In this document: positions 1 through 64,000 of the stretch, piece by piece | How the letters are laid out: each line of letters begins with the position of its first letter | Position numbering within the stretch: the stretch's first letter is position 1 | Origin: Atribacterota bacterium | GTDB lineage: Bacteria > Atribacterota > Phoenicimicrobiia > Phoenicimicrobiales > Stramentimicrobiaceae | Length of the DNA stretch: 64,000 nucleotides | Reading direction: 5' to 3' | Assembly (NCBI GenBank): GCA_028717805.1 | Contig: JAQUNC010000005.1 | Span: 1,238 to 65,237 of the forward strand | Translations under genes and position numbers: made by a program | Notes under the pieces: model-generated | What the model saw: only the letters and a program-made list of their open reading frames with translations | Database searches by the model: none | Told to the model about the DNA's origin: nothing

Positions 1-69
1 AATATTATTTTGAATTTTATTAAAAAAAGGCAATTTTTAATTTGCTGATTAAGCAAGGAGTGAAAATCA

Positions 70-1563
70 TTGACTGAGCAAAATAAAGAGGGAAAAAATG
101 TCTTATCGATAAGAGAAGAAAAAATGAAAGAAATTGAAGAGTTAAGAAGACAGGGGATCGATCCTTTTGGCCAGCGTTTTCCCGGAAAGGAACCAATAAT
201 AAAGGTTATTGAAAAATATAACCATATTGCTAATGATGAACCTTCCAATGAAAATATTGTGATTGCCGGGAGAATTAAGGCTCTCAGAAAACATGGTAAA
301 GCAGTTTTCGCTGATTTGGAAGATCAGACTGGAAAGATACAGATTTATGTCAAATCAAATCTTATTGGTATTGATTCATTTGAGGTATTTAAAGATATTT
401 CTGTGGGAGATATAGTTGGTATTACCGGTTCAGTATTTAAAACCAGAACCGGTGAGTTAACAGTAGTGGCAAGTAAATTTACTTTACTCTGTAAAACTTT
501 ACGAACTTTACCGGAGAAATGGCATGGATTAACTGATACCGAAATTAGATATCGAAAGCGTTATCTTGATTTAATAAGCAATCCTGAGACTAGAGAACTA
601 TTCATCGAAAGAAGTAAAATTATAAAATTTATTAGAAACTTTCTGGATAATAAGGGATATCTGGAAGTAGAAACCCCTGTGCTACAGCCCATTCCTGGGG
701 GAGCTACTGCTACCCCATTTGTTACCCGCCATTTAAGTTTGCATCGGGACCTTTATTTAAAGATAGCCCCAGAACTTTATTTAAAGAGATTGTTAGTTGG
801 GGGATTAGAGAAGGTCTATGAATTGAATCGTAATTTCCGTAATGAAGGAATTTCAACCAAACATAATCCAGAATTTACTATGTTAGAATTATATGAAGCC
901 TATGCTGATTATCGGGTAATGATGGAGATAGCAGAAGAAATGATTTGTGATATTTTGAAAAAAATTAAAGGGACCTTGATCATTCAGTATCAAGGACAAG
1001 TGCTTGATTTTACTCCTCCCTGGAAAAGGTTATCCATGTATGAGGCAATTGAAACAGTTACCGGTATCAATCCTGATGAGGTGAAGCATGATGATTTAGG
1101 AGATTTGATTGATAAATATCAACTTGAATTGTCTAAGAATGCGTCAAAGGGTGAAGTTGTTAATGAACTATTTGAAAAAAATGTTGAGCATACTTTAATT
1201 CAGCCCACCTTTATTACTGATTATCCGGTAGAGGTTTCTCCTCTTTCTAAACAAAAGCCAGGTCATCTCCACCTGGTAGAACGTTTTGAACTTTTTATTA
1301 ATTGTATGGAAATAGCCAATGCTTTTACCGAATTAAACGATCCTCTGGAACAAAAGGTGCGTTTCCTGCAACAAGCAGGGAATAAGAGCGAGGGAGAGAT
1401 AAATCAAAATTTTGTAGACTATGACTATATTGAAGCATTAGAGTATGGAATGCCTCCTGCTGGAGGGATGGGTGTTGGCATTGATCGACTAGTAATGCTT
1501 TTTACCGATCGTGACTCGATCAGAGAAGTGATACTTTTCCCTCAATTAAAAAAGAAAGAATAA
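70..1563 (+). CDS. lysS: Lysyl-tRNA synthetase, class II
   Basis: 497 aa with an N-terminal OB-fold anticodon-binding region and class II core motifs (FRNEGIS..., GGMGVGIDRLVMLF). TTG start 8 nt after an AAGGAG RBS. Confidence 0.95.
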   Translation: MTEQNKEGKNVLSIREEKMKEIEELRRQGIDPFGQRFPGKEPIIKVIEKYNHIANDEPSNENIVIAGRIKALRKHGKAVFADLEDQTGKIQIYVKSNLIGIDSFEVFKDISVGDIVGITGSVFKTRTGELTVVASKFTLLCKTLRTLPEKWHGLTDTEIRYRKRYLDLISNPETRELFIERSKIIKFIRNFLDNKGYLEVETPVLQPIPGGATATPFVTRHLSLHRDLYLKIAPELYLKRLLVGGLEKVYELNRNFRNEGISTKHNPEFTMLELYEAYADYRVMMEIAEEMICDILKKIKGTLIIQYQGQVLDFTPPWKRLSMYEAIETVTGINPDEVKHDDLGDLIDKYQLELSKNASKGEVVNELFEKNVEHTLIQPTFITDYPVEVSPLSKQKPGHLHLVERFELFINCMEIANAFTELNDPLEQKVRFLQQAGNKSEGEINQNFVDYDYIEALEYGMPPAGGMGVGIDRLVMLFTDRDSIREVILFPQLKKKE

Positions 1564-1595
1564 ATATTTAGTATTATTGAAATTTTAAAAATGCG

Positions 1596-1625
1596 ATACT
1601 CAAGGGGAATAATTCCCTGGAGTAT
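1596..1625 (+). repeat. GC-rich hairpin element, copy F (ATACTCAAGGGGAATAATTCCCTGGAGTAT)
   Basis: CAAGGGGAA/TTCCCTG core nested in an ATACTC/GAGTAT outer stem, 26 nt upstream of the S4-protein gene. Confidence 0.4.
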
Positions 1626-1650
1626 ATTTAAGGATTGAAATAAGAAACTG

Positions 1651-1917
1651 TTGAGAATAGATAAATTCTTAAAAAAAAGTAGAGTTATCAAAAGAAGAAC
1701 CGAAGCAAAATATGCCTGTGATAATAATTGTGTAAAAATAAATGGCAAGATTGCTAAAGCCGGTGATACTATTAAGGTTTTTGATAAAATTGAGATTCAA
1801 TTCAGACATAAAATATTAGAGATAGAGGTCTTGAAAATACCGAATGGTAATATTTCAGTTTTATCTGCCTCTCAGCTGTATCGGATTAGGAAAGAAGAAA
1901 AGATTAATCTCGAATAA
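1651..1917 (+). CDS. S4-domain RNA-binding protein (Hsp15/YabO-like)
   Basis: 88 aa; RIDKFLKKSRVIKRRTEAK...VKINGKIAKAGDTIKVFD is typical of an S4 RNA-binding domain. Confidence 0.7.
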   Translation: MRIDKFLKKSRVIKRRTEAKYACDNNCVKINGKIAKAGDTIKVFDKIEIQFRHKILEIEVLKIPNGNISVLSASQLYRIRKEEKINLE

Positions 1918-2164
1918 CGGTTAGTAATTTTCTATTATAATGTTCAGTAATTAATTTAACCATAAGAAATTACCTTTTGTGAAATGGCGGTGGTGCGCTA
2001 AAACTGTTTGACCCCAAGGTTTATGTTATGTAAAGGTATTATTTTTTAATTTAAATCCGAAGTAAGTGCCAATATACTTTGTAGATCAGGTGGAAAGGTA
2101 AAAAATAAAGATAAAAAGAGGATAAAGATAATAACTTATATAGAACATACCTTATTTCTCTTTT

Positions 2165-3589
2165 TTGAGTATTTTAAAAAATACTCCTGCGTGGGAGTAT
2201 TATTTAATTTTATCTGCGGGTAAACATATGGAAGAAAGAATGATAGTTGAAAAAATCAAGCAACTTTTAAACGAACATAAAGTAGAGGAATTAAAAAACT
2301 TAATTGGCGATCTGCACCCCAATGATTTTAGCGAAATAGCTGAAGAGCTTTCCCCCGAACAGATTGTTGAAATATTCAAATTTATCAAAGACCAAGAAAA
2401 AGTAGCCGAATATATTTCTGAATTAAATACTGAATTACAGTCTGATTTACTCAACGCTATGGGCAAAAAACAGGCTTCTGAGATATTAAAGGGAATGGAT
2501 ACTGATGATGCAGTCGATTTGTTAGGAGAAATTGCTCCTGAAGAATCTAGAGAATTATTAGATTTATTGCCCAAAGAAGAAGCTGAAGAAATTGAAGAAC
2601 TAATGAAATATGAGGAGAATACTGCCGGTAGTATCATGAACAATGAGTTTGTGACACTTCCGGAGTATTTGACTGTAGAACAAGCTATTCAGCATATCCG
2701 CGAAATGAGCCCCGAAGCAGAAATGATATATTATGTGTATATCCTAGATAACAGAGATAAATTAATCGGTGTTTTATCATTAAGGGATTTAATTGTAGCA
2801 GATTCTCATAAAAAGATATCCGAGATTATGGAAGAAGATGTTATTAGCGTCCTAGATACAGAAGATCGCGAAGTAGCTGCCAGAGTTATCTCTGATTATG
2901 ATTTTCTAGCTATACCGGTTATTAATAAAAAAGGTATGATGGTTGGTATCATTACTGTTGATGATATTATTGATGTCTTAGAAGAAGAGGTAACCGAAGA
3001 TATCCACAAGATGGTCGGTTCAGCTGAGGTTTATGAAGACAAATTAATCAAGACTGGTTCGGCAAAAAGAGCAAGAGCAAGATTGCCTTGGTTGTTGGTC
3101 TGTATGGTCGGGGAGCTTGTTTCCGGAACAGTGATTGAATTTCATTCTAATATTTTAGAGATGGTAGTTGCATTAGCTTTTTTTATTCCTATTATTATGG
3201 CTATGGGGGGAAATGTGGGAGCTCAATCTTCTACTATAACGGTAAGAGGACTGGCTACCGGTCAACTTCGGCTGGATGAGTTATGGAGGAATATCTGGGC
3301 AGAGACCAAGGTTGGTTTTCTCATTGGTACTACAGTGGGATTGCTTATTTTTTCAGTGGCTTATTTCTGGCAAGGAAGTTATACTATAGGTATTACTATT
3401 GGTTTGTCTTTATGTATCACTGTAATTCTTGCTGCTACCATGGGAACGCTATTACCTTTAGTTTTTAATTATTTAAGAATCGATCCAGCAATCGCTAGTG
3501 GACCTTTAATAACTACCATTGTTGATGTAGGTAGTTTAATAATATATTTTACCCTGGGAACCTTACTTTTTAAATATTTAGGAAAATAA
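2165..3589 (+). CDS. mgtE: Magnesium transporter MgtE
   Basis: N-terminal MgtE-N domain, two CBS domains (LRDLIVADSHKKISEIM..., VINKKGMMVGIITVDDIID) and a C-terminal 5-TM MgtE channel domain. The likely true start is the in-frame ATG at 2228 (MEERMIV). Confidence 0.9.
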   Translation: MSILKNTPAWEYYLILSAGKHMEERMIVEKIKQLLNEHKVEELKNLIGDLHPNDFSEIAEELSPEQIVEIFKFIKDQEKVAEYISELNTELQSDLLNAMGKKQASEILKGMDTDDAVDLLGEIAPEESRELLDLLPKEEAEEIEELMKYEENTAGSIMNNEFVTLPEYLTVEQAIQHIREMSPEAEMIYYVYILDNRDKLIGVLSLRDLIVADSHKKISEIMEEDVISVLDTEDREVAARVISDYDFLAIPVINKKGMMVGIITVDDIIDVLEEEVTEDIHKMVGSAEVYEDKLIKTGSAKRARARLPWLLVCMVGELVSGTVIEFHSNILEMVVALAFFIPIIMAMGGNVGAQSSTITVRGLATGQLRLDELWRNIWAETKVGFLIGTTVGLLIFSVAYFWQGSYTIGITIGLSLCITVILAATMGTLLPLVFNYLRIDPAIASGPLITTIVDVGSLIIYFTLGTLLFKYLGK

Positions 3590-3659
3590 TTATTATTATA
3601 TAGTAAGTAAATTTGATATTATAGTATTTTAATAGGTTTGTATCCTTATAAGGAGGTAA

Positions 3660-4939
<1,280 letters not shown>

Positions 4940-4940
<1 letters not shown>

Positions 4941-5227
4941 TGTCTTATTTAAAATCTCTTTTGGAATCTAAAATAACCTGGGCTATAATTTTATTATTAA
5001 TTTTTTATATTTCCTTTGTCTTTTCAGAGAAATATGCTCGTATTCTAGAGATAAAATCTTATATAACTGAATTGGAGCAAGAGGTTCATGAGCTTGAGGA
5101 AGATACCAAGTTACTATCTGAGAAGATAGATTTGTTGAATACCAATTCCTATGTTGAAAAAATTGCCCGGGAAGAGTTAGATTTAGTTAAACCAAATGAG
5201 ATTTTATATAAATCAATAAAAAAATAA
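4940..5227 (+). CDS. Septum formation initiator family protein (FtsB/DivIC-like)
   Basis: 95 aa with one N-terminal TM helix followed by a coiled coil (ELEQEVHELEEDTKLLSEKIDLLN). This architecture is typical of DivIC/FtsB. Its start overlaps the eno stop. Confidence 0.55.
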
Positions 5228-5359
5228 CCAAGTACGATCTGATAAATTTATGAAATCTTTTAAGAATATTACAGAAGAGCTAAGAAAAAAAATATAAAGA
5301 TTAATTTAAAGAAGTTCTATTGACGTCTATTATCTTTTATTTTATAATGATTTAAGTTT

Positions 5360-5447
5360 GCCGGAGTGGCGGAATAGGTAGACGCACAGGACTTAAAATC
5401 CTGGAAGCTGCAAAGCTTGTGCCGGTTCGATTCCGGCCTCCGGCACC
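5360..5447 (+). tRNA. tRNA-Leu (anticodon TAA)
   Basis: Cloverleaf GCCGGAG-TG-GCGGAATAGGTAGACGC..., anticodon loop CTTAAAA, long variable arm, T-arm GGTTCGATTCC. The acceptor stem pairs with CTCCGGC-A. Confidence 0.85.
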
Positions 5448-5564
5448 TATCAAGATTGGAAAGTTGCGAATTTAATAAGCTAATAATTGACTTTGCAATT
5501 TAATGATGTTAAAATTAAAAAGCAATTTTTTAAGTATTATAGTAATATAAAAAATAATTATATA

Positions 5565-5640
<76 letters not shown>

Positions 5641-5654
5641 TTTTATATAGAATC

Positions 5655-5690
5655 AAACCTCTATAACATTATTATTAGAGGTTTTATTAA
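5655..5690 (+). terminator. Putative intrinsic terminator after tRNA(CAT)
   Basis: Hairpin AAACCTCTA...TAGAGGTTT followed by TTATT. Confidence 0.35.
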
Positions 5691-5746
5691 TATTAATTAA
5701 GTAAATTGCTATCTTTTTATTAGTAATCTTCGCAAATTATCATATT

Positions 5747-5823
5747 GGCGGTGTAGCTCAGCTGGCTAGAGCATGCGGTTCATACCCGCAGTGTCCTGAG
5801 TTCGAATCTCAGCACCGCCACCA
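5747..5823 (+). tRNA. tRNA-Met (anticodon CAT), elongator type
   Basis: GGCGGTGTAGCTCAGCTGGCTAGAGC...GGTTCATACCCG...CACCGCCACCA is near-identical in architecture to Bacillus elongator tRNA-Met. Confidence 0.85.
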
Positions 5824-5894
5824 TGTCCATGATAAATAAAGATCAAATTTTTAAAGTATTAAAATTCCCGGAATAGATTAAAGATTTTGATAAT

Positions 5895-7325
5895 TTGGAT
5901 AAATTAGTAACAAAAGTAATTAAAACAATTGAAAAGTATGAAATGATAGAAGAGGGAGATAAGGTTATTCTTGCTGTTTCAGGAGGTCCCGATTCTATAT
6001 GTCTGCTCGATATCTTGAATCGGATTAAAAATCAATTCAAGATTTCTTTAGTTATCGCTCATGTCCATCATGGTATTAGAAAAAAGGAGGCAAATATTGA
6101 AGCACGTTTTGTTCGACTGAAATCTTTCCATTTAAATCTTCCTTTTCAACAGTTATCCGTATCTGTTCCTGAAATCGCCCGAGAAAAAGGTTTATCAATT
6201 GAACAAGCCGGTAGAGTTGTGCGCTATCAATTCTTTAAGGAACTACTGCATAACTGTCAAGCTCAAAAAATTGCCCTGGGTCATCATGCAGATGATCAGG
6301 TAGAGACTATGCTAATGAGACTTATTCGAGGTTGTGGTTTAAGAGGATTAAGAGGCATTCCTCCTAAGAGAAGTATCTTTATCAGACCTTTAATTGAATG
6401 TACTCGCTCAGAAATTGAAGCTTACTGCAAGAGAAGGGATATCGCTTATTGTCTCGATTCCTCCAACAGAGAACCCAGATATTTGCGTAATAAAATAAGA
6501 CAGCAATTAATCCCTTTATTAAAGAAAGAGTATAATCCTGTAATAGATAAAAATTTGCTACAGTTGCAGAATATAGTTAATGATGAGCTGGATATTTGGG
6601 AAGAAATAACTGATCAGTATTATTTAAAAGCATTGAAAAAAGAAGGAGTTTCTATTACTATTCTGGACAATTATAGATTGAGAGAATGGCCTATTGCCAT
6701 TCAACGCTCAGTTATCCGAAGGGTGTTAAGACATTTTAAGATTTTTTTAGAGGATATTCAATTTAATCATATTGAAGCGATTAGGCAGTTGAGCCTAAAG
6801 GATGAGGGTGAAAAATTTCTCGATTTACCTGGCAATATAAGAGTAAGAATAAGTTATCAGGAACTAATATTTGATTTTATTCATGACTTTAAAACTTCTC
6901 ATAAAGAAAAAGTATTTGAACCATTAGAATATAGAATAGATCTTGGCAGAGAAACTAAAATTACCGATTTAAACTTGAAATTTATTGTTCAACAATATGA
7001 CTATGACTCGTCAGATTATGAGAGAATAGTCAGTAACGTTAATAAAAATGAGACTTATTTGGATTACGATAAGATTAATCTACCACTAAAGGTTAGGAGT
7101 CGTAAACCGGGTGACCGGTTTCAACCGTTAAATAGCATTTTTTTAAAAAAAGTTAAATCTTACTTTATTGATCAGAAAATAGCCCGTTATGAGAGAGACA
7201 AAATAATGTTGGTTATTGATAATTCTAACCGTATTGTCTGGATTGCTGGCTTCCAAGTAGATGATCGGTTTAAAGTAACTAGAAAAACCAAAAAAGTATT
7301 ATATATTAAACAGATTACAATCTAA
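5895..7325 (+). CDS. tilS: tRNA(Ile)-lysidine synthetase
   Basis: N-terminal PP-loop (GDKVILAVSGGPDSICLL) and the usual TilS C-terminal domain. Conserved tilS-hpt-ftsH synteny. Confidence 0.9.
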   Translation: MDKLVTKVIKTIEKYEMIEEGDKVILAVSGGPDSICLLDILNRIKNQFKISLVIAHVHHGIRKKEANIEARFVRLKSFHLNLPFQQLSVSVPEIAREKGLSIEQAGRVVRYQFFKELLHNCQAQKIALGHHADDQVETMLMRLIRGCGLRGLRGIPPKRSIFIRPLIECTRSEIEAYCKRRDIAYCLDSSNREPRYLRNKIRQQLIPLLKKEYNPVIDKNLLQLQNIVNDELDIWEEITDQYYLKALKKEGVSITILDNYRLREWPIAIQRSVIRRVLRHFKIFLEDIQFNHIEAIRQLSLKDEGEKFLDLPGNIRVRISYQELIFDFIHDFKTSHKEKVFEPLEYRIDLGRETKITDLNLKFIVQQYDYDSSDYERIVSNVNKNETYLDYDKINLPLKVRSRKPGDRFQPLNSIFLKKVKSYFIDQKIARYERDKIMLVIDNSNRIVWIAGFQVDDRFKVTRKTKKVLYIKQITI

Positions 7326-7411
7326 TTATCAATTTAAACTGATTGTGTGATAAAATAAAAATGAGTGGAAATTAAGAAGTATTTTATGATCAAAAATGAG
7401 GAATATTAAAA

Positions 7412-7948
7412 ATGATAGAACAGGAAATGATAGAAGAGATTTTAATACCTGAAAATCAAATTCAAAAAAGAATTGAGCAATTAGGAAATCAGATTTCCCA
7501 TGATTATAAGGGAAAGGAAATATTTTGTATCGGAGTACTCAGAGGTGCTATTATATTTCTGGCTGATTTGGCACGTTATATCAGAGTGCCTATGGTAATT
7601 GATTTTATATCTATTTCCAGCTATGGGGTATCTACTGAATCTTCCGGAGTAGTAAGGATTTTGAAAGATTTGGATGAGAATATTGAAAAGAAAGATGTAT
7701 TGATTGTCGAAGATATTATAGATACCGGCCTTACCTTAGATTATTTGTTGAGAATGCTACAGTCACGAAAACCTGCCAGTTTGAAAGTATGTGCTCTGCT
7801 TAATAAAAAAGAGAGAAGAAAGATTGAAGTTCCCATTAATTATTGTGGTTTTGATATACCTGATAGATTTGTTGTGGGCTATGGTCTGGATTTTAATGGT
7901 TTATACCGTAATATTCCTTATATTTTGGTTCTTAAATCAGCTCATTAG
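7412..7948 (+). CDS. hpt: Hypoxanthine-guanine phosphoribosyltransferase
   Basis: PRPP-binding motif VLIVEDIIDTGLTL, 178 aa. It sits in the tilS-hpt-ftsH context. Confidence 0.92.
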   Translation: MIEQEMIEEILIPENQIQKRIEQLGNQISHDYKGKEIFCIGVLRGAIIFLADLARYIRVPMVIDFISISSYGVSTESSGVVRILKDLDENIEKKDVLIVEDIIDTGLTLDYLLRMLQSRKPASLKVCALLNKKERRKIEVPINYCGFDIPDRFVVGYGLDFNGLYRNIPYILVLKSAH

Positions 7949-8321
7949 TATTTATTATAGTATAATTAACAAATTAAAGAATCAATATCCAAGATTTAAA
8001 TTAGTAGCAGTAGCTTTTTATTCTTTTATACTCGGCCAGGATATGTTTAGTTAGAAATGAGCATTTTCCTGGAAGGGAACAATGTTTTAATTAGAGATTG
8101 TATTCTAAATAATAAGATATTAAACTGAATATTTTTTAACTAGGAATCCTGGCAGGCATCAGTGTTACTTGGCAGGATTCGTAAAAAAGGTAGGTAAAAA
8201 TCAGCGTGAAAAGAGAATAGTAATCTGTTTGTCTTTATTCTTGAAATGTGCTAAAATTACCTTGCATTTAAACTTGAAAAGCATTTTAAATAATTTATAT
8301 ATTAAGAGGAGAAATGAATAA

Positions 8322-10169
8322 TTGGCGAAATTAGATCCTGATAATTTAAAGAACAGAAATTTCAAAAATGCCGGTTTATACTTGTTAATATTAATAGTGG
8401 TAATCTCTATTCTCAGTTCTTTATTCCAGCCAGTTTCTTCAATAAGAGAGATATCTTATTCTCAATTTTTAAATGAAGTTGAGAAAAATAATGTTAATAG
8501 TGTAACCATTTCTGGAAATACTATTACTGGTGTGCTCAATGACAATCAAAAATTTTCTACCTATTTACCGGATGATCCAGAATTAATGACTATTTTACGC
8601 AGTAAAAATATCAATATTGAAGCTAAGGCACCTGTAGAATTATCCTGGTGGATGCGCGTACTTTCTTCCCTTTTGCCTATGGCTTTAATAATTGGAATAT
8701 GGATATTTATGATGAGACAGATGCAGGGTGGTGGAAATAAAGTAATGTCTTTTGGAAAAAGCCAGGCGAAGCTCTTGGGAAAGGAAAATCCAAAAGTTAC
8801 CTTTGCTGATGTAGCTGGCGTTGACGAGGCTAAGGAAGAGTTACAGGAAGTGATTGATTTTTTAAGAAATCCGGCCAAGTTTAACCAGCTAGGAGCGAAA
8901 ATACCTAAAGGAGTACTTCTCTATGGTCCCCCGGGTGCCGGGAAAACCTTATTGGCAAGGGCGGTTGCTGGAGAAGCAGAGGTTTCCTTTTTTAGCATTA
9001 GTGGTTCTGATTTTGTGGAGATGTTTGTAGGAGTAGGAGCTTCCAGGGTAAGAGATTTATTTAAGCAAGCCAAAGCAAATAAACCCTGCATAATCTTTAT
9101 GGATGAAATTGATGCTGTTGGTCGTCACAGGGGTGCCGGTTTAGGTGGCGGACATGACGAAAGAGAACAGACTTTAAACCAGCTATTGGTTGAAATGGAT
9201 GGTTTTGACCAAAATATAGGAGTCATTCTCATTGCAGCAACCAATAGGCCTGATATTCTTGATCCTGCTCTTCTGAGGCCTGGACGTTTTGATCGTCGGA
9301 TAGTAGTAGATCGCCCTGATTTAATTGGACGTGAACAGATATTAAATGTTCATGCCAAAGGGAAGCCTCTGGCTAAAGATGTGGATTTGAAAGTTTTAGC
9401 TAGAAGAACACCTGGTTTTGTTGGTTCAGATTTAGCTAATTTAGTTAATGAGGCAGCATTATTAGCTTCCCGTAAGGGCAAAAAATATATCGATATGGAA
9501 GATTTTGAAGCTTCTATTGATAGAGTAATTGCGGGACCGGAAAAAAAGAGTAGAATTATGAATGAAAAAGAAAAAGAGATCGTAGCCTATCATGAATCTG
9601 GTCATGCCCTAGTTGCGAAGCTACTTCCTAATTGCGATCCGGTTCATAAGGTTTCCATTATCCCTCGAGGAAGTGCGGCTCTGGGATATACCTTACAATT
9701 ACCTACTGAAGATCGCTATCTCATCAGTAAATCTGAATTGATGGAAAGATTAAGTGTCCTTTTAGCTGGTAGGGTTGCCGAAGAGCTTACTTTTAAAGAT
9801 ATTACTACTGGAGCTCAGAATGATTTAGAAAGAGCGACCAAGATTGCCCGACAGATGGTAACTGAATTTGGAATGAGCGAATCCCTTGGTCCTATGACTC
9901 TGGGACGAAAAGAACACCAAGTCTTTTTAGGCAGAGATATCTCTGAAGATAGAAACTATAGTGATGAAGTTGCCTTTCAAATTGATAAAGCAGTGGAAAA
10001 AATTATTGAAAATGCTTATAATAGAGCAAAAGATATACTAGTTAAAAATAAAAGAAAATTGAAGAAGATAGCGGAAAAACTATTAGAAAAAGAAACCCTG
10101 GAAGGAGAAGAGTTAGATAATTTATTAAAGGGTGCCAAACTTGCCTCCGGACAACCGGTTATTGTTTAA
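8322..10169 (+). CDS. ftsH: ATP-dependent zinc metalloprotease FtsH
   Basis: Two N-terminal TM helices, an AAA module ([23 protein letters not shown], Walker [13 protein letters not shown]) and the HESGH zinc motif. Confidence 0.97.
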
Positions 10170-10406
10170 AATAATTAATAAAATATTCCTATTTTATTTA
10201 ATATAATATATAATATTATGGGTGACCAATTAACTAAGCAAGTTAAAAATGATAAGCTAAAGTCTAATTGAATTTAAAATAGGAGAAAGCAAAAAGAGAC
10301 AGGGAAAACAAAACAATTTAAATAGGGGGAGGTGAAAGATTAGGGGTAGTGCAATAAAATAATAAAGATTATTTATAAAAATATAAAATGGAAGGAGGAA
10401 AATGGA

Positions 10407-12263
10407 TTGAATAAACAATTATTATCAATAATTTTAGCTATTTCATTAATAATGGGAATGGGAGCCATGGTTACTGCTCAGATCCCTAATCCCGATAGAA
10501 TTGTTTATGCCTTGATTGGCGGGCCGGAAACTATGGATCCTCATTGGAGTTATGACACAGCAAGTGGTGAAGTTATTTTCCAGGTTTACGATAACCTGAT
10601 TGCTTATGATGGAGAGAGTATTGAAAAATTTGTACCAATGCTCGCCTTACAAGTACCTTCAGCCGATAATGGATTAATCAAATATGGTGGTTTAGACTAT
10701 ATCTTCCCCATTAGATACGGTGTTCGTTTCCATAATGGGGAAATTATGACACCAGAGGATGTGGAATACAGTTTTGAAAGAGGTATGATCTTTGATCGTG
10801 CTGGGGGTCCCTGTTGGATGTTGTTAGAACCGCTTTTAGGGATCATTAGTATCGAAGAACTTGCTGTTGAACTAGCTGGTGTAGAAAATTATGCTGATAT
10901 GTTTAATGAAGATGGTGAGCTATTACCTGAATATGAAGAGGCCATGATTAAAGTCTATACTGATTATGTGGATAGGGCAGTGGAGGTTCAAGGCAATAAT
11001 GTTGTCTTTCATTTAGCCCAACCATATGCGCCGTTTTTGAATATCCTGGCTCATGGTGGTGGATGGTCGTCCATTATCAGTAAAAAATGGTCTATCGAAC
11101 AGGGTGCTTGGGATCATCAAGCAGATACCTGGTGGAATTATCATGATCCACAAAATGAGGAGGATCCACTATATAGTATAGCAAACGGTACCGGTCCCTT
11201 TAAATTGGTAAGATGGGTTCCAGAAGAAACTATCATGCTGGAGAGATTTGATGATCATTGGAGAGGACCTGCTAAGTTAAAAGAGGTTGTCTATCAGTAT
11301 ATTAATGAGTGGACTACCCGGAAGCTAATGCTGCAGAGGGGTGATGCAGATATCTGCTATGTCCCGGTAACCAATATGAACGAAGTGGAAGCTATGGAAG
11401 AAACTGAACTGATCACTGGTTTACCTCAATTATCTAATGTTGTAACAAATATGCCCTGGCTGCTAAATGCTGAAGGTAATGCTAATTTAGGAAGTGGTAA
11501 ATTAGATGGAGAGGGAATTCCGCCTGATTTCTTCTCGGATATTCATGTTCGAAGAGGATTTTCCTACTTGTTCCCCTATGATATTAATATCGAAAAATCA
11601 ATGCAGGGACAGGCAAAACGTAATCCCGGACCATTTCCTGATCCATTGTATGGTTACACAGAAGATCCAGAATTATACTTTGAATTTGATATAGCAAAGG
11701 CAACAGAGGAATTCAAGTTAGCCTGGGGTGGAGAGCTCTGGGAAAAGGGTTGCAAATTCAATATCTTCTACAATGAAGGGAATGATGTCCGTAAAAATGT
11801 TTGTGATATGCTTTCTACCTATGCCAGAATGGTGAATCCCAAGTTCGAGCTTACCTCGGTCGGTGTGCAGTGGTCATCCTACCTGAAACAGTTCCTAGCC
11901 GAACAACTTCCCATGTACACCATCGGTTGGCTGGCGGATTATCCCCATCCTCACAACTGGGCACCCACTTACCTGGGGAGCAATGGGACATACAGTGCTT
12001 ATTACGGAAAGACATATGTAGATTGGGCAAAAGAGAATATAGATCCGCTTATCGAGAAGGCACTGAAATCAGTTGATCCGGAAGAGCAGAAGAACATCTA
12101 TGAAGAATTGACCAGAATGGCTCATGAACAGGCTGTGGCGCTCTATCTATACCAGCCTATCGGAATCCATGTCCAGAGAGACTGGGTTAAGGGGTGGTAC
12201 TATAATCCGATAATATCTGGTATGCCGCAAGGTGCTGATTTCTACTATATTTACAAAGAGTAA
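10407..12263 (+). CDS. ABC transporter substrate-binding protein, family 5 (oligopeptide/dipeptide/nickel type)
   Basis: Signal peptide (MNKQLLSIILAISLIMGMGAMVTAQ) and a 618-aa SBP_bac_5-like sequence. It is followed by two permeases and two ATPases. Confidence 0.85.
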   Translation: MNKQLLSIILAISLIMGMGAMVTAQIPNPDRIVYALIGGPETMDPHWSYDTASGEVIFQVYDNLIAYDGESIEKFVPMLALQVPSADNGLIKYGGLDYIFPIRYGVRFHNGEIMTPEDVEYSFERGMIFDRAGGPCWMLLEPLLGIISIEELAVELAGVENYADMFNEDGELLPEYEEAMIKVYTDYVDRAVEVQGNNVVFHLAQPYAPFLNILAHGGGWSSIISKKWSIEQGAWDHQADTWWNYHDPQNEEDPLYSIANGTGPFKLVRWVPEETIMLERFDDHWRGPAKLKEVVYQYINEWTTRKLMLQRGDADICYVPVTNMNEVEAMEETELITGLPQLSNVVTNMPWLLNAEGNANLGSGKLDGEGIPPDFFSDIHVRRGFSYLFPYDINIEKSMQGQAKRNPGPFPDPLYGYTEDPELYFEFDIAKATEEFKLAWGGELWEKGCKFNIFYNEGNDVRKNVCDMLSTYARMVNPKFELTSVGVQWSSYLKQFLAEQLPMYTIGWLADYPHPHNWAPTYLGSNGTYSAYYGKTYVDWAKENIDPLIEKALKSVDPEEQKNIYEELTRMAHEQAVALYLYQPIGIHVQRDWVKGWYYNPIISGMPQGADFYYIYKE

Positions 12264-12324
12264 GCAAGATGTTAATATTATTTTCCTGTGATTGCGACTG
12301 ATGTTATGTAATTAATAAAATAAA

Positions 12325-12368
12325 AATGGAGTGGAAGTAATTATAATTTCCACTCCATTGTGTTTTTA
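12325..12368 (+). terminator. Intrinsic terminator/attenuator after the SBP gene
   Basis: AATGGAGTGGAA-GTAATTATAA-TTTCCACTCCATT followed by GTGTTTTT. This is a classic partial terminator between an oppA-like gene and the permease genes. Confidence 0.6.
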
Positions 12369-12625
12369 TTAATAATGAATAACCAATTAGATTTTATGAT
12401 AAAATATAATTAATAAGATTTATGCCTTAAGTAAATTAGGATTTATTATATAAAGGTATTATCTTATAAAACAGGATATTCAAAGTAATATTAAATATTA
12501 ATCTTGATCTTATTTTCAGGGAATCTTAAGGGCAAGGATTCTCCTTAAAATTTTATTCTTGGTAAATTTGTTATATTTAAATTGAAAAAAGATTTAAGTT
12601 TTCTATAAAGAGGAATGAAGAGAAA

Positions 12626-13663
12626 ATGTTATCTTATATTATAAGACGTCTCTTGATGCTGCCTTTAATTCTATTAGGAGTAAGCTTCCTGATATTCTGT
12701 CTTTTTTCGCTGTTAAGTCCCATGGAGAGATTGGCAACCTATATTAACGATCCTAGTGTCCTGAAAAATCCACAGGCAGCTCAGCGGTTGATTGATAAGT
12801 ATCATCTGGATGATCAATTTCCTGCTGGCTATATTTATTGGCTGAAGTCGTTAGTAAAGCTTGATTTTGGCTGGTCTCCCACTGCCAATCAACCGGTCTG
12901 GGAGGCTATTATGCAACGTTTTCCGGCAACTTTAGAATTAGTTTTCTATTCCATTATACCGGTTATTCTGGTGGGAATCTGGTTAGGTGTTATCTCTGCG
13001 GTCCATCATAATAATTTACTGGATCAGACTATCAGGGTAACGGCTATAATTGGCTGGTCCTTACCAACCTTTATCTTTGGCTTATTAGTATTATTTATCT
13101 TTTATGGCATATTGGGATGGTTGCCACCCGGAAGGTTAAGTACCTGGGCACAATATGTTGTATATAGCGGTGATAGTTTTAAGAATTACACCTATTTTAT
13201 TACTATTGATGCTCTTTTAAATGGACGTCTCGATATTTTCTGGGATGCCATAAAGCATTTAATTGGACCAATTATTACCCTCTCTTATATTAACTGGGCT
13301 TATTTACTTAGAATTACCCGTTCTAGTATGCTGGAAACTCTGAGAAAAGATTATATCCGTACTGCTCGAGCTAAGGGAGTAGATGAAAAAAGTGTTATCC
13401 ATCAGCACGCCCGAAAGAATGCTCTAATACCTGTAGTAACAGTAGCCGGAATGATGATTGTTCAAATGCTGGGGGGTGTGGTTATCACTGAGACAGTATT
13501 TACCTATCCTGGACTGGGTTTTTGGGCTGCTTCTTCTGCGCAGCAATTGGATTATGGATCAGTCATTGGATTTGCTCTATTATTTGCCTTTATGATGGTA
13601 ATAGGCAATTTATTTGTAGATATTTCTTACGCTTTAATTGATCCCCGGGTTAGATTGGAGTGA
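12626..13663 (+). CDS. ABC transporter permease (OppB/DppB-like)
   Basis: Multi-TM protein with the EAA-like permease motif region (IRTARAKGVDEKSVI...) of the BPD_transp_1 family. Confidence 0.9.
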   Translation: MLSYIIRRLLMLPLILLGVSFLIFCLFSLLSPMERLATYINDPSVLKNPQAAQRLIDKYHLDDQFPAGYIYWLKSLVKLDFGWSPTANQPVWEAIMQRFPATLELVFYSIIPVILVGIWLGVISAVHHNNLLDQTIRVTAIIGWSLPTFIFGLLVLFIFYGILGWLPPGRLSTWAQYVVYSGDSFKNYTYFITIDALLNGRLDIFWDAIKHLIGPIITLSYINWAYLLRITRSSMLETLRKDYIRTARAKGVDEKSVIHQHARKNALIPVVTVAGMMIVQMLGGVVITETVFTYPGLGFWAASSAQQLDYGSVIGFALLFAFMMVIGNLFVDISYALIDPRVRLE

Positions 13664-14606
13664 TAACAAAATGTATAGAATAATTAAGAAATTACTGAGT
13701 AACACAACTTCGCTGATAGGTTTATTACTTCTTCTAATATTTGTTCTTATCGCTATTTTTGCTCCCTATATTGCTCCTCCTTTATTTCCCGATCCTTATC
13801 AAATACCTCGTATGTCCTGGGATGTAGAACCACAGCCACCAGGATTTCCCATCTCTGATGATATGAGATATATCTATGAAAGTTTGGGACAACCTATTAC
13901 CAGGGATAAAGCGATTTTTGGTACTGCCCAGGGTGGTTATGATATATTTTACGGATTAATCTGGGGAACCAGAACAGCGTTTCGTGTTGGGATTATCACT
14001 GTGACTTGTTCTATGTTAATTGGTCTTATTGGGGGTTCAATTGCCGCTTATTTTGGCGGTTGGATAGATGAATTGTTAATGCGTTTAACTGATATCTTTT
14101 TATCCATTCCCTTTTTAGTTGCGGCAATGGTTTTGACTACAATTTTAGGAAGAGGCTTGGACAAGGTAATGATAGCACTTATTGCCTTTGGCTGGATGGG
14201 ATATAGCAGGGTCATAAGAGGAAGTATTTTGTGTACCAAAGAAGAGATATATGTTATGGCAGCCAAAGCTTTAGGAGTAAAAGATTTCCGTATCATTTTC
14301 TTTCATTTACTACCCAATACCATTTTCCCAGTGTTAGTTCAGGCAAGCATGAATATCGGTTCAATGGTAGTTACTGCTGCAGCTCTCAGCTTTTTAGGAG
14401 TTGGAGCTCCTTTAGGATATGCAGATTGGGGTCAAATGGTTAGTTTTGCTCGTAATTGGATTATTGGTTCACCAGGGAAGGCTGGAGAATATTGGTATGC
14501 GGTATTTTTTCCCGGGATATTTATAGTTTTATTTGTCCTTTCCTGGAATTTAGTAGGAGATACCCTGAGAGATATTTTTGATCCGCGTCTGAGGGGTGAA
14601 TTATGA
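13638..14606 (+). CDS. ABC transporter permease (OppC/DppC-like)
   Basis: BPD_transp_1 family. The probable start is the ATG at 13671 (MYRIIKK), which overlaps the previous stop. Confidence 0.9.
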   Translation: MIPGLDWSDNKMYRIIKKLLSNTTSLIGLLLLLIFVLIAIFAPYIAPPLFPDPYQIPRMSWDVEPQPPGFPISDDMRYIYESLGQPITRDKAIFGTAQGGYDIFYGLIWGTRTAFRVGIITVTCSMLIGLIGGSIAAYFGGWIDELLMRLTDIFLSIPFLVAAMVLTTILGRGLDKVMIALIAFGWMGYSRVIRGSILCTKEEIYVMAAKALGVKDFRIIFFHLLPNTIFPVLVQASMNIGSMVVTAAALSFLGVGAPLGYADWGQMVSFARNWIIGSPGKAGEYWYAVFFPGIFIVLFVLSWNLVGDTLRDIFDPRLRGEL

Positions 14607-15640
14607 TGAGAGATAATAATAAGCAGACAGTACTGCAGGTAAAAAATCTAAAGACCCACTTTTTTACAGAAAATGGAATTGTAAAAGCTGTTGATGGTGT
14701 TGATTTTGAAGTATATCAAGGGGAAACTCTGGGATTGGTTGGTGAATCAGGTTGCGGTAAAAGTGTTACTGCTTTTTCTATTGTTAGATTACTGGATTAT
14801 CCCGGCAAGACAGTTGAAGGTCAAATTGTCTTTAAAGGGGATGATTTACTTAAAAAAAGCGATAACCAGATGCGAAAAATAAGGGGAAAAGAGATTGCCA
14901 TGATTTTTCAGGAACCCATGACTTCTTTAAATCCTGTTTTTTCTATCGGTTATCAAATTTCTGAATCTTTAAAAATACATTATAAAATGAGTAATCAAGA
15001 AGCTAGAAATAAGGCAATTGATCTTTTAGAAAAGGTAGGAATACCTATTCCACAACAACGGGTAGATGAGTATCCCCATCAATTAAGTGGAGGAATGAGG
15101 CAGAGAGCTATGATTGCTATGGCTTTAGCTTGTGATCCGATTTTGCTTATTGCGGATGAGCCAACCACATCTTTAGATGTTACTATTCAAGCTCAGATAT
15201 TAGATTTGATGAAAAACCTTTTACAGCAGTTTAACAGCTCATTAATTATGATTACACATGATTTAGGAGTAATAGCTGAGATTGCTGATCGTATCGCTGT
15301 TATGTATGCTGGTAAGATTGTGGAATATGCTGACACCCGTTCGATATTTTTTTCTCCTCTCCATCCTTATACCTTTGGCTTGCTTACTTCTATACCAAGA
15401 TTAGATTTAGATTTAGAAAAGTTAGAATCAATACCTGGTATAGTGCCGGACCCGCTACATTTCCCTTTGGGATGCAAGTTTCATCCCCGTTGTATTTTTG
15501 CTACTGAGAAATGTAAGAAGGAAGAGCCATTGCTGGAAAGAATTGAAGATAATCATATGATTCGTTGCTGGTATGTGGATAGAGTAAAAGAAGAAGCGGA
15601 AAAGATTTCCTTTAGCAAGAGGTTAACAGCAGTTGAATAA
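14603..15640 (+). CDS. Oligopeptide/dipeptide ABC transporter ATP-binding protein (OppD/DppD-like)
   Basis: Walker A GESGCGKS, signature LSGGMRQR, Walker B LLIADEPTTSLD, plus the C-terminal Opp-type extension with Cys motifs. Confidence 0.92.
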   Translation: MMRDNNKQTVLQVKNLKTHFFTENGIVKAVDGVDFEVYQGETLGLVGESGCGKSVTAFSIVRLLDYPGKTVEGQIVFKGDDLLKKSDNQMRKIRGKEIAMIFQEPMTSLNPVFSIGYQISESLKIHYKMSNQEARNKAIDLLEKVGIPIPQQRVDEYPHQLSGGMRQRAMIAMALACDPILLIADEPTTSLDVTIQAQILDLMKNLLQQFNSSLIMITHDLGVIAEIADRIAVMYAGKIVEYADTRSIFFSPLHPYTFGLLTSIPRLDLDLEKLESIPGIVPDPLHFPLGCKFHPRCIFATEKCKKEEPLLERIEDNHMIRCWYVDRVKEEAEKISFSKRLTAVE

Positions 15641-16598
15641 TCAATTAATATCGGTGAGAAATTTAATTAAATATTTTCCCATTAAAAAAGGTGTCTTTAG
15701 AAGAACGGTAGGCTGGATTAAAGCAGTTGATAATATTAACTTTGATATTTATAATGGGGAAACTCTGGGTCTGGTTGGTGAGTCAGGATGCGGTAAATCA
15801 ACCACTGCTCTAACCATTCTCCGTTTAGAGGAACCTACCGCTGGAGAAATTATATTTCAGGGGAAAAACATTACCAGAGTAAATAAAAAGCAGATGAGAA
15901 GCTATAGAAAGGATTTACAGATTATATTTCAGGATCCCTATAGTTCTCTTGATCCCAGGATGAAGATAAAGAATATTATAGCTGAGGGATTAGTTACCCA
16001 CAACCTGTTAGATAATAGAACAAGAACAAAAAGAGTCAGAGAGTTATTAGAAAGAGTAGGGATACCGCCTGATTATATGGATCGTTTTCCACATGAGTTT
16101 AGTGGTGGACAAAGGCAAAGAATAGGAATTGCCCGTGCTTTAGCCTTAAATCCCAAAATAATAATTTGCGATGAAGCTGTATCAGCACTGGATGTATCTA
16201 TCCGATCGCAAATAATTAATTTATTTAAAGAATTACAAAAGGAATTTAATCTTACCTACCTATTTATTGCTCATGATTTAAGTGTTATCAAGTATATCAG
16301 TGATAGGGTTGCAGTGATGTATTTAGGTAAGATTGTAGAAATTGCACCTAAAAATATATTTTTTGATAATACTCTTCACCCTTATGCCCAGGCGCTGGTA
16401 TCTGCAGTTCCGGTTCCCAATCCTGATTTCAAGAGAAAACGAATTTTATTAAAGGGTGATGTACCCAGTCCGGCTAATCCTCCAACAGGCTGCCGTTTTC
16501 ATCCCAGATGCCAGAAAGTGATGGAAGTTTGCTCCAATGTGGAACCCCAGTTAAAAGAAATAGAGAAGGGACACTTTGTATCCTGCCACCATTATTAA
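15633..16598 (+). CDS. Oligopeptide/dipeptide ABC transporter ATP-binding protein (OppF/DppF-like)
   Basis: Walker [10 protein letters not shown], signature FSGGQRQR, Walker [13 protein letters not shown]. Confidence 0.92.
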
Positions 16599-16848
16599 TT
16601 ATTAAACAAATAATCTACTTAAACTAATGATATTGTAACTAAAATTAATTATTCTGTAATAATGTATTTGTTATCAAATTGTTAATCCATATTTTTTATG
16701 TTAAAATAATTGGCAAAAGAATTTTTGAAATTATATTTACTTGGTAAAATTTTTGATAAAATATCAGCAACACATTATTTTTATTATCAAGATGAACTGA
16801 AAACCAAAAACGCAATACAAACAACGCACTACTATATACTAATTAATT

Positions 16849-16886
16849 GAGGGGTTTCAGGGGATACTTCCCCTGACAATATCATG
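16849..16886 (+). repeat. GC-rich hairpin element, copy A (GGGGTTTCAGGGGA-TAC-TTCCCCTGACAATATCATG)
   Basis: Perfect 8-bp inverted repeat TCAGGGGA/TCCCCTGA in an AT-rich spacer 12 nt upstream of tRNA-Arg. Its flanks are shared with copies B through F. Confidence 0.5.
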
Positions 16887-16897
16887 TTCGGTTTCGA

Positions 16898-16973
16898 GCG
16901 CCCGTAGCTCAATGGATAGAGCAGGGGCTTCCTAAGCCCCGTGTTGGAAGTTCGACTCTTCTCGGGCGCTCCA
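16898..16973 (+). tRNA. tRNA-Arg (anticodon CCT)
   Basis: GCGCCCG-TA-GCTCAATGGATAGAGC, anticodon loop TTCCTAA, T-arm GAAGTTCGACTCTTC, acceptor 3' strand CGGGCGC-T-CCA. Confidence 0.85.
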
Positions 16974-17039
16974 TTATTATAGTAATACCCTCATTAAGTA
17001 ACAAAATAAATTATAAAACAGAGGAGAGGGAGAATTATA

Positions 17040-18728
17040 TTGCTTAATAAAACTAACGATGAAAGCTTAAAACAAATCATTAGAGAATCCGTTTTACAAT
17101 ACCTGAAAAAGAGTGAAATTGAGCTAAAAACCATTCCTGCAATTATTTTAACAACACCAAAAAATCCCACTCACGGACATCTTTCTGCTAATATTGCCTT
17201 ACAATTATCTGGCATAATATCAGACAATGCCAAGAAAATAGCCCAGTTTATTGTACAGGAAGTTGAAAAGAATAACCGGGAGTTGTTCGATAGAATTGAA
17301 ATAGCAGGACCAGGTTTTATAAATTTCTATTTTAAAAATGACATATTGTATAATGTGTTACATGAAATTATGACCAAAAAAAGTAGATTTGGCCATTCCA
17401 ATATAGGACAGGGTGAAAAAGTATTAGTAGAATATGTCAGTGTTAATCCTACCGGTCCTTTACATGTTGGCCATGGAAAGTGTGCTGCAGTTGGAGACTC
17501 ACTCTCTAGAATATTAAAGGCTGCTGGTTATGAGGTAGCAACAGAGTATTATATAAATGATCATGGCAAGCAAATGGATATTCTTGGGGAATCAGTTTTG
17601 GTACGCTATAGACAATTATTAGGGGAAGAGATTGAATTCCCGGAAAATGGATATAAGGGAGATTATATAGTCACTCTGGCTAAAGAAATTAAGGATAAAT
17701 ATAAAGCACAGTTTAAGGGGAAAAATGATCTGAATACAATTCGTTTTTTTAAAGCTTATACTCAACAGAGAATTTTACAAGATATAAAAGAGGATTTAAC
17801 CATTTTTGGAGTAGAATTTGATAATTGGTTTAGTGAAGAATCTCTTTACACCCAAAATAAGGTACAAGTGGTCATTGAGAAATTAATACAAGAGGGATTT
17901 ATTTATAGTGATAAAGGTGCCCTATGGTTTAAGTCAACTGATTTTGGAGATGAAAAAGACAGAGTCGTAACCAGAAATAATGGTGAGGCTACTTATTTTG
18001 CTTCTGATATTGCTTACCACAATGATAAATATAGCAGAGGTTTTAATACTCTGATTGACATATGGGGCTCTGATCATCATGGTTACATTAAGAGGATGAA
18101 GGCTGCTATTCAAGCATTGGGTTATGATAAAGAGTCTTTTCAAGTACTATTGGTGCAATTTGTTACTCTGGTTAGAGGCGGCAACACTATTGGAATGAGT
18201 ACCCGGGGTGGACAATTTGTTACTTTAAAGGATTTATTAAAAGAGGTTGGCAAAGATGTTGCTAGATATTTTTTTCTGATGTATAGCCATGACAGTCATA
18301 CCGAGTTTGATCTGGATATCGCCAAATCCCAATCCATGGAAAATCCTGTTTTTTATATCCAGTATGCTTATGCCCGTATATGCAGTATAATAGAAAAAGG
18401 GAGAATAAGGAATATTTTTTTAAATGATAAAAAGAAAGAACTAATTGACCTGAAGTTACTGGATAAAAAGGAAGAGCTGGAAATTATTAAGAAATTATCC
18501 TCTTTTATAAAGGTGGTGGAAAGAAGCTCACTCCAGTGTAAACCCTATTTGATTGCTGGGTATTTGCATGAGTTAGCCAGCCTATTTCATAAATATTATA
18601 CTGAATTTAAAGTTATTGGTAGGGAGAGGAAACTTTCTGAAGCTCGGTTATACCTAGTTTGTGCCATTAAAGTTGTTTTAGAAAACGCTCTTTTCTTATT
18701 AGGGATACAAGCTCCGGAGAAAATGTAA
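17040..18728 (+). CDS. argS: Arginyl-tRNA synthetase
   Basis: HIGH-class motif PTGPLHVGHG and argS-specific domains, 562 aa. It lies immediately downstream of tRNA-Arg. Confidence 0.95.
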   Translation: MLNKTNDESLKQIIRESVLQYLKKSEIELKTIPAIILTTPKNPTHGHLSANIALQLSGIISDNAKKIAQFIVQEVEKNNRELFDRIEIAGPGFINFYFKNDILYNVLHEIMTKKSRFGHSNIGQGEKVLVEYVSVNPTGPLHVGHGKCAAVGDSLSRILKAAGYEVATEYYINDHGKQMDILGESVLVRYRQLLGEEIEFPENGYKGDYIVTLAKEIKDKYKAQFKGKNDLNTIRFFKAYTQQRILQDIKEDLTIFGVEFDNWFSEESLYTQNKVQVVIEKLIQEGFIYSDKGALWFKSTDFGDEKDRVVTRNNGEATYFASDIAYHNDKYSRGFNTLIDIWGSDHHGYIKRMKAAIQALGYDKESFQVLLVQFVTLVRGGNTIGMSTRGGQFVTLKDLLKEVGKDVARYFFLMYSHDSHTEFDLDIAKSQSMENPVFYIQYAYARICSIIEKGRIRNIFLNDKKKELIDLKLLDKKEELEIIKKLSSFIKVVERSSLQCKPYLIAGYLHELASLFHKYYTEFKVIGRERKLSEARLYLVCAIKVVLENALFLLGIQAPEKM

Positions 18729-18747
18729 AAACATTATTGAGGTTAGT

Positions 18748-19635
18748 ATGAAAAGCTTTCGACTTGTTATTATCAGTGGATTATCTGGTGCTGGGAAAAG
18801 CGTTGCTATTAAGGTTTTTGAGGATATGAATTTCTTTTGTGTTGATAACATACCTCCTCAGTTAATTCCAAAATTTTCTGAGCTGTGTCTGAAGTCACAG
18901 GGGAAATTATCTAAGATAGCTTTTGTTATTGATATCAGGGGAGAGATATTTTTACGTGAACTGGAGCAATCGTTGAGAGAATTAGAAACCATGAATATTT
19001 TTCCGGAAATATTATTTCTAGAAGCCAGGGATGAAATTATTGTGAGAAGATTTGGGGAAACAAGAAGAAAGCACCCTCTTCAAATATCTCACAGCATTTT
19101 AGATAATATTCAAGAAGAAAGAAAAAAACTAAACGACCTGAAATCCAGAGCAAGTATAATAATAGATACCTCCAATTTAGATCCCAAGCAGCTCAATAGG
19201 GAGATTCGAAAATACTTTCAGAAAGAAGCAGTCGGTAAAATACAAATTAATTTAATATCTTTTGGTTATAAATACGGTCTGCCCATTGATGTTGATTTAG
19301 TGTTGGATGCCAGGTTTCTGCCTAATCCTTTTTATGATAGCAAACTTAGTGAACTATCTGGAAAAGACGAAAAAGTTAAGGAATATTTGCTACAATTTCC
19401 TATATCACTACAATCCATTCAGCAATTCTTTTCCTTAATTGATTTTCTCATACCATATTATATAAAAGAGGGTAAGAACTATCTATCTATTGCTATTGGT
19501 TGTACAGGAGGAAGGCATCGTTCAGTTTTCCTGGTGAATGAACTTATTCATCGGTTAAGATCGAAAGGTTATCCTGTTTTTGTAAGACATAGAGATATCA
19601 GAAAGGAAGAAAAAATATTTAAAGAGAAGTTTTAA
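18748..19635 (+). CDS. rapZ: RNase adapter / nucleotide-binding protein RapZ (YvcJ, UPF0042)
   Basis: P-loop GLSGAGKS and the C-terminal GCTGGRHRSV motif. yvcJ-yvcK-whiA synteny. Confidence 0.9.
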   Translation: MKSFRLVIISGLSGAGKSVAIKVFEDMNFFCVDNIPPQLIPKFSELCLKSQGKLSKIAFVIDIRGEIFLRELEQSLRELETMNIFPEILFLEARDEIIVRRFGETRRKHPLQISHSILDNIQEERKKLNDLKSRASIIIDTSNLDPKQLNREIRKYFQKEAVGKIQINLISFGYKYGLPIDVDLVLDARFLPNPFYDSKLSELSGKDEKVKEYLLQFPISLQSIQQFFSLIDFLIPYYIKEGKNYLSIAIGCTGGRHRSVFLVNELIHRLRSKGYPVFVRHRDIRKEEKIFKEKF

Positions 19636-19643
19636 GATATAAA

Positions 19644-20939
19644 ATGATCAAAAGAAATTACCATTTAAAATCACTATTAAAGTGGTTTTATCCCGGAATG
19701 AGAGTAAAACGTTTTTTACTCATGGTCTTATCAGGCATAATTCTTATGGCAGTAGGTTTGATTTACCTTATTGATCTCACTAGATTTTTATGGATCAAGA
19801 ATCAGATAAAAAATCTATTTATTTATTATCAAATAGCTCCACATCTTTCTGGTTTAATCTTAATTATTATCGGGTCTTTACTAATTATTTTGGGTATTTC
19901 CAATATAAATCGGTCAATTCTGAAAACTATTATACCCAAGCAGGTTGATCTGGTGCCTGAAATTATTTATGAACAGAGAAAATTAGGGAAAGGACCCCGG
20001 ATAGTAGTAATTGGAGGTGGAACCGGTCTTTATACCTTATTAAGAGGTTTAAAAAAGTATACCAGTAATATTACTGCTGTGGTAACTGCCTTTGATAGCG
20101 GTGGTAGTTCCGGCAAATTAAGAGATGAATTGGGCGTTCTTCCACCTGGTGATATTAGAAATTGCCTGGTAGCTCTTTCTACTGAAGAATTATTAATGAA
20201 AAAATTATTCCAATATAGATTTACCAATGGTAGTTTGCAGGGGCACAGTTTTGGCAATCTATTTATTACAGCTATGTCAGAAGTAAGTGGTGATTTTTCT
20301 AAAGCTATTGAAAAGTCGAGCGAGATACTGGCAATTAGGGGAAGGGTCCTTCCTTCTTCAATTGAGAATGTCACCCTTTGTGCTCAATTAAAAAATAAAC
20401 AGCTTATCAGAGGTGAAGATAAAATATCTCAGAGTAAAAATGGCATTGAAAGTATTTTTATACAACCCTCTTCAGTTTTGCCTTTATCGGAAACCATTCA
20501 AGCGATTCAAGAAGCTGATGCCATTATTCTTGGTCCGGGTAGTCTTTATACCAGTGTGATATGCAATCTGTTAGTGAAAAACATTCCAGAGACAATTTAT
20601 CAATCTGAAGCGCTCAAAATTTATATCTGCAATGTTATGACCCAACCTGGAGAAACCGATAACTATACTGTTTCAATGCATGTAAAAGAAATCATAAAAT
20701 ACCTACCTAATAATTGCTTAGATTATGTCTTGCTTAATAGTCAGAAATTAAGTAAGCAGGTAGCAGCAAAATATAAAAAGGAGGGAGCCTTTATGGTTAA
20801 GGACGATTTACCTCCTGATTTTGATAAAAGGATAAAAGTATTGAGGCAGGAGTTGTTATCAGAATACAATTTTGCCCGGCATCATTCTGAAAGGTTAGCC
20901 AAACTGATAATAGACATTATTCATAAGGAGAAAAAATAA
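19644..20939 (+). CDS. yvcK: Gluconeogenesis factor / CofD-like protein YvcK (UPF0052) with an N-terminal membrane anchor
   Basis: GPRIVVIGGGTGLYTLLRGLK...VTAFDSGGSSGKLRDELGVLPPGDIRNCLVAL is the CofD/YvcK fold signature. An extra ~100-aa N-terminal region carries two TM helices. Confidence 0.88.
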   Translation: MIKRNYHLKSLLKWFYPGMRVKRFLLMVLSGIILMAVGLIYLIDLTRFLWIKNQIKNLFIYYQIAPHLSGLILIIIGSLLIILGISNINRSILKTIIPKQVDLVPEIIYEQRKLGKGPRIVVIGGGTGLYTLLRGLKKYTSNITAVVTAFDSGGSSGKLRDELGVLPPGDIRNCLVALSTEELLMKKLFQYRFTNGSLQGHSFGNLFITAMSEVSGDFSKAIEKSSEILAIRGRVLPSSIENVTLCAQLKNKQLIRGEDKISQSKNGIESIFIQPSSVLPLSETIQAIQEADAIILGPGSLYTSVICNLLVKNIPETIYQSEALKIYICNVMTQPGETDNYTVSMHVKEIIKYLPNNCLDYVLLNSQKLSKQVAAKYKKEGAFMVKDDLPPDFDKRIKVLRQELLSEYNFARHHSERLAKLIIDIIHKEKK

Positions 20940-21881
20940 TTGTATTTTTCACCACTGGTAAAACAAGAATTAGCTCGCATAATTCCGTCAAAAAATTATG
21001 AGCAAAAAAGTGAGCTATTAGCCTTTATAATAATGAATGGCAGAATTGATTCCTCCAGTAAGCTATTAATTATTCTTGATAATCCAGTTATGATTAAGGT
21101 AGTTTATTTTTTAGTGAAGAGAGCTTTTCGCTACGAAGCTAAAATAGACATAATAAAGAAAAACCATAAAAAGAAGATTTATAATATATCTGTTGCTAAT
21201 ACACAAAAAATAAAATTAATCTTAAAGCAATTTCAATTAACAAGAAATGTTAGGGGAGATTTAAGAAGAGTAGGAACAGTCAGAAACAAAGAAGAAATAA
21301 TAAGAAATTTTTCTGAGCAAGACTTTTTGCGAGGAGCCTTTTTAGCAGGTGGTTTTGTTAATGACCCTGAGAGAATGTATCATCTGGAGATTGCCTGTCC
21401 TTCTAAGGAGGTGGCACAAATGATTGGGGATGTTTTACACCATTCCTCGTTTTTTACCAAAATAAGCTTCTGGCAAAAGAAGTGGACTGTTTATATTAAA
21501 AAGAGTGAACAAATCTTTGAATTTTTACGTTTTATCGGAGTACAGAGAGCATTGTTAAACCTTCAAGATATTATTGCACGAAAAGATATTTTAAATACCG
21601 TAAATCGATTAGTTAATTGTGAAACAGCCAATCTAGATAAAACAATATTTTCGGCTTCCCGACAATTATTTTATATCGACTTAGTACTAAAGAACGTTGG
21701 TCTGGAAAATTTATCTCCTAATCTTAGAGAGGTAATTAAAATCCGTCTAAACCATCCCTATGCCAGTATCCAGGAGCTTGCTGATACCCTGGGAGGGGGC
21801 ATCACTAAGTCAGGGATATATCATCGCTTGAAAAAGATTAAACAACTGGCAGAATACAATTTGCCAGCAAACGAAATTTAA
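20940..21881 (+). CDS. whiA: DNA-binding protein WhiA
   Basis: LAGLIDADG-like N-terminal domain and C-terminal HTH. TTG start directly after the yvcK stop. Confidence 0.9.
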   Translation: MYFSPLVKQELARIIPSKNYEQKSELLAFIIMNGRIDSSSKLLIILDNPVMIKVVYFLVKRAFRYEAKIDIIKKNHKKKIYNISVANTQKIKLILKQFQLTRNVRGDLRRVGTVRNKEEIIRNFSEQDFLRGAFLAGGFVNDPERMYHLEIACPSKEVAQMIGDVLHHSSFFTKISFWQKKWTVYIKKSEQIFEFLRFIGVQRALLNLQDIIARKDILNTVNRLVNCETANLDKTIFSASRQLFYIDLVLKNVGLENLSPNLREVIKIRLNHPYASIQELADTLGGGITKSGIYHRLKKIKQLAEYNLPANEI

Positions 21882-22100
21882 CTGCCAAAGGAACAGAACC
21901 AAGAATTAATATTATTTTTTGAGGTTGTTTGAAAAAAATAAATAATTAGTGATAAAATATGATTGAGCTTATAATATAAATAAATTCTGGCTTAAAGTAA
22001 ACCCATCTTAATCTATATTTAACTGGATAAGGATTTTTATTAACTTTATAAAAAAGAAGACATTAAAGGAATTAATAAATATTAAGCTCGTGATTGACTT

Positions 22101-22139
22101 AGGGGTTCTCAAGGGGAATTCTTCCCCTTGAATATCCTG
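22101..22139 (+). repeat. GC-rich hairpin element, copy B (AGGGGTTCTCAAGGGGAATTCTTCCCCTTGAATATCCTG)
   Basis: Inverted repeat CAAGGGGAA/TTCCCCTTG; 5' GGGGTT and 3' AATATCCTG flanks as in copy A. It lies 67 nt upstream of rpoN. Confidence 0.5.
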
Positions 22140-22205
22140 TAGATAAGTTAGTCTCATTGAAATAATAACAAAATGTTTATTTATAATTAGTTAGAGGGTA
22201 TTTTA

Positions 22206-23672
22206 ATGGAACAAAATCTGTTTATAGAGCAGAAACAGACTTTGCAGCTCTCACCTCAAATGTACCAATCTATCAGAATATTACAGATGAATATAATTGA
22301 ATTAAACCGGTGGCTGGAAAAGGAATCCCAGGAAAATCCGGTTTTGGAAGTAGATTTTAACCAAGTTTCTTATCCAGAGCAAGATGTAGCAACAAAAATC
22401 CATAACAATGATAATAATTGGCCAGATGACAGAGCTTTGTTAGATTACTTTTCCAGCTGGAAAGGTTCAAGAAATAATAACAATATGCCCACTATAGTGC
22501 AAGAGCAAGAAATAAAAGAGCAGAATGCGGTTTTAAATAAAATACCTTTAGCAGAGCATCTCTTACTGCATTTTAGAATAATGGCTAGAGATGAACTTGA
22601 ATTTAAAATTGGTGAGTATCTAATTGGTAATATTAATTATAATGGTTACTTAGTGATTAGTTGTAAGGAAGCAGCGCAAGATTTAAATATACCAGACAAA
22701 AGGGTAAGGCAGGTTCTGGCTATAATTCAAAATTGTTCTATACCGGGATTGGGAGCTAGAAATTTGAAGGAATGTTTGCTACTTCAATTAAAGCATCTAA
22801 GATTACCCGAAAAAGAGCTTCTCAAGAAATTAATATTGTTTTATCTGGAAGATTTATCAAGGAAAGAATTTAAGGATATCTGTCGCAAAATGGACCTGTC
22901 ATATTCTGAAATACAACATTTGTTAGATGTTTTAAGGAAGAATTTTGATCCAAAACCAGGTAGGGTTTTTTCTCGAGACAATGAAATATATTTTTTAATA
23001 CCTGATATTATTATAAGAAAAATTAATAACCAATATGAAATTTTTGAGAATAAAAATATTTTTACAGATATAAGAATTAATTCTATTTATGAGAAGATGT
23101 TGTTAGAATATAAACAAGCTGAAAAAATTAAAAGAAAAGAACCATTTTCTCAGGAAAAATTGAGTGAATCTCAAAAAACTCTGGAATACTTAAGAAAGAA
23201 AATAAGCTCTGCGCGTTGGATTTTAAGATGTTTAGAACAAAAAAGAAATACTATTGATAATATAACCAGATTTATAATAAACTATCAGCAAGATTTTCTG
23301 GAAAAAGGAGTAACTCATCTGAAACCATTATCTTTAGAAAAGACTGCCGCAGCTCTGGGTTTAAATAAATCTACCGTTTCCAGAGCTATTAAGTCTAAAA
23401 AGATTCAGCTACCCAGGGGTATTTATGATATGAAATATTTCTTTTCTAAAGGTTTAGTTCAGGATAATGCAGAGAAAATCTCTAACGAAAAAATTAAAAA
23501 TTTAATTAGAAGATATGTTGAAGAAGAAGATATTTTTCAGCCCTATTCTGATCAAAAACTAACTGAAGTATTACAAGAAAGAGAAAGGATAAAGGTGGCG
23601 CGAAGAACGGTAGCCAAGTATCGCAAATTAATGGATATACCTTCGGCAAAAATACGTAGAAGATATAGATAA
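22206..23672 (+). CDS. rpoN: RNA polymerase sigma-54 factor
   Basis: N-terminal region I (LQLSPQMYQSIRILQM), a core-binding domain and the C-terminal RpoN box ARRTVAKYR with HTH. Confidence 0.93.
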   Translation: MEQNLFIEQKQTLQLSPQMYQSIRILQMNIIELNRWLEKESQENPVLEVDFNQVSYPEQDVATKIHNNDNNWPDDRALLDYFSSWKGSRNNNNMPTIVQEQEIKEQNAVLNKIPLAEHLLLHFRIMARDELEFKIGEYLIGNINYNGYLVISCKEAAQDLNIPDKRVRQVLAIIQNCSIPGLGARNLKECLLLQLKHLRLPEKELLKKLILFYLEDLSRKEFKDICRKMDLSYSEIQHLLDVLRKNFDPKPGRVFSRDNEIYFLIPDIIIRKINNQYEIFENKNIFTDIRINSIYEKMLLEYKQAEKIKRKEPFSQEKLSESQKTLEYLRKKISSARWILRCLEQKRNTIDNITRFIINYQQDFLEKGVTHLKPLSLEKTAAALGLNKSTVSRAIKSKKIQLPRGIYDMKYFFSKGLVQDNAEKISNEKIKNLIRRYVEEEDIFQPYSDQKLTEVLQERERIKVARRTVAKYRKLMDIPSAKIRRRYR

Positions 23673-23678
23673 AAATAG

Positions 23679-24716
<1,038 letters not shown>

Positions 24717-24841
24717 TATTAAGTCATTAAGATTATATAGATAACCTAATATAACATAAAAATCACATGAAAAATAGAATGTGAATTCATAGCCTCACCT
24801 TAGAGGTGGGGCTATGAATAATTTGAGCAGGAGGATTTTAA

Positions 24842-25597
24842 ATGCGCAAACCCTTGATTATTGGCAATTGGAAAATGAATAAGACAGTTACTGAAAGTAT
24901 TGCCTTAATAAAAGAATTGATAGGTTTTGTAAAGGATTATCAGGAAGCAGAGGTGGTTATATGTCCACCATTTACTTCCTTATGGACTGCCAGAGAATTG
25001 ATTCAGGATACCAATATTATTTTGGGAGCTCAGAATGTCTATTTTCAGAATGAAGGAGCCTATACCGGGGAGATATCTGCCAGAATGTTACAAAATATTG
25101 GCTGTAGCTATGTTATACTTGGTCATTCAGAAAGAAGGGAGTATTTTCAGGAAAGTTCACTGGAAGTTGCTAGAAAGGTTGAGCAAGTTCTTAATTTTGG
25201 AATTAAACCGATTATCTGTGTTGGAGAAAAATTGGCAGAGAGGGAAACAGGAAAAGCACAGGATGTAGTTAGAGAAGAAATAGAAGCCATCTTTGCTATA
25301 TTGAAGTCAGAAGAGGCTATAAATATTGTATTTGCTTATGAACCTATTTGGGCTATTGGCACTGGTAAATCGGCAACTCCGCAGGATGCCAGTGAAATGA
25401 TTCAATATATTCGTACATTATTGGATAATAAATATAGTAAAATAATTGCTCAACAAATCAGGATTTTATATGGAGGGAGTGTTAATCCGGAGAATATAAA
25501 ACCACTGATGGCTGAATTCGAAATTGATGGTGCACTGGTTGGTGGAGCAAGCTTGCAGGCTCAAACATTTTCTAGGTTAGTAAAATATCAAGAGTGA
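24842..25597 (+). CDS. tpiA: Triosephosphate isomerase
   Basis: IIGNWKMNKT, GHSERR and AYEPIWAIGTG signatures. Confidence 0.96.
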   Translation: MRKPLIIGNWKMNKTVTESIALIKELIGFVKDYQEAEVVICPPFTSLWTARELIQDTNIILGAQNVYFQNEGAYTGEISARMLQNIGCSYVILGHSERREYFQESSLEVARKVEQVLNFGIKPIICVGEKLAERETGKAQDVVREEIEAIFAILKSEEAINIVFAYEPIWAIGTGKSATPQDASEMIQYIRTLLDNKYSKIIAQQIRILYGGSVNPENIKPLMAEFEIDGALVGGASLQAQTFSRLVKYQE

Positions 25598-25754
25598 AAG
25601 TTTAACCCATTCTTTTAAAATTAATTACCTAACCAACTTGATGCAATGGTGTAAATATGTTATTATTCATAAGCATATCAGTGATTTCATTTGTGAATTT
25701 ATGATTTCAACAGATAAAATTACTTAGTAGTATAAAAAAAGGAGACAATTAACA

Positions 25755-25979
25755 ATGCCTACATGGCTCATGTTGATTCAAATCATTATTAGTATAATAC
25801 TTATTGGCGTAGTGTTATTCCAAACCAGAAAGGCAAGTTCGGGGGGTGGCATCTTTGGCGGAGGTACCTTTGCTGATCATAGAGGCAGAAAAGGGAAAGA
25901 ACTACTTTTACTCAAATTAACAACAGCCATAGCAGTTTTGTTTATGATATCTTCTATCATGATTAGTATTTATAAATAA
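25755..25979 (+). CDS. secG: Preprotein translocase subunit SecG
   Basis: 74 aa with two TM helices separated by a Gly-rich loop (SSGGGIFGGG). Confidence 0.85.
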   Translation: MPTWLMLIQIIISIILIGVVLFQTRKASSGGGIFGGGTFADHRGRKGKELLLLKLTTAIAVLFMISSIMISIYK

Positions 25980-26001
25980 ATTAGTTGGAAAAAGGAAATA
26001 G

Positions 26002-27045
26002 ATGGTTGCAAATAAGAAAATGTATACCACTGACGAAATAAAGCATTATCAAGTTGAACCTGACCGAAGATTATTTTCTGCTAATCATGAAGAAATTGAA
26101 AGAGGATTAACTACTGATATTTATTTTATTAGAGCAATAGAGGTCCTTAATTTCTTGAAACTGGATGCTACAGAGGTTACTGCAGAAATATTTGCCAGGC
26201 GAGCAGGAATTTTTGCTGGTGTGCAGGAAGCATATAATTTGCTCAAAGATAAAAAGATCAAACTTTGGTCACTACAAGAAGGGAATTCATTTCAACCCAA
26301 AGAAACAGTAATGAGAATCCAGGGTCCCTATAATGAATTTGGAGTTTATGAAACAATAATATTAGGGATATTAGCCAGCAGTTCTGCCTGGGCAACTGCA
26401 GCACGGGAATGCTGTGAGGTCGCAAATGGTAAAAAAATTATCTGTTTTGGCTCGCGGCATATTCATCCAGCTGTTGCTCCTGTTATGGAAAGAGCAGCAC
26501 TTATTGGAGGAGTGGATGGAGCAAGTTGTGTACTGGGAGCAAAATTGATGGGGCAAGAACCCCAAGGTACTATTCCACATACTGTAATAATAATTACCGG
26601 GGATACAGTGAAAGCAGCAAAAGCTTATCATGAGTGTTTTTCTCCGGATATACCCAGAGTAATTTTGATAGATACCTTCAAAGATGAGGCTGAAGAATCA
26701 ATTAGGGTTGCTAATGCTTTGGGCAAGAGCCTTCTGGGTGTCCGTCTTGACACTCCAAGTGAAAGAGGAGGGGTATCCCCTGATTTGGTTAAAGAGGTAC
26801 GAGCACGATTAGATCAGGCAGGATATGCTCATGTTAAGATTTTTGTTTCAGGAGGAGTAACACCAGAGAGAATTGTTTTATTAAGCAAGGAAGCTGTTGA
26901 TGCCTTTGGAGTGGGTAGTTACATTAGCGATGCCTCACCCATTGATATGACTCTTGATATTAAGGAAGTTGAAGGGAAGCCTATTGCCAAAAGAGGGCGG
27001 ATACCTGGTAAAATTGAAAACAAGAATTTAGTTCAATTAATTTAG
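26002..27045 (+). CDS. Nicotinate phosphoribosyltransferase, archaeal-type (class II short form)
   Basis: 347 aa. The stretches I remember as conserved in Thermoplasma/Pyrococcus-type NAPRTases are present (DIYFIRA, GTIPHTVIIITGD, VSGGVT, GKPIAKRG). Confidence 0.75.
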   Translation: MVANKKMYTTDEIKHYQVEPDRRLFSANHEEIERGLTTDIYFIRAIEVLNFLKLDATEVTAEIFARRAGIFAGVQEAYNLLKDKKIKLWSLQEGNSFQPKETVMRIQGPYNEFGVYETIILGILASSSAWATAARECCEVANGKKIICFGSRHIHPAVAPVMERAALIGGVDGASCVLGAKLMGQEPQGTIPHTVIIITGDTVKAAKAYHECFSPDIPRVILIDTFKDEAEESIRVANALGKSLLGVRLDTPSERGGVSPDLVKEVRARLDQAGYAHVKIFVSGGVTPERIVLLSKEAVDAFGVGSYISDASPIDMTLDIKEVEGKPIAKRGRIPGKIENKNLVQLI

Positions 27046-27305
27046 ATATAGTAGTAAGCGTTAGCAGTAATGTTATCAGTTTTTAGTTTTTTGTTTTTGT
27101 CTAAAACTTAAATTACCAAAATAGTTTTATATTTATTTTATTATATTTAAGAATAAATTAGTATTATTACAATTAATATTTGTTTTTAGATTAAACAATG
27201 AGTAAGTTGTTTAATTAATGCCAAGCCAATTTTTAATTAGAATAAATTCAATAAATATCTATTCAACTATTAACTAAAAACTGTAAACCAAAAAATTCTT
27301 TTATT

Positions 27306-27393
27306 GCCGGGATGGCGGAATAGGTAGACGCGCCAGCTTGAGGGGCTGGTAGGCATATTGCTTGTGGGGGTTCAAATCCCCCTCCCGGCACCA
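27306..27393 (+). tRNA. tRNA-Leu (anticodon GAG)
   Basis: GCCGGGA-TG-GCGGAATAGGTAGACGC, anticodon stem-loop CCAGC-TTGAGGG-GCTGG, long variable arm, T-arm GGGGGTTCAAATCCCCC, CCA encoded. Confidence 0.8.
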
Positions 27394-27836
27394 TAGATTC
27401 TATTTTAAGAGAAATTAAAATTTTATTTATAATGATAGTTAGGAAGGGGACATTGGTGCCCTTTTTATTTTTTGTTTTACTATTTAAAGATTAAGATAGA
27501 TAAGGTCAAAATTTTTACTGGAAGGAAGTAAGAAGAAAGAGAAAATAATGACTGAAGAGATGCGGTATAAGATAGACAGAAATCAAGAGAAAAAGAGAAT
27601 AAAAAATTTTGCTAAAGAAATTGCATCATCCAGTAAAAATGTGCTATACTTTTGCCAGTGTTTTGTAAAATAGAAATGAATCTTAAATTTGTAAGAAAGA
27701 TATATTTTGGTAAGTTCTTTAACAAATCTATTTTGGTAATAAAAAATAGCAAAACAACAATAAATCAAAGATTTTATTGATAAACCTTACCCATTATAGT
27801 CAATCAATAAATACAGACCTATAGCGAGGTGATGTA

Positions 27837-28346
27837 ATGATAAGTTTTATTATCACTTTTATTTTGAGTTTTTTCGCTTATCTATTTTTAACTGCCAGTC
27901 AAGGAGAAGTTTTAGGATTATGGAGTCAAAATGAAATAATAGCCGCCCTAATTGTTGGTCTCATTGTAACTATTATCTCTGCCAGAGTATTATTTCAGAA
28001 AAAACGTTACCACCTTTTAAACCCATTAAAATGGGTTATTTTTTTGTTTTATCTGGTTGGCCCCTTTTTTTATGCTATGGCCAAAGCAAATATTGATGTT
28101 GCTTACCGCGTAATTACAGGTAAAATCAACCCGGGAATTGTAAAAATATCACCCAAATTAAAGAGCGATGCTGCCATAACCTTACTGGCAAACTCTATTA
28201 CCCTTACTCCTGGAACACTAAGTGTGGATATAGATGAAAAGAATAATGATCTTTATATCCATTGGATTAATGTTACTAATTTGAAACCTTCTATTGAAGA
28301 TATTTGTGGTACTTTTTCCGAATGGGCGAGGAGGATAGCAGAATGA
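27837..28346 (+). CDS. Mbh/Mrp-type membrane subunit, MrpE/MnhE-like (MbhA)
   Basis: 169 aa with 2-3 TM helices and MnhE-like architecture. First gene of the 14-gene Mbh cluster. Confidence 0.7.
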
Positions 28347-28618
28347 CTCAATTATTGAACTATTTTTTAATTACAGGAGTATTATTAACAGTATTTATTC
28401 TAATATCTCTGTTTCGTTTGATTTCCGGTCCCACTGTACCTGATCGTGTTGTAGCTATGGATACCATTAATACTTTAATTGTAGCAGGAATGATTCTCTT
28501 TGGTGCAGCCTTTGAAGAAATTATTTATATCGATGTGGCAATAGTATATGCCTTATTATCATATATTGCTACTCTGTATATTGCTAAATATCTTGAGAGG
28601 AGGGCAAAAGATAAGTGA
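28304..28618 (+). CDS. MrpF/MnhF-like subunit (MbhB)
   Basis: The probable start at 28343 ([15 protein letters not shown]) overlaps the previous stop in an ATGA. Small 3-TM protein. Confidence 0.75.
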
Positions 28619-28977
28619 CCATTTTATCGATTATTTTATTTTTATTTTTATTAATAGGAATATTTTTCAATGGATTGGGATCCATTGGTTTAATGAGATT
28701 TCCTGATGTTTACACCAGATTGCATGCTGCTACAAAATGCACTACGTTTGGTTCTATATTCACATCATTGTCTGTTATCATTTTTGGTTTTTATTTTTGG
28801 AAAGCCAACGGTGATTCTAAATTCGGAGTTCTGGCATTGCATACCATCATAGCTTTGGTTTGTTTGATTATAACCAATCCTACTGGAGCTCATGCTATTG
28901 CTCGGGCAGCTTACCGCAGTGGAGTGATGCCTAAACAGGCAGTGATTGATCAATTAAAGGAGGCAAAGCTGAAATGA
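28615..28977 (+). CDS. MrpG/MnhG-like subunit (MbhC)
   Basis: MnhG signature region GLMRFPDVYTRLHAATK. Confidence 0.8.
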   Translation: MTILSIILFLFLLIGIFFNGLGSIGLMRFPDVYTRLHAATKCTTFGSIFTSLSVIIFGFYFWKANGDSKFGVLALHTIIALVCLIITNPTGAHAIARAAYRSGVMPKQAVIDQLKEAKLK

Positions 28978-29216
28978 GCCCATTAGTAAGTATTGCTCAT
29001 ATTGCTGTACTGGTTGTTATGATTATTGCATCAATTTTAGCTGTAGTACTAAGGGATTTATTACCTTCAGTTATTGCCCTGGCTGCAGCCAGTTTACTTT
29101 TGTCCTTAGAATTTTATCTTCTGCATGCTCCTGATGTAGCAATAGCAGAAGCAGGAATTGGGGCAGCTTTGACTATGGCAATTTATATTTTTGCCATCAG
29201 GGCAACGAAGAAGTAA
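28974..29216 (+). CDS. MnhB N-terminal-domain-like small membrane protein (DUF4040; MbhD)
   Basis: 80 aa with 2 TM helices, in the expected position of MbhD. Confidence 0.6.
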   Translation: MSPLVSIAHIAVLVVMIIASILAVVLRDLLPSVIALAAASLLLSLEFYLLHAPDVAIAEAGIGAALTMAIYIFAIRATKK

Positions 29217-29227
29217 GAGGTGAGATT

Positions 29228-29494
29228 ATGAAAAAATCAATATTTGGTATTGCTTTTATATTATTTGTAGCTTTTATGATTCTAGCTGCCTTTGGTATGA
29301 GACCTTTTGGGGAGCCAGCTTTTAGTGAAATGGATGACTATTATATAGAAAATGCTCAGGCTGAAACAGGAGCTAATAATGTAGTAACTACCATAGTTTT
29401 TGATTACCGTGGTTTTGATACCCTGGGAGAAGCAACTGTTTTATTTACTGCAGTGGTAGGTATTGTGGCATTATTTAGGGAGGTGGCAAAATGA
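29228..29494 (+). CDS. MnhB-related small membrane protein (MbhE)
   Basis: 88 aa with TM helices at both ends, in the expected position of MbhE. Confidence 0.6.
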   Translation: MKKSIFGIAFILFVAFMILAAFGMRPFGEPAFSEMDDYYIENAQAETGANNVVTTIVFDYRGFDTLGEATVLFTAVVGIVALFREVAK

Positions 29495-29970
29495 GAGAAG
29501 AAATGTCTCGTATTGTTAGAACCATAACTAATTTGATTTATGGTTTTATCGCTGTTTATGGATTTTATGTCATAATACATGGTCATCTCACTCCTGGAGG
29601 AGGTTTTCAGGGAGGAGCGATTGTAGCTTCAGCCTTTGCTTTATTGTTAGTAACTTATGGCAATAAAAATACTCAAAGCTTTTTAGCAAAAGATATTCTT
29701 TCTTTGCTGGAAAGCACCGGATTGGTTCTTTTTATTACATTTGCATTTTTTGGATTAGGTGCAACTTTTTTTTATAATTTTCTTTCCAACAGTGGCGGAT
29801 TATTCGGTTCACCAGCTACAATCGGTGTCAATCCAGGTGATCTAAATACAGGTGGTACTATAACGCTGATGAATATGGCAGTGGGTTTAGAAGTGCTGGC
29901 AGCATTAGGAGTAATTGTTCTTACCATGTCTGTTGCCGCTGAAACTATACAGAAGAAGGAGAAGCCGTGA
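29491..29970 (+). CDS. MrpB/MnhB-domain subunit (MbhF)
   Basis: GGGFQGGAIVASAFALL is a MnhB signature. Confidence 0.7.
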   Translation: MREEMSRIVRTITNLIYGFIAVYGFYVIIHGHLTPGGGFQGGAIVASAFALLLVTYGNKNTQSFLAKDILSLLESTGLVLFITFAFFGLGATFFYNFLSNSGGLFGSPATIGVNPGDLNTGGTITLMNMAVGLEVLAALGVIVLTMSVAAETIQKKEKP

Positions 29971-30319
29971 TATGATTGGAAATTTTCCCTTTGTTGCAGT
30001 GGTAATTTTGATTGGATTAGGAATCTATACCCTGATTTTTAAGAAAAATCTAATTAAGATTGCCATCGGAATAACACTAATTGAAAATGGTACCAATTTA
30101 TTTTTAATTACTTTAGGATACCGAAAGGGAGCCGTAGCGCCAATTTATACACAGGCGCCAGAAGGAGTCAAAATGGTTCTTCCTACACCTCAAGCTTTAA
30201 CCTTGACCAGTATTGTTATAGGAGTTGCTACAACTGCTTTGATTCTTTCTATTGCCATGATTCTTTACCAAAAATATGGTACATTAAATACAGATGAAAT
30301 AAGGAGGTTAAGAGGATGA
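29915..30319 (+). CDS. MrpC/NuoK-like subunit (MbhG)
   Basis: Probable start at 29972 (MIGNFPFVAVVILIGLGIY). 3-TM NuoK/MnhC family. Confidence 0.8.
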   Translation: MFLPCLLPLKLYRRRRSRDMIGNFPFVAVVILIGLGIYTLIFKKNLIKIAIGITLIENGTNLFLITLGYRKGAVAPIYTQAPEGVKMVLPTPQALTLTSIVIGVATTALILSIAMILYQKYGTLNTDEIRRLRG

Positions 30320-31884
30320 GCAGCATTTTGATGCATGCACCTGCTTTAGTAATTGCCTTGCCTCTATTAGCGGCTTTTATTACTCCTGTTATAGGTCGTT
30401 TTAATCGTAAAACAATAAGTTGGTTTGTATCCTTTATATTAGGACTAACGTTATTATTGATCATATTCATAGCTAATCAGGTCTTAACTAATGGTGCTTT
30501 GATTTATGTTTTTGGAGGAAGTGAGGCAGGTTTAACATTACCATCTGGATATACAGTACCCATCAGAATCATTTTCCATATTGACGGAATGGGAATATTT
30601 ATGGGATTGATAACAGCCGTTGTCTCTTTTTTAGCTGCTATTTATTCAATTTCTTTTATGGAACAACATAGTGGATTAGAAAAGTATTACACACTGTTAC
30701 TCTTATTGGCAACCGGGATGTTTGGTATGGAATTAACTGGAGATATTTTCAACTTTTTTGTTTTTTTGGAGATCGCTTCTATTGCTTCAGTAGCGCTGAT
30801 TTCCTTTCGGAGTACTCTTGCAGGTGAACCTGCTGAGGCAGGATTTAAATATATGGTAGTTAGTTCCATATCTGCCTTAATGGTACTATTTGCTATTGGA
30901 TTATTTTATGGTCAATATGATGTTTTGAACATGGCGACTATTGCCAGTGTTATGCAATTTACCCAACTTGATAAAATAGCTTTAATACTTTTAGTATCTG
31001 TTTTGGCAATGAAGGCAGGTTCAGTGCCAATGCATATGTGGACACCAGATGCTTATTCGGAAGCCCCGGCAGCGATTACTATGGTTCTGGTTGCTGCCAG
31101 TCAAGCTAGCCTTTATGCTCTTTTTAGAATTACATTTTCTCTCTATAATGTCACTTTAAATACAGTAACAGTTGGCTGGATTATTATTATTCTGGGTATA
31201 CTTTCTATGTTTATCGGTGTTACTATGGCTATTATTCAGAAGGATATTAAGCGTTTAATGGCTTATCACGCCATTTCTCAGACTGGTTATATGCTTTTAG
31301 GAGTGGGAGTAGGCCTGGCTGTTCTAGCAAATCCGGTAGCTTTAGAAAGTTTTGGAATAAAAGCAATGGAAGGTGGAATCTTTCATATTATGAACCATGC
31401 TATGTATAAAGGTTTATTATTTTTAACTGCTGGTGCCTTATTCTATAGGACAGGTACCAGAGATTTAAATAAGATGGGTGGTTTAGCTAATAACATGATG
31501 TATACTACTATCTTCTTTATAATCGGTGCAGCAGCTATTGCTGGAATACCACCCTTTAATGGTTTTGCCTCCAAGTTAATTATCTATGAGTCAGTCTATC
31601 AATTTAATCCTTTATTATCAATTATTGCTATGCTGGTTAGTATTTTAACCCTGGCTTCTTTTGTGAAAGTATTTCATAGTGCCTTTTTAGGTCCTAAACT
31701 GGAAAAATATAAGTCAGTACAGGAAGTTCCTAAAAGTATGGTAGTGGCAATGGCTACCTTAGCCTGCATCATTGTATTTTTTGGATTATTTCCCGATCTC
31801 ATCGTTAAACATATTGTTCATCCTGCAGTGATGGCTTTGATTAATCAGGCTCACTATACCGCAACAATATTGGGAGGAATATAG
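30316..31884 (+). CDS. MrpD/NuoL/M/N-family antiporter-like subunit (MbhH)
   Basis: 522 aa with ~14 TM helices and the NADH-ubiquinone oxidoreductase chain 5/MrpD-like core. Confidence 0.88.
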   Translation: MSSILMHAPALVIALPLLAAFITPVIGRFNRKTISWFVSFILGLTLLLIIFIANQVLTNGALIYVFGGSEAGLTLPSGYTVPIRIIFHIDGMGIFMGLITAVVSFLAAIYSISFMEQHSGLEKYYTLLLLLATGMFGMELTGDIFNFFVFLEIASIASVALISFRSTLAGEPAEAGFKYMVVSSISALMVLFAIGLFYGQYDVLNMATIASVMQFTQLDKIALILLVSVLAMKAGSVPMHMWTPDAYSEAPAAITMVLVAASQASLYALFRITFSLYNVTLNTVTVGWIIIILGILSMFIGVTMAIIQKDIKRLMAYHAISQTGYMLLGVGVGLAVLANPVALESFGIKAMEGGIFHIMNHAMYKGLLFLTAGALFYRTGTRDLNKMGGLANNMMYTTIFFIIGAAAIAGIPPFNGFASKLIIYESVYQFNPLLSIIAMLVSILTLASFVKVFHSAFLGPKLEKYKSVQEVPKSMVVAMATLACIIVFFGLFPDLIVKHIVHPAVMALINQAHYTATILGGI

Positions 31885-31885
31885 T

Positions 31886-32227
31886 ATGAATATTGGTTTA
31901 TTAGAAACAGGAAGTGGTTACTGGAATGCGATAATATGGGTCTTAGTTACTATTATAGTTGGAATTGGTGTTTTATGGCTAAGGAATAAAGGTGAAGGAA
32001 ACTATAAAAAAGATACCAATCAAACAAAACCTTTCCTTTCTGGCAATCCAGAAGTAAGTAAAGAAGACTCTCATGTCGGAGCAAGCCATATCTACTGGGG
32101 ATTCACTGAGGCTTTAAAGAATTATTATGAGCCCCTGATTAAACTACATACCGGGGACATTAATGATTATAGTGGATGGATTGTTTTAGTAATGGCTATT
32201 ATATTTATTATAGTTGGGGTGAGTTAG
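31886..32227 (+). CDS. Small membrane subunit (MbhI-like)
   Basis: 113 aa with TM helices at the N- and C-termini, in the position and size of Pyrococcus MbhI. Confidence 0.55.
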   Translation: MNIGLLETGSGYWNAIIWVLVTIIVGIGVLWLRNKGEGNYKKDTNQTKPFLSGNPEVSKEDSHVGASHIYWGFTEALKNYYEPLIKLHTGDINDYSGWIVLVMAIIFIIVGVS

Positions 32228-32231
32228 CACA

Positions 32232-32702
32232 ATGAAATTAGATAAGTATTTAGATCGTTCTTTATGGGTATTTCATTTAAATACAGGTTCTTGTAATGGT
32301 TGTGATATTGAAATTGTGGCTTTATTAACACCAAGATATGATGTGGAAAGATTTGGTATAAAACTGGTGGGAAGCCCAAAGCATGCCGATGTACTATTAG
32401 TGACTGGTCCTGTCAATAGAAAGATGCTACCAAGGTTGAAACTGATATATGAACAGACTCCCGATCCCAAAGCTGTTATTGTAGTTGGCACCTGTGGTAC
32501 AAGTGGCGGTGTATTTTATGATTCTTATAATATAGTGGGACCAGTGGACAAGCACATTCCCGTGGATGTATATGTACCTGGATGTCCAATAAGGCCAGAA
32601 GCAATAATTAATGGAGTCTTGAAAGCCTGGTTAAAATTAGAGAGATTAAGAGGCTCCTCTGGTGCAGAGATTGAAAAGAAAATAGAAGAGGTTAGTGCTT
32701 AA
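32232..32702 (+). CDS. Group-4 [NiFe] hydrogenase small subunit (NuoB-like; MbhJ)
   Basis: NuoB/HycG family with Cys ligands (SCNGCD...GTCGTSGG...PGCP). Confidence 0.9.
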   Translation: MKLDKYLDRSLWVFHLNTGSCNGCDIEIVALLTPRYDVERFGIKLVGSPKHADVLLVTGPVNRKMLPRLKLIYEQTPDPKAVIVVGTCGTSGGVFYDSYNIVGPVDKHIPVDVYVPGCPIRPEAIINGVLKAWLKLERLRGSSGAEIEKKIEEVSA

Positions 32703-32730
32703 AATAAAATGAGAAGGTTCAGGTGATAAT

Positions 32731-33246
32731 ATGGAATATTATAATGCCCAAGAGTTATTATCATTTTTAGAAGAAAATTTGAAAGAAAACATTTTAGAAA
32801 TTCGCCTTGAATCCAGAAAGGCAGGAATCAAGCAGGAAGAGTTTCATAATATCTGGTTAGAGGTGAAAAGAGAAAAATTCAGGGGTACTGTGAAGCTATT
32901 AATGAGTTTACAATATCCTCACATTGCTATTATTTCCGGTCATGATACCGGCGAAACCATTGAACTGGTTTATCTTTTTTCCCTCTTTTATGGAGAGAAA
33001 TTTAAAGAAATTTCAATTAATGTCAAGGTGAGATTAGAGAGAAAGAATCCAGCTATCGAGAGTATAACTGATTTAATTCCTGGAGCTCAAACAACAGAAA
33101 GGGAAATTAAAGAGATGTTGGGAGTAGAATTCATAGGACTTCCGGATATGCGAAATATCTTTTTACCATACGATTTCCCTAAAAATGTTTTTCCCTTCCG
33201 AAAAGATCAAAAAGGCTTGGACGAACTCGTTCCAAAGGAAAGTTGA
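32731..33246 (+). CDS. NuoC-like 30-kDa subunit (MbhK)
   Basis: Complex I 30-kDa family fold, 171 aa. Confidence 0.8.
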   Translation: MEYYNAQELLSFLEENLKENILEIRLESRKAGIKQEEFHNIWLEVKREKFRGTVKLLMSLQYPHIAIISGHDTGETIELVYLFSLFYGEKFKEISINVKVRLERKNPAIESITDLIPGAQTTEREIKEMLGVEFIGLPDMRNIFLPYDFPKNVFPFRKDQKGLDELVPKES

Positions 33247-33257
33247 GGTGATTATAG

Positions 33258-34481
33258 TTGAGTAAATCTACTTATAAGGTACCCATCGGGCCTATTCATC
33301 CGTCATTGGAAGAACCAATGACCTTCAATTTTGAGATATCCGGCGAAAGAATTCAGTCGGTAGATTTAGCACCGGGTGATAATCATCGGGGTATCGAATT
33401 TATGGGAAGAAATAGAAATATTATTCAAATAATATATCTGGCAGAAAGAATTTGCGGGATATGTTCAGCTTCTCATCCCTTTGCTTTTTGTCGTGCCGTT
33501 GAAAACGCTGCTGGTATAGAGGTGCCGCCCAGAGCAGAATATATTAGAGTTATTATTTCTGAGTTAGAAAGAATTCATTCTCATATTCTCTGGGCAGGAG
33601 TAGCCGCACATGAGTTAGGTTTTGATTCAGTCTTATTCCTTTCCTGGAAAGTGAGAGAAGAGGTAATGGATCTATTGGAAATGCTTACTGGTAACCGGGT
33701 AAATTATGGGATGTTTATGATTGGTGGAGTTAGAAGGGACATTACGGAGCAACAAATTCCTTGGATTAGAAAAACTTTACAATATTATAAGGATGTTTAT
33801 CAGAAACTAGAAGATGTTTTTCTCAAAGATCCCAGTATTGCCTTAAGGACTAAGAATGTTGGTATTTTAACCTATGAGGAAGCACTCAATTTAGCCAGTG
33901 TTGGTCCTACAACCAGAGCTTCAGGAGTAAAAAAAGATATCAGACAGGATCAGCCATATTCGGCTTATGCTGATTTTGATGTTCAAGCTATCACACCGGA
34001 TAGTTATTCTGGTGAAGTAAATGGCGATGTTTTTGATCGTATTATTGTTCGAATATTGGAGGTTTTTCAGTCTGTCCAGATTATAGAATATTGTATCAAC
34101 AACTTACCTGATGGAGAAATATTATCAGAGCCAAAAATTGCCAAGTTATTAGGTGTTTTGAAAAAAGTGAAGGGAGAAGGTGTGGGCAGACATGAAGCTC
34201 CACGTGGTGAAGTTATTCACTATGTAAAATTAAATGAATCGGAAAATCCAGAGGTGTGGAAAGCAAGAGCACCGACTTATAATAATCTAATGTCCTGGAT
34301 GCCAATGTTACAGAGGCAGGAAGTAGCAGATATTCCTATTGTAATAGCTTCCATTGATCCCTGCATTGGTTGTATGGATAGAGTAACACTGGTTGATTCT
34401 AATACCTATAAAAAACAGGTGTTAACTAGAGAAGAATTAAGAAAGTTAAGTATCGAAAAAACCAGGAGGATGTTAAGATGA
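33258..34481 (+). CDS. Group-4 membrane-bound [NiFe] hydrogenase large subunit (NuoD-like; MbhL)
   Basis: N-terminal Ni-Fe ligand motif RICGICSASH and C-terminal DPCIGCMDR, followed by a ~30-aa cleavable extension. Confidence 0.9.
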   Translation: MSKSTYKVPIGPIHPSLEEPMTFNFEISGERIQSVDLAPGDNHRGIEFMGRNRNIIQIIYLAERICGICSASHPFAFCRAVENAAGIEVPPRAEYIRVIISELERIHSHILWAGVAAHELGFDSVLFLSWKVREEVMDLLEMLTGNRVNYGMFMIGGVRRDITEQQIPWIRKTLQYYKDVYQKLEDVFLKDPSIALRTKNVGILTYEEALNLASVGPTTRASGVKKDIRQDQPYSAYADFDVQAITPDSYSGEVNGDVFDRIIVRILEVFQSVQIIEYCINNLPDGEILSEPKIAKLLGVLKKVKGEGVGRHEAPRGEVIHYVKLNESENPEVWKARAPTYNNLMSWMPMLQRQEVADIPIVIASIDPCIGCMDRVTLVDSNTYKKQVLTREELRKLSIEKTRRMLR

Positions 34482-35485
34482 GTGGGAGCAGTATTTTAAT
34501 CTTTATTCTCAAAATTGTTAGCGCTCTAATAATTGCTGTAATTGGTATATTGGTAGGTTTATTCTATAAAGGCATTGATCGTAAATTAGCTGCTATGATG
34601 CAATCCCGGGTAGGACCTCCGGTTAGACAGCCTTTTCTTGATTTTTTTAAGCTAATGATAAAGGAAAATATCGTTCCCGAAAATGCTATTCCCTGGATTT
34701 TTAATGGTGCACCAATGCTAGCTCTGGTTTCCACAATTACCATTTTATTTTATATTCCTTATGGTTCGCTACCAGCATTGTTTGGAAATTCTGGTGATTT
34801 GATATTAATTGCCTATCTGCTGGCTATACCAGCAATTGCCCTGGTAGCTGGTGGTTTTTCTTCAGGATCTACTTATGCCAGTATTGGAGCACAAAGAGAG
34901 ATGGTTTTGATGATGAGTTATGAACTCCCTCTGGTTACTACCATTGTTGCTTTAGGGTGGAGATTAAATTTGGCCTACCCCGGATTAAAGGTTTTTTCCT
35001 TAGCAGTTTTAAGTGCTAATCCTATCTGGAGTTTAGTTGGCCCGCTGGGTTTTATTGGCGCCATATTGTTGCTCTTTACCTTAGCTATTGTAACTCCAGC
35101 AGAGTTATCCATTGTTCCTTTTGATATTCCTGAAGCAGAAACCGAACTGGCAGGAGGCATCTTGGTGGAGTATTCTGGTCGAAATTTAGCCTTATTTGAA
35201 CTGGCTAATGCAGTAAAAATGATAGTAATGGGAGCCTTGACTGTTGTTTTATTTTTCCCATATAATATTGCCCATTTATTTTCATTAAATGGCTTCTTTG
35301 CCTATATTGTCGATACGTTATTCTTTTTCTTTAAATTATTCATTGTCATATTCTTTGAAGCAACCTTTATTAGAGTTGCTATAGCACGTTTAAAAATTGA
35401 TCAAGCTTCAGTTGCTTATTTAGTATTTCTTTCTATAGTTGGTTTGATGGGTTTATTATTGATAGCTATTGATTATATTATCTAA
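34478..35485 (+). CDS. NuoH-like membrane subunit (MbhM)
   Basis: 335 aa with 8 TM helices; NuoH/HycD/EchB family. Confidence 0.85.
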   Translation: MSGSSILIFILKIVSALIIAVIGILVGLFYKGIDRKLAAMMQSRVGPPVRQPFLDFFKLMIKENIVPENAIPWIFNGAPMLALVSTITILFYIPYGSLPALFGNSGDLILIAYLLAIPAIALVAGGFSSGSTYASIGAQREMVLMMSYELPLVTTIVALGWRLNLAYPGLKVFSLAVLSANPIWSLVGPLGFIGAILLLFTLAIVTPAELSIVPFDIPEAETELAGGILVEYSGRNLALFELANAVKMIVMGALTVVLFFPYNIAHLFSLNGFFAYIVDTLFFFFKLFIVIFFEATFIRVAIARLKIDQASVAYLVFLSIVGLMGLLLIAIDYII

Positions 35486-35568
35486 TATCGAAATTTCTTT
35501 GAAGTTTTGATATTGCTAAAGATAATTTATTTACATAATCTATATAGAAGAAGTGTTCAGATATTCCT

Positions 35569-35597
35569 AAGGGGAAGAATTCCCTAGGGATATCCTG
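35569..35597 (+). repeat. GC-rich hairpin element, copy C (AAGGGGAAGAATTCCCTAGGGATATCCTG)
   Basis: AGGGGAA...TTCCCT inverted repeat with the shared 3' GATATCCTG tail. It sits inside the 217-nt gap between mbhM and mbhN. Confidence 0.4.
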
Positions 35598-35702
35598 ATT
35601 ATAAAATAAAAGAAATTTTTTTAAAATGTATTTACTTTAAGGGATTTTAAGGCCTATCTACCCTGATTAACAGGCAATATAGATGAAATGAGGTGATAAA
35701 GA

Positions 35703-36110
35703 ATGCCGACACCAATAGTGTTTGAGTTAATCAAACAACTTTTTCATAGACCTGCAACGAACTGTTTCCCGGTGAAATATTATCCCAGCCAAACAACTGT
35801 TACTGATCTTATTAAAAAAGTCCAGGATGGCCAGGTGAAGATAAACTCACCGGTAACGGTACCGGAGAAATTTAGAGGGAAAATAGTCTATGATAGGGAA
35901 AAATGTATCGGATGTCGCTTATGTGTTAGGGTATGTCCTTCCCGAGCGATTGAATTTCTTCCGGAAGAAAAAAAGATTAAAATCAGAATTGACCGCTGTA
36001 TATTTTGTGCACAGTGTAATGATGTTTGTCCGGTCAATTGTCTGAGTATGTCTGAAAACTTTCTTTTAGCAAATGAAGATCGTTTTGATTCAGAGATGAT
36101 TGTCCAATAA
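35703..36110 (+). CDS. NuoI-like 2x[4Fe-4S] ferredoxin subunit (MbhN)
   Basis: Two CxxCxxCxxxCP motifs (CIGCRLCVRVCP; CIFCAQCNDVCP). Confidence 0.88.
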   Translation: MPTPIVFELIKQLFHRPATNCFPVKYYPSQTTVTDLIKKVQDGQVKINSPVTVPEKFRGKIVYDREKCIGCRLCVRVCPSRAIEFLPEEKKIKIRIDRCIFCAQCNDVCPVNCLSMSENFLLANEDRFDSEMIVQ

Positions 36111-36153
36111 TTTAAATTAAACAAGATAAGATGAAGTATAATGATTGTTTTAT

Positions 36154-36205
36154 AAAATACTAAGATGCTACATTTTTATGAAGTATCTTAGTATTTGATT
36201 TTTAT
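36154..36205. terminator. Bidirectional intrinsic terminator between convergent mbhN and hycI
   Basis: Perfect 12-bp inverted repeat AAATACTAAGAT / ATCTTAGTATTT flanking a ~17-nt loop, followed by GATTTTTAT. Confidence 0.55.
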
Positions 36206-36526
36206 ATAACCATTAGTAATATCTTGAAAGACTGTTTGATGGTTACATGAAACGACTTTACCACAAAGATTGATGTATACTAATTGACTATTTTCTACTC
36301 GAGGTTCAAAGTGGTAAGTTGTGTTACTGTTACTTAGATTGTTAAGATTAAATAAAATATTACATAAAAAAGAAAAGGGGAGAATAAAAAGTAATTTTAA
36401 AAAAGTTTAGTCTAGCATAAAAGTTCTTAAAGCTATCAGTGGTATAGGTATGTGTTTGCCTATACATTAAGTCAGTTTGAAATTTATAATTCTTTCTAGT
36501 CGATAGAAGAGTAAAAGGAGAAAGGA

Positions 36527-36973
36527 TTAGGTGAAAATTGGAATAGCTTTAAGCTGGTTCTTTTCCAATAAGTTTTTAAGCTGATAGCATGCCTTTAGCA
36601 CTGGTTTACTTAAATTTTCACTCATTTCAGTTGAAAGAGGTTGAATACCGATAAGTATGATTTTATGGCAATCAGGAGTCAAGTATTCTATGAGATAGGA
36701 CAGAGACAGGTAATGAGTGGAAAGTTGCAGGGAAACAATTTTTTCTACGGGGATTACCCTAATACTACCTGCAATAAGATTCATTTCAACAGCATCGATA
36801 ATTACCAACAGTTCAGGATGAATATTTTTAATAACTGAAGTGTAGTTTTCTGGAGCCGATTTTCCGTCTATCACCATCCAGTTATGATGCTTGAAATGCT
36901 GGGCAATAAAAGAACCAGCACCATCATCAGACCTTAGGGAATTACCTATCCCTAGGAGACAATTTTTGGACAT
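36527..36973 (-). CDS. hycI: Hydrogenase maturation endopeptidase (HycI/HybD family)
   Basis: LLGIGNSLRSDDGAGSFIAQHF...LLVIIDAVEMN are the HycI/HyaD Ni-dependent protease motifs. Confidence 0.82.
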   Translation of the reverse strand: MSKNCLLGIGNSLRSDDGAGSFIAQHFKHHNWMVIDGKSAPENYTSVIKNIHPELLVIIDAVEMNLIAGSIRVIPVEKIVSLQLSTHYLSLSYLIEYLTPDCHKIILIGIQPLSTEMSENLSKPVLKACYQLKNLLEKNQLKAIPIFT

Positions 36974-37430
36974 TGAAAAAGTATTCCTTAATCTTTAAAA
37001 ATTTAAATATTTTATAATTAAGTTCCTAACTTATATTATCATCGAGTCTATGCTAATATAATATCATAAAAATAAGGGTATGTAGATTATGGTTATTGTA
37101 CTATAGTAGTCCTGTTTGAATAAAGCTGCAAAAAAGTAAATCAGAACTGTAATGAAAGAATGTATTATAGAACATAACTCAAATATGATATTGTAATAAC
37201 ATAATATTGAGGTTTAATTAAACTATAATATTTACTATTGGAGCAATGATTATAAAAAGTTGCAGTAAAGCACAAAGGATTGTAATATTATATTATAATA
37301 AAGATATAATTTCCTTTTGTTGTTTGAATCATATACTCTGAATGTTTTTAAAACAGAATTTTCTAATAATATTATCGGGTAAAGTTTGACAAAAAATCAA
37401 TATGGATTTAAAAAATAGACAGAAGGATGG

Positions 37431-37458
37431 TAGGGGGGAATATCCCCTGACTATTTTG
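37431..37458 (+). repeat. GC-rich hairpin element, copy D (TAGGGGGGAATATCCCCTGACTATTTTG)
   Basis: GGGGGAATATCCCC hairpin with a TGAC tail, 21 nt upstream of the SPOR gene. Confidence 0.4.
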
Positions 37459-37478
37459 ATTAAAGGAGGGGCATATCT

Positions 37479-38123
37479 TTGAGAAGAACCAGACGTATTT
37501 ATAAAAGAAAAACCAGGAGTAATCTGGAAACCCTCATTATCTTAGTTGGAGCGATAGTTATCTTATCCATTGCCTTTTATATGGCAAGGGAAAAGAGTTT
37601 CTTGCCTCCAGAGAAATTAGAGTCAGAACAGCAAACTATTTCTAGAGAGGAAATGGTTAAAGTAGGTGAAGAAGAGCAAAGGGAAATTGATCAGTTAATT
37701 GCTCAGGATATTCCTAATGGTGAAAGACCGACTGAATCTGAAGCACCTATACCACAAAAGCCAGTAGAAAGAGAAGTTTCAAGCCAAACAACAGAGCAAA
37801 TGGCTCAGAAGGAAAGTGATTTAGTATCCCGACAGACTGTGACTACACCTACACCGCCAAAGCAGGAAGTTTCTGTTAGTCAGACTGAAACAGTAACTCC
37901 ATCAGGTACAGTTTATACCATTCAGGTAGGTTACTTTTCTATTGAGAGCAATGCCAGGGATTTAGCCAGAGAAATTGAAAATCGTGGATTTCAGACCTTT
38001 GTTATAGAACACAATAAGGCTTTTAAAGTGCAGGTAGGTGCTTACTCCTTGCGAGCACAGGCTGAAGAAGCTTCTCAGCAATTAAAAAGAATGGGTTATG
38101 AAACCTGGATTACCCAGAGATAA
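37479..38123 (+). CDS. SPOR-domain protein (peptidoglycan-binding), membrane-anchored
   Basis: N-terminal TM helix, a Glu/Gln/Pro/Thr-rich linker and a C-terminal SPOR repeat (TVYTIQVGYFSIESNARDLAREIENRGFQTFVIE...KVQVGAYSLRAQAEEA). TTG start. Confidence 0.7.
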   Translation: MRRTRRIYKRKTRSNLETLIILVGAIVILSIAFYMAREKSFLPPEKLESEQQTISREEMVKVGEEEQREIDQLIAQDIPNGERPTESEAPIPQKPVEREVSSQTTEQMAQKESDLVSRQTVTTPTPPKQEVSVSQTETVTPSGTVYTIQVGYFSIESNARDLAREIENRGFQTFVIEHNKAFKVQVGAYSLRAQAEEASQQLKRMGYETWITQR

Positions 38124-38226
38124 CAAGAAGATTATTCAGACAGTCTTTCAGAGATACAATATTTAGAAAGGATAATTTCTTATTAAGATTAGTAAAAAAT
38201 ACATTCCGCAAGCTACTATCGATCGA

Positions 38227-38820
38227 TTGTCAATTTATCATAGAACCTTAGCATCTTTGATTGAAGCAAAGAGAGTTAATGAATTTTCTACAATTTCCTC
38301 GTCCAGACTGTCAGATATAACCGGCATTAATCCCCATCAGATTAGAAAAGACCTTTCTTATTTTGGTGAATTTGGGAAAAGGGGAATTGGCTATCCTGTC
38401 CTGGAATTATTCACTAAATTAAAGGAGATATTGAAATCAAATCAAAAATGGAATTTAGTACTCGCTGGTGCTGGTAATTTAGGGACTGCCTTCCTTTGTT
38501 ATAAAGGATTCCTCAAAAGAGGCTTTATCATAAAAGCAGTATTTGATAATGATATGGCTAAAGTAGGTAAAAAAATTGGCAATATCAGGATCAGACATAT
38601 CCAGGACATGGAAAAATTTCTAAAAGAGCAGAAAATACGAATTGGTATTATTGCAGTACCTTCCCAATCGGCTCAAGAAGTAGCTGACCAGATGATTGCT
38701 GGAGGAGTCAGGTCAATACTTAATTTTGCTCCTATTAGTATAAAACATCCCCGGAAAATATCAATTAAACATATTGATATTGCTATTGAACTTGAAAAGC
38801 TGGTCTATTACTTATCTTAA
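38227..38820 (+). CDS. rex: Redox-sensing transcriptional repressor Rex (true N-terminus lies upstream of the annotated TTG)
   Basis: Full-length similarity to Bacillus Rex (GAGNLGTAFLCY Rossmann motif, SILNFAP). The conserved IPQATIDRL N-terminal helix is encoded in frame upstream of 38227, and no canonical start codon is available there. Confidence 0.9.
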   Translation: MSIYHRTLASLIEAKRVNEFSTISSSRLSDITGINPHQIRKDLSYFGEFGKRGIGYPVLELFTKLKEILKSNQKWNLVLAGAGNLGTAFLCYKGFLKRGFIIKAVFDNDMAKVGKKIGNIRIRHIQDMEKFLKEQKIRIGIIAVPSQSAQEVADQMIAGGVRSILNFAPISIKHPRKISIKHIDIAIELEKLVYYLS

Positions 38821-38956
38821 ATTTTATAAAATTATTATTTGTTAACAGGAGTGATGTATTTAAAATAAAACTAGATGACGAAATAATTTATGGCCATAAA
38901 TTTAAGGATGAGTTTGACATATATTAAGGGCATATGATAAAATGACTTGGTGTGCT

Positions 38957-38974
38957 TTGTGATATTTTTCACAA
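38957..38974. promoter_or_regulatory. Rex operator (TTGTGATATTTTTCACAA)
   Basis: Matches the Rex-box consensus TTGTGAA-N4-TTCACAA at 16 of 18 positions. It lies 100 nt upstream of the first gene of the sensor-FDH cluster. Confidence 0.7.
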
Positions 38975-39073
38975 ATTTATCTTTTAGCAGAAAACAATAT
39001 CACGATTAATTTTTATTTATTTTAGTTATTACCTTTTCTATTTATTTAAACTTTATATTCATGAGAGTATATT

Positions 39074-39421
39074 ATGAAAATAAAAGATATTGTCAATACA
39101 TTAGATGCCGAGGTCTTGACTGGAGAAGACTTGCTAGATCAGAATATTGAGGAGTTTGCAGCCAGTGATCTATTAAGTGATGTTCTTGCTTTAAGCAAGG
39201 ACAATTTTTTATTATTAACTGGATTAACCTCTCATCAGGTGGTAAGAACCGCTGAGATTGCCGGAGGGGTAGGTGTGGTTTTTGTGAGGGGGAAAGCTCC
39301 TGAACAGGAAGCAATTGGTCTAGCTCGTTCCCACCGTATCCCACTTTTAATGACCTCCAAAACAATGTTTGATGCCTGTCGGGCAATTGTTGAGGCAATT
39401 ATTAGTGAAGAGAAGAAATGA
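39074..39421 (+). CDS. DRTGG-domain protein
   Basis: 115 aa; the VVRTAEIAGGVGVVFVRGKAPEQEAIGLARSHRIPLL region fits the DRTGG fold. Such proteins are typically found next to CBS/GHKL proteins. Confidence 0.55.
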   Translation: MKIKDIVNTLDAEVLTGEDLLDQNIEEFAASDLLSDVLALSKDNFLLLTGLTSHQVVRTAEIAGGVGVVFVRGKAPEQEAIGLARSHRIPLLMTSKTMFDACRAIVEAIISEEKK

Positions 39422-40350
39422 CAATTTTACATTCCAGAGAAAAATTAACTTTAGCCAATGAGCTGATTTATGAGTTAAAAGTGAAAGATGCTATGACCAG
39501 TAAGGTAATTTTTTTTGGTGAGCAGGCTACCTTTCGTGAGATTCAATTGTCTTTGAAACAAAATAGAATTTCAGGAGTTCCAATCCTGGATGAGCAGAAA
39601 AATATAATTGGCATTGTCAGTATTGATAATGTAATTACTGCTCTGGATGAAGATTATGTGAACGATACGGTAAAAGATTATATGACTAAAGATGTGATAA
39701 CCATTCCTCAAAATTATTCTTTGGTTTCAGCTATAAAGAAGTTTGAAAGATATAAATTTGGTCGTTTACCGGTAACAGGGAATGCCCATTCCCGTAAAAT
39801 AGTTGGTATCATAACTATGGGAGATATTTTAAATCGACTGCTGCTAACTATTCAAACCATTGCCGAGAAAGTGGAACAAAAAGAAAACAGAAATTATCAG
39901 CTTTCCGATACCTTAATTAAGAATACTCCACAGAAACCACTTCGTTTTGAAGTCAAAAAAGCTGACTTTGATAATGCTGGCAGAGTAGCCAGTATCATAA
40001 GAACTTATCTACAAAAAATGACCATAGATAAACAGATTATTCGAAGAGTTGCCATTATTTGTTATGAGGCAGAGATGAATATTAGTATCCATTCCTTGGG
40101 GGGATATATTTCAGTAGAATTGGAACAGAATAGTATTATTATTACTGCTGTTGATTATGGGCCAGGTATTCCGGATATAGAAGAAGCAATGAAACCTGGT
40201 TTTACAACTGCTTCTGAACAGATCAGAGCTTTAGGATTTGGTGCAGGCATGGGTTTGCCCAATATAAAAAAATGCGCTGATCATCTAGAATTAGAATCTT
40301 CTATGGAAACCGGTACTATTTTAAAAGCAGTTATCCATATAGGAGGATAG
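39418..40350 (+). CDS. CBS-pair + GHKL (anti-sigma-factor-type Ser kinase-like) ATPase domain protein
   Basis: Two CBS domains (ISGVPILDEQKNIIGIVSIDNV; FGRLPVTGNAHSRKIVGIITMGDIL) followed by an HATPase_c-like C-terminus (DYGPGIPDIEEAMKPGFTT...GAGMGL). Confidence 0.75.
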   Translation: MTILHSREKLTLANELIYELKVKDAMTSKVIFFGEQATFREIQLSLKQNRISGVPILDEQKNIIGIVSIDNVITALDEDYVNDTVKDYMTKDVITIPQNYSLVSAIKKFERYKFGRLPVTGNAHSRKIVGIITMGDILNRLLLTIQTIAEKVEQKENRNYQLSDTLIKNTPQKPLRFEVKKADFDNAGRVASIIRTYLQKMTIDKQIIRRVAIICYEAEMNISIHSLGGYISVELEQNSIIITAVDYGPGIPDIEEAMKPGFTTASEQIRALGFGAGMGLPNIKKCADHLELESSMETGTILKAVIHIGG

Positions 40351-40352
40351 AG

Positions 40353-40697
40353 ATGAAATTAAGCCAGATTATAGTTAGATGTTCTTTGCAGAAGATTGTA
40401 TTCTGTTCAGATGAGGAAATCAAAACAGGTTATTGTGGAGATTTAATGTCAGATGTTATTGCCCATGCCAGCAATGATAGTGTATGGATTACTATCCAAG
40501 CACATAAAAACAGTATAGCTGTAGCGCTGATCAAGGATATAAGGGCAATTATCTTTACCAATAATGTAGAAATAAACCAGGAATTGATAGAAAAAGCCAG
40601 GGAAGAACAGATTAATCTATTGAGAACTGAAAAAAATTCTTTTCAAATATGTGGTCTATTGTACCAGATGCTGGGAGGCAAATCTGATCAAGATTGA
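40353..40697 (+). CDS. Small DRTGG-like domain protein
   Basis: 114 aa; resembles the second DRTGG-type protein of hydrogenase-associated sensory modules. Confidence 0.45.
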   Translation: MKLSQIIVRCSLQKIVFCSDEEIKTGYCGDLMSDVIAHASNDSVWITIQAHKNSIAVALIKDIRAIIFTNNVEINQELIEKAREEQINLLRTEKNSFQICGLLYQMLGGKSDQD

Positions 40698-41430
40698 TTT
40701 ACATATTCACTCTTCTCTTTCAGCGTGTGGGGAAAATATTATGTCACCACAAAATATATTGAAAAAGGCAGAAAAAAGTGGATTCAACCTAATTGCTATT
40801 ACTGATCACAATGCGGTTGCCCATTCGATTTTAATTAGTAAAATTAATAAAAAAAGCTCGGTTAATGTTATTCTCGGGATTGAGCTGACTACCCGGGAAG
40901 AGATTCACTTATTGGGTTATTTCCCAGATGAATTTAGTATGAGAGAGATGGAGAAGAAGATAAATGATTGTCTGCCAAAAATGAATAATAAACCTTCTTT
41001 TTTTGGTGACCAGCTAATCTATGATGAAAAAGGAGAGATAGTTGAAATAGATTATATGCTAAGACAAAATGCTTTACAAATAAGCTTAGATGAGTTGATT
41101 GACTTCATTCATTTTCTGGGTGGAATAGCAATACCGGCTCATATTAATAGAGATTACTGTAGTATAAAAAGCCAGATAGGTTTTTTAGATCCTACTAGTA
41201 ATTTTGATGCAGTAGAAGTATCAAGATTCGAATGGATAAATAAGAAATATGAAATAGGAGATTTACTGGAAGGATTCCCGGTAATTAGCGGTTCAGATAG
41301 CCACTTTTTGGAAGATATTGGAACATTTTTTTTGGAAGTAAAAGATGATAATCATGTAATAGATTTTAACTCATTGCAAGATTTTCTAAGGAAGACCGGA
41401 AATGAAAAATATAGCGGACCATCTCTTTGA
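40651..41430 (+). CDS. PHP-domain (polymerase/histidinol-phosphatase) metal-dependent phosphoesterase
   Basis: IDLHIHSSLSACGE...IAITDHN PHP motifs. The ATG at 40651 overlaps the upstream gene by 47 nt and the conserved domain begins near 40693, so the start is uncertain. Confidence 0.78.
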   Translation: MVYCTRCWEANLIKIDLHIHSSLSACGENIMSPQNILKKAEKSGFNLIAITDHNAVAHSILISKINKKSSVNVILGIELTTREEIHLLGYFPDEFSMREMEKKINDCLPKMNNKPSFFGDQLIYDEKGEIVEIDYMLRQNALQISLDELIDFIHFLGGIAIPAHINRDYCSIKSQIGFLDPTSNFDAVEVSRFEWINKKYEIGDLLEGFPVISGSDSHFLEDIGTFFLEVKDDNHVIDFNSLQDFLRKTGNEKYSGPSL

Positions 41431-41938
41431 TATTATAGAAAATTCAGTTAATGCCGGGGCAAATGAAGTTATTGTGAAAATAACTTACACTAAAAGTATT
41501 TTTTTTTGTAGCATTTCCGATAATGGGAAAGGAATTATTGGGCAGGAAGTATTAGATCCTTTTGTAACTTCTAGGAAGACCAGAAGAGTTGGACTGGGTC
41601 TTCCCTTATTAAAAAGAACAGCAGAGGATACCGGCGGATATTTAAAGATAAGAAGGATAAATAAAAAAGGAGGGACTGCGCTTCAATTTAAGATAGACAT
41701 GTCTCATATTGATGCCAAACCTTTTGGTGATTTGGCTTGGACTTTTACAGATATATTCTTTGCCTGGCCGGAAATTAATCTTAAATTATTTATTACAAAA
41801 GAAGATAGAGAGGAACTGATTTTAGATTTCCTGGAATTACGCAATGAAATTGCTAAAGGATTAAAAAATTATATAAAAATAAGAAAACATATTTATGAGG
41901 TATTACAAAAAGAATTTAAAAAAATAAATATTAGGTAA
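41402..41938 (+). CDS. GHKL-type ATPase domain protein (histidine-kinase-like, no sensor or DHp domain)
   Basis: ENSVNAGANEV...SDNGKGI...GLGLPLL are the N, G1 and G2 boxes of an HATPase_c domain. Confidence 0.65.
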   Translation: MKNIADHLFDIIENSVNAGANEVIVKITYTKSIFFCSISDNGKGIIGQEVLDPFVTSRKTRRVGLGLPLLKRTAEDTGGYLKIRRINKKGGTALQFKIDMSHIDAKPFGDLAWTFTDIFFAWPEINLKLFITKEDREELILDFLELRNEIAKGLKNYIKIRKHIYEVLQKEFKKINIR

Positions 41939-41996
41939 CTTATTTTTAAGGTATTAATATTATTCAATACAAATTAATGTTTGGAGAGGAGGAGCT

Positions 41997-42365
41997 ATGA
42001 AAAATTTAGAAGAACTAAAAATGATGCGGGAGAAGGTAAAGAAAGATTTAAAGCTTAGATCGGGAAAGCATCGTGTCAAGATAGTAGTAGGAATGGGTAG
42101 TTGTGGAATAGCTGCTGGGGCGAGAGAAACAATGAATGAATTCTTGGAATTGATTGAAAAAAGCAAAAAAACGGATATTATTATTACCGCTTCAGGATGT
42201 TTTGGTTTTTGCGCCCAAGAACCTATGATTCATGTGTATGTAGAAGAAGATAGACCGGTAACTTATCGCAATGTTGATGTAGAAGCAGCAAGGACAATCT
42301 TTAACGATCATGTTTTAAACAATAGAGTAGTAGAAAAATATTTATTTTCAAAGGGGAAAAAATAA
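41997..42365 (+). CDS. Thioredoxin-like [2Fe-2S] ferredoxin (HydD-like)
   Basis: 122 aa with Cys pairs MGSCGIAAG...SGCFGFCAQEP; NuoE-C-terminal-like fold. Confidence 0.7.
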   Translation: MKNLEELKMMREKVKKDLKLRSGKHRVKIVVGMGSCGIAAGARETMNEFLELIEKSKKTDIIITASGCFGFCAQEPMIHVYVEEDRPVTYRNVDVEAARTIFNDHVLNNRVVEKYLFSKGKK

Positions 42366-42862
42366 TGAGTGAAACAACTATCATTAAAAATGATGAATGC
42401 ACTGTTGAAGAAAAGTACCAGGAATTAGGGAGTTTTATTAGAGATAATCAAGAGAAAAGGGGCTATTTAATCCCCGTCTTGTATAAAGCGCAATCCTTGT
42501 TTGGTTATTTACCTTCAGAAGTCCAAAAATTCGTTGCCGAGGAGATGAATATTTCTGTTAGTGAAGTATTTGGAGTGGTTACATTTTATTCTTATTTCAA
42601 AACACAACCTGTAGGTCGGCATACTATTACAATCTGCATGGGAACAGCTTGTTATGTAAGAGGTGCTAAAAAGATTCTGGAGGCATTAGAAAATAAATTG
42701 GGTATAAAGATAGGAGAAACAACAGAAGATCTGAGATTTACTTTAGGAGAACAACGTTGTTTTGGGTCATGCGGAATGGCTCCAGTTATTATGATTGACA
42801 ATGAAGTTCATGGTCGGTTAACTCCCAGTAAATTAGACGCAATTTTAGAGAAATACAAATAG
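42365..42862 (+). CDS. NADH dehydrogenase 24-kDa subunit-like [2Fe-2S] protein (NuoE/HydC/HndA-like)
   Basis: TICMGTACYVRGAKKI...RCFGSCGMAPVIMID is the NuoE signature. Confidence 0.9.
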   Translation: MSETTIIKNDECTVEEKYQELGSFIRDNQEKRGYLIPVLYKAQSLFGYLPSEVQKFVAEEMNISVSEVFGVVTFYSYFKTQPVGRHTITICMGTACYVRGAKKILEALENKLGIKIGETTEDLRFTLGEQRCFGSCGMAPVIMIDNEVHGRLTPSKLDAILEKYK

Positions 42863-42884
42863 TTTAATAAGGAGTACATAAATT

Positions 42885-45800
42885 ATGAATAATATAAGAG
42901 TTCAGCTTCTTCTATGTCATGGTACTTCTTGTATGTCTAATGGTTCAGTAAGAGTTAGAGAAGCGTTGGAAGTGGCATTAAAAGAGGCTAATCTGGAAAA
43001 AGAGGTAGAAATTATTACCACTGGATGTATGGGTATATGTGAACTGGGACCCATTATGGTTGTTTATCCTGATGGAGTGTTTTATCAACAATTAAAACCA
43101 GAGGATGCCCGGGAAATTGTACAGGAACATATCTTAAAAGGCAGAGTAGTGCAGCGGCTTTTTTATAAAAAGCCAAAAACAGAAGAATTAGTAGCTATGA
43201 TAGAAGATATTGATTTCTTTAAATTACAGAGAAAAATTGCTCGCCGAAACTGTGGAATTATTGATGTTAACACCATTGATGATTATATCGGCGCTGATGG
43301 TTTTATGGCTTTAGGGAAAGCTTTGACAGAGATGACTCCCCAGCAAGTAATTGATGAGATTAAAAAATCAGGGTTGAGAGGTAGAGGTGGTGCCGGTTTT
43401 CCAACTGGATTGAAGTGGGAATTTGCAGCAAGAGCCTCTGGAAAACAAAAATATATTTTATGTAATGCAGACGAAGGTGATCCCGGTGCATTTATGGATC
43501 GTAGTATGCTAGAAGGAGACTCTTACAGTGTATTAGAAGCTATGATGATTGGCGGTTATGCTATTGGAGCTAACCAGGGATATATTTATGTACGAGCGGA
43601 GTATCCCTTGGCTATTGAAAGGCTAAAGATTGCCATCAAAGAGATGAGGAAACATCAGCTACTGGGCAAGAATATCCTGGGGACTGGTTTTGATTTTGAT
43701 GTTGAAATTAGAATGGGTGCGGGAGCATTTGTTTGTGGTGAGGAAACTGCTTTAATGCGCTCTATTGAAGGCAAGAGGGGAGAACCCAGGCCAAGACCTC
43801 CCTTCCCTGCTAATAAAGGATTATTTGAATCCCCTACTGTTTTAAATAATGTAGAAACGCTGGCTAATATACCTTATATAATTTTATATGGAGCTGAAAA
43901 TTTTGCTTCTGTTGGAACTGAAAAGAGTAAAGGAACTAAGATATTTGCTCTGGCTGGAAATATTAACAATACCGGTTTAATTGAAGTCCCCATAGGTATT
44001 ACCCTAGGTGAAGTTGTTTATAATATAGGCGGAGGGATTCCGGGAAATAAAAAATTTAAAGCTGTTCAAATTGGCGGTCCGTCTGGTGGTTGCATTCCAG
44101 CACAACATCTGAATACAATAGTTGATTATGAAACATTAAAAGAGCTGGGTGCCATTATGGGCTCAGGCGGATTGATAGTAATGGATGAAGATACCTGTAT
44201 GGTCGATATAGCCCGTTATTTTATGGAGTTTATTCAGGACGAATCTTGTGGTAAATGCACTCCTTGTCGTGAAGGTACCAGGGTGATGCTGGAGATATTA
44301 ACCAGGATTTGTGAAGGTAAGGGCAAGATGGAAGATCTGGATACCCTGGAAGAATTATCTTATCGAATTAAAGATACAGCTCTTTGTGGATTAGGACAAA
44401 CTGCCCCCAATCCGGTTCTATCCACATTAAGATACTTTAGACATGAGTATATCGAACATATTAGAGATAAGAAATGTAGAGCAGGAGTATGTGCAGAATT
44501 AGTATATGCACCTTGTAATAATTCTTGTCCTGCTTCAGTTAATGTACCGGCATATCTGGCTTACACCAAAGAGGGTCAATATAAAAAAGCAATGCAGGCA
44601 CACTTAAGAACAAATCCTTTTCCAGCGGTATGCGGAAGGGTATGCCCTGCTTTCTGTGAATCCAGATGTCGAAGAAAGGATATTGATGATGCCATCAATA
44701 TTCGTGCTGTCAAGAGATTTATGGCTGATCAGGTTGATAATTATCTGGATTGTTTCCCTGAAAAAAATAGTAAAAATGGTAAAAAAGTTGCCATTATTGG
44801 TGGTGGTCCTTCTGGACTTTCCAATGCTTATTTTCTAACTATGTTAGGATATGAAACAACAGTATTTGAAGCACAACCAAAAGCTGGAGGAATGTTAACC
44901 TATGCTATCCCATCTTATCGTTTACCAAAGAATATTGTGAAAAAAGAGATTCAAGCACTGGTAGATTACGGAGTTAAGATACAAACAAACACAAGGATTG
45001 GAGAGGATATGACTTTAGATCAGCTGAGAAAAGAAGGTTACCAAGCATTCTATGTTTCTGCTGGTGCCTGGGACTGCATTATGCCTGAGATGGACAACTT
45101 AGATGATTCCAGAATTTTTAGCGGTTTAGAATTCTTATCTAAATTTAATAGAAAGGAAAAGCTTGATATTGGCAAAGAGGTAATAGTGATTGGTGGCGGT
45201 AATTCTGCCATTGATGCAGCTAGAACTGCTAAAAGGCTTGGAGCAAAGGTTACCATCGTTTATCGAAGAACCAGAGAAGAAATGCCTGCTGATGAAGCTG
45301 AAGTTAATGAAGCTGAAAGAGAAGGTATAAAGATTTCTTTACTACAAAATATAAAGTCAGTGAAATCAAACAAAGATTTCCTGGAAGTAGAGTTAGTGAA
45401 TATGAAATTAGGCAATTATGATGCTTCTGGTCGGCGTAAGCCCATTGAAATTAAAGAATCTACTTTTATCAAGAAAGTCGATTGTTTAATCTTATCTATT
45501 GGGCAAAAACCTGCTATTTCAGATTTATTCCATAATGAAGAAATTGTTCTCAATCGGGATCAGACTATTCCCACTGAAAAAGGAGTAACCAAAATACAAG
45601 ATGTTTTTGCCGGTGGTGATGTGGCATTAGGTCCTGCTACTGTAGTTGAGGCGATAGGAGAAGCACAGAATGCTGCTGAAGCTATTGATTTTTATTTAAC
45701 TGGTAAAAAGAGAGTTTATCCCTGGAGGATAAAAGATCCAATTAACGTGGATTTTGATCCTGAATCAGATCCAGTAGATTACGCACGTTCTCAGGTCCAT

Positions 45801-45914
45801 CTCCTTCCGATTCAAGAAAGAGGAGTTCATAACGAGGTAGAAAAAACATGGAATAAAGAGATAACCTGTAGAGAAAGCAGCAGGTGCTTACGTTGTGAAT
45901 ATCGAGAGGACTAA
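42885..45914 (+). CDS. NuoF-like (NADH/FMN, 4Fe-4S) subunit fused to a GltD/NfnB-like FAD/NAD(P)H oxidoreductase domain
   Basis: N-terminal thioredoxin-like 2Fe-2S (CHGTSCMSNG...GCMGICELGP), NuoF core (GRGGAGFPTGLKWEF; ESCGKCTPCREGT), two Cys clusters (CNNSCPASVN; CGRVCPAFCESRC), then dinucleotide folds VAIIGGGPSGLSNAYFL and VIVIGGGNSAIDAARTA. Confidence 0.9.
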   Translation: MNNIRVQLLLCHGTSCMSNGSVRVREALEVALKEANLEKEVEIITTGCMGICELGPIMVVYPDGVFYQQLKPEDAREIVQEHILKGRVVQRLFYKKPKTEELVAMIEDIDFFKLQRKIARRNCGIIDVNTIDDYIGADGFMALGKALTEMTPQQVIDEIKKSGLRGRGGAGFPTGLKWEFAARASGKQKYILCNADEGDPGAFMDRSMLEGDSYSVLEAMMIGGYAIGANQGYIYVRAEYPLAIERLKIAIKEMRKHQLLGKNILGTGFDFDVEIRMGAGAFVCGEETALMRSIEGKRGEPRPRPPFPANKGLFESPTVLNNVETLANIPYIILYGAENFASVGTEKSKGTKIFALAGNINNTGLIEVPIGITLGEVVYNIGGGIPGNKKFKAVQIGGPSGGCIPAQHLNTIVDYETLKELGAIMGSGGLIVMDEDTCMVDIARYFMEFIQDESCGKCTPCREGTRVMLEILTRICEGKGKMEDLDTLEELSYRIKDTALCGLGQTAPNPVLSTLRYFRHEYIEHIRDKKCRAGVCAELVYAPCNNSCPASVNVPAYLAYTKEGQYKKAMQAHLRTNPFPAVCGRVCPAFCESRCRRKDIDDAINIRAVKRFMADQVDNYLDCFPEKNSKNGKKVAIIGGGPSGLSNAYFLTMLGYETTVFEAQPKAGGMLTYAIPSYRLPKNIVKKEIQALVDYGVKIQTNTRIGEDMTLDQLRKEGYQAFYVSAGAWDCIMPEMDNLDDSRIFSGLEFLSKFNRKEKLDIGKEVIVIGGGNSAIDAARTAKRLGAKVTIVYRRTREEMPADEAEVNEAEREGIKISLLQNIKSVKSNKDFLEVELVNMKLGNYDASGRRKPIEIKESTFIKKVDCLILSIGQKPAISDLFHNEEIVLNRDQTIPTEKGVTKIQDVFAGGDVALGPATVVEAIGEAQNAAEAIDFYLTGKKRVYPWRIKDPINVDFDPESDPVDYARSQVHLLPIQERGVHNEVEKTWNKEITCRESSRCLRCEYRED

Positions 45915-45945
45915 TATTGAAAGAAAGGATTGAAATAGAATTAAA

Positions 45946-48720
45946 ATGAAAGATACAGGAATAAAAAAGGAAAAAATGGCGATGCCGTTGGTCCAAGTAA
46001 CAATAAATGACAAAAAAATTATGGTAGAGCCTGATTCAACAATCCTGGATGCAGCAACTAAGGCAGGCATAAGAATTCCCACGTTATGTGCTATGCCAGA
46101 AATCAATCATTATCCAGGCTCTTGTCGTATGTGTGTGGTAGAGGTTAAAGGTCATCCCTGTCTGGTTGCCTCATGTGTATATCCAGTACAGGAAGGTATG
46201 GTAGTGTATACCCATAGTGAAAGGGTAATTAACGCTCGCCGAGCCGTATTGGAATTATTATTAACTACGCATCCTCTGGATTGTATGACCTGTGAGAAGA
46301 ATGGTGAATGTGATTTGCAAGACTTAGCTTATGAATTGGGGATTAAAGAATCCGGTTTTGGCAGAAGTGAAAGAAACCTTCCTATCGACGAAAGTAATCC
46401 TTTTATTTTAAGAGATTTGAATAAATGCATTCTTTGTCGAAGATGTGTAGAGATATGTAACGAGATTCAACAATCAAGAGCTATTGGATTCGGATATCGT
46501 GGTACAAAAACAGAAGTCATTGCCGGATTGGGCAATAAATTAGGACATGAAACAAAAATTACTATTGGTTCAGAAAAAAATCCCGATTATTCTAATTGTG
46601 TTTCTTGTGGACAGTGTGTTGCGGTATGCCCTGTTGGAGCATTAACTGATAAGGCAGCTATAGGAAAAGGAAGAGCCTGGGAATTTGAAAAAGTTCATAC
46701 TACCTGTAATTACTGTGGATGTGGATGCGGATTTGACCTGAATATTAAAGATGGCAAGGTAGTTAAGGTTACTTCCAATCCTGATAGTGTTGTCAATGGC
46801 ATTAATCTCTGTGTGAAAGGGCGTTTTGGAAATGATTATATTCATAGGGAAGATCGCTTAAAAACTCCCTTAATCAGGAAAAATGGTAAATTAGAACCAG
46901 CTTCCTGGGATGAAGCGCTGCAGTTAATCAGTGATAAATTTCAAGAGATCAAAGAAGAAAGCGGAAAAGATAGCTTAGCGGTTCTTTCTTCAGCCAAATG
47001 TACTAATGAAGAAAACTATCTACTAATGAAATTTGCCAGGGCAGTCCTGGGAACGAATAATGTTGACCATTGTGCCCGGCTTTGCCATTCAGCCACTGTT
47101 GCTGGCTTGGCTCAAACCTTTGGTAGTGGTGCCATGACTAATTCTATTACGGAAATTGCCCATGCTTCGGTTATTTATTTAACCGGTTCCAACACTACTG
47201 AGAACCATCCTATCATTGCCCTGGAAATAAAAAAAGCAGTAACTAAAAATGGAGCAAAATTAATTGTAGCTGATCCTAGAGAAATAGAGTTAGTCAAATA
47301 TGCTACTCTCTGGTTAAGGCATAGACCAGGAACAGATGTAGCCCTGTTTAATGGTTTGATGAATGTTATAATTACTGAGGGATTGGAAGATAAGGAATTT
47401 ATTAAAAAACGAACCGAAGATTATGAAAAAATGAAGGAAGTAGTTCTCAAGTATACCCCAGAAATAGTAGCGAAGATTACCGGAGTTCCTGCCGATGATA
47501 TCAGGAAAGCAGCAAGAATTTATGCTAAAGGTCCTAATACTTCTTTAATTTATTCCATGGGGATTACCCAACATACCAGCGGTACTGATAATGTTCTTTC
47601 AACTGCCAATATAGCGATGTTAACTGGTAATGTAGGGAAGGAGAGTTCAGGAGTAAATCCTTTAAGGGGACAAAGTAATGTTCAGGGCGCTTGTGATATG
47701 GGAGCTTTGCCCAATGTGTATTCCGGTTATCAGACCGTAGCGGACCCCGCAATTCAAGAGAAGTTTTCTAAAGCCTGGCAGGCTGAATTGTCAAATAAGG
47801 TCGGACTCACAGTTGTTGAAATACTTAATGCCGCATATGATGGCAAAGTGAGAGGTATATTCATTATGGCAGAAAATCCAGCTATGTCAGATCCTGATTT
47901 AAACCACGCCCGTGAAGCTTTAAAGAAAACTGATTTTTTAGTGGTATCAGATATGTTTATGACTGAAACAGCTGAAATGGCTGATGTAGTGTTGCCTGGT
48001 GTTAGTTTTGCTGAGAAAGATGGCACTATTACTAATACTGAGAGAAGAGTGCAAAGATTCTATAAAGCTATTGAACCAATAGGAGAATCAAAACCGGAAT
48101 GGCAGATAATCTGTGAACTAGCTCAGAAAATGGGATATAATAATATGAGCTACAATAGCCCTGCTGAAATTATGGAAGAAATTGCTCAACTCACTCCAAT
48201 TTATGGAGGGATACTCTATCCAAGATTGGAAAAAGAAGGGTTGCAATGGCCTTGTCCAGATACCAAACATCCTGGGACAAGGTTCCTGCATAAGGATAAG
48301 TTTAGCAGAGGAAAGGGAAAGTTCTTCCCAGTTGAATTTAGAGAGGCTGCCGAACTTCCTGATGAAGAATATCCTTTAATCTTTACTACTGGAAGAGTAT
48401 TATATCATTTCCATACCGGTACAGTTACCCGAAAATCTAAAGGGCTAAGCGAAGTATATAAAGAAGCATTAGTTGAGATTAGCCCTCAGGATGCCAGCGA
48501 ATTAAGTATAAAAGATGGTGAAATGGTTGAAGTTACCTCTCGAAGAGGAAAGATTCAGGCAAAGGCTAAGGTAACTGAAAAATCTGATAATGGTGTAGTA
48601 TTCATGAGTTTCCATTTCCATGAAGCTGCTGCTAATTTATTAACAATTGCAGCCCTCGATCCAGTTTCTAAGATACCAGAGTATAAAGTGTGTGCTGTTA
48701 AAATTAAAAAGATATCCTAA
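45946..48720 (+). CDS. fdhA: Formate dehydrogenase catalytic subunit, NuoG-fused molybdopterin enzyme, Cys-type (FdhA/FdhF-like)
   Basis: N-terminal 2Fe-2S (CAMPEINHYPGSCRMC), His-liganded 4Fe-4S and 2x4Fe-4S ferredoxin motifs, and a molybdopterin domain with active site CARLCHSATV (Cys-His rather than Sec-His). The likely start is the ATG at 45976 (MAMPLVQ). Confidence 0.9.
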   Translation: MKDTGIKKEKMAMPLVQVTINDKKIMVEPDSTILDAATKAGIRIPTLCAMPEINHYPGSCRMCVVEVKGHPCLVASCVYPVQEGMVVYTHSERVINARRAVLELLLTTHPLDCMTCEKNGECDLQDLAYELGIKESGFGRSERNLPIDESNPFILRDLNKCILCRRCVEICNEIQQSRAIGFGYRGTKTEVIAGLGNKLGHETKITIGSEKNPDYSNCVSCGQCVAVCPVGALTDKAAIGKGRAWEFEKVHTTCNYCGCGCGFDLNIKDGKVVKVTSNPDSVVNGINLCVKGRFGNDYIHREDRLKTPLIRKNGKLEPASWDEALQLISDKFQEIKEESGKDSLAVLSSAKCTNEENYLLMKFARAVLGTNNVDHCARLCHSATVAGLAQTFGSGAMTNSITEIAHASVIYLTGSNTTENHPIIALEIKKAVTKNGAKLIVADPREIELVKYATLWLRHRPGTDVALFNGLMNVIITEGLEDKEFIKKRTEDYEKMKEVVLKYTPEIVAKITGVPADDIRKAARIYAKGPNTSLIYSMGITQHTSGTDNVLSTANIAMLTGNVGKESSGVNPLRGQSNVQGACDMGALPNVYSGYQTVADPAIQEKFSKAWQAELSNKVGLTVVEILNAAYDGKVRGIFIMAENPAMSDPDLNHAREALKKTDFLVVSDMFMTETAEMADVVLPGVSFAEKDGTITNTERRVQRFYKAIEPIGESKPEWQIICELAQKMGYNNMSYNSPAEIMEEIAQLTPIYGGILYPRLEKEGLQWPCPDTKHPGTRFLHKDKFSRGKGKFFPVEFREAAELPDEEYPLIFTTGRVLYHFHTGTVTRKSKGLSEVYKEALVEISPQDASELSIKDGEMVEVTSRRGKIQAKAKVTEKSDNGVVFMSFHFHEAAANLLTIAALDPVSKIPEYKVCAVKIKKIS

Positions 48721-48753
48721 AAATAAATATTATTAAAAAAGGAGGATACTAAG

Positions 48754-49626
48754 TTGAGTACAGAGAAAGATAAAATTCAATTAGCGCAAGATGTAACAAC
48801 GCCATGTAATCCACCAGGTGCAATTGCTAATGCTTTTTGTACTATTGGCAAGAACAAGGCTGGTCTGTCATGGAGTAAAATGATTATCTTAGGTATTCTG
48901 GCGGGTGCTTATATCAGTTTTGGTGCGCAACTGGCTACTATGGTTACTTATGATGCAGTAAAATTTGTAGGTGATGGGATTACTAAATTTTTATTTGGTA
49001 GTGTTTTTTCAGTTGGTCTTATGCTGGTTGTTATTGCCGGAGCAGAATTATTTACCGGAAATAATTTAATCGTGGTGGGCACTTTAAACCAGAATGTTAC
49101 AGTAGGAAAATTGTTAAACAGCTGGGTTTGGGTATATATAGCAAATTTTATTGGTTCTCTTTTGATAGTATGGTTGATGTATAATGCTCAGCTTTGGAAG
49201 ACCGGAAATTTTGCTGTAGGAGCAAAGGCTTTGGCCATAGCCAATGGTAAGGTTAATCTAACCTGGAGTGCAGCTATAGCACGAGGAATTCTCTGTAACT
49301 GGCTGGTATGCCTGGCAGTATGGATGGCAGTAGCAGCTAAGGATGTTCCTGGTAAAATTCTTGGTATCTATTTCCCCATTATGGCTTTTGTAGCCAGTGG
49401 TTTTGAGCATAGTATTGCCAATATGTATTTTGTACCCATGGGTATATTGTTAAAAAATAATACTTCAATAGTAGCAGCAGCAGGATTAACGGATCAGCTT
49501 AGCCGATTGAATTGGGGTAGTTTTTTATTTAATAATTTATTACCAGTAACTATAGGCAATATAATTGGCGGAGCCTTCTTTGTTGCTACTATATATTGGT
49601 ATGTTTATTTAAGAGATAATAAATAA
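48754..49626 (+). CDS. focA: Formate/nitrite transporter family channel (FocA-like)
   Basis: FNT family with 6 TM helices and FNT signatures (AELFTGNN; GILCNWLVCLAVW; FEHSIANMY). Confidence 0.88.
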   Translation: MSTEKDKIQLAQDVTTPCNPPGAIANAFCTIGKNKAGLSWSKMIILGILAGAYISFGAQLATMVTYDAVKFVGDGITKFLFGSVFSVGLMLVVIAGAELFTGNNLIVVGTLNQNVTVGKLLNSWVWVYIANFIGSLLIVWLMYNAQLWKTGNFAVGAKALAIANGKVNLTWSAAIARGILCNWLVCLAVWMAVAAKDVPGKILGIYFPIMAFVASGFEHSIANMYFVPMGILLKNNTSIVAAAGLTDQLSRLNWGSFLFNNLLPVTIGNIIGGAFFVATIYWYVYLRDNK

Positions 49627-49657
49627 TATATAGAACAGAAATAATTAAAGGAATTCA

Positions 49658-49692
49658 GGGCTATACTGGTAAGAATAGGTATAGCCCTTTTT
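49658..49692 (+). terminator. Intrinsic terminator after focA
   Basis: GGGCTATAC-TGGTAAGAATAG-GTATAGCCC followed by TTTTT. Confidence 0.55.
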
Positions 49693-49749
49693 AACTTATT
49701 TATAATATGCACTCATGATGATTTTGTTTCTTACTATTGATCTAAATTA

Positions 49750-50409
49750 GTGAGTATAAAAATGAATATAGAGAAAAAATATACTGCTATTTCAGTTATA
49801 GTATTAGCAGGCGGTAGAAGCAGCAGAATAGGTTTAGGTAAAGATAAAGGCTATCTGAAATTTAGGGGCACTATCCTTATAAAACGAGTTATTTTAAATA
49901 TTCTTTCTATAGAAGGGATTACAGAGCAAGATATTATTATTGTAGGACCCAGAGATAGATTTCCCCAATATAAGTTAACTGTAGAGGATATCTACCCCCA
50001 AAAAGGGCCATTAGGAGGGATTTTTTCAGGTTTACAATATTCCAAAACATTTTATAATCTAGTTATAGGATATGATATGCCCTTTATTGAGAAAAGATTA
50101 GTTGCATATATGATAGAAAATATGGAAGGTTATGATATAGTAATTCCCACTCATGGCAAGGAATTATTCGAACCTTTATGTGCCATTTATAGTAAAAATT
50201 GCCTGAAAATAATTGAACAGAATTTAAAAAAGGGTACCCTGGCGGTAAGAGATATTTTTCCCTTTTTAAAAATTCGCTGGATTACCGAAATGGAAATCAG
50301 AAGATGTGATCCAGAATTACATTCTTTTTTTAATATTAATTTTCAAGGTGATTTTATTGAGGCAGAGAAATTGGAAATAGACCGGAGAAAAAAGAATGTT
50401 AACAAATAA
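49750..50409 (+). CDS. mobA: Molybdenum cofactor guanylyltransferase MobA-like
   Basis: N-terminal NTP-transferase motif VLAGGRSSRIG...DKGYL, 219 aa. Confidence 0.78.
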   Translation: MSIKMNIEKKYTAISVIVLAGGRSSRIGLGKDKGYLKFRGTILIKRVILNILSIEGITEQDIIIVGPRDRFPQYKLTVEDIYPQKGPLGGIFSGLQYSKTFYNLVIGYDMPFIEKRLVAYMIENMEGYDIVIPTHGKELFEPLCAIYSKNCLKIIEQNLKKGTLAVRDIFPFLKIRWITEMEIRRCDPELHSFFNINFQGDFIEAEKLEIDRRKKNVNK

Positions 50410-51166
50410 TAAGGGCACTGAAACTGAAATAATCCAGGTTAATAAATATGAGAGAAATAAGGTTATTGATTTAGTAGCCAAAGAGAAAACTTTAAATATT
50501 TATGTTAATCAGAAATATATTGTTACCTTAAATTGCAGTCCGGGTAATTTGAAATATTTAGCAACAGGGTTTCTATACAGTGCAGGTATTGTGCAGGATA
50601 AGAATGGAATAATTTCAACTAAAACAGGGAAGAAAGGAATATATTTCCAGATTAATAATTCTTTATTTTCGCCGGATAAAATATACAGTGCTAATCTTAT
50701 TAATCAAATTAAGCAAACAGTACCAGGAAATAGAGGACCCCTGTCTATTGAAAATAGTAGCAAACTCAATATCAGCACTATTTATTTGCTCATCACTCTT
50801 ATGCAGGAAAAAGCTGAATTTTTTAAGTTAAGTGGCGGTGTACATAATTGTGGTTTAGCTAATCTTAATGGTTGTCTTGTTCTATTTTGCGAGGATATAA
50901 GTCGTTATAATACAATAGACAGAATTTTAGGAGAGGCATTCTTAAAGAATATTAATACAGATGATAAGATAATTTTGACTTCCTGTCGTATTACTTCTGG
51001 AATTATGCAGAAAATTATAAAGGGAAATATTCCTATTGTTATTTCCCGATCTGCTCCCACTGATTATGCGATTCAACTGGCGGATAAGCAAGGAATCACT
51101 CTTATTGGATTTGCACGTGGGGAAAGAATGAATATTTATGCCCATTCTGAACGAATTGATAATTAA
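50396..51166 (+). CDS. fdhD: Formate dehydrogenase accessory sulfurtransferase FdhD
   Basis: FdhD/NarQ family; the conserved SGGVHNCG Cys loop region is present. Confidence 0.8.
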   Translation: MLTNNKGTETEIIQVNKYERNKVIDLVAKEKTLNIYVNQKYIVTLNCSPGNLKYLATGFLYSAGIVQDKNGIISTKTGKKGIYFQINNSLFSPDKIYSANLINQIKQTVPGNRGPLSIENSSKLNISTIYLLITLMQEKAEFFKLSGGVHNCGLANLNGCLVLFCEDISRYNTIDRILGEAFLKNINTDDKIILTSCRITSGIMQKIIKGNIPIVISRSAPTDYAIQLADKQGITLIGFARGERMNIYAHSERIDN

Positions 51167-51214
51167 GGTCAGTTTGAAGATTTATCTATGCTGTTGCTAT
51201 AACGATACAATGAA

Positions 51215-51652
51215 TTGATAAAGGGATTAAAAGTGAAAAAATTTATACTATCGATTGATCCAGGTAGAAAAAAGTGCGGTATAGCACTGGTGGATTACAA
51301 ATTAAGATATATAGCAGGTGAGGTTGTAAACAATGAGAGATTGATGGACCGGGTAAAAAATTATTTAGGAAAATACCAGATTAAAAGCATAGTAGTGGGA
51401 AGTGGAACAAATTCAGAAAATATTATTGCAGTTATCAAGAAAAATTTTCCGGAGTTATTTATCACTGTAATAACAGAAGAAGATACTACCAGGTTAGCAA
51501 GGAGATATTTCTTTGAACATAATCCGCCAACCGGCTGGTTAAAACTTATTCCTATTTCTCTTCGCATACCTCCTCGACCTTATGACGATTTTGCTGCCTA
51601 TGTAATTGCCAGAAAATTTTTCTCTGATTATCAACAAGATAAGAAGTTGTAG
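51215..51652 (+). CDS. YqgF/RuvC-like RNase H-fold nuclease family protein
   Basis: LSIDPGRKKCGIALVD...IVVGSGTNSENIIAVIKK...EEDTTRLARR parallels the YqgF pattern (GLDLGxKxIGVAV...VVGLP...DERLTT), but the match is weak. Confidence 0.45.
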   Translation: MIKGLKVKKFILSIDPGRKKCGIALVDYKLRYIAGEVVNNERLMDRVKNYLGKYQIKSIVVGSGTNSENIIAVIKKNFPELFITVITEEDTTRLARRYFFEHNPPTGWLKLIPISLRIPPRPYDDFAAYVIARKFFSDYQQDKKL

Positions 51653-51876
51653 AGATATTCTTTACCTAACTTCACAACTAGTACATAGTATATTTAGTAT
51701 TCGTATAGCATATAGTGTGAAGAAGATATAGCGTCATATATTTGATTTTAATGAAATATAACTAAAAGTAATAGATAAATATCAAAAATAGAAAAATAAC
51801 AGTTACTAAATGTTTTAGCTGAAAACTAAAACCTTCAACCAAAAACCATTGTACTTAAATATATTTCGGGGAAAAG

Positions 51877-54192
51877 ATGAAAATAAGATACAAGCTTACT
51901 ATATATGGTATTGTTCAGGGAGTAGGTTTTCGTCCCTTTATTCATAAATTGGTAAAAAAATATAATTTATATGGATGGATTTGTAACTCCAACCAGGGAG
52001 TAGAAATGGAAATTGAAGGGGAGGACTCCGATGGTAGGGAATTTTTAAAAGAATTAAAAAATCATCTCCCTCCCTTAGCTCTTATTGATGATATCAGAAT
52101 TAAAAGGTTATCCTGTATTGGATATTCCAAATTTGCCATAAAGAAGAGCAAATCCAACCATAGACATCCTGTTATTCTTATGCCCCCCGATATTTCCATT
52201 TGTGAGGATTGTAAAACAGAACTGAATGATCCTTCTAACCGACGTTATCATTACCCTTTTATTAATTGTACCAATTGTGGCCCTCGTTTTACTATTATTG
52301 AAGACATGCCTTATGATAGGGATAAGACTACTATGAAAAAATTTGTTATGTGTACTGATTGTTTTAATGAATATCATGATTTAGAAAACCGTCGCTATCA
52401 TGCTCAACCTAATGCTTGTCCAGTTTGTGGCCCACAAGTTTCTCTTTATACAGGTAACCAGAAAGTTGTTACGCAGGACCCTATCCAGGAGGCGCAAAAG
52501 AGATTGAGAGGAGGAGAGGTGGGTGTAATAAAAGGATTAGGAGGGTTTCATCTGAGCTGTGATGCTCAGAATAAGGAAGCCGTATCCAGAATTAGAGAAA
52601 TAAAGAAAAGAGACCAAAAACCTTTTGCTTTGATGGCTGAAAGTATATCAAAAATAACAAATTTCTGTTATGTATCTGTGCTGGCTCGGAAATATTTAGA
52701 GAGCAAGGAGAAGCCCATCGTACTTTTAAAAAAGAAAAGAATTTGCCATTTATCACCAGCTATTGCTCCTGGTAATGCCTATCTTGGCTTTATGTTACCT
52801 TATACCCCCTTACATATTTTATTATTACAAAAGAGTAACCTGGTCCTGGTTATGACCAGTGCTAATTTCAGCGATGAACCAATTATCATTCAAAATGAAG
52901 AAGCATTTCAGAAATTGGCACAGCAGGTTGACTTTTTACTTCTCCATAATCGACAGATTTACAATCGCTGTGATGATTCTGTTTTAAAGATAACTGCTCA
53001 TCATTCTATCTTTATTAGAAGGTCAAGAGGTTATGCCCCATTTCCCATTGTGCTCCCGGAGGAGGCTAAATCTATACTGGCCTTAGGTCCAGAAGAAAAG
53101 AATACAGTATGTCTTACTCGTGATCGTTATGCCTTTCCCAGTCAGCATCTGGGTGATTTGAAAAACAGGGATAGCTTCCAGGCCTATCAGGAAGCCATCA
53201 AACGTCTAATTCGGGTATTTCAATTTAAACCAAAGGTTATTGCCTGTGATTTACATCCTGATTATCTTTCTACTCATTATGCTGAGGAATTATCCCGGCA
53301 ATTCAGAGTGCCCTTGTTGAAGATTCAACACCATCATGCCCATATTGCCAGCTGTATAGCTGAAAACTATATATCTGAAAAGGTGATTGGAGTTGCCTTT
53401 GACGGTACCGGTTTTGGTCTGGACGGTGCTATCTGGGGAGGTGAATTCCTGGTAGTTTCACCGAAGGATTGCTTGAGAGTGGGTCATTTAAAATATGTAG
53501 CTATGCCCGGGGGAGAACAAGCTATACATCAACCCTGGAGGATGGCTTTTAGTTATCTTTACTCCCTTTCCGGACAAGAGGCTGATTCTATTCGATCGGT
53601 ATTAGGGGAAGGAAGAGAGAAAAAAGATTTTCAGTTACTGAAACAGATGATAGATAAAAGGATTAATTCACCTCTTACCTCCAGCTGCGGCAGATTGTTT
53701 GATGCAGTTGCTTCTCTAATTGGACTAAGAGATGGGGTGGCTTTTGAAGGACAAGCTGCTATGGAGCTGGAAGCTTTATGTCAGACTAAATATAAGGATA
53801 ATTATAATTATCAAATTACTAGAGAAATTAACGGCTTGGTGGTAGATACTGGAGAAATGTTTCTACAGATAATTAATGATTTAGAAAGGAAAATTCCTTT
53901 ACCCAGAATTGCCACTCAGTTCCATAACACAGTTGCTGATATTATTCTTTCCTTATGTGTTAAAATAAAAAAGGAATTTAATATCAATTATGTTGCTTTA
54001 AGCGGAGGAGTTTTTCAAAATAGCTTTCTTTTAGCTCAAACTATGAAAAAATTAAAAAAGGAAAACTTTACAGTCTTAATACATAAAAAATTACCGCCTA
54101 ACGATGGCTGTATTGCCCTGGGACAGGCGGTAGTTACTGATGCGCGTATCAAGTCTGGTAAAATTATATGTGGTTTTTACAAATGTAAATGA
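51877..54192 (+). CDS. hypF: [NiFe] hydrogenase maturation carbamoyltransferase HypF
   Basis: Acylphosphatase domain, two Zn-finger pairs (CEDCKTE...CTNCGPRF; CTDCFNE...CPVCGP), a YrdC domain and a Kae1-like domain; 771 aa. Confidence 0.95.
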   Translation: MKIRYKLTIYGIVQGVGFRPFIHKLVKKYNLYGWICNSNQGVEMEIEGEDSDGREFLKELKNHLPPLALIDDIRIKRLSCIGYSKFAIKKSKSNHRHPVILMPPDISICEDCKTELNDPSNRRYHYPFINCTNCGPRFTIIEDMPYDRDKTTMKKFVMCTDCFNEYHDLENRRYHAQPNACPVCGPQVSLYTGNQKVVTQDPIQEAQKRLRGGEVGVIKGLGGFHLSCDAQNKEAVSRIREIKKRDQKPFALMAESISKITNFCYVSVLARKYLESKEKPIVLLKKKRICHLSPAIAPGNAYLGFMLPYTPLHILLLQKSNLVLVMTSANFSDEPIIIQNEEAFQKLAQQVDFLLLHNRQIYNRCDDSVLKITAHHSIFIRRSRGYAPFPIVLPEEAKSILALGPEEKNTVCLTRDRYAFPSQHLGDLKNRDSFQAYQEAIKRLIRVFQFKPKVIACDLHPDYLSTHYAEELSRQFRVPLLKIQHHHAHIASCIAENYISEKVIGVAFDGTGFGLDGAIWGGEFLVVSPKDCLRVGHLKYVAMPGGEQAIHQPWRMAFSYLYSLSGQEADSIRSVLGEGREKKDFQLLKQMIDKRINSPLTSSCGRLFDAVASLIGLRDGVAFEGQAAMELEALCQTKYKDNYNYQITREINGLVVDTGEMFLQIINDLERKIPLPRIATQFHNTVADIILSLCVKIKKEFNINYVALSGGVFQNSFLLAQTMKKLKKENFTVLIHKKLPPNDGCIALGQAVVTDARIKSGKIICGFYKCK

Positions 54193-54222
54193 GATCTTTG
54201 AGAAAGTAAAAGAGGTATTTGT

Positions 54223-54438
54223 ATGTGTCTGGCTATCCCTGGTAAGATAATAAAAAAAATAAATTGTGAAGAGGCAGAGGTTCTGTTGGGGAATATAAAA
54301 AAGTCGGTTAGAATTGACCTTTTACCTGAAATTGAAGAAGGAGATTATGTGCTTATTCATGCTGGATATGCCATTACTAAAATCGATTCCCGGGAGGCAA
54401 ATGAGATAAATCAAGCCTGGGAGGAAATACAGTCTTGA
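54223..54438 (+). CDS. hypC: Hydrogenase maturation factor HypC
   Basis: Starts MCLAIP, which is the diagnostic HypC N-terminus; 71 aa. Confidence 0.88.
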   Translation: MCLAIPGKIIKKINCEEAEVLLGNIKKSVRIDLLPEIEEGDYVLIHAGYAITKIDSREANEINQAWEEIQS

Positions 54439-55517
54439 AGTATTTCGATGAATATAGGGATAAAAGGCTTTGCCAATCAATAATAGAAAGAATCAAGGAA
54501 CTGACAACAGAAGAAATTAATATAATGGAAGTTTGCGGAACTCATACTATGTCCATTTTTCGTTCTGGCATAAAAGACCTTTTGCCGGAAAATATTCATT
54601 TAATTTCAGGTCCTGGTTGTCCGGTATGTGTTACTCCCATATCCGATATCAATCATATAATTGCTCTGGCTAGAATGGATCGAGCAATAATAGCAACTTT
54701 TGGAGATATGATAAATGTACCTGGTAGTTCTTCTAGCTTGAAGAGGGAAAAAGCAGATGGGGCTGATGTCAGAGTGATTTATTCACCACTCCAAGCACTG
54801 GAAATTGCCCAGGAATTTCCACAGAAACAGATTATTCTGGTTGGGATTGGATTTGAGACAACCATACCTTTGCTAGCCAGTGTTGTTCTAGAAGCAAAAA
54901 AGAAAGCAATTACTAATTTTTATCTCCTAAGTCTAACCAAGCTCATGCCTCCTATTATAAGGGCACTTTTACAGAGTCAGGAGGTAACAATTGATGGGAT
55001 GCTCTGTCCCGGTCATGTCAGCACTATTATTGGGACTAAACCCTATCAATTTATTCCGGACTGTTACCATATTGCCTGTGTAATTGCCGGCTTTGAACCA
55101 ATCGATATTTTAATAGCAATCTATCATCTCATCCTGCAGAAGATTAAAGGTGAGCCGCAGGTAGAAAATAAATACCGGAGAGCGGTGAGGGAAGAAGGCA
55201 ATCTGGTTGCCCTTAATTTAATAACTCAGATTTTTTCTACTGTCGATAGTGAATGGAGAGGCATAGGAATAGTAGCTGACAGCGGTTTAGATTTAAAATC
55301 CGAATATTCTGATCTAAATGCCCGTAATTTTATAGTTAAAGTAGAAACAACCAAGGAAAATAATCAATGTAGATGTGGAGATGTCTTGAGAGGTGTAGTT
55401 ACACCCTTACAATGCCCACTTTTCCAGAAATTATGTACACCTGAGAATCCGGTGGGTGCCTGTATGGTCTCCAGTGAGGGAGTTTGTGCAGCATACTACA
55501 AATATAGTTCAGTATAA
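54435..55517 (+). CDS. hypD: Hydrogenase maturation factor HypD
   Basis: CGTHT, GPGCPVCV and the C-terminal CxxHx motifs. Confidence 0.93.
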   Translation: MKYFDEYRDKRLCQSIIERIKELTTEEINIMEVCGTHTMSIFRSGIKDLLPENIHLISGPGCPVCVTPISDINHIIALARMDRAIIATFGDMINVPGSSSSLKREKADGADVRVIYSPLQALEIAQEFPQKQIILVGIGFETTIPLLASVVLEAKKKAITNFYLLSLTKLMPPIIRALLQSQEVTIDGMLCPGHVSTIIGTKPYQFIPDCYHIACVIAGFEPIDILIAIYHLILQKIKGEPQVENKYRRAVREEGNLVALNLITQIFSTVDSEWRGIGIVADSGLDLKSEYSDLNARNFIVKVETTKENNQCRCGDVLRGVVTPLQCPLFQKLCTPENPVGACMVSSEGVCAAYYKYSSV

Positions 55518-55777
55518 CATTATAAATATAGGAATAATTAAAAAAGTTTTAGTTAACAGTGGTCAGTTTAAATAAATCAATGCCTGTAATATTCAGTAAT
55601 GTTTTTCTAATTTATTAAAACAATGTGGGAATAATAAAAAATAGTGAAATATGGCATATTATTTTCTTGCTTATTTATCCGGTTCTTAAACTAAAAACTA
55701 AAAATTGCAAACCAATTCAGTAAAATATAGTGATAAACTAAAAGATTTTGCCATGTTCTCCAAAGAAAGGATGAACA

Positions 55778-56788
55778 ATGACCGACCAAATAATAACTAT
55801 AGATTATGGTAGTGGAGGTAAATTAACTAACCAGTTAATTCGCTCTCTATTTTTAAAATATTTTAATAATCCGATCTTAAATAAACTGCACGATGGAGCA
55901 GTTTTACCACCAACCAATCATAGAATTGCCTTTTCTACAGACTCTTACACTGTGAGCCCCATATTTTTTAAAGGTGGGAATATCGGACATCTAGCAATAA
56001 ATGGGACCATAAATGATATAGCCATGTGTGGAGCTATCCCAAAATACCTCAGTGTATCTTTAATTATTGAAGAAGGTACTTCAATGCAAATACTGGAACA
56101 AATAACCTGTAGCATGGCTGAAGCAGCAAATAAAACAGGCATTCAGATAGTTACCGGAGATACCAAGGTTGTCAATAAAGGAGATGTTGATGGTATATTT
56201 ATAAATACCACAGGAATAGGTTATATTGATTCAGGTGTTCACATTCATCCTGGGAGAGCACAGATTAATGATGCAATTATTATCAATGGACCTATCGGAA
56301 ATCATGGTATTAGCATTCTATCTTCTCGAGAAAACCTTCAGCTTGAAGAGAGTGTCCTAAGCGACACAGCCCCCCTGGCTGATTTAGTACAAGAGATGCT
56401 CTCTATAACCAAAGAAATTCATGTATTACGTGACCCTACCAGAGGTGGACTGGCTACTGCTTTAAATGAAATTGCCCAATCTTCTCAGGTAGAAATAGAA
56501 ATTGAAGAAGAAAATATTCCCATTGAGGAAACTGTAAAAGATGCCTGTAAAATTCTGGGTTACGATCCTCTTTATTTAGCCAATGAGGGAAAGTTAATTG
56601 CCTTTTTGCCGGAGCAATTTGCCGAAGAAGTAGTACAAAAGATGAAAACCAGCAGGTATGGAAAGCAAGCGGCTACTATTGGCAGAGTAATTACTCAGGG
56701 AAGATCAGAAGTGTCTCTAAAAACTGATATTGGTGGAAGAAGAATAGTGGGAATGCTTAGTGGAGAGCAACTCCCCAGAATATGTTAA
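55778..56788 (+). CDS. hypE: Hydrogenase maturation carbamoyl dehydratase HypE
   Basis: AIR-synthase-like fold with the C-terminal PRIC motif. Confidence 0.93.
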   Translation: MTDQIITIDYGSGGKLTNQLIRSLFLKYFNNPILNKLHDGAVLPPTNHRIAFSTDSYTVSPIFFKGGNIGHLAINGTINDIAMCGAIPKYLSVSLIIEEGTSMQILEQITCSMAEAANKTGIQIVTGDTKVVNKGDVDGIFINTTGIGYIDSGVHIHPGRAQINDAIIINGPIGNHGISILSSRENLQLEESVLSDTAPLADLVQEMLSITKEIHVLRDPTRGGLATALNEIAQSSQVEIEIEEENIPIEETVKDACKILGYDPLYLANEGKLIAFLPEQFAEEVVQKMKTSRYGKQAATIGRVITQGRSEVSLKTDIGGRRIVGMLSGEQLPRIC

Positions 56789-56902
56789 AGCTTTATATAT
56801 TAAAGACAAAAAGGCTTTGGTAATTTTTTATATATATTTATTATGTTTTTTCACTAATAATTTTTTAGTAATTACTAGTTTTAAAAAAGGAGCTGAACTA
56901 CA

Positions 56903-57427
56903 ATGGGCCATAAAAATGAGAGTACCCCAGTGGCATTAGCCAGGAAAAGCATTATTTATTACTTGCAAAACAGAAAAAATATGATTCCACCTGATGACCT
57001 ACCTCGAGAGCTAATGGAGAAGCAGGCAGGAGTTTTTGTTTCATTAAAAAAAGAGGAAAGGTTAAGAGGTTGTATTGGTACCTTTCTTGCTACAAAAAGT
57101 AATATTGTTTTAGAGATTATTGAAAATGCAGTAAGTGCCGCTATACGTGACCCCAGATTTTCTCCAGTAACTCCAGATGAAGTAGATAAATTATCAATCT
57201 CAGTAGATATTCTTTCCAATCCAGAAGAAGTAAAAGATATAAAACAGCTAAATCCTAAAAAATATGGTGTTATAGTCAGTTGTGGATTTAAAAAAGGCCT
57301 TTTATTGCCAGATTTGGAAGAAGTAGATACTGTAGAGCGGCAAATTGATATTGCCAGACAAAAAGCAGGAATATATGTGGGTGAAGATTTTACAATTGAA
57401 AGGTTTGAGGTAAAAAGATACTATTAA
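56903..57427 (+). CDS. AMMECR1-domain protein
   Basis: The RGCIGTF motif and overall 174-aa AMMECR1 fold. Confidence 0.8.
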   Translation: MGHKNESTPVALARKSIIYYLQNRKNMIPPDDLPRELMEKQAGVFVSLKKEERLRGCIGTFLATKSNIVLEIIENAVSAAIRDPRFSPVTPDEVDKLSISVDILSNPEEVKDIKQLNPKKYGVIVSCGFKKGLLLPDLEEVDTVERQIDIARQKAGIYVGEDFTIERFEVKRYY

Positions 57428-57603
57428 ACTGCCAACTGCATTTGTTCTTATATTGCTATTGAGTCAATTTTATGAGATTCTTTTATAAATTAAAAGATAG
57501 GAAGGAAAACAAGAGTTTTACCACTAACCTTTTAGGAGATTTTCTTATTTTTCCTATAGGAATTATTATGCATTCCTTTTTACTACCTGCTTTCTGATGT
57601 GAG

Positions 57604-58887
57604 CTAGTACAGATATCTAAAGTAGAAATAGATTGAAACTACAAACAGGTCAATAATGACTAAGGGGAAAGCAATCTTAAAAAAATGCCAGAAGTAAATA
57701 GGTTGATTATTTTTTTCTGCAATTTCAGCCACGATTAAATTTGAAGCTGTCCCGATTAGGGTGCCATTGGCGCCAATATTTGCACCCAAGGCTACAGTAA
57801 TCCAGATAACCGGAGCAGTAGCAGGAAATTCTTTGACAATATGTTCAATGATAGGAATGGCAATACTAACAATAGGTATATTATCTAAAAATGAAGAGAG
57901 AAAAGTAGTTGATATTAGAAATAAATAATCAAGATATTGAAAATTAGCTCTACTTAACTGAATAATTTTATTTGTTAATATACCTATTATTCCGTGTTGT
58001 TCCATGGTACCAGCCAATACATTTAATCCAATCAGAAAAAATATAATTCCCCAATCTATCTGAGAGAGAATAAAATCAGTAGATTTTTCAGGTGTTAAAA
58101 AGAATAGTAGAAGGGAAATAAAAAGAATAATAACTGCCAGATCAACTGCTATTCTATGAGAAAAAAGCATTAGAACAATACCGATAATTACCAGGATTAC
58201 AATTTTTTTGAACAGAATATGATCGGTAATGCATTCACTCTCCTTAACTTCATTTAAGCGTGATAATAGATGTTCCGGTATTTTACTTTCTAATAGTTTT
58301 TTGCTAAAAATGATTTTGAAGTAATAAATATTTACTATGGTGAGAATTACCGCTACCGGCAGAGCATGGTAAATAAAATCAAGATAAGAAAAATGAGCTG
58401 CTGAACCAATCATGATATTTGTTGGTGTTCCTAAGTAAGTAGCCATACCACCTATATTGGCAGAAATAATTTCAGATATCAAGAAAGGCAGGGGAGATAT
58501 TCCCAGGATAGAGGTCAATGCTATAGTAATATTTGCCATAAATAAGACTGTGGTGATTTCATCAAAGAAGGAAGACAGAATCCCAGTTAAGAGGGATAAT
58601 AGAATAAGCAATAGCCAGGGATTCCCATGACTATGTCGCATTACTTTGATTGCTAAAAATTGAAATATCCCGCTATCTTTGGCAATGTTGGTAAAAATTA
58701 TTACCCCGATAATAATACCTAATTTATTAAAATCAATATAACTAATAGCCTTTTCAAAAGAGATGAGGCCGATAAGAATTACTAAAATTGCTCCAAAAAA
58801 AGATGAGGTGGTTCGTATTCGTCGATTGGTAAAAATAAAGAAATAGACTATACTGATAATTATAATGGTTAAAATTAGTTGATTCAT
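57604..58887 (-). CDS. ArsB/NhaD-superfamily (CitMHS-like) ion transporter permease
   Basis: 427 aa with ~12 TM helices arranged as two inverted repeats. It resembles the ArsB/NhaD/CitMHS anion-permease family. Confidence 0.65.
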   Translation of the reverse strand: MNQLILTIIIISIVYFFIFTNRRIRTTSSFFGAILVILIGLISFEKAISYIDFNKLGIIIGVIIFTNIAKDSGIFQFLAIKVMRHSHGNPWLLLILLSLLTGILSSFFDEITTVLFMANITIALTSILGISPLPFLISEIISANIGGMATYLGTPTNIMIGSAAHFSYLDFIYHALPVAVILTIVNIYYFKIIFSKKLLESKIPEHLLSRLNEVKESECITDHILFKKIVILVIIGIVLMLFSHRIAVDLAVIILFISLLLFFLTPEKSTDFILSQIDWGIIFFLIGLNVLAGTMEQHGIIGILTNKIIQLSRANFQYLDYLFLISTTFLSSFLDNIPIVSIAIPIIEHIVKEFPATAPVIWITVALGANIGANGTLIGTASNLIVAEIAEKNNQPIYFWHFFKIAFPLVIIDLFVVSIYFYFRYLY

Positions 58888-59232
58888 GAATCAGAACTCC
58901 ACCTGAGAATCGATTGTGGTTCGACCATAGAATCTTACCTTGCTCTCTTGATTAAAGATAATTTTTATTAATTAGTTTGCCTTATTAGCAGCTATTATTT
59001 TCAAAATAAATATTTACTAAAAATATCAGGCAAATAATATTTCTGGTATATTTTACCTGGAAAAAATCATGAAATTATCAAAGTTAGATTGCTAAATAAA
59101 TGGAATGTATTATATAATTACGCCAGATCCATTTGAGGCTTTGAAATATCGTCTAAAAATATAATAACACAAAAAATCATTTACGGTAGAAAGAAATATT
59201 ATTTTTTTATATTTTAGAAAACATGTTATCAT

Positions 59233-59290
59233 TATTTCATAGTAGGGGAAATTTTTTGAATTTCCCCTACTATGAAATAATCTTTTTTAA
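59233..59290. repeat. Perfect 22-bp-stem palindrome with an AGGGGAA/TTCCCCT core plus a T-tract (orphan terminator-like)
   Basis: TTATTTCATAGTAGGGGAAATT-TTTTG-AATTTCCCCTACTATGAAATAA followed by TCTTTTTTAAA. No gene end lies nearby. Confidence 0.5.
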
Positions 59291-59398
59291 ATAAACTAAA
59301 TAAGGTACAATAATACTATATTTGATTCTAAAGGTATATAATTACTAAAATTGTTATAACTCAGGTATAAATGGAGTTCATTATATAATTATTTAAAA

Positions 59399-59436
59399 CA
59401 AGGTATTCAGGGAAGGTATCCCCTGAAACCCCCCAA
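59399..59436 (-). repeat. GC-rich hairpin element, copy E (reverse orientation: GGGGGGTTTCAGGGGATACCTTCCCTGAATACCTTG)
   Basis: The reverse complement matches copy A almost position-for-position. Confidence 0.5.
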
Positions 59437-59628
59437 AGGAAATAATTTATTTCACTATTGAAAATCACCTTCTTTTAAGGTGTTCATGGCTAAACAAAAC
59501 GGTTTAAGTATCTTAAAAAAACCACCCGTTATACAGGTGAATGTCTATTAATTTATATACCTGAAAAGCAGAAAATTAATGATATATTTATTGTTATAAT
59601 AAAATCTTAACTAAAAGAGGCTCTATAC

Positions 59629-60669
59629 ATGTTCAACTTTTCTCTTTCTCTTGCTCTTTCCCGAAACATTGGTATTGATTTGGGCACCAGTACCACCTTA
59701 GTATATGTAAAGGGAAAGGGGATTATTCTAGAAGAACCTTCCGTAGTGGCTTATCAAAAAAATAGCAATCGTGTTTTGAAAGTGGGAAAAGAAGCAAAGT
59801 CTATGATTGGGAGAACACCGAGAGGTATTTATACTATTCGCCCTTTACAGTATGGCGTGATTGCTAATTTTGAAGTAACTACTGAAATGCTGCGCTATTT
59901 CATTAAAAAAATTTTCGCCCGTTATCAATTTATCAAGCCTTCTATTACTATCTGTGTTCCCTCTGGTGTTACTGAAGTTGAAAAAAGAGCAGTGTCGGAG
60001 GTAGCTTATGAATGTGGTTCACGAAGAGTATTTTTAATTGAAGAGCCTATTGCCGCGGCTATTGGTGCGGGATTGCCTATTTTTGAACCAATGGGTAACT
60101 TAATTATTGATATGGGCGGTGGTACTTCAGAGGTAGCGGTAATTTCTTTGGGAGGGATTGTAGTAAACGAAATAACCAAGGTTGCTGGCGATTATTTGAA
60201 TCAACAAATAATTAAGTATATTAAAGATAACCATGGGCTTTTCATCGGGGATTTAACTGCTGAGGATTTAAAAATTTCACTTTCCAAAAACAACACCCAG
60301 AAAGAACAAGATTATTTTGAGGTAAGAGGCAGAAATCGTCTCAGTGGTTTACCTATTAGAATCAGATTAACCAAGGATGAATTAAAAGAGGCTCTCTATG
60401 ATTCAGTCGAAGTAATAGCCAATACGGTGAAGATGGCTTTAGAAAAAACACCTCCAGAACTTGTTTCTGATATCATAAATAAAGGATTAGTTATGACCGG
60501 AGGGGGAGCCTTGTTATCTGATTTAGATAAAATCCTTCAGGCAAAAATAAAAATTCCTGTTTTTATATCCAAGGAACCACTGTATTGTGTAGTAAAAGGA
60601 ACTGGAGAAGCGTTAGAAAATTTTGACAGATATAATAGGATTCTCATAAGAACTTCCAGGAGTAAATGA
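59629..60669 (+). CDS. mreB: Rod-shape-determining protein MreB
   Basis: Actin-fold motifs IGIDLGTSTT and DMGGGTSEVA. Confidence 0.95.
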   Translation: MFNFSLSLALSRNIGIDLGTSTTLVYVKGKGIILEEPSVVAYQKNSNRVLKVGKEAKSMIGRTPRGIYTIRPLQYGVIANFEVTTEMLRYFIKKIFARYQFIKPSITICVPSGVTEVEKRAVSEVAYECGSRRVFLIEEPIAAAIGAGLPIFEPMGNLIIDMGGGTSEVAVISLGGIVVNEITKVAGDYLNQQIIKYIKDNHGLFIGDLTAEDLKISLSKNNTQKEQDYFEVRGRNRLSGLPIRIRLTKDELKEALYDSVEVIANTVKMALEKTPPELVSDIINKGLVMTGGGALLSDLDKILQAKIKIPVFISKEPLYCVVKGTGEALENFDRYNRILIRTSRSK

Positions 60670-60768
60670 TAACTGAATCAGACAGTTTAAACTTTTAAAG
60701 TTACTTATGAAAAGGCTGGGCTATTTGCTTTCATATAAAAAGGGCAGAATAAATAGGAGTATTTTTCA

Positions 60769-61596
60769 TTGAGAAAGTTTTCTAAGGAGAGAAGGGCATT
60801 TATCTTGTTTTTATGCCTTTCGTTATTATCAGCTCTGCTTATCACTGTTGACTATCATGGTAAGGGAATTATAGGATTATTAAAAGATATAGGATTTTTA
60901 GTCCTGAAGCCAGTTAATTATACTGTTCAAAATACAGTAAACCGGTTCGAAAAGTATTTTCAAATATTTACTCAAACTGAGAGTATACATCAAAAAAATT
61001 GGCAATTACAGCAGGAAAACCGGGAGATTTTGCATGAGAACGCCATTTTGAAAGAAAAATTGGCTGCCTATGAGCAAATAGCAAAAATGGTGCAATTTAA
61101 GGAATATTATAATTATGAAATGATTCCAGCTCAGGTGATTGGCAGAGAACCGAGTAACTGGTTTCACAGTGTAATTATTGATATGGGGAGCAAAGATGGA
61201 GTCGAGGTAGATATGGGAGTTGCTACTTATAAGGGTTTGGTAGGTAAAGTGATTCAGGTAGGATACAACACCTCAGAGGTAATTTTATTGATAGATCAAG
61301 GTTGTTCAGTGGGTGCTCTGATTCAAAGGACCAGAGAAATTGGAATAATAAAAGGAGGGACTGAAAGCGCCTACTGTTATCTTGATTATATTGCTCACGA
61401 TGCGGATGTTCAGATTAATGATATTGTAGTTACCTCAGGTATGGGTAGTTCAGTGCCAAAGGGAATTATCATTGGTCGGATTGTAGCTGTGAAAAAGGAA
61501 AAACACGACCTTTTTCAAAGAATTTTAATTAAACCAGAAGTTGACTTTAATAAACTGGAAGAAGTTTATATAGTAAAACTTCCGGAATATGAATAA
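60769..61596 (+). CDS. mreC: Rod-shape-determining protein MreC
   Basis: N-terminal TM helix, coiled coil and a C-terminal beta domain. It follows mreB. Confidence 0.85.
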   Translation: MRKFSKERRAFILFLCLSLLSALLITVDYHGKGIIGLLKDIGFLVLKPVNYTVQNTVNRFEKYFQIFTQTESIHQKNWQLQQENREILHENAILKEKLAAYEQIAKMVQFKEYYNYEMIPAQVIGREPSNWFHSVIIDMGSKDGVEVDMGVATYKGLVGKVIQVGYNTSEVILLIDQGCSVGALIQRTREIGIIKGGTESAYCYLDYIAHDADVQINDIVVTSGMGSSVPKGIIIGRIVAVKKEKHDLFQRILIKPEVDFNKLEEVYIVKLPEYE

Positions 61597-61621
61597 CAAA
61601 GGTGGAGATAATTTATAAGGC

Positions 61622-62905
61622 ATGAGTATGGTTGAGTCAATAAAAATGGATAATGGACTTCAAATAATTTCCTGCTTGATGCCGCATATGCAGTCTGTCT
61701 CAATTGTGATAGGGATTAAAGCCGGCTCTATCTATGAAACAAAACGTCAACAGGGTATTTCTCATTTCATTGAACATATGCTTTTTAAAGGTACTGAAAA
61801 GAGAAAGAATACCTTAGAAATATCTCAAGCAATTGAGCAGTTAGGTGGAGAAATAAATGCTTCTACTTCGGAGGAATGCACCTTTATTTACAGTAAGGTA
61901 TTACATAGGAATTTTGCTGATGCTTTTGAAGTACTGGTCGACATATTGAATAATTCGCTTTTTAGAGCAGAGGACATTCGCCAGGAAAAAAAAGTAGTCA
62001 TTGAAGAGATTAATAAATATCAGGATATCCCAGAGGATTGGATCGTATTTTTAATTAATAGGTTAATGTGGAAGGATACAGCATTGGGACAAAATGTTTT
62101 AGGAGAGAAGGGGACTGTCAGAAGATTTAACCGTAAATTATTATTACAATATTTTCAAGAAATGTATCAGCCTCGAAATATGGTAATTAGTATTACCGGC
62201 AATATTTCTCCAAAGGCAATTACCATTATGCTAAAAAAATTTCCTTTTCTTGCCAGGGAAGGCATACCCAGAAAAATTTCTACCATTGGTGAGGCAATAT
62301 CTCAAATTCCTGAGTTAAAACTAATAAACAAAAGGGTCAATCAAGCCCATCTCTGCTTTGGTTTTGAAGGCATTTCCAGGTTTCATCGTGATAAAATTAC
62401 TATGGATTTGCTAAATATAATTTTGGGAGCTGGCTTGAGTTCCAGGTTATTTCAGGAGATTCGCGTTAAAGAAGGACTTGCTTATGATATACATTCCTAT
62501 CCCCAATATTTTAATCAAACAGGTTCATTTAATATCTATGCTGGAGTAGTTGCTGATGGATTAACGCATAGCATTCAAAAAATCTTAGATGAACTAAAAA
62601 GAATTAAAGAAAAGCATATTTCTCATACTGAATTAAAAATAGCCCAGGAAATGTATAAAGGAAGTATTTTGATGGGACTGGAAAATACATTAAGCCATGC
62701 TTTTCGCTTGGGAAGTTATGCTCTATTATACGATAAAGAATATAACTACAAGGAGATCATTGACCGTATAGAAAGTGTCCAGGCAGAGGATATCAGAAAA
62801 TTAGCGGAAAATATATTTCAGAACCATAAGATAAAACTGGTCATCTTTTCACCCAGTGAAATGAAAATCAGGAAGGACAGTTTGCTCGCCATCTTAAAAG
62901 TATAA
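61622..62905 (+). CDS. M16-family (insulinase/pitrilysin-like) zinc peptidase
   Basis: Inverted zinc motif HFIEHMLFKGT (HxxEH) and downstream E; 427 aa. Confidence 0.85.
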   Translation: MSMVESIKMDNGLQIISCLMPHMQSVSIVIGIKAGSIYETKRQQGISHFIEHMLFKGTEKRKNTLEISQAIEQLGGEINASTSEECTFIYSKVLHRNFADAFEVLVDILNNSLFRAEDIRQEKKVVIEEINKYQDIPEDWIVFLINRLMWKDTALGQNVLGEKGTVRRFNRKLLLQYFQEMYQPRNMVISITGNISPKAITIMLKKFPFLAREGIPRKISTIGEAISQIPELKLINKRVNQAHLCFGFEGISRFHRDKITMDLLNIILGAGLSSRLFQEIRVKEGLAYDIHSYPQYFNQTGSFNIYAGVVADGLTHSIQKILDELKRIKEKHISHTELKIAQEMYKGSILMGLENTLSHAFRLGSYALLYDKEYNYKEIIDRIESVQAEDIRKLAENIFQNHKIKLVIFSPSEMKIRKDSLLAILKV

Positions 62906-62921
62906 AAAGCAGGAGCAATCA

Positions 62922-63110
62922 ATGCCACTGGATTTAAGAGTAGGAGATATAGTTAAATTAAAAAAGAAACATCCCTGTGGAGGATATCATTGGGAGATAA
63001 CCAGGACCGGAATTGACATTGGATTAAGATGTCTTTGTTGTGGCAGAAAGGTATTGGTTCCCAGAGCAAAGATTGAAAGAAGGATTAGACTGATAATTAA
63101 AAGAGATTGA
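62922..63110 (+). CDS. DUF951-family small protein
   Basis: 62 aa; VGDIVKLKKKHPCGGYHWEI...CLCCGRKVL has the typical conserved Cys pattern. Confidence 0.6.
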   Translation: MPLDLRVGDIVKLKKKHPCGGYHWEITRTGIDIGLRCLCCGRKVLVPRAKIERRIRLIIKRD

Positions 63111-63250
63111 GTAAAAGATTATTTTAGAAAATTTATTGTAATATAAATGTTGATATATAAAATACTGAATGTTATAATGATAAAGCATTTTTCCTTGCTC
63201 CTACCAGAAATATCAGGGAGGGGCTATTATGACCAGAAGGAGGTGAGTAA

Positions 63251-63580
63251 ATGCGTAATTACGAAATAATGATTTTATTTGATCCCAATCTGCAGGAAGA
63301 GGACCTAAAGGCTTTACTTGACAAAATCCGCCAAACGATAACTACCAATCAAGGGAAAATAATCAAAACAAATCAATGGGGCAAAAGAAAATTAGCTTAT
63401 GAAATTAAAAAATTTCAGGAAGCCCTCTATGTAATCATTGATTTTGAATTGGAACCAGAGCTTATAGCTAATATTGAAAACAGCATTAAATTTGAAGAAA
63501 AGATAATAAGGTATCTTCTGGTTCTTGGTTCAGAGAAAGTGGTTAAACCCCACAATGAAAAACCGAAAGTGGAAAAATAG
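63251..63580 (+). CDS. rpsF: 30S ribosomal protein S6
   Basis: MRNYEIMILFDPNL...GKRKLAY. Confidence 0.93.
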   Translation: MRNYEIMILFDPNLQEEDLKALLDKIRQTITTNQGKIIKTNQWGKRKLAYEIKKFQEALYVIIDFELEPELIANIENSIKFEEKIIRYLLVLGSEKVVKPHNEKPKVEK

Positions 63581-63670
63581 ACCTCAATTTACTTTAGTAA
63601 GGTAATTTTAATAGTAAACATTTAGAATATTTAAGATATCAAGATATGGAAAACAGGAAGGAAATAGTGA

Positions 63671-63907
63671 ATGATAAGAAGGAATAATTATAGAGGATTA
63701 CGAGTAAGAAAAAAAATTTGCTACTTTTGTGCCGAAAAAAAAGAAGCAGACTATAAAGATGTCGAACTGTTAAATCGTTTTATAAGTGATCAGGGGAAGA
63801 TTTTGCCACGCAGAGTTACTGGAAATTGTGCCAAACATCAGAGAACCCTGGCTGCGGCAATAAAAAGAGCAAGAGAAATTGCCCTGCTCCCCTTTGTTAA
63901 TCGTTAG
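63671..63907 (+). CDS. rpsR: 30S ribosomal protein S18
   Basis: CYFC...[25 protein letters not shown]. Confidence 0.93.
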
Positions 63908-64000
63908 TAAACATTTTAATTCAGACAGTAGAGGAGAAACAGAAGGGATTGTTTGATTTTTGAGAGATAATATGCCAACTAAATCAATTGTTGAAGGTGC

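What the first reader, a model, noticed from the sequence alone, without database searches (positions are those of the whole stretch)
16849..16886. Dispersed family of oriented GC-rich hairpin elements (core AGGGGA-N3-9-TCCCCT) located 5' of genes
At least six copies occur in AT-rich regions immediately upstream of the next gene. A (16849-16886) precedes tRNA-Arg/argS. B (22101-22139) precedes rpoN. C (35569-35597) lies inside the Mbh operon before mbhN. D (37431-37458) precedes the SPOR gene. E (59399-36, reverse orientation) lies between the divergent transporter and mreB. F (1596-1625) precedes the S4 gene. They share a 7-9 bp G4/C4 inverted repeat. Copies A, B and E also share a 5' GGGGTT(T/C)TCA lead and a 3' (A)ATATC(C)TG tail, which is more conservation than a random terminator would show. 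None has a U-tract, so they are not intrinsic terminators. The orientation relative to the downstream gene is conserved in 5 of 6 copies. This points to a cis-regulatory RNA structure, an operator for a dimeric DNA-binding protein overlapping promoters, or a small MITE/REP-like repeat. I do not recognise it as any named motif.
Basis: seen in the sequence. Interest (0 to 1): 0.75.

Follow-up and report, generated by a model that had tools for sequence, protein, structure and literature searches.

The report
REP-like hairpin repeats in an Atribacterota genome
The six hairpins are copies, three intact and three decayed, of a short palindromic DNA repeat that has spread through the spaces between genes in Atribacterota, so it is a variant of a known kind of bacterial repeat (REP/BIME) and not a conserved gene switch.

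Summary
The hairpins exist where stated. Only A (16849-16887), B (22101-22142) and E (59396-59434, minus strand) are statistically secure members of one family (40-50 bits). C and F are decayed copies of a second subtype, and D is weaker. The window comes from an Atribacterota MAG. Related MAGs carry the element at very high density: 113 copies in 340 kb of loci that were selected for containing it. These copies form head-to-tail mosaic arrays that are almost all intergenic, mostly point at the next gene and often end 2-60 nt before its start codon. Copies A and B are missing from the same sites in six related genomes. At site A the insertion ends exactly at the element's tail (...ATATCATG|). 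Two 96%-identical genomes differ by one 78-nt unit bounded by ...ATATCTTG|. One high-copy genome has a RayT-type (REP-associated Y1/HUH) transposase gene flanked by copies, but that protein family normally pairs with GTAG-type REPs, so this link is only suggestive. The best reading is a REP/BIME-like mobile palindromic repeat with an unusual GGGGTT tag and an upstream, oriented placement. No Rfam family matches. An unexpected result is that the same GGGGTTTCAGGGGA hairpin occurs in several other phyla, beside relaxase genes in Clostridia, and in giant-virus contigs.

The parts
16849..16887 (+). Copy A, intact a-type element. Lead GGGG 16851-16854; stem TCAGGGGA/TCCCCTGA 16857-16864 and 16869-16876; loop TACT; tail CAATATCATG 16877-16886. 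It ends 12 nt before tRNA-Arg(CCT).
   Evidence: CM R1 49.9 bits, E 1.7e-8. Sequence read. ssDNA fold -8.1 and RNA fold -15 kcal/mol. An orthologous copy is present in the same-species genome L178.
16713..16886 (+). A 174-nt lineage-specific insertion between the conserved tRNA-Arg promoter and the tRNA. Copy A forms its 3' end, and the right junction is ...ATATCATG|TTCGG.
   Evidence: Relatives L099, L100 and L309 have the promoter TGTTAAAAT, then about 20-25 nt, then the tRNA. The junction was inferred by eye from these alignments.
16679..16707 (+). Conserved sigma-70-type promoter of tRNA-Arg/argS (TTGTTA-17-TAAAAT with TG), lying upstream of copy A.
   Evidence: Promoter scan. The same sequence is conserved in L098, L099, L100, L307 and L309.
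22101..22142 (+). Copy B, intact b-type element. Lead GGGGTT 22102-22107; stem-loop TCAAGGGGAA-TTC-TTCCCCTTGA 22109-22131; tail ATATCCTG 22132-22139. It ends 64-67 nt before the rpoN start codon (22206).
   Evidence: CM R1 39.9 bits. The core matches the b-type consensus from other genomes with 0 mismatches on the minus strand, meaning the loop is flipped. Folds -9.9 (DNA) and -21.3 (RNA) kcal/mol.
21929..21958 (+). Conserved promoter upstream of rpoN (TTGAAA-18-TAAAAT with TG). Copy B lies about 140 nt downstream of it, so it sits in the transcribed leader if this promoter is used.
   Evidence: Promoter scan. The sequence is shared with L098 and L307.
59396..59434 (-). Copy E, intact a-type element on the minus strand, in the 740-nt divergent spacer between the CitMHS transporter gene (-) and mreB (+).
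   Evidence: CM R1 50.4 bits. Sequence read. One mismatch to the a-type core.
35567..35597 (+). Copy C, a degenerate b-type copy without the GGGGTT lead, with tail GATATCCTG. It lies between the NADHdh-like (mbhM) and Fer4 (mbhN) genes.
   Evidence: b-type core with 3 mismatches against 0.01 expected. CM score at noise level. Pfam of the neighbours.
1600..1630 (+). Copy F, a degenerate b-type copy without the lead, between lysS and an S4-domain gene.
   Evidence: b-type core with 2 mismatches. CM 11.4 bits, E about 1. Fold z-score -3.9.
37431..37462 (+). Copy D, a possible degenerate a-type copy. Its 5' arm reads GTAGGGGGG, and its 3' arm plus tail reads TCCCCTGACTATTTTG. It lies about 17 nt before the SPOR gene start.
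   Evidence: 3' half plus tail with 2 mismatches. CM 10.1 bits. This is the weakest of the six.
59242..59270 (.). A separate GTAG-tagged perfect palindrome, GTAGGGGAAATT-TTTTG-AATTTCCCCTAC, of classical REP type. It is not part of the GGGGTT family but lies in the same spacer as copy E.
   Evidence: Pattern search: 1 hit against 0.00 expected. Sequence read.

Best explanation
The hairpins belong to a lineage-specific family of short (about 36-40 nt core), sequence-conserved, oriented palindromic repeats. The family behaves like the REP/BIME elements of proteobacteria.

Anatomy of an intact unit:
- a 5' tag, (G/C)AG-GGGTT(T);
- an 8-10 bp G4/C4 stem-loop: a-type TCAGGGGA-N4-TCCCCTGA, or b-type TCAAGGGGAA-N3-TTCCCCTTGA;
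- a 3' tail, ATATC(T/C)TG.

In some Atribacterota these units combine with other short modules into head-to-tail arrays in intergenic DNA. In this window they occur as single copies. A and B are lineage-specific insertions into the regions between conserved promoters and tRNA-Arg/argS and rpoN.

Inferred mechanism (not shown). The units spread as single-stranded DNA through a hairpin-recognising HUH/Y1 nuclease such as the RayT found next to copies in one high-copy genome. Cutting and joining would occur just 3' of the (C/T)TG at the end of the tail. The tag-hairpin-spacer-cleavage-site layout is that of an IS200/IS605 right end or a REP.

Consequence for the host (inferred). Once inserted, most copies are co-transcribed with the downstream gene as a stable 5'-leader hairpin (-15 to -21 kcal/mol as RNA). 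This may be tolerated or mildly useful, and would explain why copies that point at the next gene and sit near its start are the ones retained.
For: Shown:
1. Three intact copies plus three degenerate ones are in the window.
2. There are 113 copies in 340 kb of pattern-selected loci from related MAGs. 115 of 116 copies are intergenic, and copies within a locus almost always share a strand.
3. The arrays have a mosaic, modular architecture.
4. A and B are absent at orthologous sites in L098, L099, L100, L101, L307 and L309, although the flanking promoters and genes are conserved. A is present in the same-species genome L178.
5. Boundaries are sharp. The 174-nt insertion at site A ends exactly at the tail ...ATATCATG|. 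L103 and L110, which are 96% identical, differ by one 78-nt unit bounded by ...ATATCTTG| on both sides, and they also show whole-hairpin replacements.
6. The stem is invariant in sequence and shows no covariation. This fits a young or protein-recognised DNA repeat better than an old structured RNA.
7. A RayT-like gene at L110 2253-2852 is preceded by a b-type copy whose tail ends about 10 nt before the ATG, and is followed by another copy 288 nt downstream (HUH motif PNHLHGI, catalytic Tyr motif IREYILNNP; PDB 4ER8 hit; NCBIfam NF047646 E=1e-18; homologues named RayT). L227 shows the same arrangement.
8. In homologues of that RayT, cognate REPs occupy the same flanking positions.
9. No Rfam family matches.

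Inferred: mobilisation as ssDNA, cleavage after TTG, and any role as a 5'-leader RNA hairpin.
Against: - The RayT link rests on one lineage, and L110 was retrieved because it contains the repeat.
- That RayT family's own REPs are GTAG-GGGCG palindromes, one of which sits in-frame inside the L110 rayT gene. This type is otherwise absent from the Atribacterota loci.
- None of the 84 other loci searched that carry a RayT homologue has the GGGGTT element.
- No RayT, IS200-type TnpA or relaxase gene lies in the window, and the rest of the source genome could not be searched.
- The placement is unlike classical REPs: copies are upstream of genes, absent from convergent spacers, and arranged head-to-tail instead of as inverted dimers (PMC3733652).
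- A strong bias towards pointing at the downstream gene, including in 4 of 5 divergent spacers, would also be expected of a selected cis-acting RNA element.
- Some copies are conserved between species with 75% nucleotide identity, for example the one upstream of tRNA-Lys in L111 and L135.
- The 78-nt indel could equally arise by recombination between neighbouring repeats.
Confidence: 0.55

Rival explanations
1. A selected cis-acting RNA element of 5' leaders. The hairpin, extended by pairing of lead and tail, is transcribed with the downstream gene. It either protects the mRNA or pre-tRNA 5' end against RNases or serves as the binding site of a global RNA-binding regulator. Copy number grew because the module is useful.
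For: - A and B lie downstream of conserved promoters and upstream of the gene.
- In 116 copies, 45 sit in tandem spacers co-oriented with both flanking genes against 6 antisense to both; 9-10 sit in divergent spacers against 0-1 in convergent spacers. The last copy is often 2-60 nt from the start codon, while the upstream stop is typically about 300 nt away.
- In 4 of 5 divergent spacers the copies lie nearer the gene they point at.
- The RNA folds are stable, and lead-tail pairing appears in B and E.
- Copies upstream of tRNA-Lys are retained across 75%-identity species.
Against: - A and B are absent at orthologous sites in six related genomes.
- There is no covariation.
- Up to 7 tandem copies occur before one gene, and array length is polymorphic.
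- Six copies are antisense to both neighbours; for example L181 3683-4020 begins 14 nt after the ilvD stop.
- In L110 a good promoter lies between the element and tRNA-Pro, so that copy is not in the leader.
- The downstream genes have no common theme.
Confidence: 0.2
2. A portable promoter or operator. The tail hexamer (TATCTT, TATCAT, TATCCT) acts as a -10, the lead (TTGTCA in b-type, TTTCAG in a-type) acts as a -35, and the palindrome in the spacer serves as an operator.
For: - All six window copies carry a TAYNNT hexamer 3-5 nt after the stem.
- The a-type spacing TTTCAG-17-TATCTT is canonical, and the b-type carries TTGTCA.
- The tail-to-start-codon distances of 20-60 nt resemble leader lengths.
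- Copy A's hexamer ends 13 nt before tRNA-Arg, similar to the native promoter in relatives.
Against: - The hexamers are weak. The a-type -35 matches 2 of 6 positions, and the b-type spacing is 21 nt.
- The consensus scan did not call promoters in the elements, although it did call the conserved native promoters upstream of A and B and one downstream of the element in L110.
- This lineage's conserved promoters read TTGnnn-17-TGnTAAAAT, which is unlike the tail.
- Tandem arrays of up to 7 promoters are implausible.
Confidence: 0.08
3. Terminator or insulator hairpins that end read-through from the upstream gene. These would be non-canonical terminators, or Rho or NusG assisted.
For: - The consensus scan flags several copies in L110 as terminator-like, because the tail ATATCTTGTT(T) is T-rich.
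- Many copies are followed by a second AU-rich hairpin and a T-rich stretch.
- The stems are G+C-rich in an AT-rich genome.
Against: - There is no U-tract directly after the stem in A, B or E.
- Copies are far from upstream stops (median about 300 nt) and close to downstream starts.
- None lies in a convergent spacer, where terminators are most needed.
- A and B sit between a promoter and its gene.
Confidence: 0.07
4. Dispersed oriT-like nick sites. The element mimics the inverted repeat plus nick region of a MobA/VirD2-type relaxase, and is spread or used by a conjugative relaxase instead of a RayT.
For: - The identical 25-nt GGGGTTTCAGGGGA..TCCCCTGA hairpin lies directly beside nikA/mobC-like plus MobA/VirD2 relaxase genes in at least four distinct Clostridia elements.
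- The tails of B and C are ATATCCTG, placed 8 nt after the stem. From my own knowledge, this is the layout of the IncP/Ti nick region YATCCTG|Y.
- Lachnospiraceae elements carry GCGTATCTTG|CC after a second hairpin.
Against: - No relaxase gene lies in the window or in 255 kb of Atribacterota loci.
- No mechanism is known by which relaxases scatter hundreds of oriT copies.
- The similarity was partly imposed by the search pattern, and tails outside Atribacterota are not conserved.
Confidence: 0.05

Closest known systems
REP / BIME elements with RAYT (TnpA-REP) transposases of Enterobacteria and Pseudomonas; the GTAG- and CGTC-tagged REP superfamilies (PMC3733652, PMC3116915, PMC3479197)
   Same: - Imperfect palindromes of 20-40 nt with a conserved unpaired tag at one end.
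- High copy number, confined to intergenic DNA.
- Mosaic clusters with linker modules, as in BIMEs.
- Concerted sequence conservation.
- A single-copy RayT-like Y1/HUH gene embedded among copies in one genome.
   Different: - The tag is (G/C)AGGGGTT, not GTAG or CGTC.
- There is a conserved 8-nt 3' tail.
- Units are arranged head-to-tail on one strand instead of as inverted REPIN doublets.
- Copies lie mainly upstream of, and pointing at, genes, and are missing from convergent spacers. Classical REPs lie mainly downstream of ORFs and in convergent spacers.
- The neighbouring RayT belongs to a family whose own REPs are of GTAG type.
Right ends of IS200/IS605 elements and their MITE derivatives (PATEs)
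   Same: The layout, read 5' to 3' on one active strand, is: short guide or tag, subterminal hairpin, spacer, cleavage site at the very end. Insertion junctions follow a short motif (..TTG|) with no target duplication visible. There is a strong strand bias.
   Different: No left end, no tnpA or tnpB within the unit, and no evidence of a defined two-ended element. Cleavage has not been demonstrated.
oriT nick regions of MOBP/VirD2-type relaxases, and pC194 / phiX174 / IS91-type HUH nick sites (own knowledge)
   Same: An inverted repeat followed about 8 nt later by ATCCTG or ATCTTG. The same hairpin sequence sits next to relaxase genes in Clostridia.
   Different: There are many dispersed copies, no relaxase nearby, and no transfer genes in the window.
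Correia/NEMIS, ERIC, RUP and the GC clusters of yeast mitochondria (G+C-rich mobile palindromes in A+T-rich genomes)
   Same: Small non-coding palindromic repeats inserted near genes, co-transcribed with them, and able to alter their expression.
   Different: Those elements have terminal inverted repeats and target duplications (MITEs), or sequence families unrelated to this one.

Membership tests
REP/REPIN-RAYT system | Short (20-40 nt) imperfect palindrome able to form a stem-loop | tested here: met
   An 8-10 bp stem within a 36-40 nt unit. ssDNA folds are -7.5 to -9.9 kcal/mol, with z-scores of -2 to -3.5.
REP/REPIN-RAYT system | High copy number, confined to extragenic DNA | tested here: met
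   113 copies in 340 kb of related loci, and 115 of 116 intergenic. These loci were chosen for containing the motif, so the density is biased upward. The window itself has only 3 intact copies in 64 kb.
REP/REPIN-RAYT system | Conserved GTAG (or CGTC) tetranucleotide tag at one end | tested here: not met
   The tag is (G/C)AG-GGGTT(T). Only the separate palindrome at 59242-59270 carries GTAG.
REP/REPIN-RAYT system | Cognate single-copy RAYT gene flanked by the repeats | tested here: inconclusive
   The RayT-like gene at L110 2253-2852 (and in L227) is flanked by copies. However, its internal REP is of GTAG type, and 84 other loci carrying RayT homologues lack the element. No RayT lies in the window, and the rest of the source genome was not searchable.
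REP/REPIN-RAYT system | Inverted doublets (REPINs) as the replicating unit | tested here: not met
   Copies within a locus share a strand and lie head-to-tail 78-140 nt apart.
REP/REPIN-RAYT system | Located mainly downstream of ORFs, in unidirectional and convergent spacers (PMC3733652) | tested here: not met
   0-1 copies in convergent spacers against 9-10 in divergent ones. Copies lie closer to the downstream start than to the upstream stop.
IS200/IS605-derived MITE (PATE) | Two different ends (LE and RE), each with a subterminal hairpin, and insertion 3' of a specific tetra- or pentanucleotide | tested here: inconclusive
   Right-end-like anatomy and junctions after ..TTG| were seen at two polymorphic sites. 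No left end was defined.
Intrinsic (Rho-independent) terminator | G+C-rich hairpin immediately followed by a U-tract, placed after a gene | tested here: not met
   No T-run follows the stem in A, B or E. The terminator scan finds nothing at A or B. The placement is upstream of genes.
Any Rfam RNA family | Score at or above the gathering threshold of a curated covariance model | tested here: not met
   Only tRNAs were found in the window. There was nothing at the motif in 18 loci from several phyla, nor in E-value mode.
oriT of a MOBP/VirD2-type relaxase | Inverted repeat plus nick sequence, adjacent to relaxase and accessory genes on a mobile element | tested here: not met
   B and C carry IR + ATATCCTG, but no relaxase homologue lies in the window or in the Atribacterota loci. 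The feature is met only in the Clostridia loci.
Conserved cis-regulatory element (riboswitch or leader) | Conservation at orthologous positions, with covariation supporting the structure | tested here: not met
   The element is absent at sites A and B in six relatives. There are 0 compensatory pairs in 95 distinct sequences.

The most novel reading that the evidence does not exclude
The GGGGTT-tagged G4/C4 hairpin may be a third, previously unsorted superfamily of tagged palindromic repeats, alongside the GTAG and CGTC REPs. On this reading it is recognised by HUH nucleases and spread across domains of mobile DNA.

The same lead-plus-hairpin occurs in:
- Atribacterota arrays;
- REP-like hairpin clusters of Oscillospiraceae and Acetobacteraceae/Rhodospirillales;
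- inserts of about 150 nt behind tRNA genes in Nitrospirota, flanked by a duplicated tRNA 3' end;
- the presumed oriT, next to MobA/VirD2 relaxase genes, of Clostridia mobilisable elements;
- a very abundant repeat in giant-virus MAG contigs, and two groups of phage contigs.

If one enzyme logic, or one ancestry, links these, then dispersed bacterial REP-like repeats, conjugative origins and viral repeats would be variations on a single hairpin substrate.
Probability: 0.2. Interest if true: 0.75.

Novelty: new variant of a known kind. Interest (0 to 1): 0.45.

Why it matters
REP-type repeats and their RayT partners have been characterised almost entirely in Proteobacteria. There they carry GTAG or CGTC tags, form inverted doublets and sit behind genes. 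This study finds a high-copy family in a largely uncultured phylum with a different tag, a conserved tail that looks like an HUH cleavage site, head-to-tail mosaic arrays, and a marked preference for the upstream side of genes.

This matters in three ways:
- It widens the known design space of such repeats.
- It gives a concrete substrate to test with a candidate enzyme: ssDNA carrying tag, hairpin and ATATCTTG, with the RayT of UBA6794.
- It warns annotators that G+C-rich hairpins before genes in Atribacterota MAGs are repeats, not riboswitches or terminators.

The recurrence of the same hairpin at relaxase genes and in giant-virus contigs is unexplained and could be followed up cheaply.

Tried and rejected
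1. Rfam. Gathering mode on the window and on 18 loci, and E-value mode on a Nitrospirota locus, gave no family at the motif.
2. Literature search for the sequence string returned only unrelated primers.
3. BLAST of the Lachnospiraceae version against the phage and plasmid collections gave no match.
4. CRISPR array. Rejected: the spacings of 77-92 nt are whole repeated units with identical 'spacers'.
5. tRNA-related structure. Several copies abut tRNA genes, but the hairpin has no T-arm features, and many copies are unrelated to tRNAs.
6. Sigma-70 promoter within the element. The hexamers are weak, and the scan places the real promoters elsewhere.
7. Hammerhead-like core (CUGANGA) in the tail. 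It does not fit (read by eye).
8. Test of whether RayT homologues in other phyla carry the GGGGTT element. None of 84 loci do; they carry GTAG-GGGCG REPs instead. This weakened my initial RayT argument.
10. Covariation. The stem is invariant, so this is uninformative.
11. My first reading of the viral-contig scan as chance-level was wrong and was corrected.
12. GC-skew orientation test. It is confounded with gene strand in 8-kb loci, so it cannot separate a replication-linked bias from a transcription-linked one.
Full report
**Source and setting**

The window is part of contig JAQVGP010000007.1 of an Atribacterota MAG (GCA_028696625.1). It has about 35% G+C, positive GC skew throughout, and nearly all genes on the + strand.

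**Checking the observation**

- The strict core AGGGGA-N-TCCCCT occurs only in A and B (0.02 expected).
- A looser pattern gives 9 hits against 2.4 expected. One of these lies in the coding sequence of nadC and is conserved as coding sequence in a relative.
- I built a covariance model (R1) from 54 copies found in other genomes. Scanning the window without filters, A (49.9 bits), E (50.4) and B (39.9) stand far above everything else. F, D and C score at noise level.
- C and F nevertheless match the core consensus of a second subtype, derived independently from other genomes (TCAAGGGGAAGAATTCCCC). They have 3 and 2 mismatches, where 0.01 such hits are expected.
- D matches the 3' arm plus tail of the first subtype with 2 mismatches.

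The window therefore holds three intact and three decayed copies. The intact unit reads (G/C)AG-GGGTT(T) | stem-loop | ATATC(T/C)TG. The a-type stem is TCAGGGGA/TCCCCTGA (copies A and E). The b-type stem is TCAAGGGGAA/TTCCCCTTGA (copy B).

**Orthologous sites in relatives**

Using YvcK, which is encoded between A and B, I fetched syntenic loci from genomes at 86, 86, 79, 77, 70 and 57% YvcK identity. The gene order oppF, tRNA-Arg, argS, rapZ, yvcK, whiA, rpoN is conserved, but neither A nor B is present. A filter-free model scan of 79 kb of these loci gives only one marginal hit elsewhere.

Two promoters are conserved:
- TTGTTA-17-TGTTAAAAT upstream of tRNA-Arg;
- TTGAAA-18-TGATAAAAT upstream of rpoN.

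In L099, L100 and L309 the tRNA-Arg promoter lies about 20-25 nt before the tRNA. In the window a 174-nt insertion (16713-16886) separates them, and it ends exactly with the tail of copy A (...ATATCATG|TTCGG). A genome of the same species (L178, 96.5% identical over 8 kb) has copy A. A and B are therefore recent, lineage-specific insertions that now lie between a promoter and its gene.

**The family in other genomes**

About half the listed loci are Atribacterota MAGs (UBA6794, Ca. Oleihabitans oleiphilus and others), with up to nine copies per 8-kb locus by the model (at most five by the exact pattern).

Model R1 finds 113 copies in 340 kb of these loci. They form mosaic arrays of several parts: a-type and b-type units; a second hairpin built on the tail (TATCTTGTT..AACAAGATA); and several linker modules, including ATACT heptad repeats, a CCTCTCCCTTAGAAGGGAGAGG hairpin and others.

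Placement of the 116 copies (including the window's three):
- 115 are intergenic.
- 45 lie in tandem spacers co-oriented with both neighbours, and 6 are antisense to both.
- 9-10 lie in divergent spacers, and 0-1 in convergent ones.
- The last copy of an array is typically 2-60 nt from the next start codon, whereas the upstream stop is typically about 300 nt away.
- In 4 of 5 divergent spacers the copies lie nearer the gene they point at.

104 of 116 copies have their top strand on the G-rich strand, but this is confounded with gene strand.

The 8-bp outer stem is essentially invariant (95% paired, no compensatory change). This is uninformative about RNA structure and fits a young or sequence-recognised repeat.

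**Signs of mobility**

L110 (UBA6794) and L103 (Oleihabitans) are 96% identical over the aligned stretch, yet they differ in three ways:
- one 78-nt unit, bounded on both sides by ...ATATCTTG|;
- replacement of whole hairpin interiors (GGGGAAACCTCCCC against GGGGGCGAAGCTCC) in two copies each;
- a 95-nt module.

Together with the junction at site A, this suggests units are added or removed at the end of the tail, just after TTG. Recombination between neighbouring repeats could also produce the indel.

**A candidate enzyme, with a caveat**

A tblastn with E. coli RayT (sequence from memory) hit L110. The ORF at 2253-2852 has the HUH motif (PNHLHGI) and the tyrosine motif (IREYILNNP). Its only PDB match is TnpA-REP 4ER8. 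It matches NCBIfam REP_Tyr_transpos at E=1e-18, below the curated cut-off. It has thousands of homologues, many labelled RayT or PF01797. A b-type copy ends immediately upstream of the gene (its tail about 10 nt before the ATG), and another copy lies 288 nt downstream. The independently fetched L227 shows the same arrangement.

When I examined 84 loci encoding homologues (44-64% identity, other lineages), none had the GGGGTT element. Many instead carry a GTAG-type REP (GTAGGGGCG...CGCCCCTAC) upstream, downstream and in-frame inside the ORF at a fixed position. The Atribacterota rayT also contains such an internal GTAG REP, yet that REP type is otherwise absent from 255 kb of Atribacterota loci.

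The argument that the flanking position in L110 is where homologues keep their cognate REPs is real. It is weakened by this mismatch and by the fact that L110 was retrieved through the repeat itself. No RayT, IS200-type TnpA or relaxase lies in the window, and the rest of the source genome could not be searched.

**Mechanism**

Shown: a repeated, sequence-conserved, oriented, intergenic palindromic unit, with lineage-specific insertions and sharp boundaries at its tail.

Inferred: the order tag, hairpin, about 5-nt spacer, then (C/T)TG at the extreme 3' end is that of substrates of HUH single-strand nucleases. From my own knowledge these include IS200/IS605 right ends, REP/RayT, the pC194 and phiX174 nick site CTTG|ATA, IS91 targets CTTG/GTTC, and the MOBP nick YATCCTG|Y. 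I therefore propose spread as single-stranded DNA by such an enzyme.

After insertion, most copies would be co-transcribed as a stable 5'-leader hairpin (RNA -15 to -21 kcal/mol, with lead-tail pairing in B and E). Selection or insertion bias would retain those that point at the next gene.

**Rival explanations**

- A selected 5'-leader RNA element remains possible (0.2).
- A portable promoter is unlikely (0.08): the hexamers are weak and the real promoters lie elsewhere.
- A terminator or insulator is unlikely (0.07): there is no U-tract and the placement is wrong.
- A dispersed oriT mimic is speculative (0.05).

**Comparison with what is known**

The element works like REP/BIME. It fails three descriptive features of classical REPs: the GTAG or CGTC tag, inverted doublets, and placement downstream of genes or in convergent spacers (PMC3733652). 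The RayT criterion is inconclusive. I file it as a new variant of a known kind.

**Unexpected cross-phylum recurrence**

The pattern scan also returned the same 25-nt (G)GGGTTTCAGGGGA-loop-TCCCCTGA, usually preceded by an unforced RAG, in the following places:
- hairpin clusters of Oscillospiraceae and Acetobacteraceae/Rhodospirillales;
- inserts of about 150 nt behind tRNA genes in three Nitrospirota, flanked by a duplicated tRNA 3' end;
- directly beside nikA/mobC-like plus MobA/VirD2 relaxase genes in at least four different Clostridia elements.

A looser scan of viral contigs, which I first misjudged as chance, in fact contains one abundant giant-virus-MAG repeat, GGAGGGGTTAAAGGGGAAC(GTAG/TACG)TTCCCCTTA, and two phage-contig families with the same lead-plus-hairpin layout. 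By my own rough, uncomputed estimate, this many independent families sharing both the GGGGTT lead and the AGGGGA stem is more than chance should give. I cannot say whether it reflects common ancestry, a shared enzyme logic or a structural reason.

Noticed in passing
window 59242-59270 (wider palindrome 59229-59279): A perfect GTAG-tagged palindrome, GTAGGGGAAATT-TTTTG-AATTTCCCCTAC, followed by TAATCTTTTTT. It is a classical REP-type (or bidirectional-terminator-like) hairpin in the same 740-nt spacer as copy E, and the only one of its kind in the window (0.00 expected).
   Followed up: partly
L006-L097 (IMG/VR contigs), e.g. L028 2998-3078, L021, L054: An abundant repeat in giant-virus MAG contigs, aGGA-GGGGTT(A/T)(A/T)AGGGGAAC(GTAG|TACG)TTCCCCT(T/A)A. 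The loop occurs in both flip states, and sometimes there are tandem copies 28 nt apart. It has the same lead-plus-hairpin design as the Atribacterota element. Two phage-contig families (L019/L042/L080/L082/L087 and L037/L044/L088/L097) also share the design.
   Followed up: no
L112 4552-4577, L139 3191-3216, L173 4901-4925, L175 3178-3202 (also L177, L151, L169, L147, L145): In Clostridia the identical GGGGTTTCAGGGGA..TCCCCTGA hairpin sits immediately beside nikA/mobC-like and MobA/VirD2 relaxase genes of mobilisable elements, and is sometimes preceded by iteron-like repeats. It is probably the oriT inverted repeat. In Lachnospiraceae a second hairpin ends in GCGTATCTTG|CC.
   Followed up: partly
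L107, L119 (7430-7710, minus strand), L134 (1760-1935, minus strand): In three Nitrospirota MAGs the hairpin is part of a structured insert of about 150 nt directly behind a tRNA gene, followed by a duplicated copy of that tRNA's T-arm, acceptor 3' strand and CCA. This is an att-like duplication with no integrase in between. There is no Rfam match.
   Followed up: partly
L110 2522-2551 (inside rayT 2253-2852); L233, L241, L243, L249, L251: Members of this RayT family carry a GTAG-GGGCG...CGCCCCTAC REP palindrome in-frame inside their own ORF (encoding VGA..P(L/T)Q-like residues) at a fixed position. In several lineages it is identical to the REPs that flank the gene.
   Followed up: partly
L098 6840-7290 and L307 2860-3240 (between the tRNA-Arg promoter and the tRNA): In two other Atribacterota, the same spot that received copy A in the window holds a different insertion of about 450 nt made of TAGTT/TAGTCGTTGG-type short repeats. 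The promoter-to-tRNA leader appears to be an insertion hot spot.
   Followed up: no
L163 32-215 (Clostridia MAG): Three or more exact tandem copies of a 79-nt unit containing the hairpin, at a contig end. It is a tandem repeat, not a CRISPR array.
   Followed up: no
window 26769-26781: AGGGGTATCCCCT inside the nadC (QRPTase) coding sequence matches the loose hairpin pattern, but it is conserved as coding sequence in relative L101 (17985-17997). It is a false positive of pattern-based searching.
   Followed up: yes
L098 18442-18520: Two adjacent, diverged hairpins (GGGTTTTCAAGGGAGAGGATTCCCTTAATGAACTG and GGGATTCATAAAGGGGGAACTCCCTTTATGAATTG) lie upstream of mnhE in a relative. The first is the only marginal family hit (21.8 bits) in the syntenic loci of relatives.
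   Followed up: partly

Follow-up and report, generated by a model that had tools for sequence, protein, structure and literature searches.

The locus considered here raises the question of whether a bacterium encodes a complete membrane-bound hydrogenase in a gene order known from an archaeon, and how it came by those genes. It lies in a 64,000-nucleotide stretch of Atribacterota DNA (the window), in which 14 same-strand ORFs fill positions 27837-36110 (+) exactly (Table 1). Eight of the junctions (A/B, B/C, C/D, E/F, F/G, G/H, H/I, and L/M) overlap or abut. The Pfam series from mbhA to mbhH reads MNHE, MrpF, PhaG/MnhG, MbhD, MbhE, MnhB, NuoK-like, and Proton_antipo_M, and continues from mbhI to mbhN as no match, NuoB, NuoC, NuoD/NiFeSe, NuoH, and a 2x[4Fe-4S] protein. 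Each ORF pairs with the same-letter chain of 6CFW, the structure of Pyrococcus furiosus MBH, and the canonical MbhA-N order is complete, with 14 of 14 subunits recognized (Pfam, NCBIfam, 6CFW chains), as an earlier interpretation of this DNA (the sequence-only reading) had claimed. The genes of the hydrogenase module (NuoB/C/D/H/I-like) are translationally coupled and form one operon with the Mrp-like genes. With a probability of about 0.9, these genes form the mbhA-N operon of a JS1-type member of the Atribacterota, an operon that specifies a respiratory [NiFe] hydrogenase of the Mbh type with 14 subunits and has been inherited vertically in a fixed context. This reading draws on direct observations of which genes are present and in what order, of ligand residues and homology, and of synteny and composition. 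HydDB places Mrp-linked, Mbh-type respiratory [NiFe] hydrogenases in group 4d.

Table 1. Features of the mbh locus and its surroundings, in window coordinates.
Feature	Position	Strand	Basis or description
tRNA-Leu(GAG)	27306-27393	+	ARAGORN, Rfam
Candidate mbh promoter	27621-27650	+	-35 TTGCAT, 18-nt spacer, extended -10 TG, -10 TATACT; phylogenetic footprint
mbhA (MrpE-like)	27837-28346	+	Pfam MNHE 2.1e-36; 6CFW_A 5e-41; NCBIfam PRK08383
mbhB (MrpF-like)	28343-28618	+	Pfam MrpF; 6CFW_B 6.9e-23 to 1.8e-22
mbhC (MrpG-like)	28615-28977	+	Pfam PhaG_MnhG; 6CFW_C 9.2e-35 to 2.8e-34
mbhD (MrpA C-terminal-like)	28974-29216	+	Pfam MbhD; 6CFW_D 5.1e-18 to 8.5e-18; 6Z16_A residues 650-813
mbhE (MrpA C-terminal-like)	29228-29494	+	Pfam MbhE; 6CFW_E 1.5e-16
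mbhF (MrpB-like)	29491-29970	+	Pfam MnhB; 6CFW_F 2.6e-26; NCBIfam PRK08386
mbhG (MrpC/NuoK-like)	29972-30319	+	Pfam Oxidored_q2; 6U8Y_G 3.6e-31; 6CFW_G 5.7e-24 to 1.5e-23
mbhH (MrpD/NuoL-M-N-like antiporter subunit)	30316-31884	+	6CFW_H 4.9e-113 vs 6U8Y_H 1.1e-52; NCBIfam PRK08376
mbhI (small membrane subunit, joins the two modules)	31886-32227	+	NCBIfam NF053600; 6CFW_I 2.1e-5
mbhJ (NuoB-like small subunit)	32232-32702	+	6CFW_J 6.4e-60 vs 6U8Y_J 2.2e-33
mbhK (NuoC-like)	32731-33246	+	Pfam Complex1_30kDa; 6CFW_K 4e-20
mbhL ([NiFe] large subunit)	33258-34481	+	6CFW_L 4.8e-120
mbhM (NuoH-like)	34478-35485	+	6CFW_M 3.1e-56
mbhM-mbhN spacer	35486-35702	+	217 bp, AT-rich, two hairpins; lineage-specific
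mbhN (NuoI-like 2x[4Fe-4S] subunit)	35703-36110	+	Pfam Fer4 families; 6CFW_N 3.3e-29; NCBIfam PRK08348
hycI (endopeptidase)	36527-36973	-	Pfam HycI 4.8e-17; NCBIfam TIGR00142 equivalog
hypF	51877-54192	+	Pfam HypF domains
hypC	54223-54438	+	71-aa ORF starting MCLAIPGK
hypD	54435-55517	+	Pfam HypD
hypE	55778-56788	+	Pfam AIRS/AIRS_C

Several membrane subunits are recognized by family-specific profiles, with scores above cutoff for mbhA (212 bits against PRK08383, cutoff 192), mbhF (165 against PRK08386, cutoff 92), mbhH (733 against PRK08376, cutoff 662), and mbhI, which has no Pfam match but clears the MbhI equivalog NF053600 (122 bits, cutoff 95). An earlier description of an MrpB split into three holds for mbhF and is otherwise imprecise, because only MbhF is MrpB-like, while MbhD and MbhE resemble the C-terminal region of MrpA (6Z16_A residues 650-813). 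Residue roles at coupling positions were mapped from the P. furiosus MBH (PMC8679088), and most of these residues are retained: MbhL Glu19 (the proton donor, P. furiosus Glu21), MbhM Glu149 (Glu141), MbhD Glu59 (Glu69; 6CFW_D alignment), and MbhB Asp40, Asn43, and Thr44, which align in 6CFW_B with Asp35, Asn38, and Thr39 of the proposed Na+ “N-site” (PMC8679088). MbhC keeps the KCTTFG and TNP motifs (6CFW_C alignment). Along the MbhH proton path, six of the seven charged P. furiosus residues compared (Glu143, Lys225, Lys256, His346, His350, Lys354, and Lys409) are retained as Glu152, Lys233, His357, His361, Lys365, and Lys420. The seventh, TM8 Lys256, the proposed central proton carrier (PMC8679088), is replaced by Ser262, and the surrounding helix segment offers no titratable residue; the situation is the same in 42/42 relatives sampled, which have Ser or Thr at this position (column counts). 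In MbhG, Glu38 and Asn42 occupy the positions of P. furiosus Asp37 and His41 (alignment; column counts across relatives). These substitutions in MbhH and MbhG suggest that ion translocation by the atribacterial Mbh may differ in detail from the archaeal model.

The best PDB match of the catalytic subunit, MbhL, is 6CFW_L at 404 bits, compared with 272 bits for HycE and 139 bits for MbsL (6U8Y_L), and MbhL lies under all NuoD equivalog cutoffs (289 bits versus 360). The Ni-Fe ligands claimed in the sequence-only reading are all in place, C66/C69 in RICGICSASH (from residue 64) and C369/C372 in DPCIGCMDR (from residue 367), followed by the HycE-like C-terminal tail of 32 residues. Loss of Ni-binding cysteines had been named as grounds for rejecting the assignment; all four are invariant in 83 aligned homologues. 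His73 is also present. In a neighbor-joining tree MbhL falls on the MbhL side of the HycE root; the subgroup comparison covered the references MbhL and MbsL of P. furiosus and HycE of E. coli. Alignment to 6CFW_J identifies MbhJ C21, C24, C88, and C118 as the ligands of the proximal [4Fe-4S] cluster, and 6CFW_M is the sole PDB match of mbhM below 1e-25. MbhN, the presumed entry point for ferredoxin, scores 155 bits against PRK08348 (cutoff 124) and contains two CxxCxxCxxxCP motifs, CIGCRLCVRVCP and CIFCAQCNDVCP (read from the ORF translation); its gene has its own ribosome-binding site, GAGGTG.

Genes for maturation accompany the operon. The convergent protease gene noted earlier just downstream is a hycI by both Pfam and NCBIfam, barely clearing the TIGR00142 equivalog (120.6 bits, cutoff 119.1), and its convergent arrangement with mbhN recurs in almost every Atribacterota locus. 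Farther downstream, a hyp block spans hypF to hypE (51877-56788, +), in which the 71-aa ORF is assigned as HypC because of its N-terminus. HypF/C/D/E build the Fe(CN)2CO moiety of this cofactor, the NiFe center. No match to hypA was found in the window by tblastn (E-value limit 10), and a Pfam scan of window ORFs 100 aa or longer revealed no hypB, so that the genes for Ni insertion must lie elsewhere. In most relatives hypA lies directly upstream of mbhA, a place from which it is absent here.

Where electron donor, direction of catalysis, and ion specificity are concerned, we infer from homology with the P. furiosus MBH that the complex evolves H2 with electrons from ferredoxin and couples this reaction to ion translocation. 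Reduced ferredoxin produced by fermentation would pass its electrons first to the pair of [4Fe-4S] clusters in MbhN and from there, through the MbhJ [4Fe-4S] cluster, to the Ni-Fe center of MbhL, which would reduce 2H+ to H2. MbhM and MbhI would relay the free energy to the Mrp-like membrane module (MbhA-H), and this module would translocate H+ and/or Na+ and thereby conserve energy. MbhL would be matured by HypF/C/D/E, encoded 16 kb downstream, after which HycI would cleave its 32-residue tail.

Other functions can be weighed against this scheme. A modular architecture is common to Mbh, the Mbx/Mbs-type sulfur reductases, complex-I-like NADH dehydrogenases, and Mrp antiporters that lack hydrogenase activity, and MbhG, as well as the MbhE and MbhF pair jointly, scores somewhat higher against Mbs than against MBH chains; nevertheless, the chance that the locus encodes any of these is negligible. 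The four Ni-Fe cysteines, the HycE-type tail, HycI, and the Hyp genes argue against them all and, together with the MbhJ cysteines, the MbhN motifs, and the MbhL scores, uphold the earlier claim of a true Mbh-type hydrogenase. An Mbx/Mbs sulfane-sulfur reductase is ruled out by the MbhL-type catalytic subunit, its Ni-Fe cysteines, and the single MrpD-like gene, as in MBH, where Mbs has two antiporter-like large subunits (6U8Y_H, 6U8Y_X). Respiratory complex I (Nuo/Ndh) is ruled out by those same cysteines, the sub-cutoff NuoD score, and one antiporter-like subunit instead of three (NuoL/M/N), and a stand-alone Mrp Na+/H+ antiporter by the lack of an MrpA N-terminal antiporter domain and by the hydrogenase module in the same operon. 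A formate hydrogenlyase-like role, in which FocA-imported formate and a nearby formate dehydrogenase feed Mbh, comparable to the Thermococcus onnurineus Fdh-Mfh-Mnh system, is unlikely. It draws on genes 6-15 kb downstream for NuoE, a NuoF-GltD fusion, a NuoG-like/molybdopterin FdhA, FocA, MobA, and FdhD, on the synteny with mbh across Atribacterota of the leading genes of this Fdh block (DRTGG and CBS/HATPase regulators), and on the suggestion of formate as a donor by Lee et al. (PMC6281690). However, the Fdh genes form an operon apart from mbh, preceded by a conserved Rex box that belongs to it alone, and are of the soluble NuoEF-linked (bifurcating) type (PMC6776118), the mbh operon has no HycB/FdhF-type partner, and MbhL scores far better against the ferredoxin-dependent MbhL than against HycE. 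Any link between Fdh and Mbh would be indirect, via ferredoxin. A shade less probable again is H2 uptake as the physiological direction, with the ion gradient driving ferredoxin reduction by H2, as in methanogen Ech and Eha. Group 4 hydrogenases are reversible in principle, and the sequence contains nothing that fixes direction; on the other side, the neighboring genes are those of reductant disposal (Fdh, FocA, Rex), and JS1 Atribacterota, which have been inferred to live by fermentation or syntrophy, would need an outlet for reduced ferredoxin (PMC6776118).

The origin of the operon is the point on which the evidence departs from the sequence-only reading, which had proposed horizontal transfer and had considered the arrangement restricted to a few anaerobic bacterial lineages. 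The restriction was overstated: a genome scan recovered at least 545 relatives, with all 14 genes in order in bins labelled Thermotogae, Bipolaricaulota, and Thermoplasmata as well, and with the same order in Dehalococcoidales and Neomarinimicrobiota bins in which one short subunit is undetected or the contig ends early. At the DNA level the window matches a public Atribacterota MAG with ~98% identity (97.7% to contig CAYSRG010000005.1 over mbhA-M), and the 14 genes occur in the same order in 23 Atribacterota species representatives. Most of these 23 loci have the context GAPDH-TPI-SecG-NAPRT-tRNA-Leu(GAG)-[hypA]-mbhA..N-hycI-SPOR-rex, with both conserved flanks in 12/23 and rex downstream in 20/23.

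A recent genomic island acquired horizontally from archaea is accordingly very improbable. In its favor are the tRNA gene just upstream, the archaeal prototype of the gene order (6CFW), and the cultured OP9-class Atribacter laminatus, which lacks NiFe hydrogenases (PMC7736352), so that the phylum is not uniform. Against it, the comparison with flanking genes proposed earlier revealed no difference in GC (0.3614 in the cluster versus 0.3615 elsewhere in the window) or codon usage (distance 0.035, inside the null of 0.041 +/- 0.008). The tRNA-Leu(GAG) gene lies upstream of mbh in 14/15 Atribacterota loci tested, the same tRNA and flanks occur in both deep Atribacterota subclades, and no second copy of its 3′ end exists elsewhere within the window; it is a conserved upstream neighbor and not an integration scar. 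Flanking housekeeping genes are about as diverged as the mbh genes, and the Atribacterota MbhL sequences are monophyletic (100/100 bootstraps). Composition, synteny across relatives, and the lack of a tRNA scar argue strongly against a recently transferred island, and transfer finds no support as a recent or detectable event. The operon instead belongs to the core of this Atribacterota lineage and has been passed down vertically, so that any transfer would have taken place before these Atribacterota radiated. The JS1 ancestor may have been either the recipient or the donor in such an ancient event; Thermotogae/Bipolaricaulota MbhL sequences form a separate clade (93/100), and their sister relationship to those of Atribacterota has 32/100 support.

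Two noncoding elements accompany the operon. Upstream of mbhA, the block containing TTGCAT and TGnTATACT is the sole conserved noncoding stretch among 25 aligned Atribacterota sequences; its motifs suggest that it acts as the mbh promoter, which would imply a 5′ leader of ~180 nt. The spacer between mbhM and mbhN, 12-20 bp in most other Atribacterota loci, is expanded here, is 88.6% identical to that of an Atribacterota relative (coding DNA, 97.7%), and has a fold z-score of -2.7. It has no Rfam match and no further copy in the window or compared loci.

Among known systems, E. coli formate hydrogenlyase (Hyc, PDB 7Z0S, group 4a) shares the NuoB/C/D/H/I-like core, HycI processing, and the large-subunit C-terminal tail, aligned to residue 403 of 407, but lacks an Mrp module, is coupled to formate dehydrogenase by HycB, and reaches only 272 bits with its large subunit. 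The P. furiosus MBS (6U8Y) has an Mrp-like module and an MbsG to which MbhG comes closest, but differs in its two antiporter-like subunits, its low-scoring MbsL, and an MbsJ that aligns with a gap over the MbhJ CxxC. The “Hun” complex of Atribacteria (Glass et al., bioRxiv 10.1101/536078) is a group-4 hydrogenase with Mrp-like subunits from the same phylum; it is classed in group 4g, with a CYCC L2 motif in HunG and Asr-like HunABC partners, whereas the present locus has CIGC and no such partners. P. furiosus MBH (6CFW, HydDB 4d) shares all 14 subunits and their gene order, and its MbhL is ~55-60% identical (alignment, by eye). Its Ni-Fe and MbhJ/MbhN cluster cysteines, the three coupling glutamates of MbhL, MbhM, and MbhD, the six MbhH residues, and the MbhB/C Na+-site residues are all retained; the bacterial host, the MbhH TM8 and MbhG substitutions, the HycE-like tail, the long mbhM-mbhN spacer, and the adjacent convergent protease gene set the present locus apart. 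The Mbh-type clusters of Thermotogae and Bipolaricaulota (Acetothermia) have the same gene order, MbhL 61-67% identical, and the same S/T in MbhH TM8 and Glu/Asn in MbhG, although they have Asp and Val/Ile at the positions of Atribacterota MbhH His361 and Lys365, and other flanking genes. MbhA-N was published for JS1 lineages by Nobu et al. (2016, ISME J, as cited in PMC6776118) and also by Lee et al. (2018; PMC6281690), and is described in the literature as their route from reduced ferredoxin to H2 (PMC6776118, PMC6281690, PMC10826368). The operon of the JS1-lineage “Atribacteria” is the same system, orthologous and syntenic with that of the 23 other species representatives and distinguished only at the sublineage level (here, no upstream hypA and longer intergenic spacers); the present operon is thus an ordinary one, because it has already been described for the lineage and is vertically inherited within it.

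The 14 open reading frames at 27837-36110 on the forward strand are co-directional, and all of their products match the same-letter chain of the cryo-EM structure of Pyrococcus furiosus MBH (6CFW). The open reading frame list, the Pfam assignments and these chain matches thus confirm the complete Mbh cluster, in mbhA-N order, that had been described in the sequence-only reading. Eight gene junctions (A/B, B/C, C/D, E/F, F/G, G/H, H/I and L/M) abut or overlap by 4 bases, as is typical of a single translationally coupled operon. ATG codons at 28343 and 29972 were chosen as the starts of mbhB and mbhG in preference to longer TTG reading frames, because they overlap or abut the preceding stop codon and the P. 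furiosus chain alignments begin there. MbhI scores 122 bits on its NCBIfam equivalog model, above the cutoff of 95. The description of an MrpB split into three stands only for MbhF, which is MrpB-like; MbhD and MbhE align instead with MrpA, in its C-terminal part (6Z16_A residues 650-813).

Features of the mbh region, with positions in the window, assignments and matches to chains of the P. furiosus MBH structure
Feature	Position	Strand	Assignment or description	Structure match (E value)
mbh promoter (candidate, extended -10)	27621-27626; 27645-27650		TTGCAT; 18-nt spacer ending TGc; TATACT	
mbhA			Pfam MNHE (MrpE)	6CFW_A (5e-41)
mbhB			Pfam MrpF	6CFW_B (1.8e-22)
mbhC			Pfam PhaG/MnhG (MrpG)	6CFW_C (2.8e-34)
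mbhD			Pfam MbhD	6CFW_D (8.5e-18)
mbhE			Pfam MbhE	6CFW_E (1.5e-16)
mbhF			Pfam MnhB	6CFW_F (2.6e-26)
mbhG			Pfam Oxidored_q2 (NuoK/MrpC)	6CFW_G (1.5e-23)
mbhH			Pfam Proton_antipo_M; 522 aa	6CFW_H (4.9e-113)
mbhI			113 aa; no Pfam match	6CFW_I (2.1e-5)
mbhJ			Pfam NuoB	6CFW_J (6.4e-60)
mbhK			Pfam NuoC	6CFW_K (4e-20)
mbhL			Pfam NuoD and NiFeSe_Hases N-terminus	6CFW_L (4.8e-120)
mbhM			Pfam NuoH	6CFW_M (3.1e-56)
mbhM-mbhN spacer	35486-35702		217 bp; AT-rich; two hairpins	
mbhN			2x[4Fe-4S] protein (Pfam)	6CFW_N (3.3e-29)
hycI	36527-36973	-	Pfam HycI; TIGR00142 only just passed (120.6 bits, cutoff 119.1)	
rex	38227-38820			
Rex-type palindrome (perfect)	38957-38974		TTGTGATATTTTTCACAA; between rex and DRTGG gene (39074), ahead of the Fdh (formate dehydrogenase) regulator operon	
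hypF, hypC, hypD, hypE	51877-56788			

The catalytic subunit scores 404 bits to MbhL, 272 bits to Escherichia coli HycE and 139 bits to the sulfur reductase subunit MbsL, and falls under every NuoD equivalog cutoff in NCBIfam. Its Ni-Fe cysteines, Cys66/Cys69 and Cys369/Cys372, are invariant in an alignment of 83 homologs, as the earlier identification of both motifs implied. Glu19, which corresponds to the proton donor Glu21 of P. furiosus, and His73 are also present in the alignment (roles of Glu21 and His discussed in PMC8679088). The 32 residues that follow DPCIGCMDR match the HycE tail as far as residue 403, a relationship that fits processing by the adjacent HycI protease, whose gene does lie downstream as originally noted. 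MbhJ retains the four cysteines of the proximal cluster, and MbhN contains two CxxCxxCxxxCP motifs. These scores, the invariant cysteines, the tail, the MbhJ and MbhN cluster ligands and the Hyp genes argue against both an Mbx/Mbs affinity and a loss of nickel-binding cysteines, and at the level of sequence they support the assignment of a predicted H2-evolving hydrogenase. Ten relatives among the 80 loci retrieved in a genome scan carry an MbhL L2 motif of CxCC form, DPCMCC(M/L)DR, which recalls the CYCC of atribacterial HunG.

The same reading had proposed that the operon arrived by horizontal transfer, on the grounds that, in bacteria, only a few anaerobic lineages have such an arrangement. 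That restriction was overstated, as at least 545 genome representatives encode relatives, and the ordered 14-gene set is also found in bins labeled Thermotogae, Bipolaricaulota and Thermoplasmata. Gene order is likewise shared by bins of Dehalococcoidales and Neomarinimicrobiota, where one short subunit went undetected or the contig stops before the set is complete. MbhL relatives were collected by a scan using one genome per species, and synteny was assessed by searching the 80 loci with every gene of the window (tblastn). One relative, L001, an “uncultured Atribacterota” MAG, encodes a 99% identical MbhL, with 97.7% DNA identity over mbhA-M, and identities of 73-90% were found for over 30 other Atribacterota loci. 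All 14 genes occur in the same order in 23 Atribacterota loci, 12 of which keep both flanks (GAPDH-TPI-SecG-NAPRT upstream and hycI(-)-SPOR-rex-DRTGG-CBS/HATPase downstream). In 20 of the 23, rex lies downstream. Of 15 loci checked for tRNA-Leu(GAG), 14 have it upstream of mbh, and these span both deep subclades. Flanking housekeeping proteins and Mbh subunits show similar divergence across Atribacterota loci.

The comparison of GC and codon usage with other genes, which had been proposed as a check on transfer, gave no compositional sign of it in GC, GC3 or synonymous codon usage against a resampled null: GC is 0.3614 in the mbh genes and 0.3615 in the other 44 genes, GC3 is 0.265 vs. 0.283 ± 0.030, and the synonymous-codon distance of 0.035 lies within the null (0.041 ± 0.008). 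The 3′ end of tRNA-Leu, examined as a possible att-like repeat, has no second copy elsewhere in the window. In a neighbor-joining MbhL tree rooted on HycE, Atribacterota sequences were monophyletic in 100 of 100 bootstraps. A detectable recent transfer is therefore unsupported, and synteny, composition and monophyly together indicate that the mbh operon is old in this lineage and has been inherited vertically. An attempt to place a donor lineage next to Atribacterota MbhL failed: a clade of Thermotogae, Bipolaricaulota and Neomarinimicrobiota was recovered in 93 of 100 bootstraps, and its sister relation to Atribacterota in only 32 of 100, so that the tree gives no direction for an ancient transfer. 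According to the literature, MbhA-N is carried by JS1 lineages (PMC6776118), while the cultured OP9-class Atribacter laminatus relies on Rnf and has no NiFe hydrogenase (PMC7736352); the operon may have been gained at the JS1 base or lost from OP9.

Several loci in the scan depart from this pattern. A contig in a bin labeled Methanomicrobiales (L028, QEXZ01000003.1) carries Atribacterota-type mbhI-N and hycI, and its MbhL (74% identical) nests inside the Atribacterota clade; it is probably mis-binned. Atribacteria SAG SCGC AAA255-G05 (L034) shows mbhL-M-N followed by inverted mbhK-J-I-H, probably because the single-cell (MDA) assembly is chimeric rather than through a genuine rearrangement. 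Thermoplasmata loci L037, L038, L042, L047-L054, L056-L060 and others have only mbhJ-K-L-N homologs side by side, with no mbhM or Mrp-module homologs nearby at the thresholds used, and may represent a different, reduced architecture.

When the 300-bp regions preceding mbhA in 25 Atribacterota sequences were aligned, one conserved noncoding block emerged, together with a conserved GAGGTG ribosome-binding site. The candidate promoter was read from this conservation because a consensus promoter/terminator scan was uninformative: in DNA this AT-rich, it did no better than on shuffled sequence. In most relatives the 3′ end of hypA occupies the sequence just upstream of the promoter, and 19 Atribacterota loci have hypA in the interval from tRNA-Leu(GAG) to mbhA (tblastn; e.g., L009, 4089-4445). 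The same search found no hypA at 27394-27836 or in the whole window, nor at this site in L001 and three other loci (L004, L005 and L013); no hypB was seen within the window. The mbhM-mbhN spacer, which measures 214 bp in L001, 201 bp in L013, 520 bp in L003 and 12-20 bp in most others, is probably a neutral lineage-specific insertion. It evolves faster than coding DNA (88.6% vs. 97.7% identity to L001), its hairpin fold has a z-score of -2.7, and an Rfam scan of 27000-39100 returned tRNA only, leaving the spacer without a family. A test for a repeated or mobile element found no second copy in the window or the 80 loci.

The palindrome TTGTGATATTTTTCACAA, a predicted Rex box, adjoins a near-consensus promoter-like site (38914-38943), and 18 Atribacterota loci conserve it at the same intergenic position. 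A pattern search found no Rex operator upstream of mbhA, the only perfect site being that ahead of the Fdh regulator operon, which suggests that Rex probably controls the NADH-linked regulator/formate dehydrogenase operon and not the ferredoxin-linked Mbh. The conserved “reductant disposal” block at 39074-51166 begins with regulators (DRTGG, CBS-HATPase, DRTGG, PHP and HATPase), followed by NuoE, a NuoF-GltD fusion (1009 aa), a NuoG-like/molybdopterin FdhA (924 aa), FocA, MobA and FdhD. It makes up the putative “electron-bifurcating formate dehydrogenase” of JS1 (Liu et al., PMC6776118). Between hycI and SPOR, nine Atribacterota loci share a block of ~55 bp at 37245-37302 (…GTTGCAGTAAAGCACAAAGGATTGTAATATTATATTATAATAAAG…) with 80-86% conservation, within otherwise unalignable intergenic DNA; it might serve SPOR/rex or hycI as a promoter or operator.

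By homology, electrons would pass from reduced ferredoxin through the MbhN clusters and the MbhJ cluster to the Ni-Fe site of MbhL, where H2 would be formed, and MbhM (Glu149) and MbhI would transmit the energy to the Mrp-like module. Most residues with a proposed role in P. furiosus Na+/H+ handling (PMC8679088) are kept, as judged from alignments and column counts: Asp40, Asn43 and Thr44 in MbhB, the KCTT and TNP motifs in MbhC, Glu59 in MbhD, and Glu152, Lys233, His357, His361, Lys365 and Lys420 in MbhH. Ser262 of MbhH (~31099-31101) replaces the central TM8 Lys256 of P. furiosus, leaving the segment without a titratable residue, and this position is Ser/Thr in 42 of 42 other sampled non-Thermococcales homologs. 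MbhG has Glu38/Asn42 (~30083-30097) vs. Asp37/His41 in P. furiosus, a Glu/Asn pair that is found in P. furiosus MbsG. Both substitutions are common to the Mbh clade of Atribacterota, Thermotogae, Bipolaricaulota and Thermoplasmata, and ions may therefore follow a path that departs in detail from the archaeal model. We consider it unlikely that the enzymes of this clade translocate ions by a route or stoichiometry unlike that of P. furiosus, e.g., Na+ only, without an MbhH proton pump; if they did, it would bear on the energetics of subsurface syntrophs near the thermodynamic limit. The clade-wide MbhH and MbhG substitutions are worth the attention of those modeling MBH.

The operon is a member of the Mbh family, specifically the MbhA-N known from JS1 Atribacteria (Nobu et al., 2016, as cited in PMC6776118; also reported in PMC6281690 and PMC10826368). 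JS1 Atribacterota belong to the most abundant bacteria of oil reservoirs and of methane-rich sediments below the seafloor, and Mbh is their presumed route from reduced ferredoxin to H2, which conserves a little energy and presumably feeds syntrophic methanogens. This role has been proposed since 2016, and the present operon adds a further ortholog, not a new idea. The analysis contributes the finding that operon and chromosomal context are conserved throughout the lineage, an argument against recent transfer, and a conserved Rex box tied to the neighboring Fdh operon and not to mbh; some potential for novelty lies solely in the ion-path differences, chiefly the clade-wide loss of the MbhH TM8 lysine. 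Mbh is distinct from the atribacterial “Hun” complex, the large subunit of which has a CYCC motif and Asr-like partners.

What the first reader, a model, noticed from the sequence alone, without database searches (positions are those of the whole stretch)
38173..38229. rex appears to initiate at a non-canonical start codon (the conserved IPQATIDRL helix is encoded upstream of the only TTG/ATG)
The in-frame translation upstream of the annotated TTG (38227) reads ...FLIKISKKYIPQATIDRL-SIYHRTL. This matches the universally conserved Rex N-terminal DNA-recognition segment (KIPQATAKRLPLYYRFL in Bacillus). The frame is open back to the TAA at 38173-38175, and it contains no ATG, GTG or TTG. The candidates are ATT at 38182 (9 nt after GAAAGGA) or ATT at 38188. 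This means either an AUU/AUA initiation, as in infC, or a sequencing error hiding a start.
Basis: seen in the sequence. Interest (0 to 1): 0.55.

Follow-up and report, generated by a model that had tools for sequence, protein, structure and literature searches.

The report
Rex repressor gene starting at AUU
The gene for the redox-sensing repressor Rex in this Atribacterota genome has no normal start codon ahead of an essential part of the protein, and comparison with 16 related genomes indicates that it starts at a weak AUU (AUC in some relatives) codon placed after a conserved ribosome-binding site. It is a real but modest new example of a known way of keeping a regulator scarce.

Summary
The rex frame is open from TAA 38173-75 and has no ATG, GTG or TTG before TTG 38227, yet it encodes KKYIPQATIDR, the start of helix α1 of the Rex winged-helix domain. 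This stretch includes an invariant Arg whose T. maritima counterpart contacts DNA.

Sequencing error is excluded. Three independent assemblies are identical to the window here. All 17 distinct sequences studied (a 16-member clade at 67-96% identity, plus L009) have the same layout: (A)GAAAGG Shine-Dalgarno, 8-10 nt, ATT (13) or ATC (3), then a Lys codon. Nine of them have an in-frame stop 1-2 codons upstream. One sequence, L006, is an exception.

The upstream codons are under protein-level purifying selection (pN/pS 0.16). A perfect Rex operator downstream is conserved in the Atribacterota loci.

The best explanation is SD-directed initiation at AUU 38182, giving a 212-aa Rex made at low efficiency. 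The second ATT, 38188, is a weaker candidate.

This is a new member of a known kind; infC, pcnB, and S. aureus ccpN and cvfC1 are precedents. NCBI records already give ATT starts to some orthologues, at inconsistent positions. Other public gene calls are truncated to 170-197 aa. I found no paper on it. Interest is modest.

The parts
38165..38172 (+). Shine-Dalgarno-like sequence AGAAAGGA; the core (A)GAAAGG is conserved across the clade
   Evidence: All 17 distinct sequences carry GAAAGG, AAGAGG or AAAAGG at 8-10 nt (measured from the GG) upstream of the ATY codon. No -10-like element is conserved at this position. Most other genes in the window also have an AGGAG-type SD.
38173..38175 (+). 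In-frame TAA that closes the rex frame upstream and rules out any start further 5'
   Evidence: An equivalent in-frame stop lies 1-2 codons upstream of the ATY codon in 9 of 17 sequences.
38182..38184 (+). Proposed initiation codon ATT (AUU), 9 nt after GGA; it would be read as fMet and give MKISKKYIPQATIDRL...
   Evidence: The homologous codon is ATT in 13, ATC in 3 and ACT in 1 of 17 sequences, and it is followed by AAG or AAA in 16 of 17. In a more distant Atribacterota group a TTG occupies the same position, SD plus 9 nt.
38188..38190 (+). Second in-frame ATT, the alternative and less likely initiation codon (15 nt from GGA)
   Evidence: This codon is ATT in only 8 of 17 sequences; elsewhere it is GGA, ACG, GCA, GTT, GTC, GAT, TCC or TAT. 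NCBI records use this codon for two orthologues. It is the only ATT available in L006.
38185..38226 (+). Codons 2-15 of Rex (KISKKYIPQATIDR): a flexible N-terminus and the beginning of helix α1, including the invariant Pro9, Ile13 and Arg15
   Evidence: Pfam gains 18 bits when this stretch is included. P9, I13 and R15 are invariant in 28 Atribacterota Rex proteins. In the AlphaFold2 model, helix α1 spans residues 10-28. Arg15 aligns with T. maritima Arg12, which contacts DNA (PMC8836258). For the 10 codons 38200-38229 (YIPQATIDRL, the last being TTG 38227 itself) pN/pS is 0.16, against 1.6 and 2.7 in the other two frames.
38227..38229 (+). TTG, an internal Leu16 codon that gene callers wrongly take as the start
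   Evidence: No SD precedes it. The homologous codon is TTG in only 3 of 17 sequences and TTA, CTG, CTA, CTT or ATA in the rest. Leu16 is an invariant residue.
38182..38820 (+). rex coding sequence as re-annotated here (212 aa plus stop)
   Evidence: The length falls in the range of solved Rex proteins (207-224 aa). The GxGxxG motif is present (G96, G98, G101) and the recognition-helix residues R55 and K56 are conserved.
38914..38943 (+). Promoter-like site TTGACA-18-TAAAAT (11 of 12 matches, TG-extended) for the downstream operon
38957..38974 (+). Perfect Rex operator TTGTGATATTTTTCACAA, just after the -10 element and upstream of the operon that begins at 39074
   Evidence: it is the only perfect match in 64 kb; exactly one perfect match lies downstream of rex in every Atribacterota locus that extends that far.

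Best explanation
rex is an intact, functional gene whose translation starts at the near-cognate codon AUU at 38182.

Proposed mechanism: the 30S subunit is positioned by the conserved Shine-Dalgarno sequence AGAAAGGA (38165-38172). This places AUU, 9 nt downstream, in the P site. Initiator fMet-tRNA pairs with it with a third-position mismatch. The product is a 212-aa Rex, MKISKKYIPQATIDRL..., with a complete winged-helix domain.

AUU and AUC are discriminated against by IF3 and initiate at only a few percent of the AUG rate in the bacteria where this has been measured. The likely consequence is that the repressor is made at a low level that depends on IF3. The protein then represses the adjacent formate dehydrogenase/NuoEF-type operon through the perfect operator at 38957-38974.

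What is shown directly:
- there is no canonical start ahead of the conserved segment;
- the SD/ATY layout is conserved across the clade;
- the upstream codons are under protein-level selection;
- the operator is conserved.

What is inferred:
- the exact initiation codon;
- the low initiation efficiency;
- any selective reason for a weak start.
For: 1. There is no ATG, GTG or TTG between TAA 38173 and TTG 38227.

2. The stretch upstream of TTG is essential Rex sequence. Pfam gains 18 bits with it. P9, I13 and R15 are invariant. Arg15 corresponds to the DNA-contacting Arg12 of T. maritima Rex. The model places the α1 helix at residues 10-28.

3. All 17 distinct sequences (a 16-member clade at 67-96% amino-acid identity to the window, plus L009 at 60%) come from different MAGs and metagenomes and share the same layout. 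ATT occurs in 13 and ATC in 3, at 8-10 nt after GG, followed by a Lys codon. Nine have an in-frame stop 1-2 codons upstream. The 16-member clade is monophyletic, and the ATC forms make up one sub-clade.

4. Over codons YIPQATIDRL, pS is 0.66 and pN 0.11, a ratio of 0.16. This equals the ratio for the body of the gene (0.157). The other two frames give 1.6 and 2.7.

5. The TTG 38227 homologue is TTG in only 3 of 17 sequences, and no SD precedes it.

6. Three independent assemblies are identical to the window in this region.

7. Control: 67 of 67 rex loci outside the clade have a canonical start upstream of α1. Among 63 ORFs in the window, rex is the only one that lacks a canonical start with an SD and has an upstream near-cognate codon with an SD.

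8. The perfect Rex operator is conserved downstream of rex in the Atribacterota loci, so DNA binding is under selection.

9. The translation initiation region is unstructured.

10. There are experimental precedents. In E. coli, AUU, AUC and AUA initiate at 1-2% of the AUG rate, and infC and pcnB use AUU (10.1101/063800). In S. aureus, conserved AUU and AUA starts of cvfC1, ccpN, citZ and infC were mapped by Ribo-Ret and gave about 10% of AUG expression (PMC13009471).
Against: - There is no experimental evidence for this organism: no N-terminal peptide, ribosome profiling or reporter assay.
- One clade member, L006, has ACT at the homologous position and an ATT only two codons later, so the exact codon is not uniform.
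- NCBI records place the start at other ATT codons, the second ATT or the ATT of 'IPQ'.
- ATT is also the preferred Ile codon here. Conservation of ATT or ATC alone would fit an internal Ile codon. The in-frame stops and the SD spacing are what make it the start.
- The 3' end of this organism's 16S rRNA was not available, so SD pairing could not be confirmed.
- The low-efficiency figures come from E. coli and S. aureus, not from Atribacterota.
Confidence: 0.8

Rival explanations
1. Translation starts at the second ATT (38188), giving a 210-aa Rex, MSKKYIPQ.... This is also a non-canonical start, only two codons later.
For: The codon is in frame and near-cognate. NCBI records use the homologous ATT for orthologues NLL62169.1 and HPK86494.1. 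It is the only ATT available in L006.
Against: The homologous codon is ATT in only 8 of 17 sequences; it is GGA, ACG, GCA, GTT, GTC, GAT, TCC or TAT in the others. It lies 15 nt from GGA, against 9 nt for 38182. Sequences without it must start at the first ATY anyway.
Confidence: 0.12
2. Translation starts at TTG 38227 (or further downstream) and the cell makes an N-terminally truncated Rex. On this view the upstream similarity is a relic or a DNA-level constraint.
For: TTG 38227 is the only canonical start, and gene callers choose it: P0001 is 197 aa, and the truncated calls for relatives are 170-189 aa.
Against: No SD precedes the TTG. The codon is TTG in only 3 of 17 sequences. The upstream codons evolve under frame-specific purifying selection (pN/pS 0.16). 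Truncation would remove the invariant P9, I13 and the DNA-contacting Arg15, and the first third of helix α1. The conserved operator argues that DNA binding is retained.
Confidence: 0.04
3. The missing start is an artefact or decay: a sequencing or assembly error hides an ATG, or the gene is a pseudogene that lost its start.
For: A single base change, ATT to ATG, would restore a canonical start. MAG assemblies do contain errors.
Against: Three independent assemblies from different runs are identical to the window. Sixteen other distinct sequences show the same state. The ORF is intact everywhere, with pN/pS about 0.16. The operator is conserved.
Confidence: 0.01
4. The N-terminus is supplied by another mechanism: a programmed frameshift from an upstream ORF in another frame, leaderless initiation, or re-initiation coupled to the upstream SPOR-domain gene.
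For: An A-rich run, A AAA AAA T, lies at 38193-38200. A weak -10-like GATAAT overlaps the SD. The SPOR gene ends 58 nt upstream in the window, and SPOR-rex synteny is conserved.
Against: Neither alternative frame has a canonical start upstream. One is open from 38102 with only a CTG; the other has stops at 38184, 38190 and 38193 (read directly). Leaderless translation normally needs a 5' AUG, and the -10-like element is not conserved, whereas the GG of the SD is. Re-initiation after the SPOR gene would still have to select the same AUU through the same SD, so it modifies the main explanation rather than replacing it.
Confidence: 0.03

Closest known systems
S. aureus / B. subtilis ccpN (AUA start) and S. 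aureus cvfC1 (AUU start), mapped by Ribo-Ret (PMC13009471)
   Same: ccpN also encodes a metabolic transcriptional repressor. Its near-cognate AUH start is conserved among orthologues and sits behind a conserved SD at a suitable spacing. The authors interpret it as a way of limiting and tuning the yield of the regulator.
   Different: The protein family and the phylum differ. The S. aureus cases have long, extended SD motifs and direct experimental proof (initiation profiling and AUG-swap reporters). Here the SD is (A)GAAAGG(A) and the evidence is only comparative.
E. coli infC (IF3) AUU start
   Same: It uses the AUU start codon class, is conserved across many species, and its initiation is sensitive to IF3 discrimination.
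   Different: In infC the product, IF3, is itself the discriminator, which creates an autoregulatory loop. Rex is not a translation factor, so no such loop exists and any IF3 dependence would be one-way.
E. coli pcnB (poly(A) polymerase I) AUU start
   Same: An inefficient AUU start limits the expression of a protein that is needed only at a low level (cited).
   Different: pcnB encodes an enzyme, not a repressor. It has been shown experimentally, and conservation across a deep clade was not the argument used there.
Canonical Rex repressors (B. subtilis, T. maritima, T. aquaticus, T. ethanolicus; PDB 2VT2, 5ZZ5/7WB3, 3IKT, 3WG9)
   Same: The domain architecture matches: PF06971 winged helix plus a Rossmann NAD(H) domain. 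The DNA-contact residues match, and the operator TTGTGA-N6-TCACAA lies next to a redox-metabolism operon.
   Different: In this clade the gene lacks a canonical start codon. All 67 rex loci outside the clade that I checked have one.

Membership tests
Rex redox-sensing repressor family | N-terminal winged-helix DNA-binding domain (Pfam PF06971), complete with helix α1 | tested here: met
   From ATT 38182 the score is 52.6 bits over profile positions 2-49 of 49. This is met only if translation starts upstream of TTG 38227; from the TTG the match covers positions 11-49 only.
Rex redox-sensing repressor family | C-terminal Rossmann NAD(H)-binding domain with a GxGxxG motif | tested here: met
   PF02629 scores 71.6 bits. 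G96, G98 and G101 are invariant. The protein aligns over its full length to solved Rex structures at E 1e-36 to 1e-43.
Rex redox-sensing repressor family | Conserved DNA-contact residues (T. maritima Arg12, Arg48, Lys49 and the Gly-rich wing) | tested here: met
   Window residues Arg15, Arg55, Lys56 and the stretch FGEFGKRGIGY align with them. The residue roles are taken from PMC8836258.
Rex redox-sensing repressor family | A cognate inverted-repeat operator, TTGTGA-N6-TCACAA, at target promoters | tested here: met
   There is one perfect site at 38957-38974, just after a promoter-like site. It is conserved in the Atribacterota loci fetched.
Rex redox-sensing repressor family | DNA binding that responds to the NADH/NAD+ ratio | not testable with these tools
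   This needs EMSA or ITC with purified protein.
Genes with a conserved non-canonical (AUU/AUC/AUA) start codon | No canonical start codon can account for conserved N-terminal protein sequence | tested here: met
   Searches show this for the window. Searches show it for the relatives, 9 of 17 sequences having in-frame stops 1-2 codons upstream.
Genes with a conserved non-canonical (AUU/AUC/AUA) start codon | A near-cognate codon at a functional distance from a Shine-Dalgarno sequence, conserved among orthologues | tested here: met
   The ATY codon lies 8-10 nt after the GG of (A)GAAAGG in 16 of 17 sequences. L006 is the exception.
Genes with a conserved non-canonical (AUU/AUC/AUA) start codon | The initiation site or the protein N-terminus has been mapped experimentally | not testable with these tools
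   No proteomic or ribosome-profiling data for this organism were available.
Genes with a conserved non-canonical (AUU/AUC/AUA) start codon | Lower initiation efficiency than AUG | not testable with these tools
   This is inferred from E. coli (1-2%) and S. aureus (about 10%).
infC-type autoregulated AUU start | The gene product is IF3, which discriminates against its own start codon | tested here: not met
   The product is Rex.
Leaderless mRNA | A 5'-terminal AUG and no SD | tested here: not met
   There is no ATG, and a conserved SD is present. The transcript's 5' end was not mapped.
Programmed ribosomal frameshift | An upstream ORF in another frame, with its own start, that feeds into the rex frame | tested here: not met
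   Neither alternative frame has a canonical start upstream of 38200 (read directly).

The most novel reading that the evidence does not exclude
The AUU/AUC start is actively maintained by selection, not merely tolerated. Synonymous sites have diverged to near saturation, yet the third base has changed only between U and C and never to G. On this reading the weak start couples Rex abundance to IF3 activity and to the translational or growth state of the cell. That would add a translational input to NADH-responsive control of formate and hydrogen metabolism in Atribacterota, much as has been suggested for ccpN in S. aureus.
Probability: 0.25. Interest if true: 0.5.

Novelty: new member of a known kind. 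Interest (0 to 1): 0.38.

Why it matters
- **Annotation.** Most public protein records for this clade's Rex are truncated to 170-197 aa and lack part of the DNA-binding domain. The NCBI records that do use ATT pick inconsistent codons, giving 205, 210 and 187 aa for essentially the same gene. Homology models, regulon predictions and domain statistics built on these records inherit the error.

[quoted passage not shown] It occurs in a global metabolic repressor of an uncultivated phylum. That fits the emerging picture, from ccpN and cvfC1, that weak start codons are used to set the dosage of regulators.

- **Methods.** Gene callers restricted to ATG, GTG and TTG fail systematically on such genes. 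The signature seen here could be searched for genome-wide: a conserved SD, an in-frame stop, then ATY, with protein-level conservation upstream of the first canonical start.

Tried and rejected
- **Sequencing error:** rejected, because three independent assemblies are identical to the window.
- **Pseudogene:** rejected; pN/pS is 0.16 and the ORF is intact in all relatives.
- **Frameshift from another frame:** rejected by direct reading; the other frames have no starts.
- **The upstream TTG or ATG that overlaps the SD** (the called start of P0003 and P0004, and of L010-L013): rejected as the general start. The same TTG is cut off from rex by in-frame stops in L076 and L110, and it is TAG or CAG in other members.
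- **A -10 promoter element or leaderless mRNA at GATAAT 38171-76:** rejected, because the TAAT is not conserved whereas the GG is.
- **Genome-wide relaxed start-codon use:** not supported. rex is the only one of 63 window ORFs with this signature. This is based on one window only.
- **RNA structure around the start:** none found (z = 0.62).
- **Rex autoregulation through an operator upstream of rex:** no site found there.
- **The metagenome scan with the single protein as query** returned only three close relatives. More came from the look-up of encoding contigs.
- **Literature searches** for a rex ATT start, or for Atribacter start codons, found nothing relevant.
- **The 13-mer AAGGATTGAAATA** shared by two 5' regions does not extend into a longer alignment.

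Full report
**1. The observation**

The rex frame is closed by TAA at 38173-38175. It then reads TTT CTT ATT AAG ATT AGT AAA AAA TAC ATT CCG CAA GCT ACT ATC GAT CGA (FLIKISKKYIPQATIDR) up to TTG 38227. There is no ATG, GTG or TTG in between. The mechanical ORF list gives a 197-aa ORF starting at TTG 38227. GAAAGGA lies at 38166-38172 and ATT 38182 follows after 9 nt. A second ATT is at 38188.

**2. The upstream stretch is real Rex sequence**

- Translated from 38182, the protein matches the Pfam Rex N-terminal domain PF06971 over profile positions 2-49 (52.6 bits). From TTG 38227 it matches only positions 11-49 (34.2 bits).
- Solved Rex proteins from T. maritima, B. subtilis, T. ethanolicus, T. 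aquaticus/thermophilus and S. agalactiae align from query residues 4-8 onto their own residues 3-6. A 212-aa product therefore has a family-typical N-terminus and length.
- In an alignment of 28 Atribacterota Rex proteins, P9, I13, R15 and L16 are invariant.
- An AlphaFold2 model (mean pLDDT 82.5) places helix α1 at residues 10-28.
- In the T. maritima Rex-DNA-NAD+ structure, helix α1 supports DNA binding and Arg12 contacts the DNA (PMC8836258). By the alignment, Arg12 is the window's Arg15, encoded by CGA 38224-38226, immediately before the TTG.
- The same paper shows that α1 packs against α9 of the partner subunit, the element that transmits the NADH signal.
It is α1; the recognition helix is α3.

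**3. It is not an error, and it is clade-wide**

The organism is an Atribacterota member, judging from the source names of the homologues.

In the protein database, nearly all relatives at 70-99% identity are called as truncated proteins of 170-197 aa. That prompted a look at their DNA. I collected the start regions from 16 further distinct relatives, drawn from GTDB species representatives, JGI metagenomes, ENA and Logan assemblies.

All 17 sequences, the window included, lack a usable canonical start upstream of the IPQAT motif. All have (A)GAAAGG (variants AAGAGG and AAAAGG) followed 8-10 nt later by ATT (13 sequences) or ATC (3 sequences). The next codon is AAG or AAA in 16 of 17. In nine sequences an in-frame stop lies only 1-2 codons upstream of the ATY codon.

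The one exception is L006. It has ACT at that position and an ATT two codons later.

Two sequences, L106 and L108, have a TTG that overlaps the SD (TTGAAAGGA) and happens to be in an open frame. That is the start called for P0003 and P0004. The same TTG is separated from rex by stop codons in L076 and L110, and it is TAG or CAG in other members, so it is part of the ribosome-binding site and not the conserved start.

Three assemblies from different sequencing runs are 100% identical to the window across 38124-38240.

As a control, 67 of 67 rex loci outside this clade (other phyla) with a recognisable α1 motif have a canonical start upstream of it.

**4. The upstream codons are translated**

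Across the 17 sequences, the ten codons YIPQATIDRL give pS = 0.66 and pN = 0.11, a ratio of 0.16. This equals the ratio for a 24-codon block in the body of the gene (0.157). The same nucleotides read in the other two frames give ratios of 1.6 and 2.7. All ten third-codon positions vary, against four second positions.

The codon homologous to TTG 38227 is TTG in only 3 of 17 sequences, and no SD precedes it.

**5. Which codon**

The codon homologous to 38182 is ATY in 16 of 17 sequences. It sits at the spacing from the SD at which a more distant Atribacterota group (L014-L020, L066) has a TTG.

The codon homologous to 38188 is ATT in only 8 of 17.

I therefore favour 38182 (product MKISKKY...), with 38188 as the minor alternative.

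A neighbour-joining tree shows the group without a canonical start as monophyletic (16 tips, down to 67% identity to the window). The three ATC forms make up one sub-clade. One further lineage outside it, L009, has the same state.

**6. Functional context**

A perfect Rex operator, TTGTGATATTTTTCACAA, lies at 38957-38974. It is the only perfect match in the window. It sits directly after a strong promoter-like site, TTGACA-18-TAAAAT, at 38914-38943.

The operon that follows it encodes, in order:
- DRTGG, CBS/HATPase and PHP regulatory-type proteins;
- a NuoE-like protein;
- a 1009-aa NuoF-GltD fusion;
- a 924-aa formate-dehydrogenase-like molybdopterin enzyme;
- a formate transporter.

Every Atribacterota locus that extends far enough has exactly one perfect operator at the equivalent place. 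Rex DNA binding is therefore evidently maintained in the lineages with ATY starts. This argues against a truncated or dead protein.

**7. Mechanism**

The best explanation is ordinary SD-directed initiation at a near-cognate AUU. The translation initiation region is A-rich and unstructured.

In E. coli, AUU, AUC and AUA initiate at about 1-2% of the AUG rate, and only infC and pcnB are confirmed natural cases (10.1101/063800). In S. aureus, initiation-site profiling found conserved AUU and AUA starts in cvfC1, ccpN, citZ and infC. These gave about 10% of AUG expression, and ccpN's start responded to growth medium (PMC13009471).

ccpN is the closest analogue. It too encodes a metabolic repressor with a conserved near-cognate start behind a conserved SD.

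By analogy, the AUU start should keep Rex scarce and sensitive to IF3. This step is inferred.

If the 16S rRNA ends in ...CCUCCUUUCU-3', as it does in many bacteria, AGAAAGGA would pair over 8 nt. This could not be checked because no rRNA gene is in the window.

**8. Is it general in this genome?**

I surveyed 63 ORFs in the window. Most have a canonical start with an AGGAG-type SD. rex is the only ORF that lacks a canonical start with an SD and also has an upstream near-cognate codon with an SD in a long open extension. It therefore looks gene-specific, within the limits of one window.

**9. Novelty**

I found no paper describing a non-canonical rex start or unusual start-codon use in Atribacterota.

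The feature is, however, implicitly present in public annotation. NCBI records NLL62169.1 and HPK86494.1 (210 aa) start at the second ATT. HOR42750.1 and HOF03103.1 (205 aa) start at the ATT of 'IPQ'. Other records of the same gene are 187 or 170 aa, starting at downstream ATGs. None uses the SD-proximal ATY codon favoured here.

The finding is therefore a real, conserved non-canonical start and a new member of a known kind. It has practical value for annotation and moderate biological interest.

**10. Limits**

- All the evidence is comparative.
- The exact initiation codon, the initiation efficiency and any adaptive reason for a weak start remain to be shown experimentally.
- L006 is unexplained.

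Noticed in passing
window 38914-38974: A strong promoter-like site (TTGACA-18-TAAAAT with TG) is followed directly by a perfect Rex operator, TTGTGATATTTTTCACAA. One perfect operator lies at the equivalent place downstream of rex in every Atribacterota locus fetched that extends that far. In the Gemmatimonadota loci the operator lies instead just upstream of rex, which suggests autoregulation there.
   Followed up: partly
window 39074-49626: The operon downstream of rex encodes DRTGG, CBS+HATPase, DRTGG, PHP and HATPase proteins, a 122-aa protein with no Pfam hit, a NuoE-like 2Fe-2S protein, a 1009-aa NuoF-GltD fusion, a 924-aa NuoG-N-terminus/molybdopterin formate-dehydrogenase-like protein, and a FocA-type formate transporter. 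It looks like a Rex-controlled NAD(P)H-linked (possibly bifurcating) formate dehydrogenase module, carrying the regulatory genes usually seen next to [FeFe]-hydrogenases.
   Followed up: partly
window 45925-45948 and 1630-1653 (also 37275-37287, with 1 mismatch): The 13-mer AAGGATTGAAATA occurs upstream of two start codons, in both cases 16 nt before the canonical start (TTG 1651, ATG 45946). For the fdhA-like gene an in-frame ATT AAA lies at 45940, 10 nt after AAGGA. That is the same SD-ATT-AAA layout as in rex, so its true start may also be ambiguous. The similarity does not extend beyond the 13-mer.
   Followed up: partly
window 27837-36973: Upstream of rex there is a run of short membrane-subunit-like ORFs and a NADH-dehydrogenase subunit-1-like gene (34478-35485). 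A HycI-type hydrogenase maturation protease lies on the minus strand (36527-36973). This suggests an Mbh/Mrp-type membrane hydrogenase cluster. Only two of these genes were checked against Pfam.
   Followed up: partly
L010-L013 and L008 (Atribacterota rex loci): In these lineages, an ATG overlaps or directly follows the SD (ATG AGA GGA ... 9 nt ... ATT AAx), and no SD of its own lies upstream of that ATG. The SD-plus-9-nt ATT is also present. It is unclear whether these genes start at the ATG or, like the window's clade, at the ATT.
   Followed up: no
public protein records of clade orthologues (P0013 cluster, P0080 cluster): The same rex gene appears in public databases with four different N-termini: 210, 205, 187 and 170 or 129 aa. 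NCBI records use two different ATT codons. This is a systematic annotation inconsistency.
   Followed up: yes
L109 (Logan SRR27370449), rex start region: This relative carries a 5-codon tandem duplication in the N-terminal tail (KKYIRNKYIPQ). Its ATT start would therefore lie 13 codons, not 8, before the Pro codon. The flexible tail tolerates changes in length.
   Followed up: no
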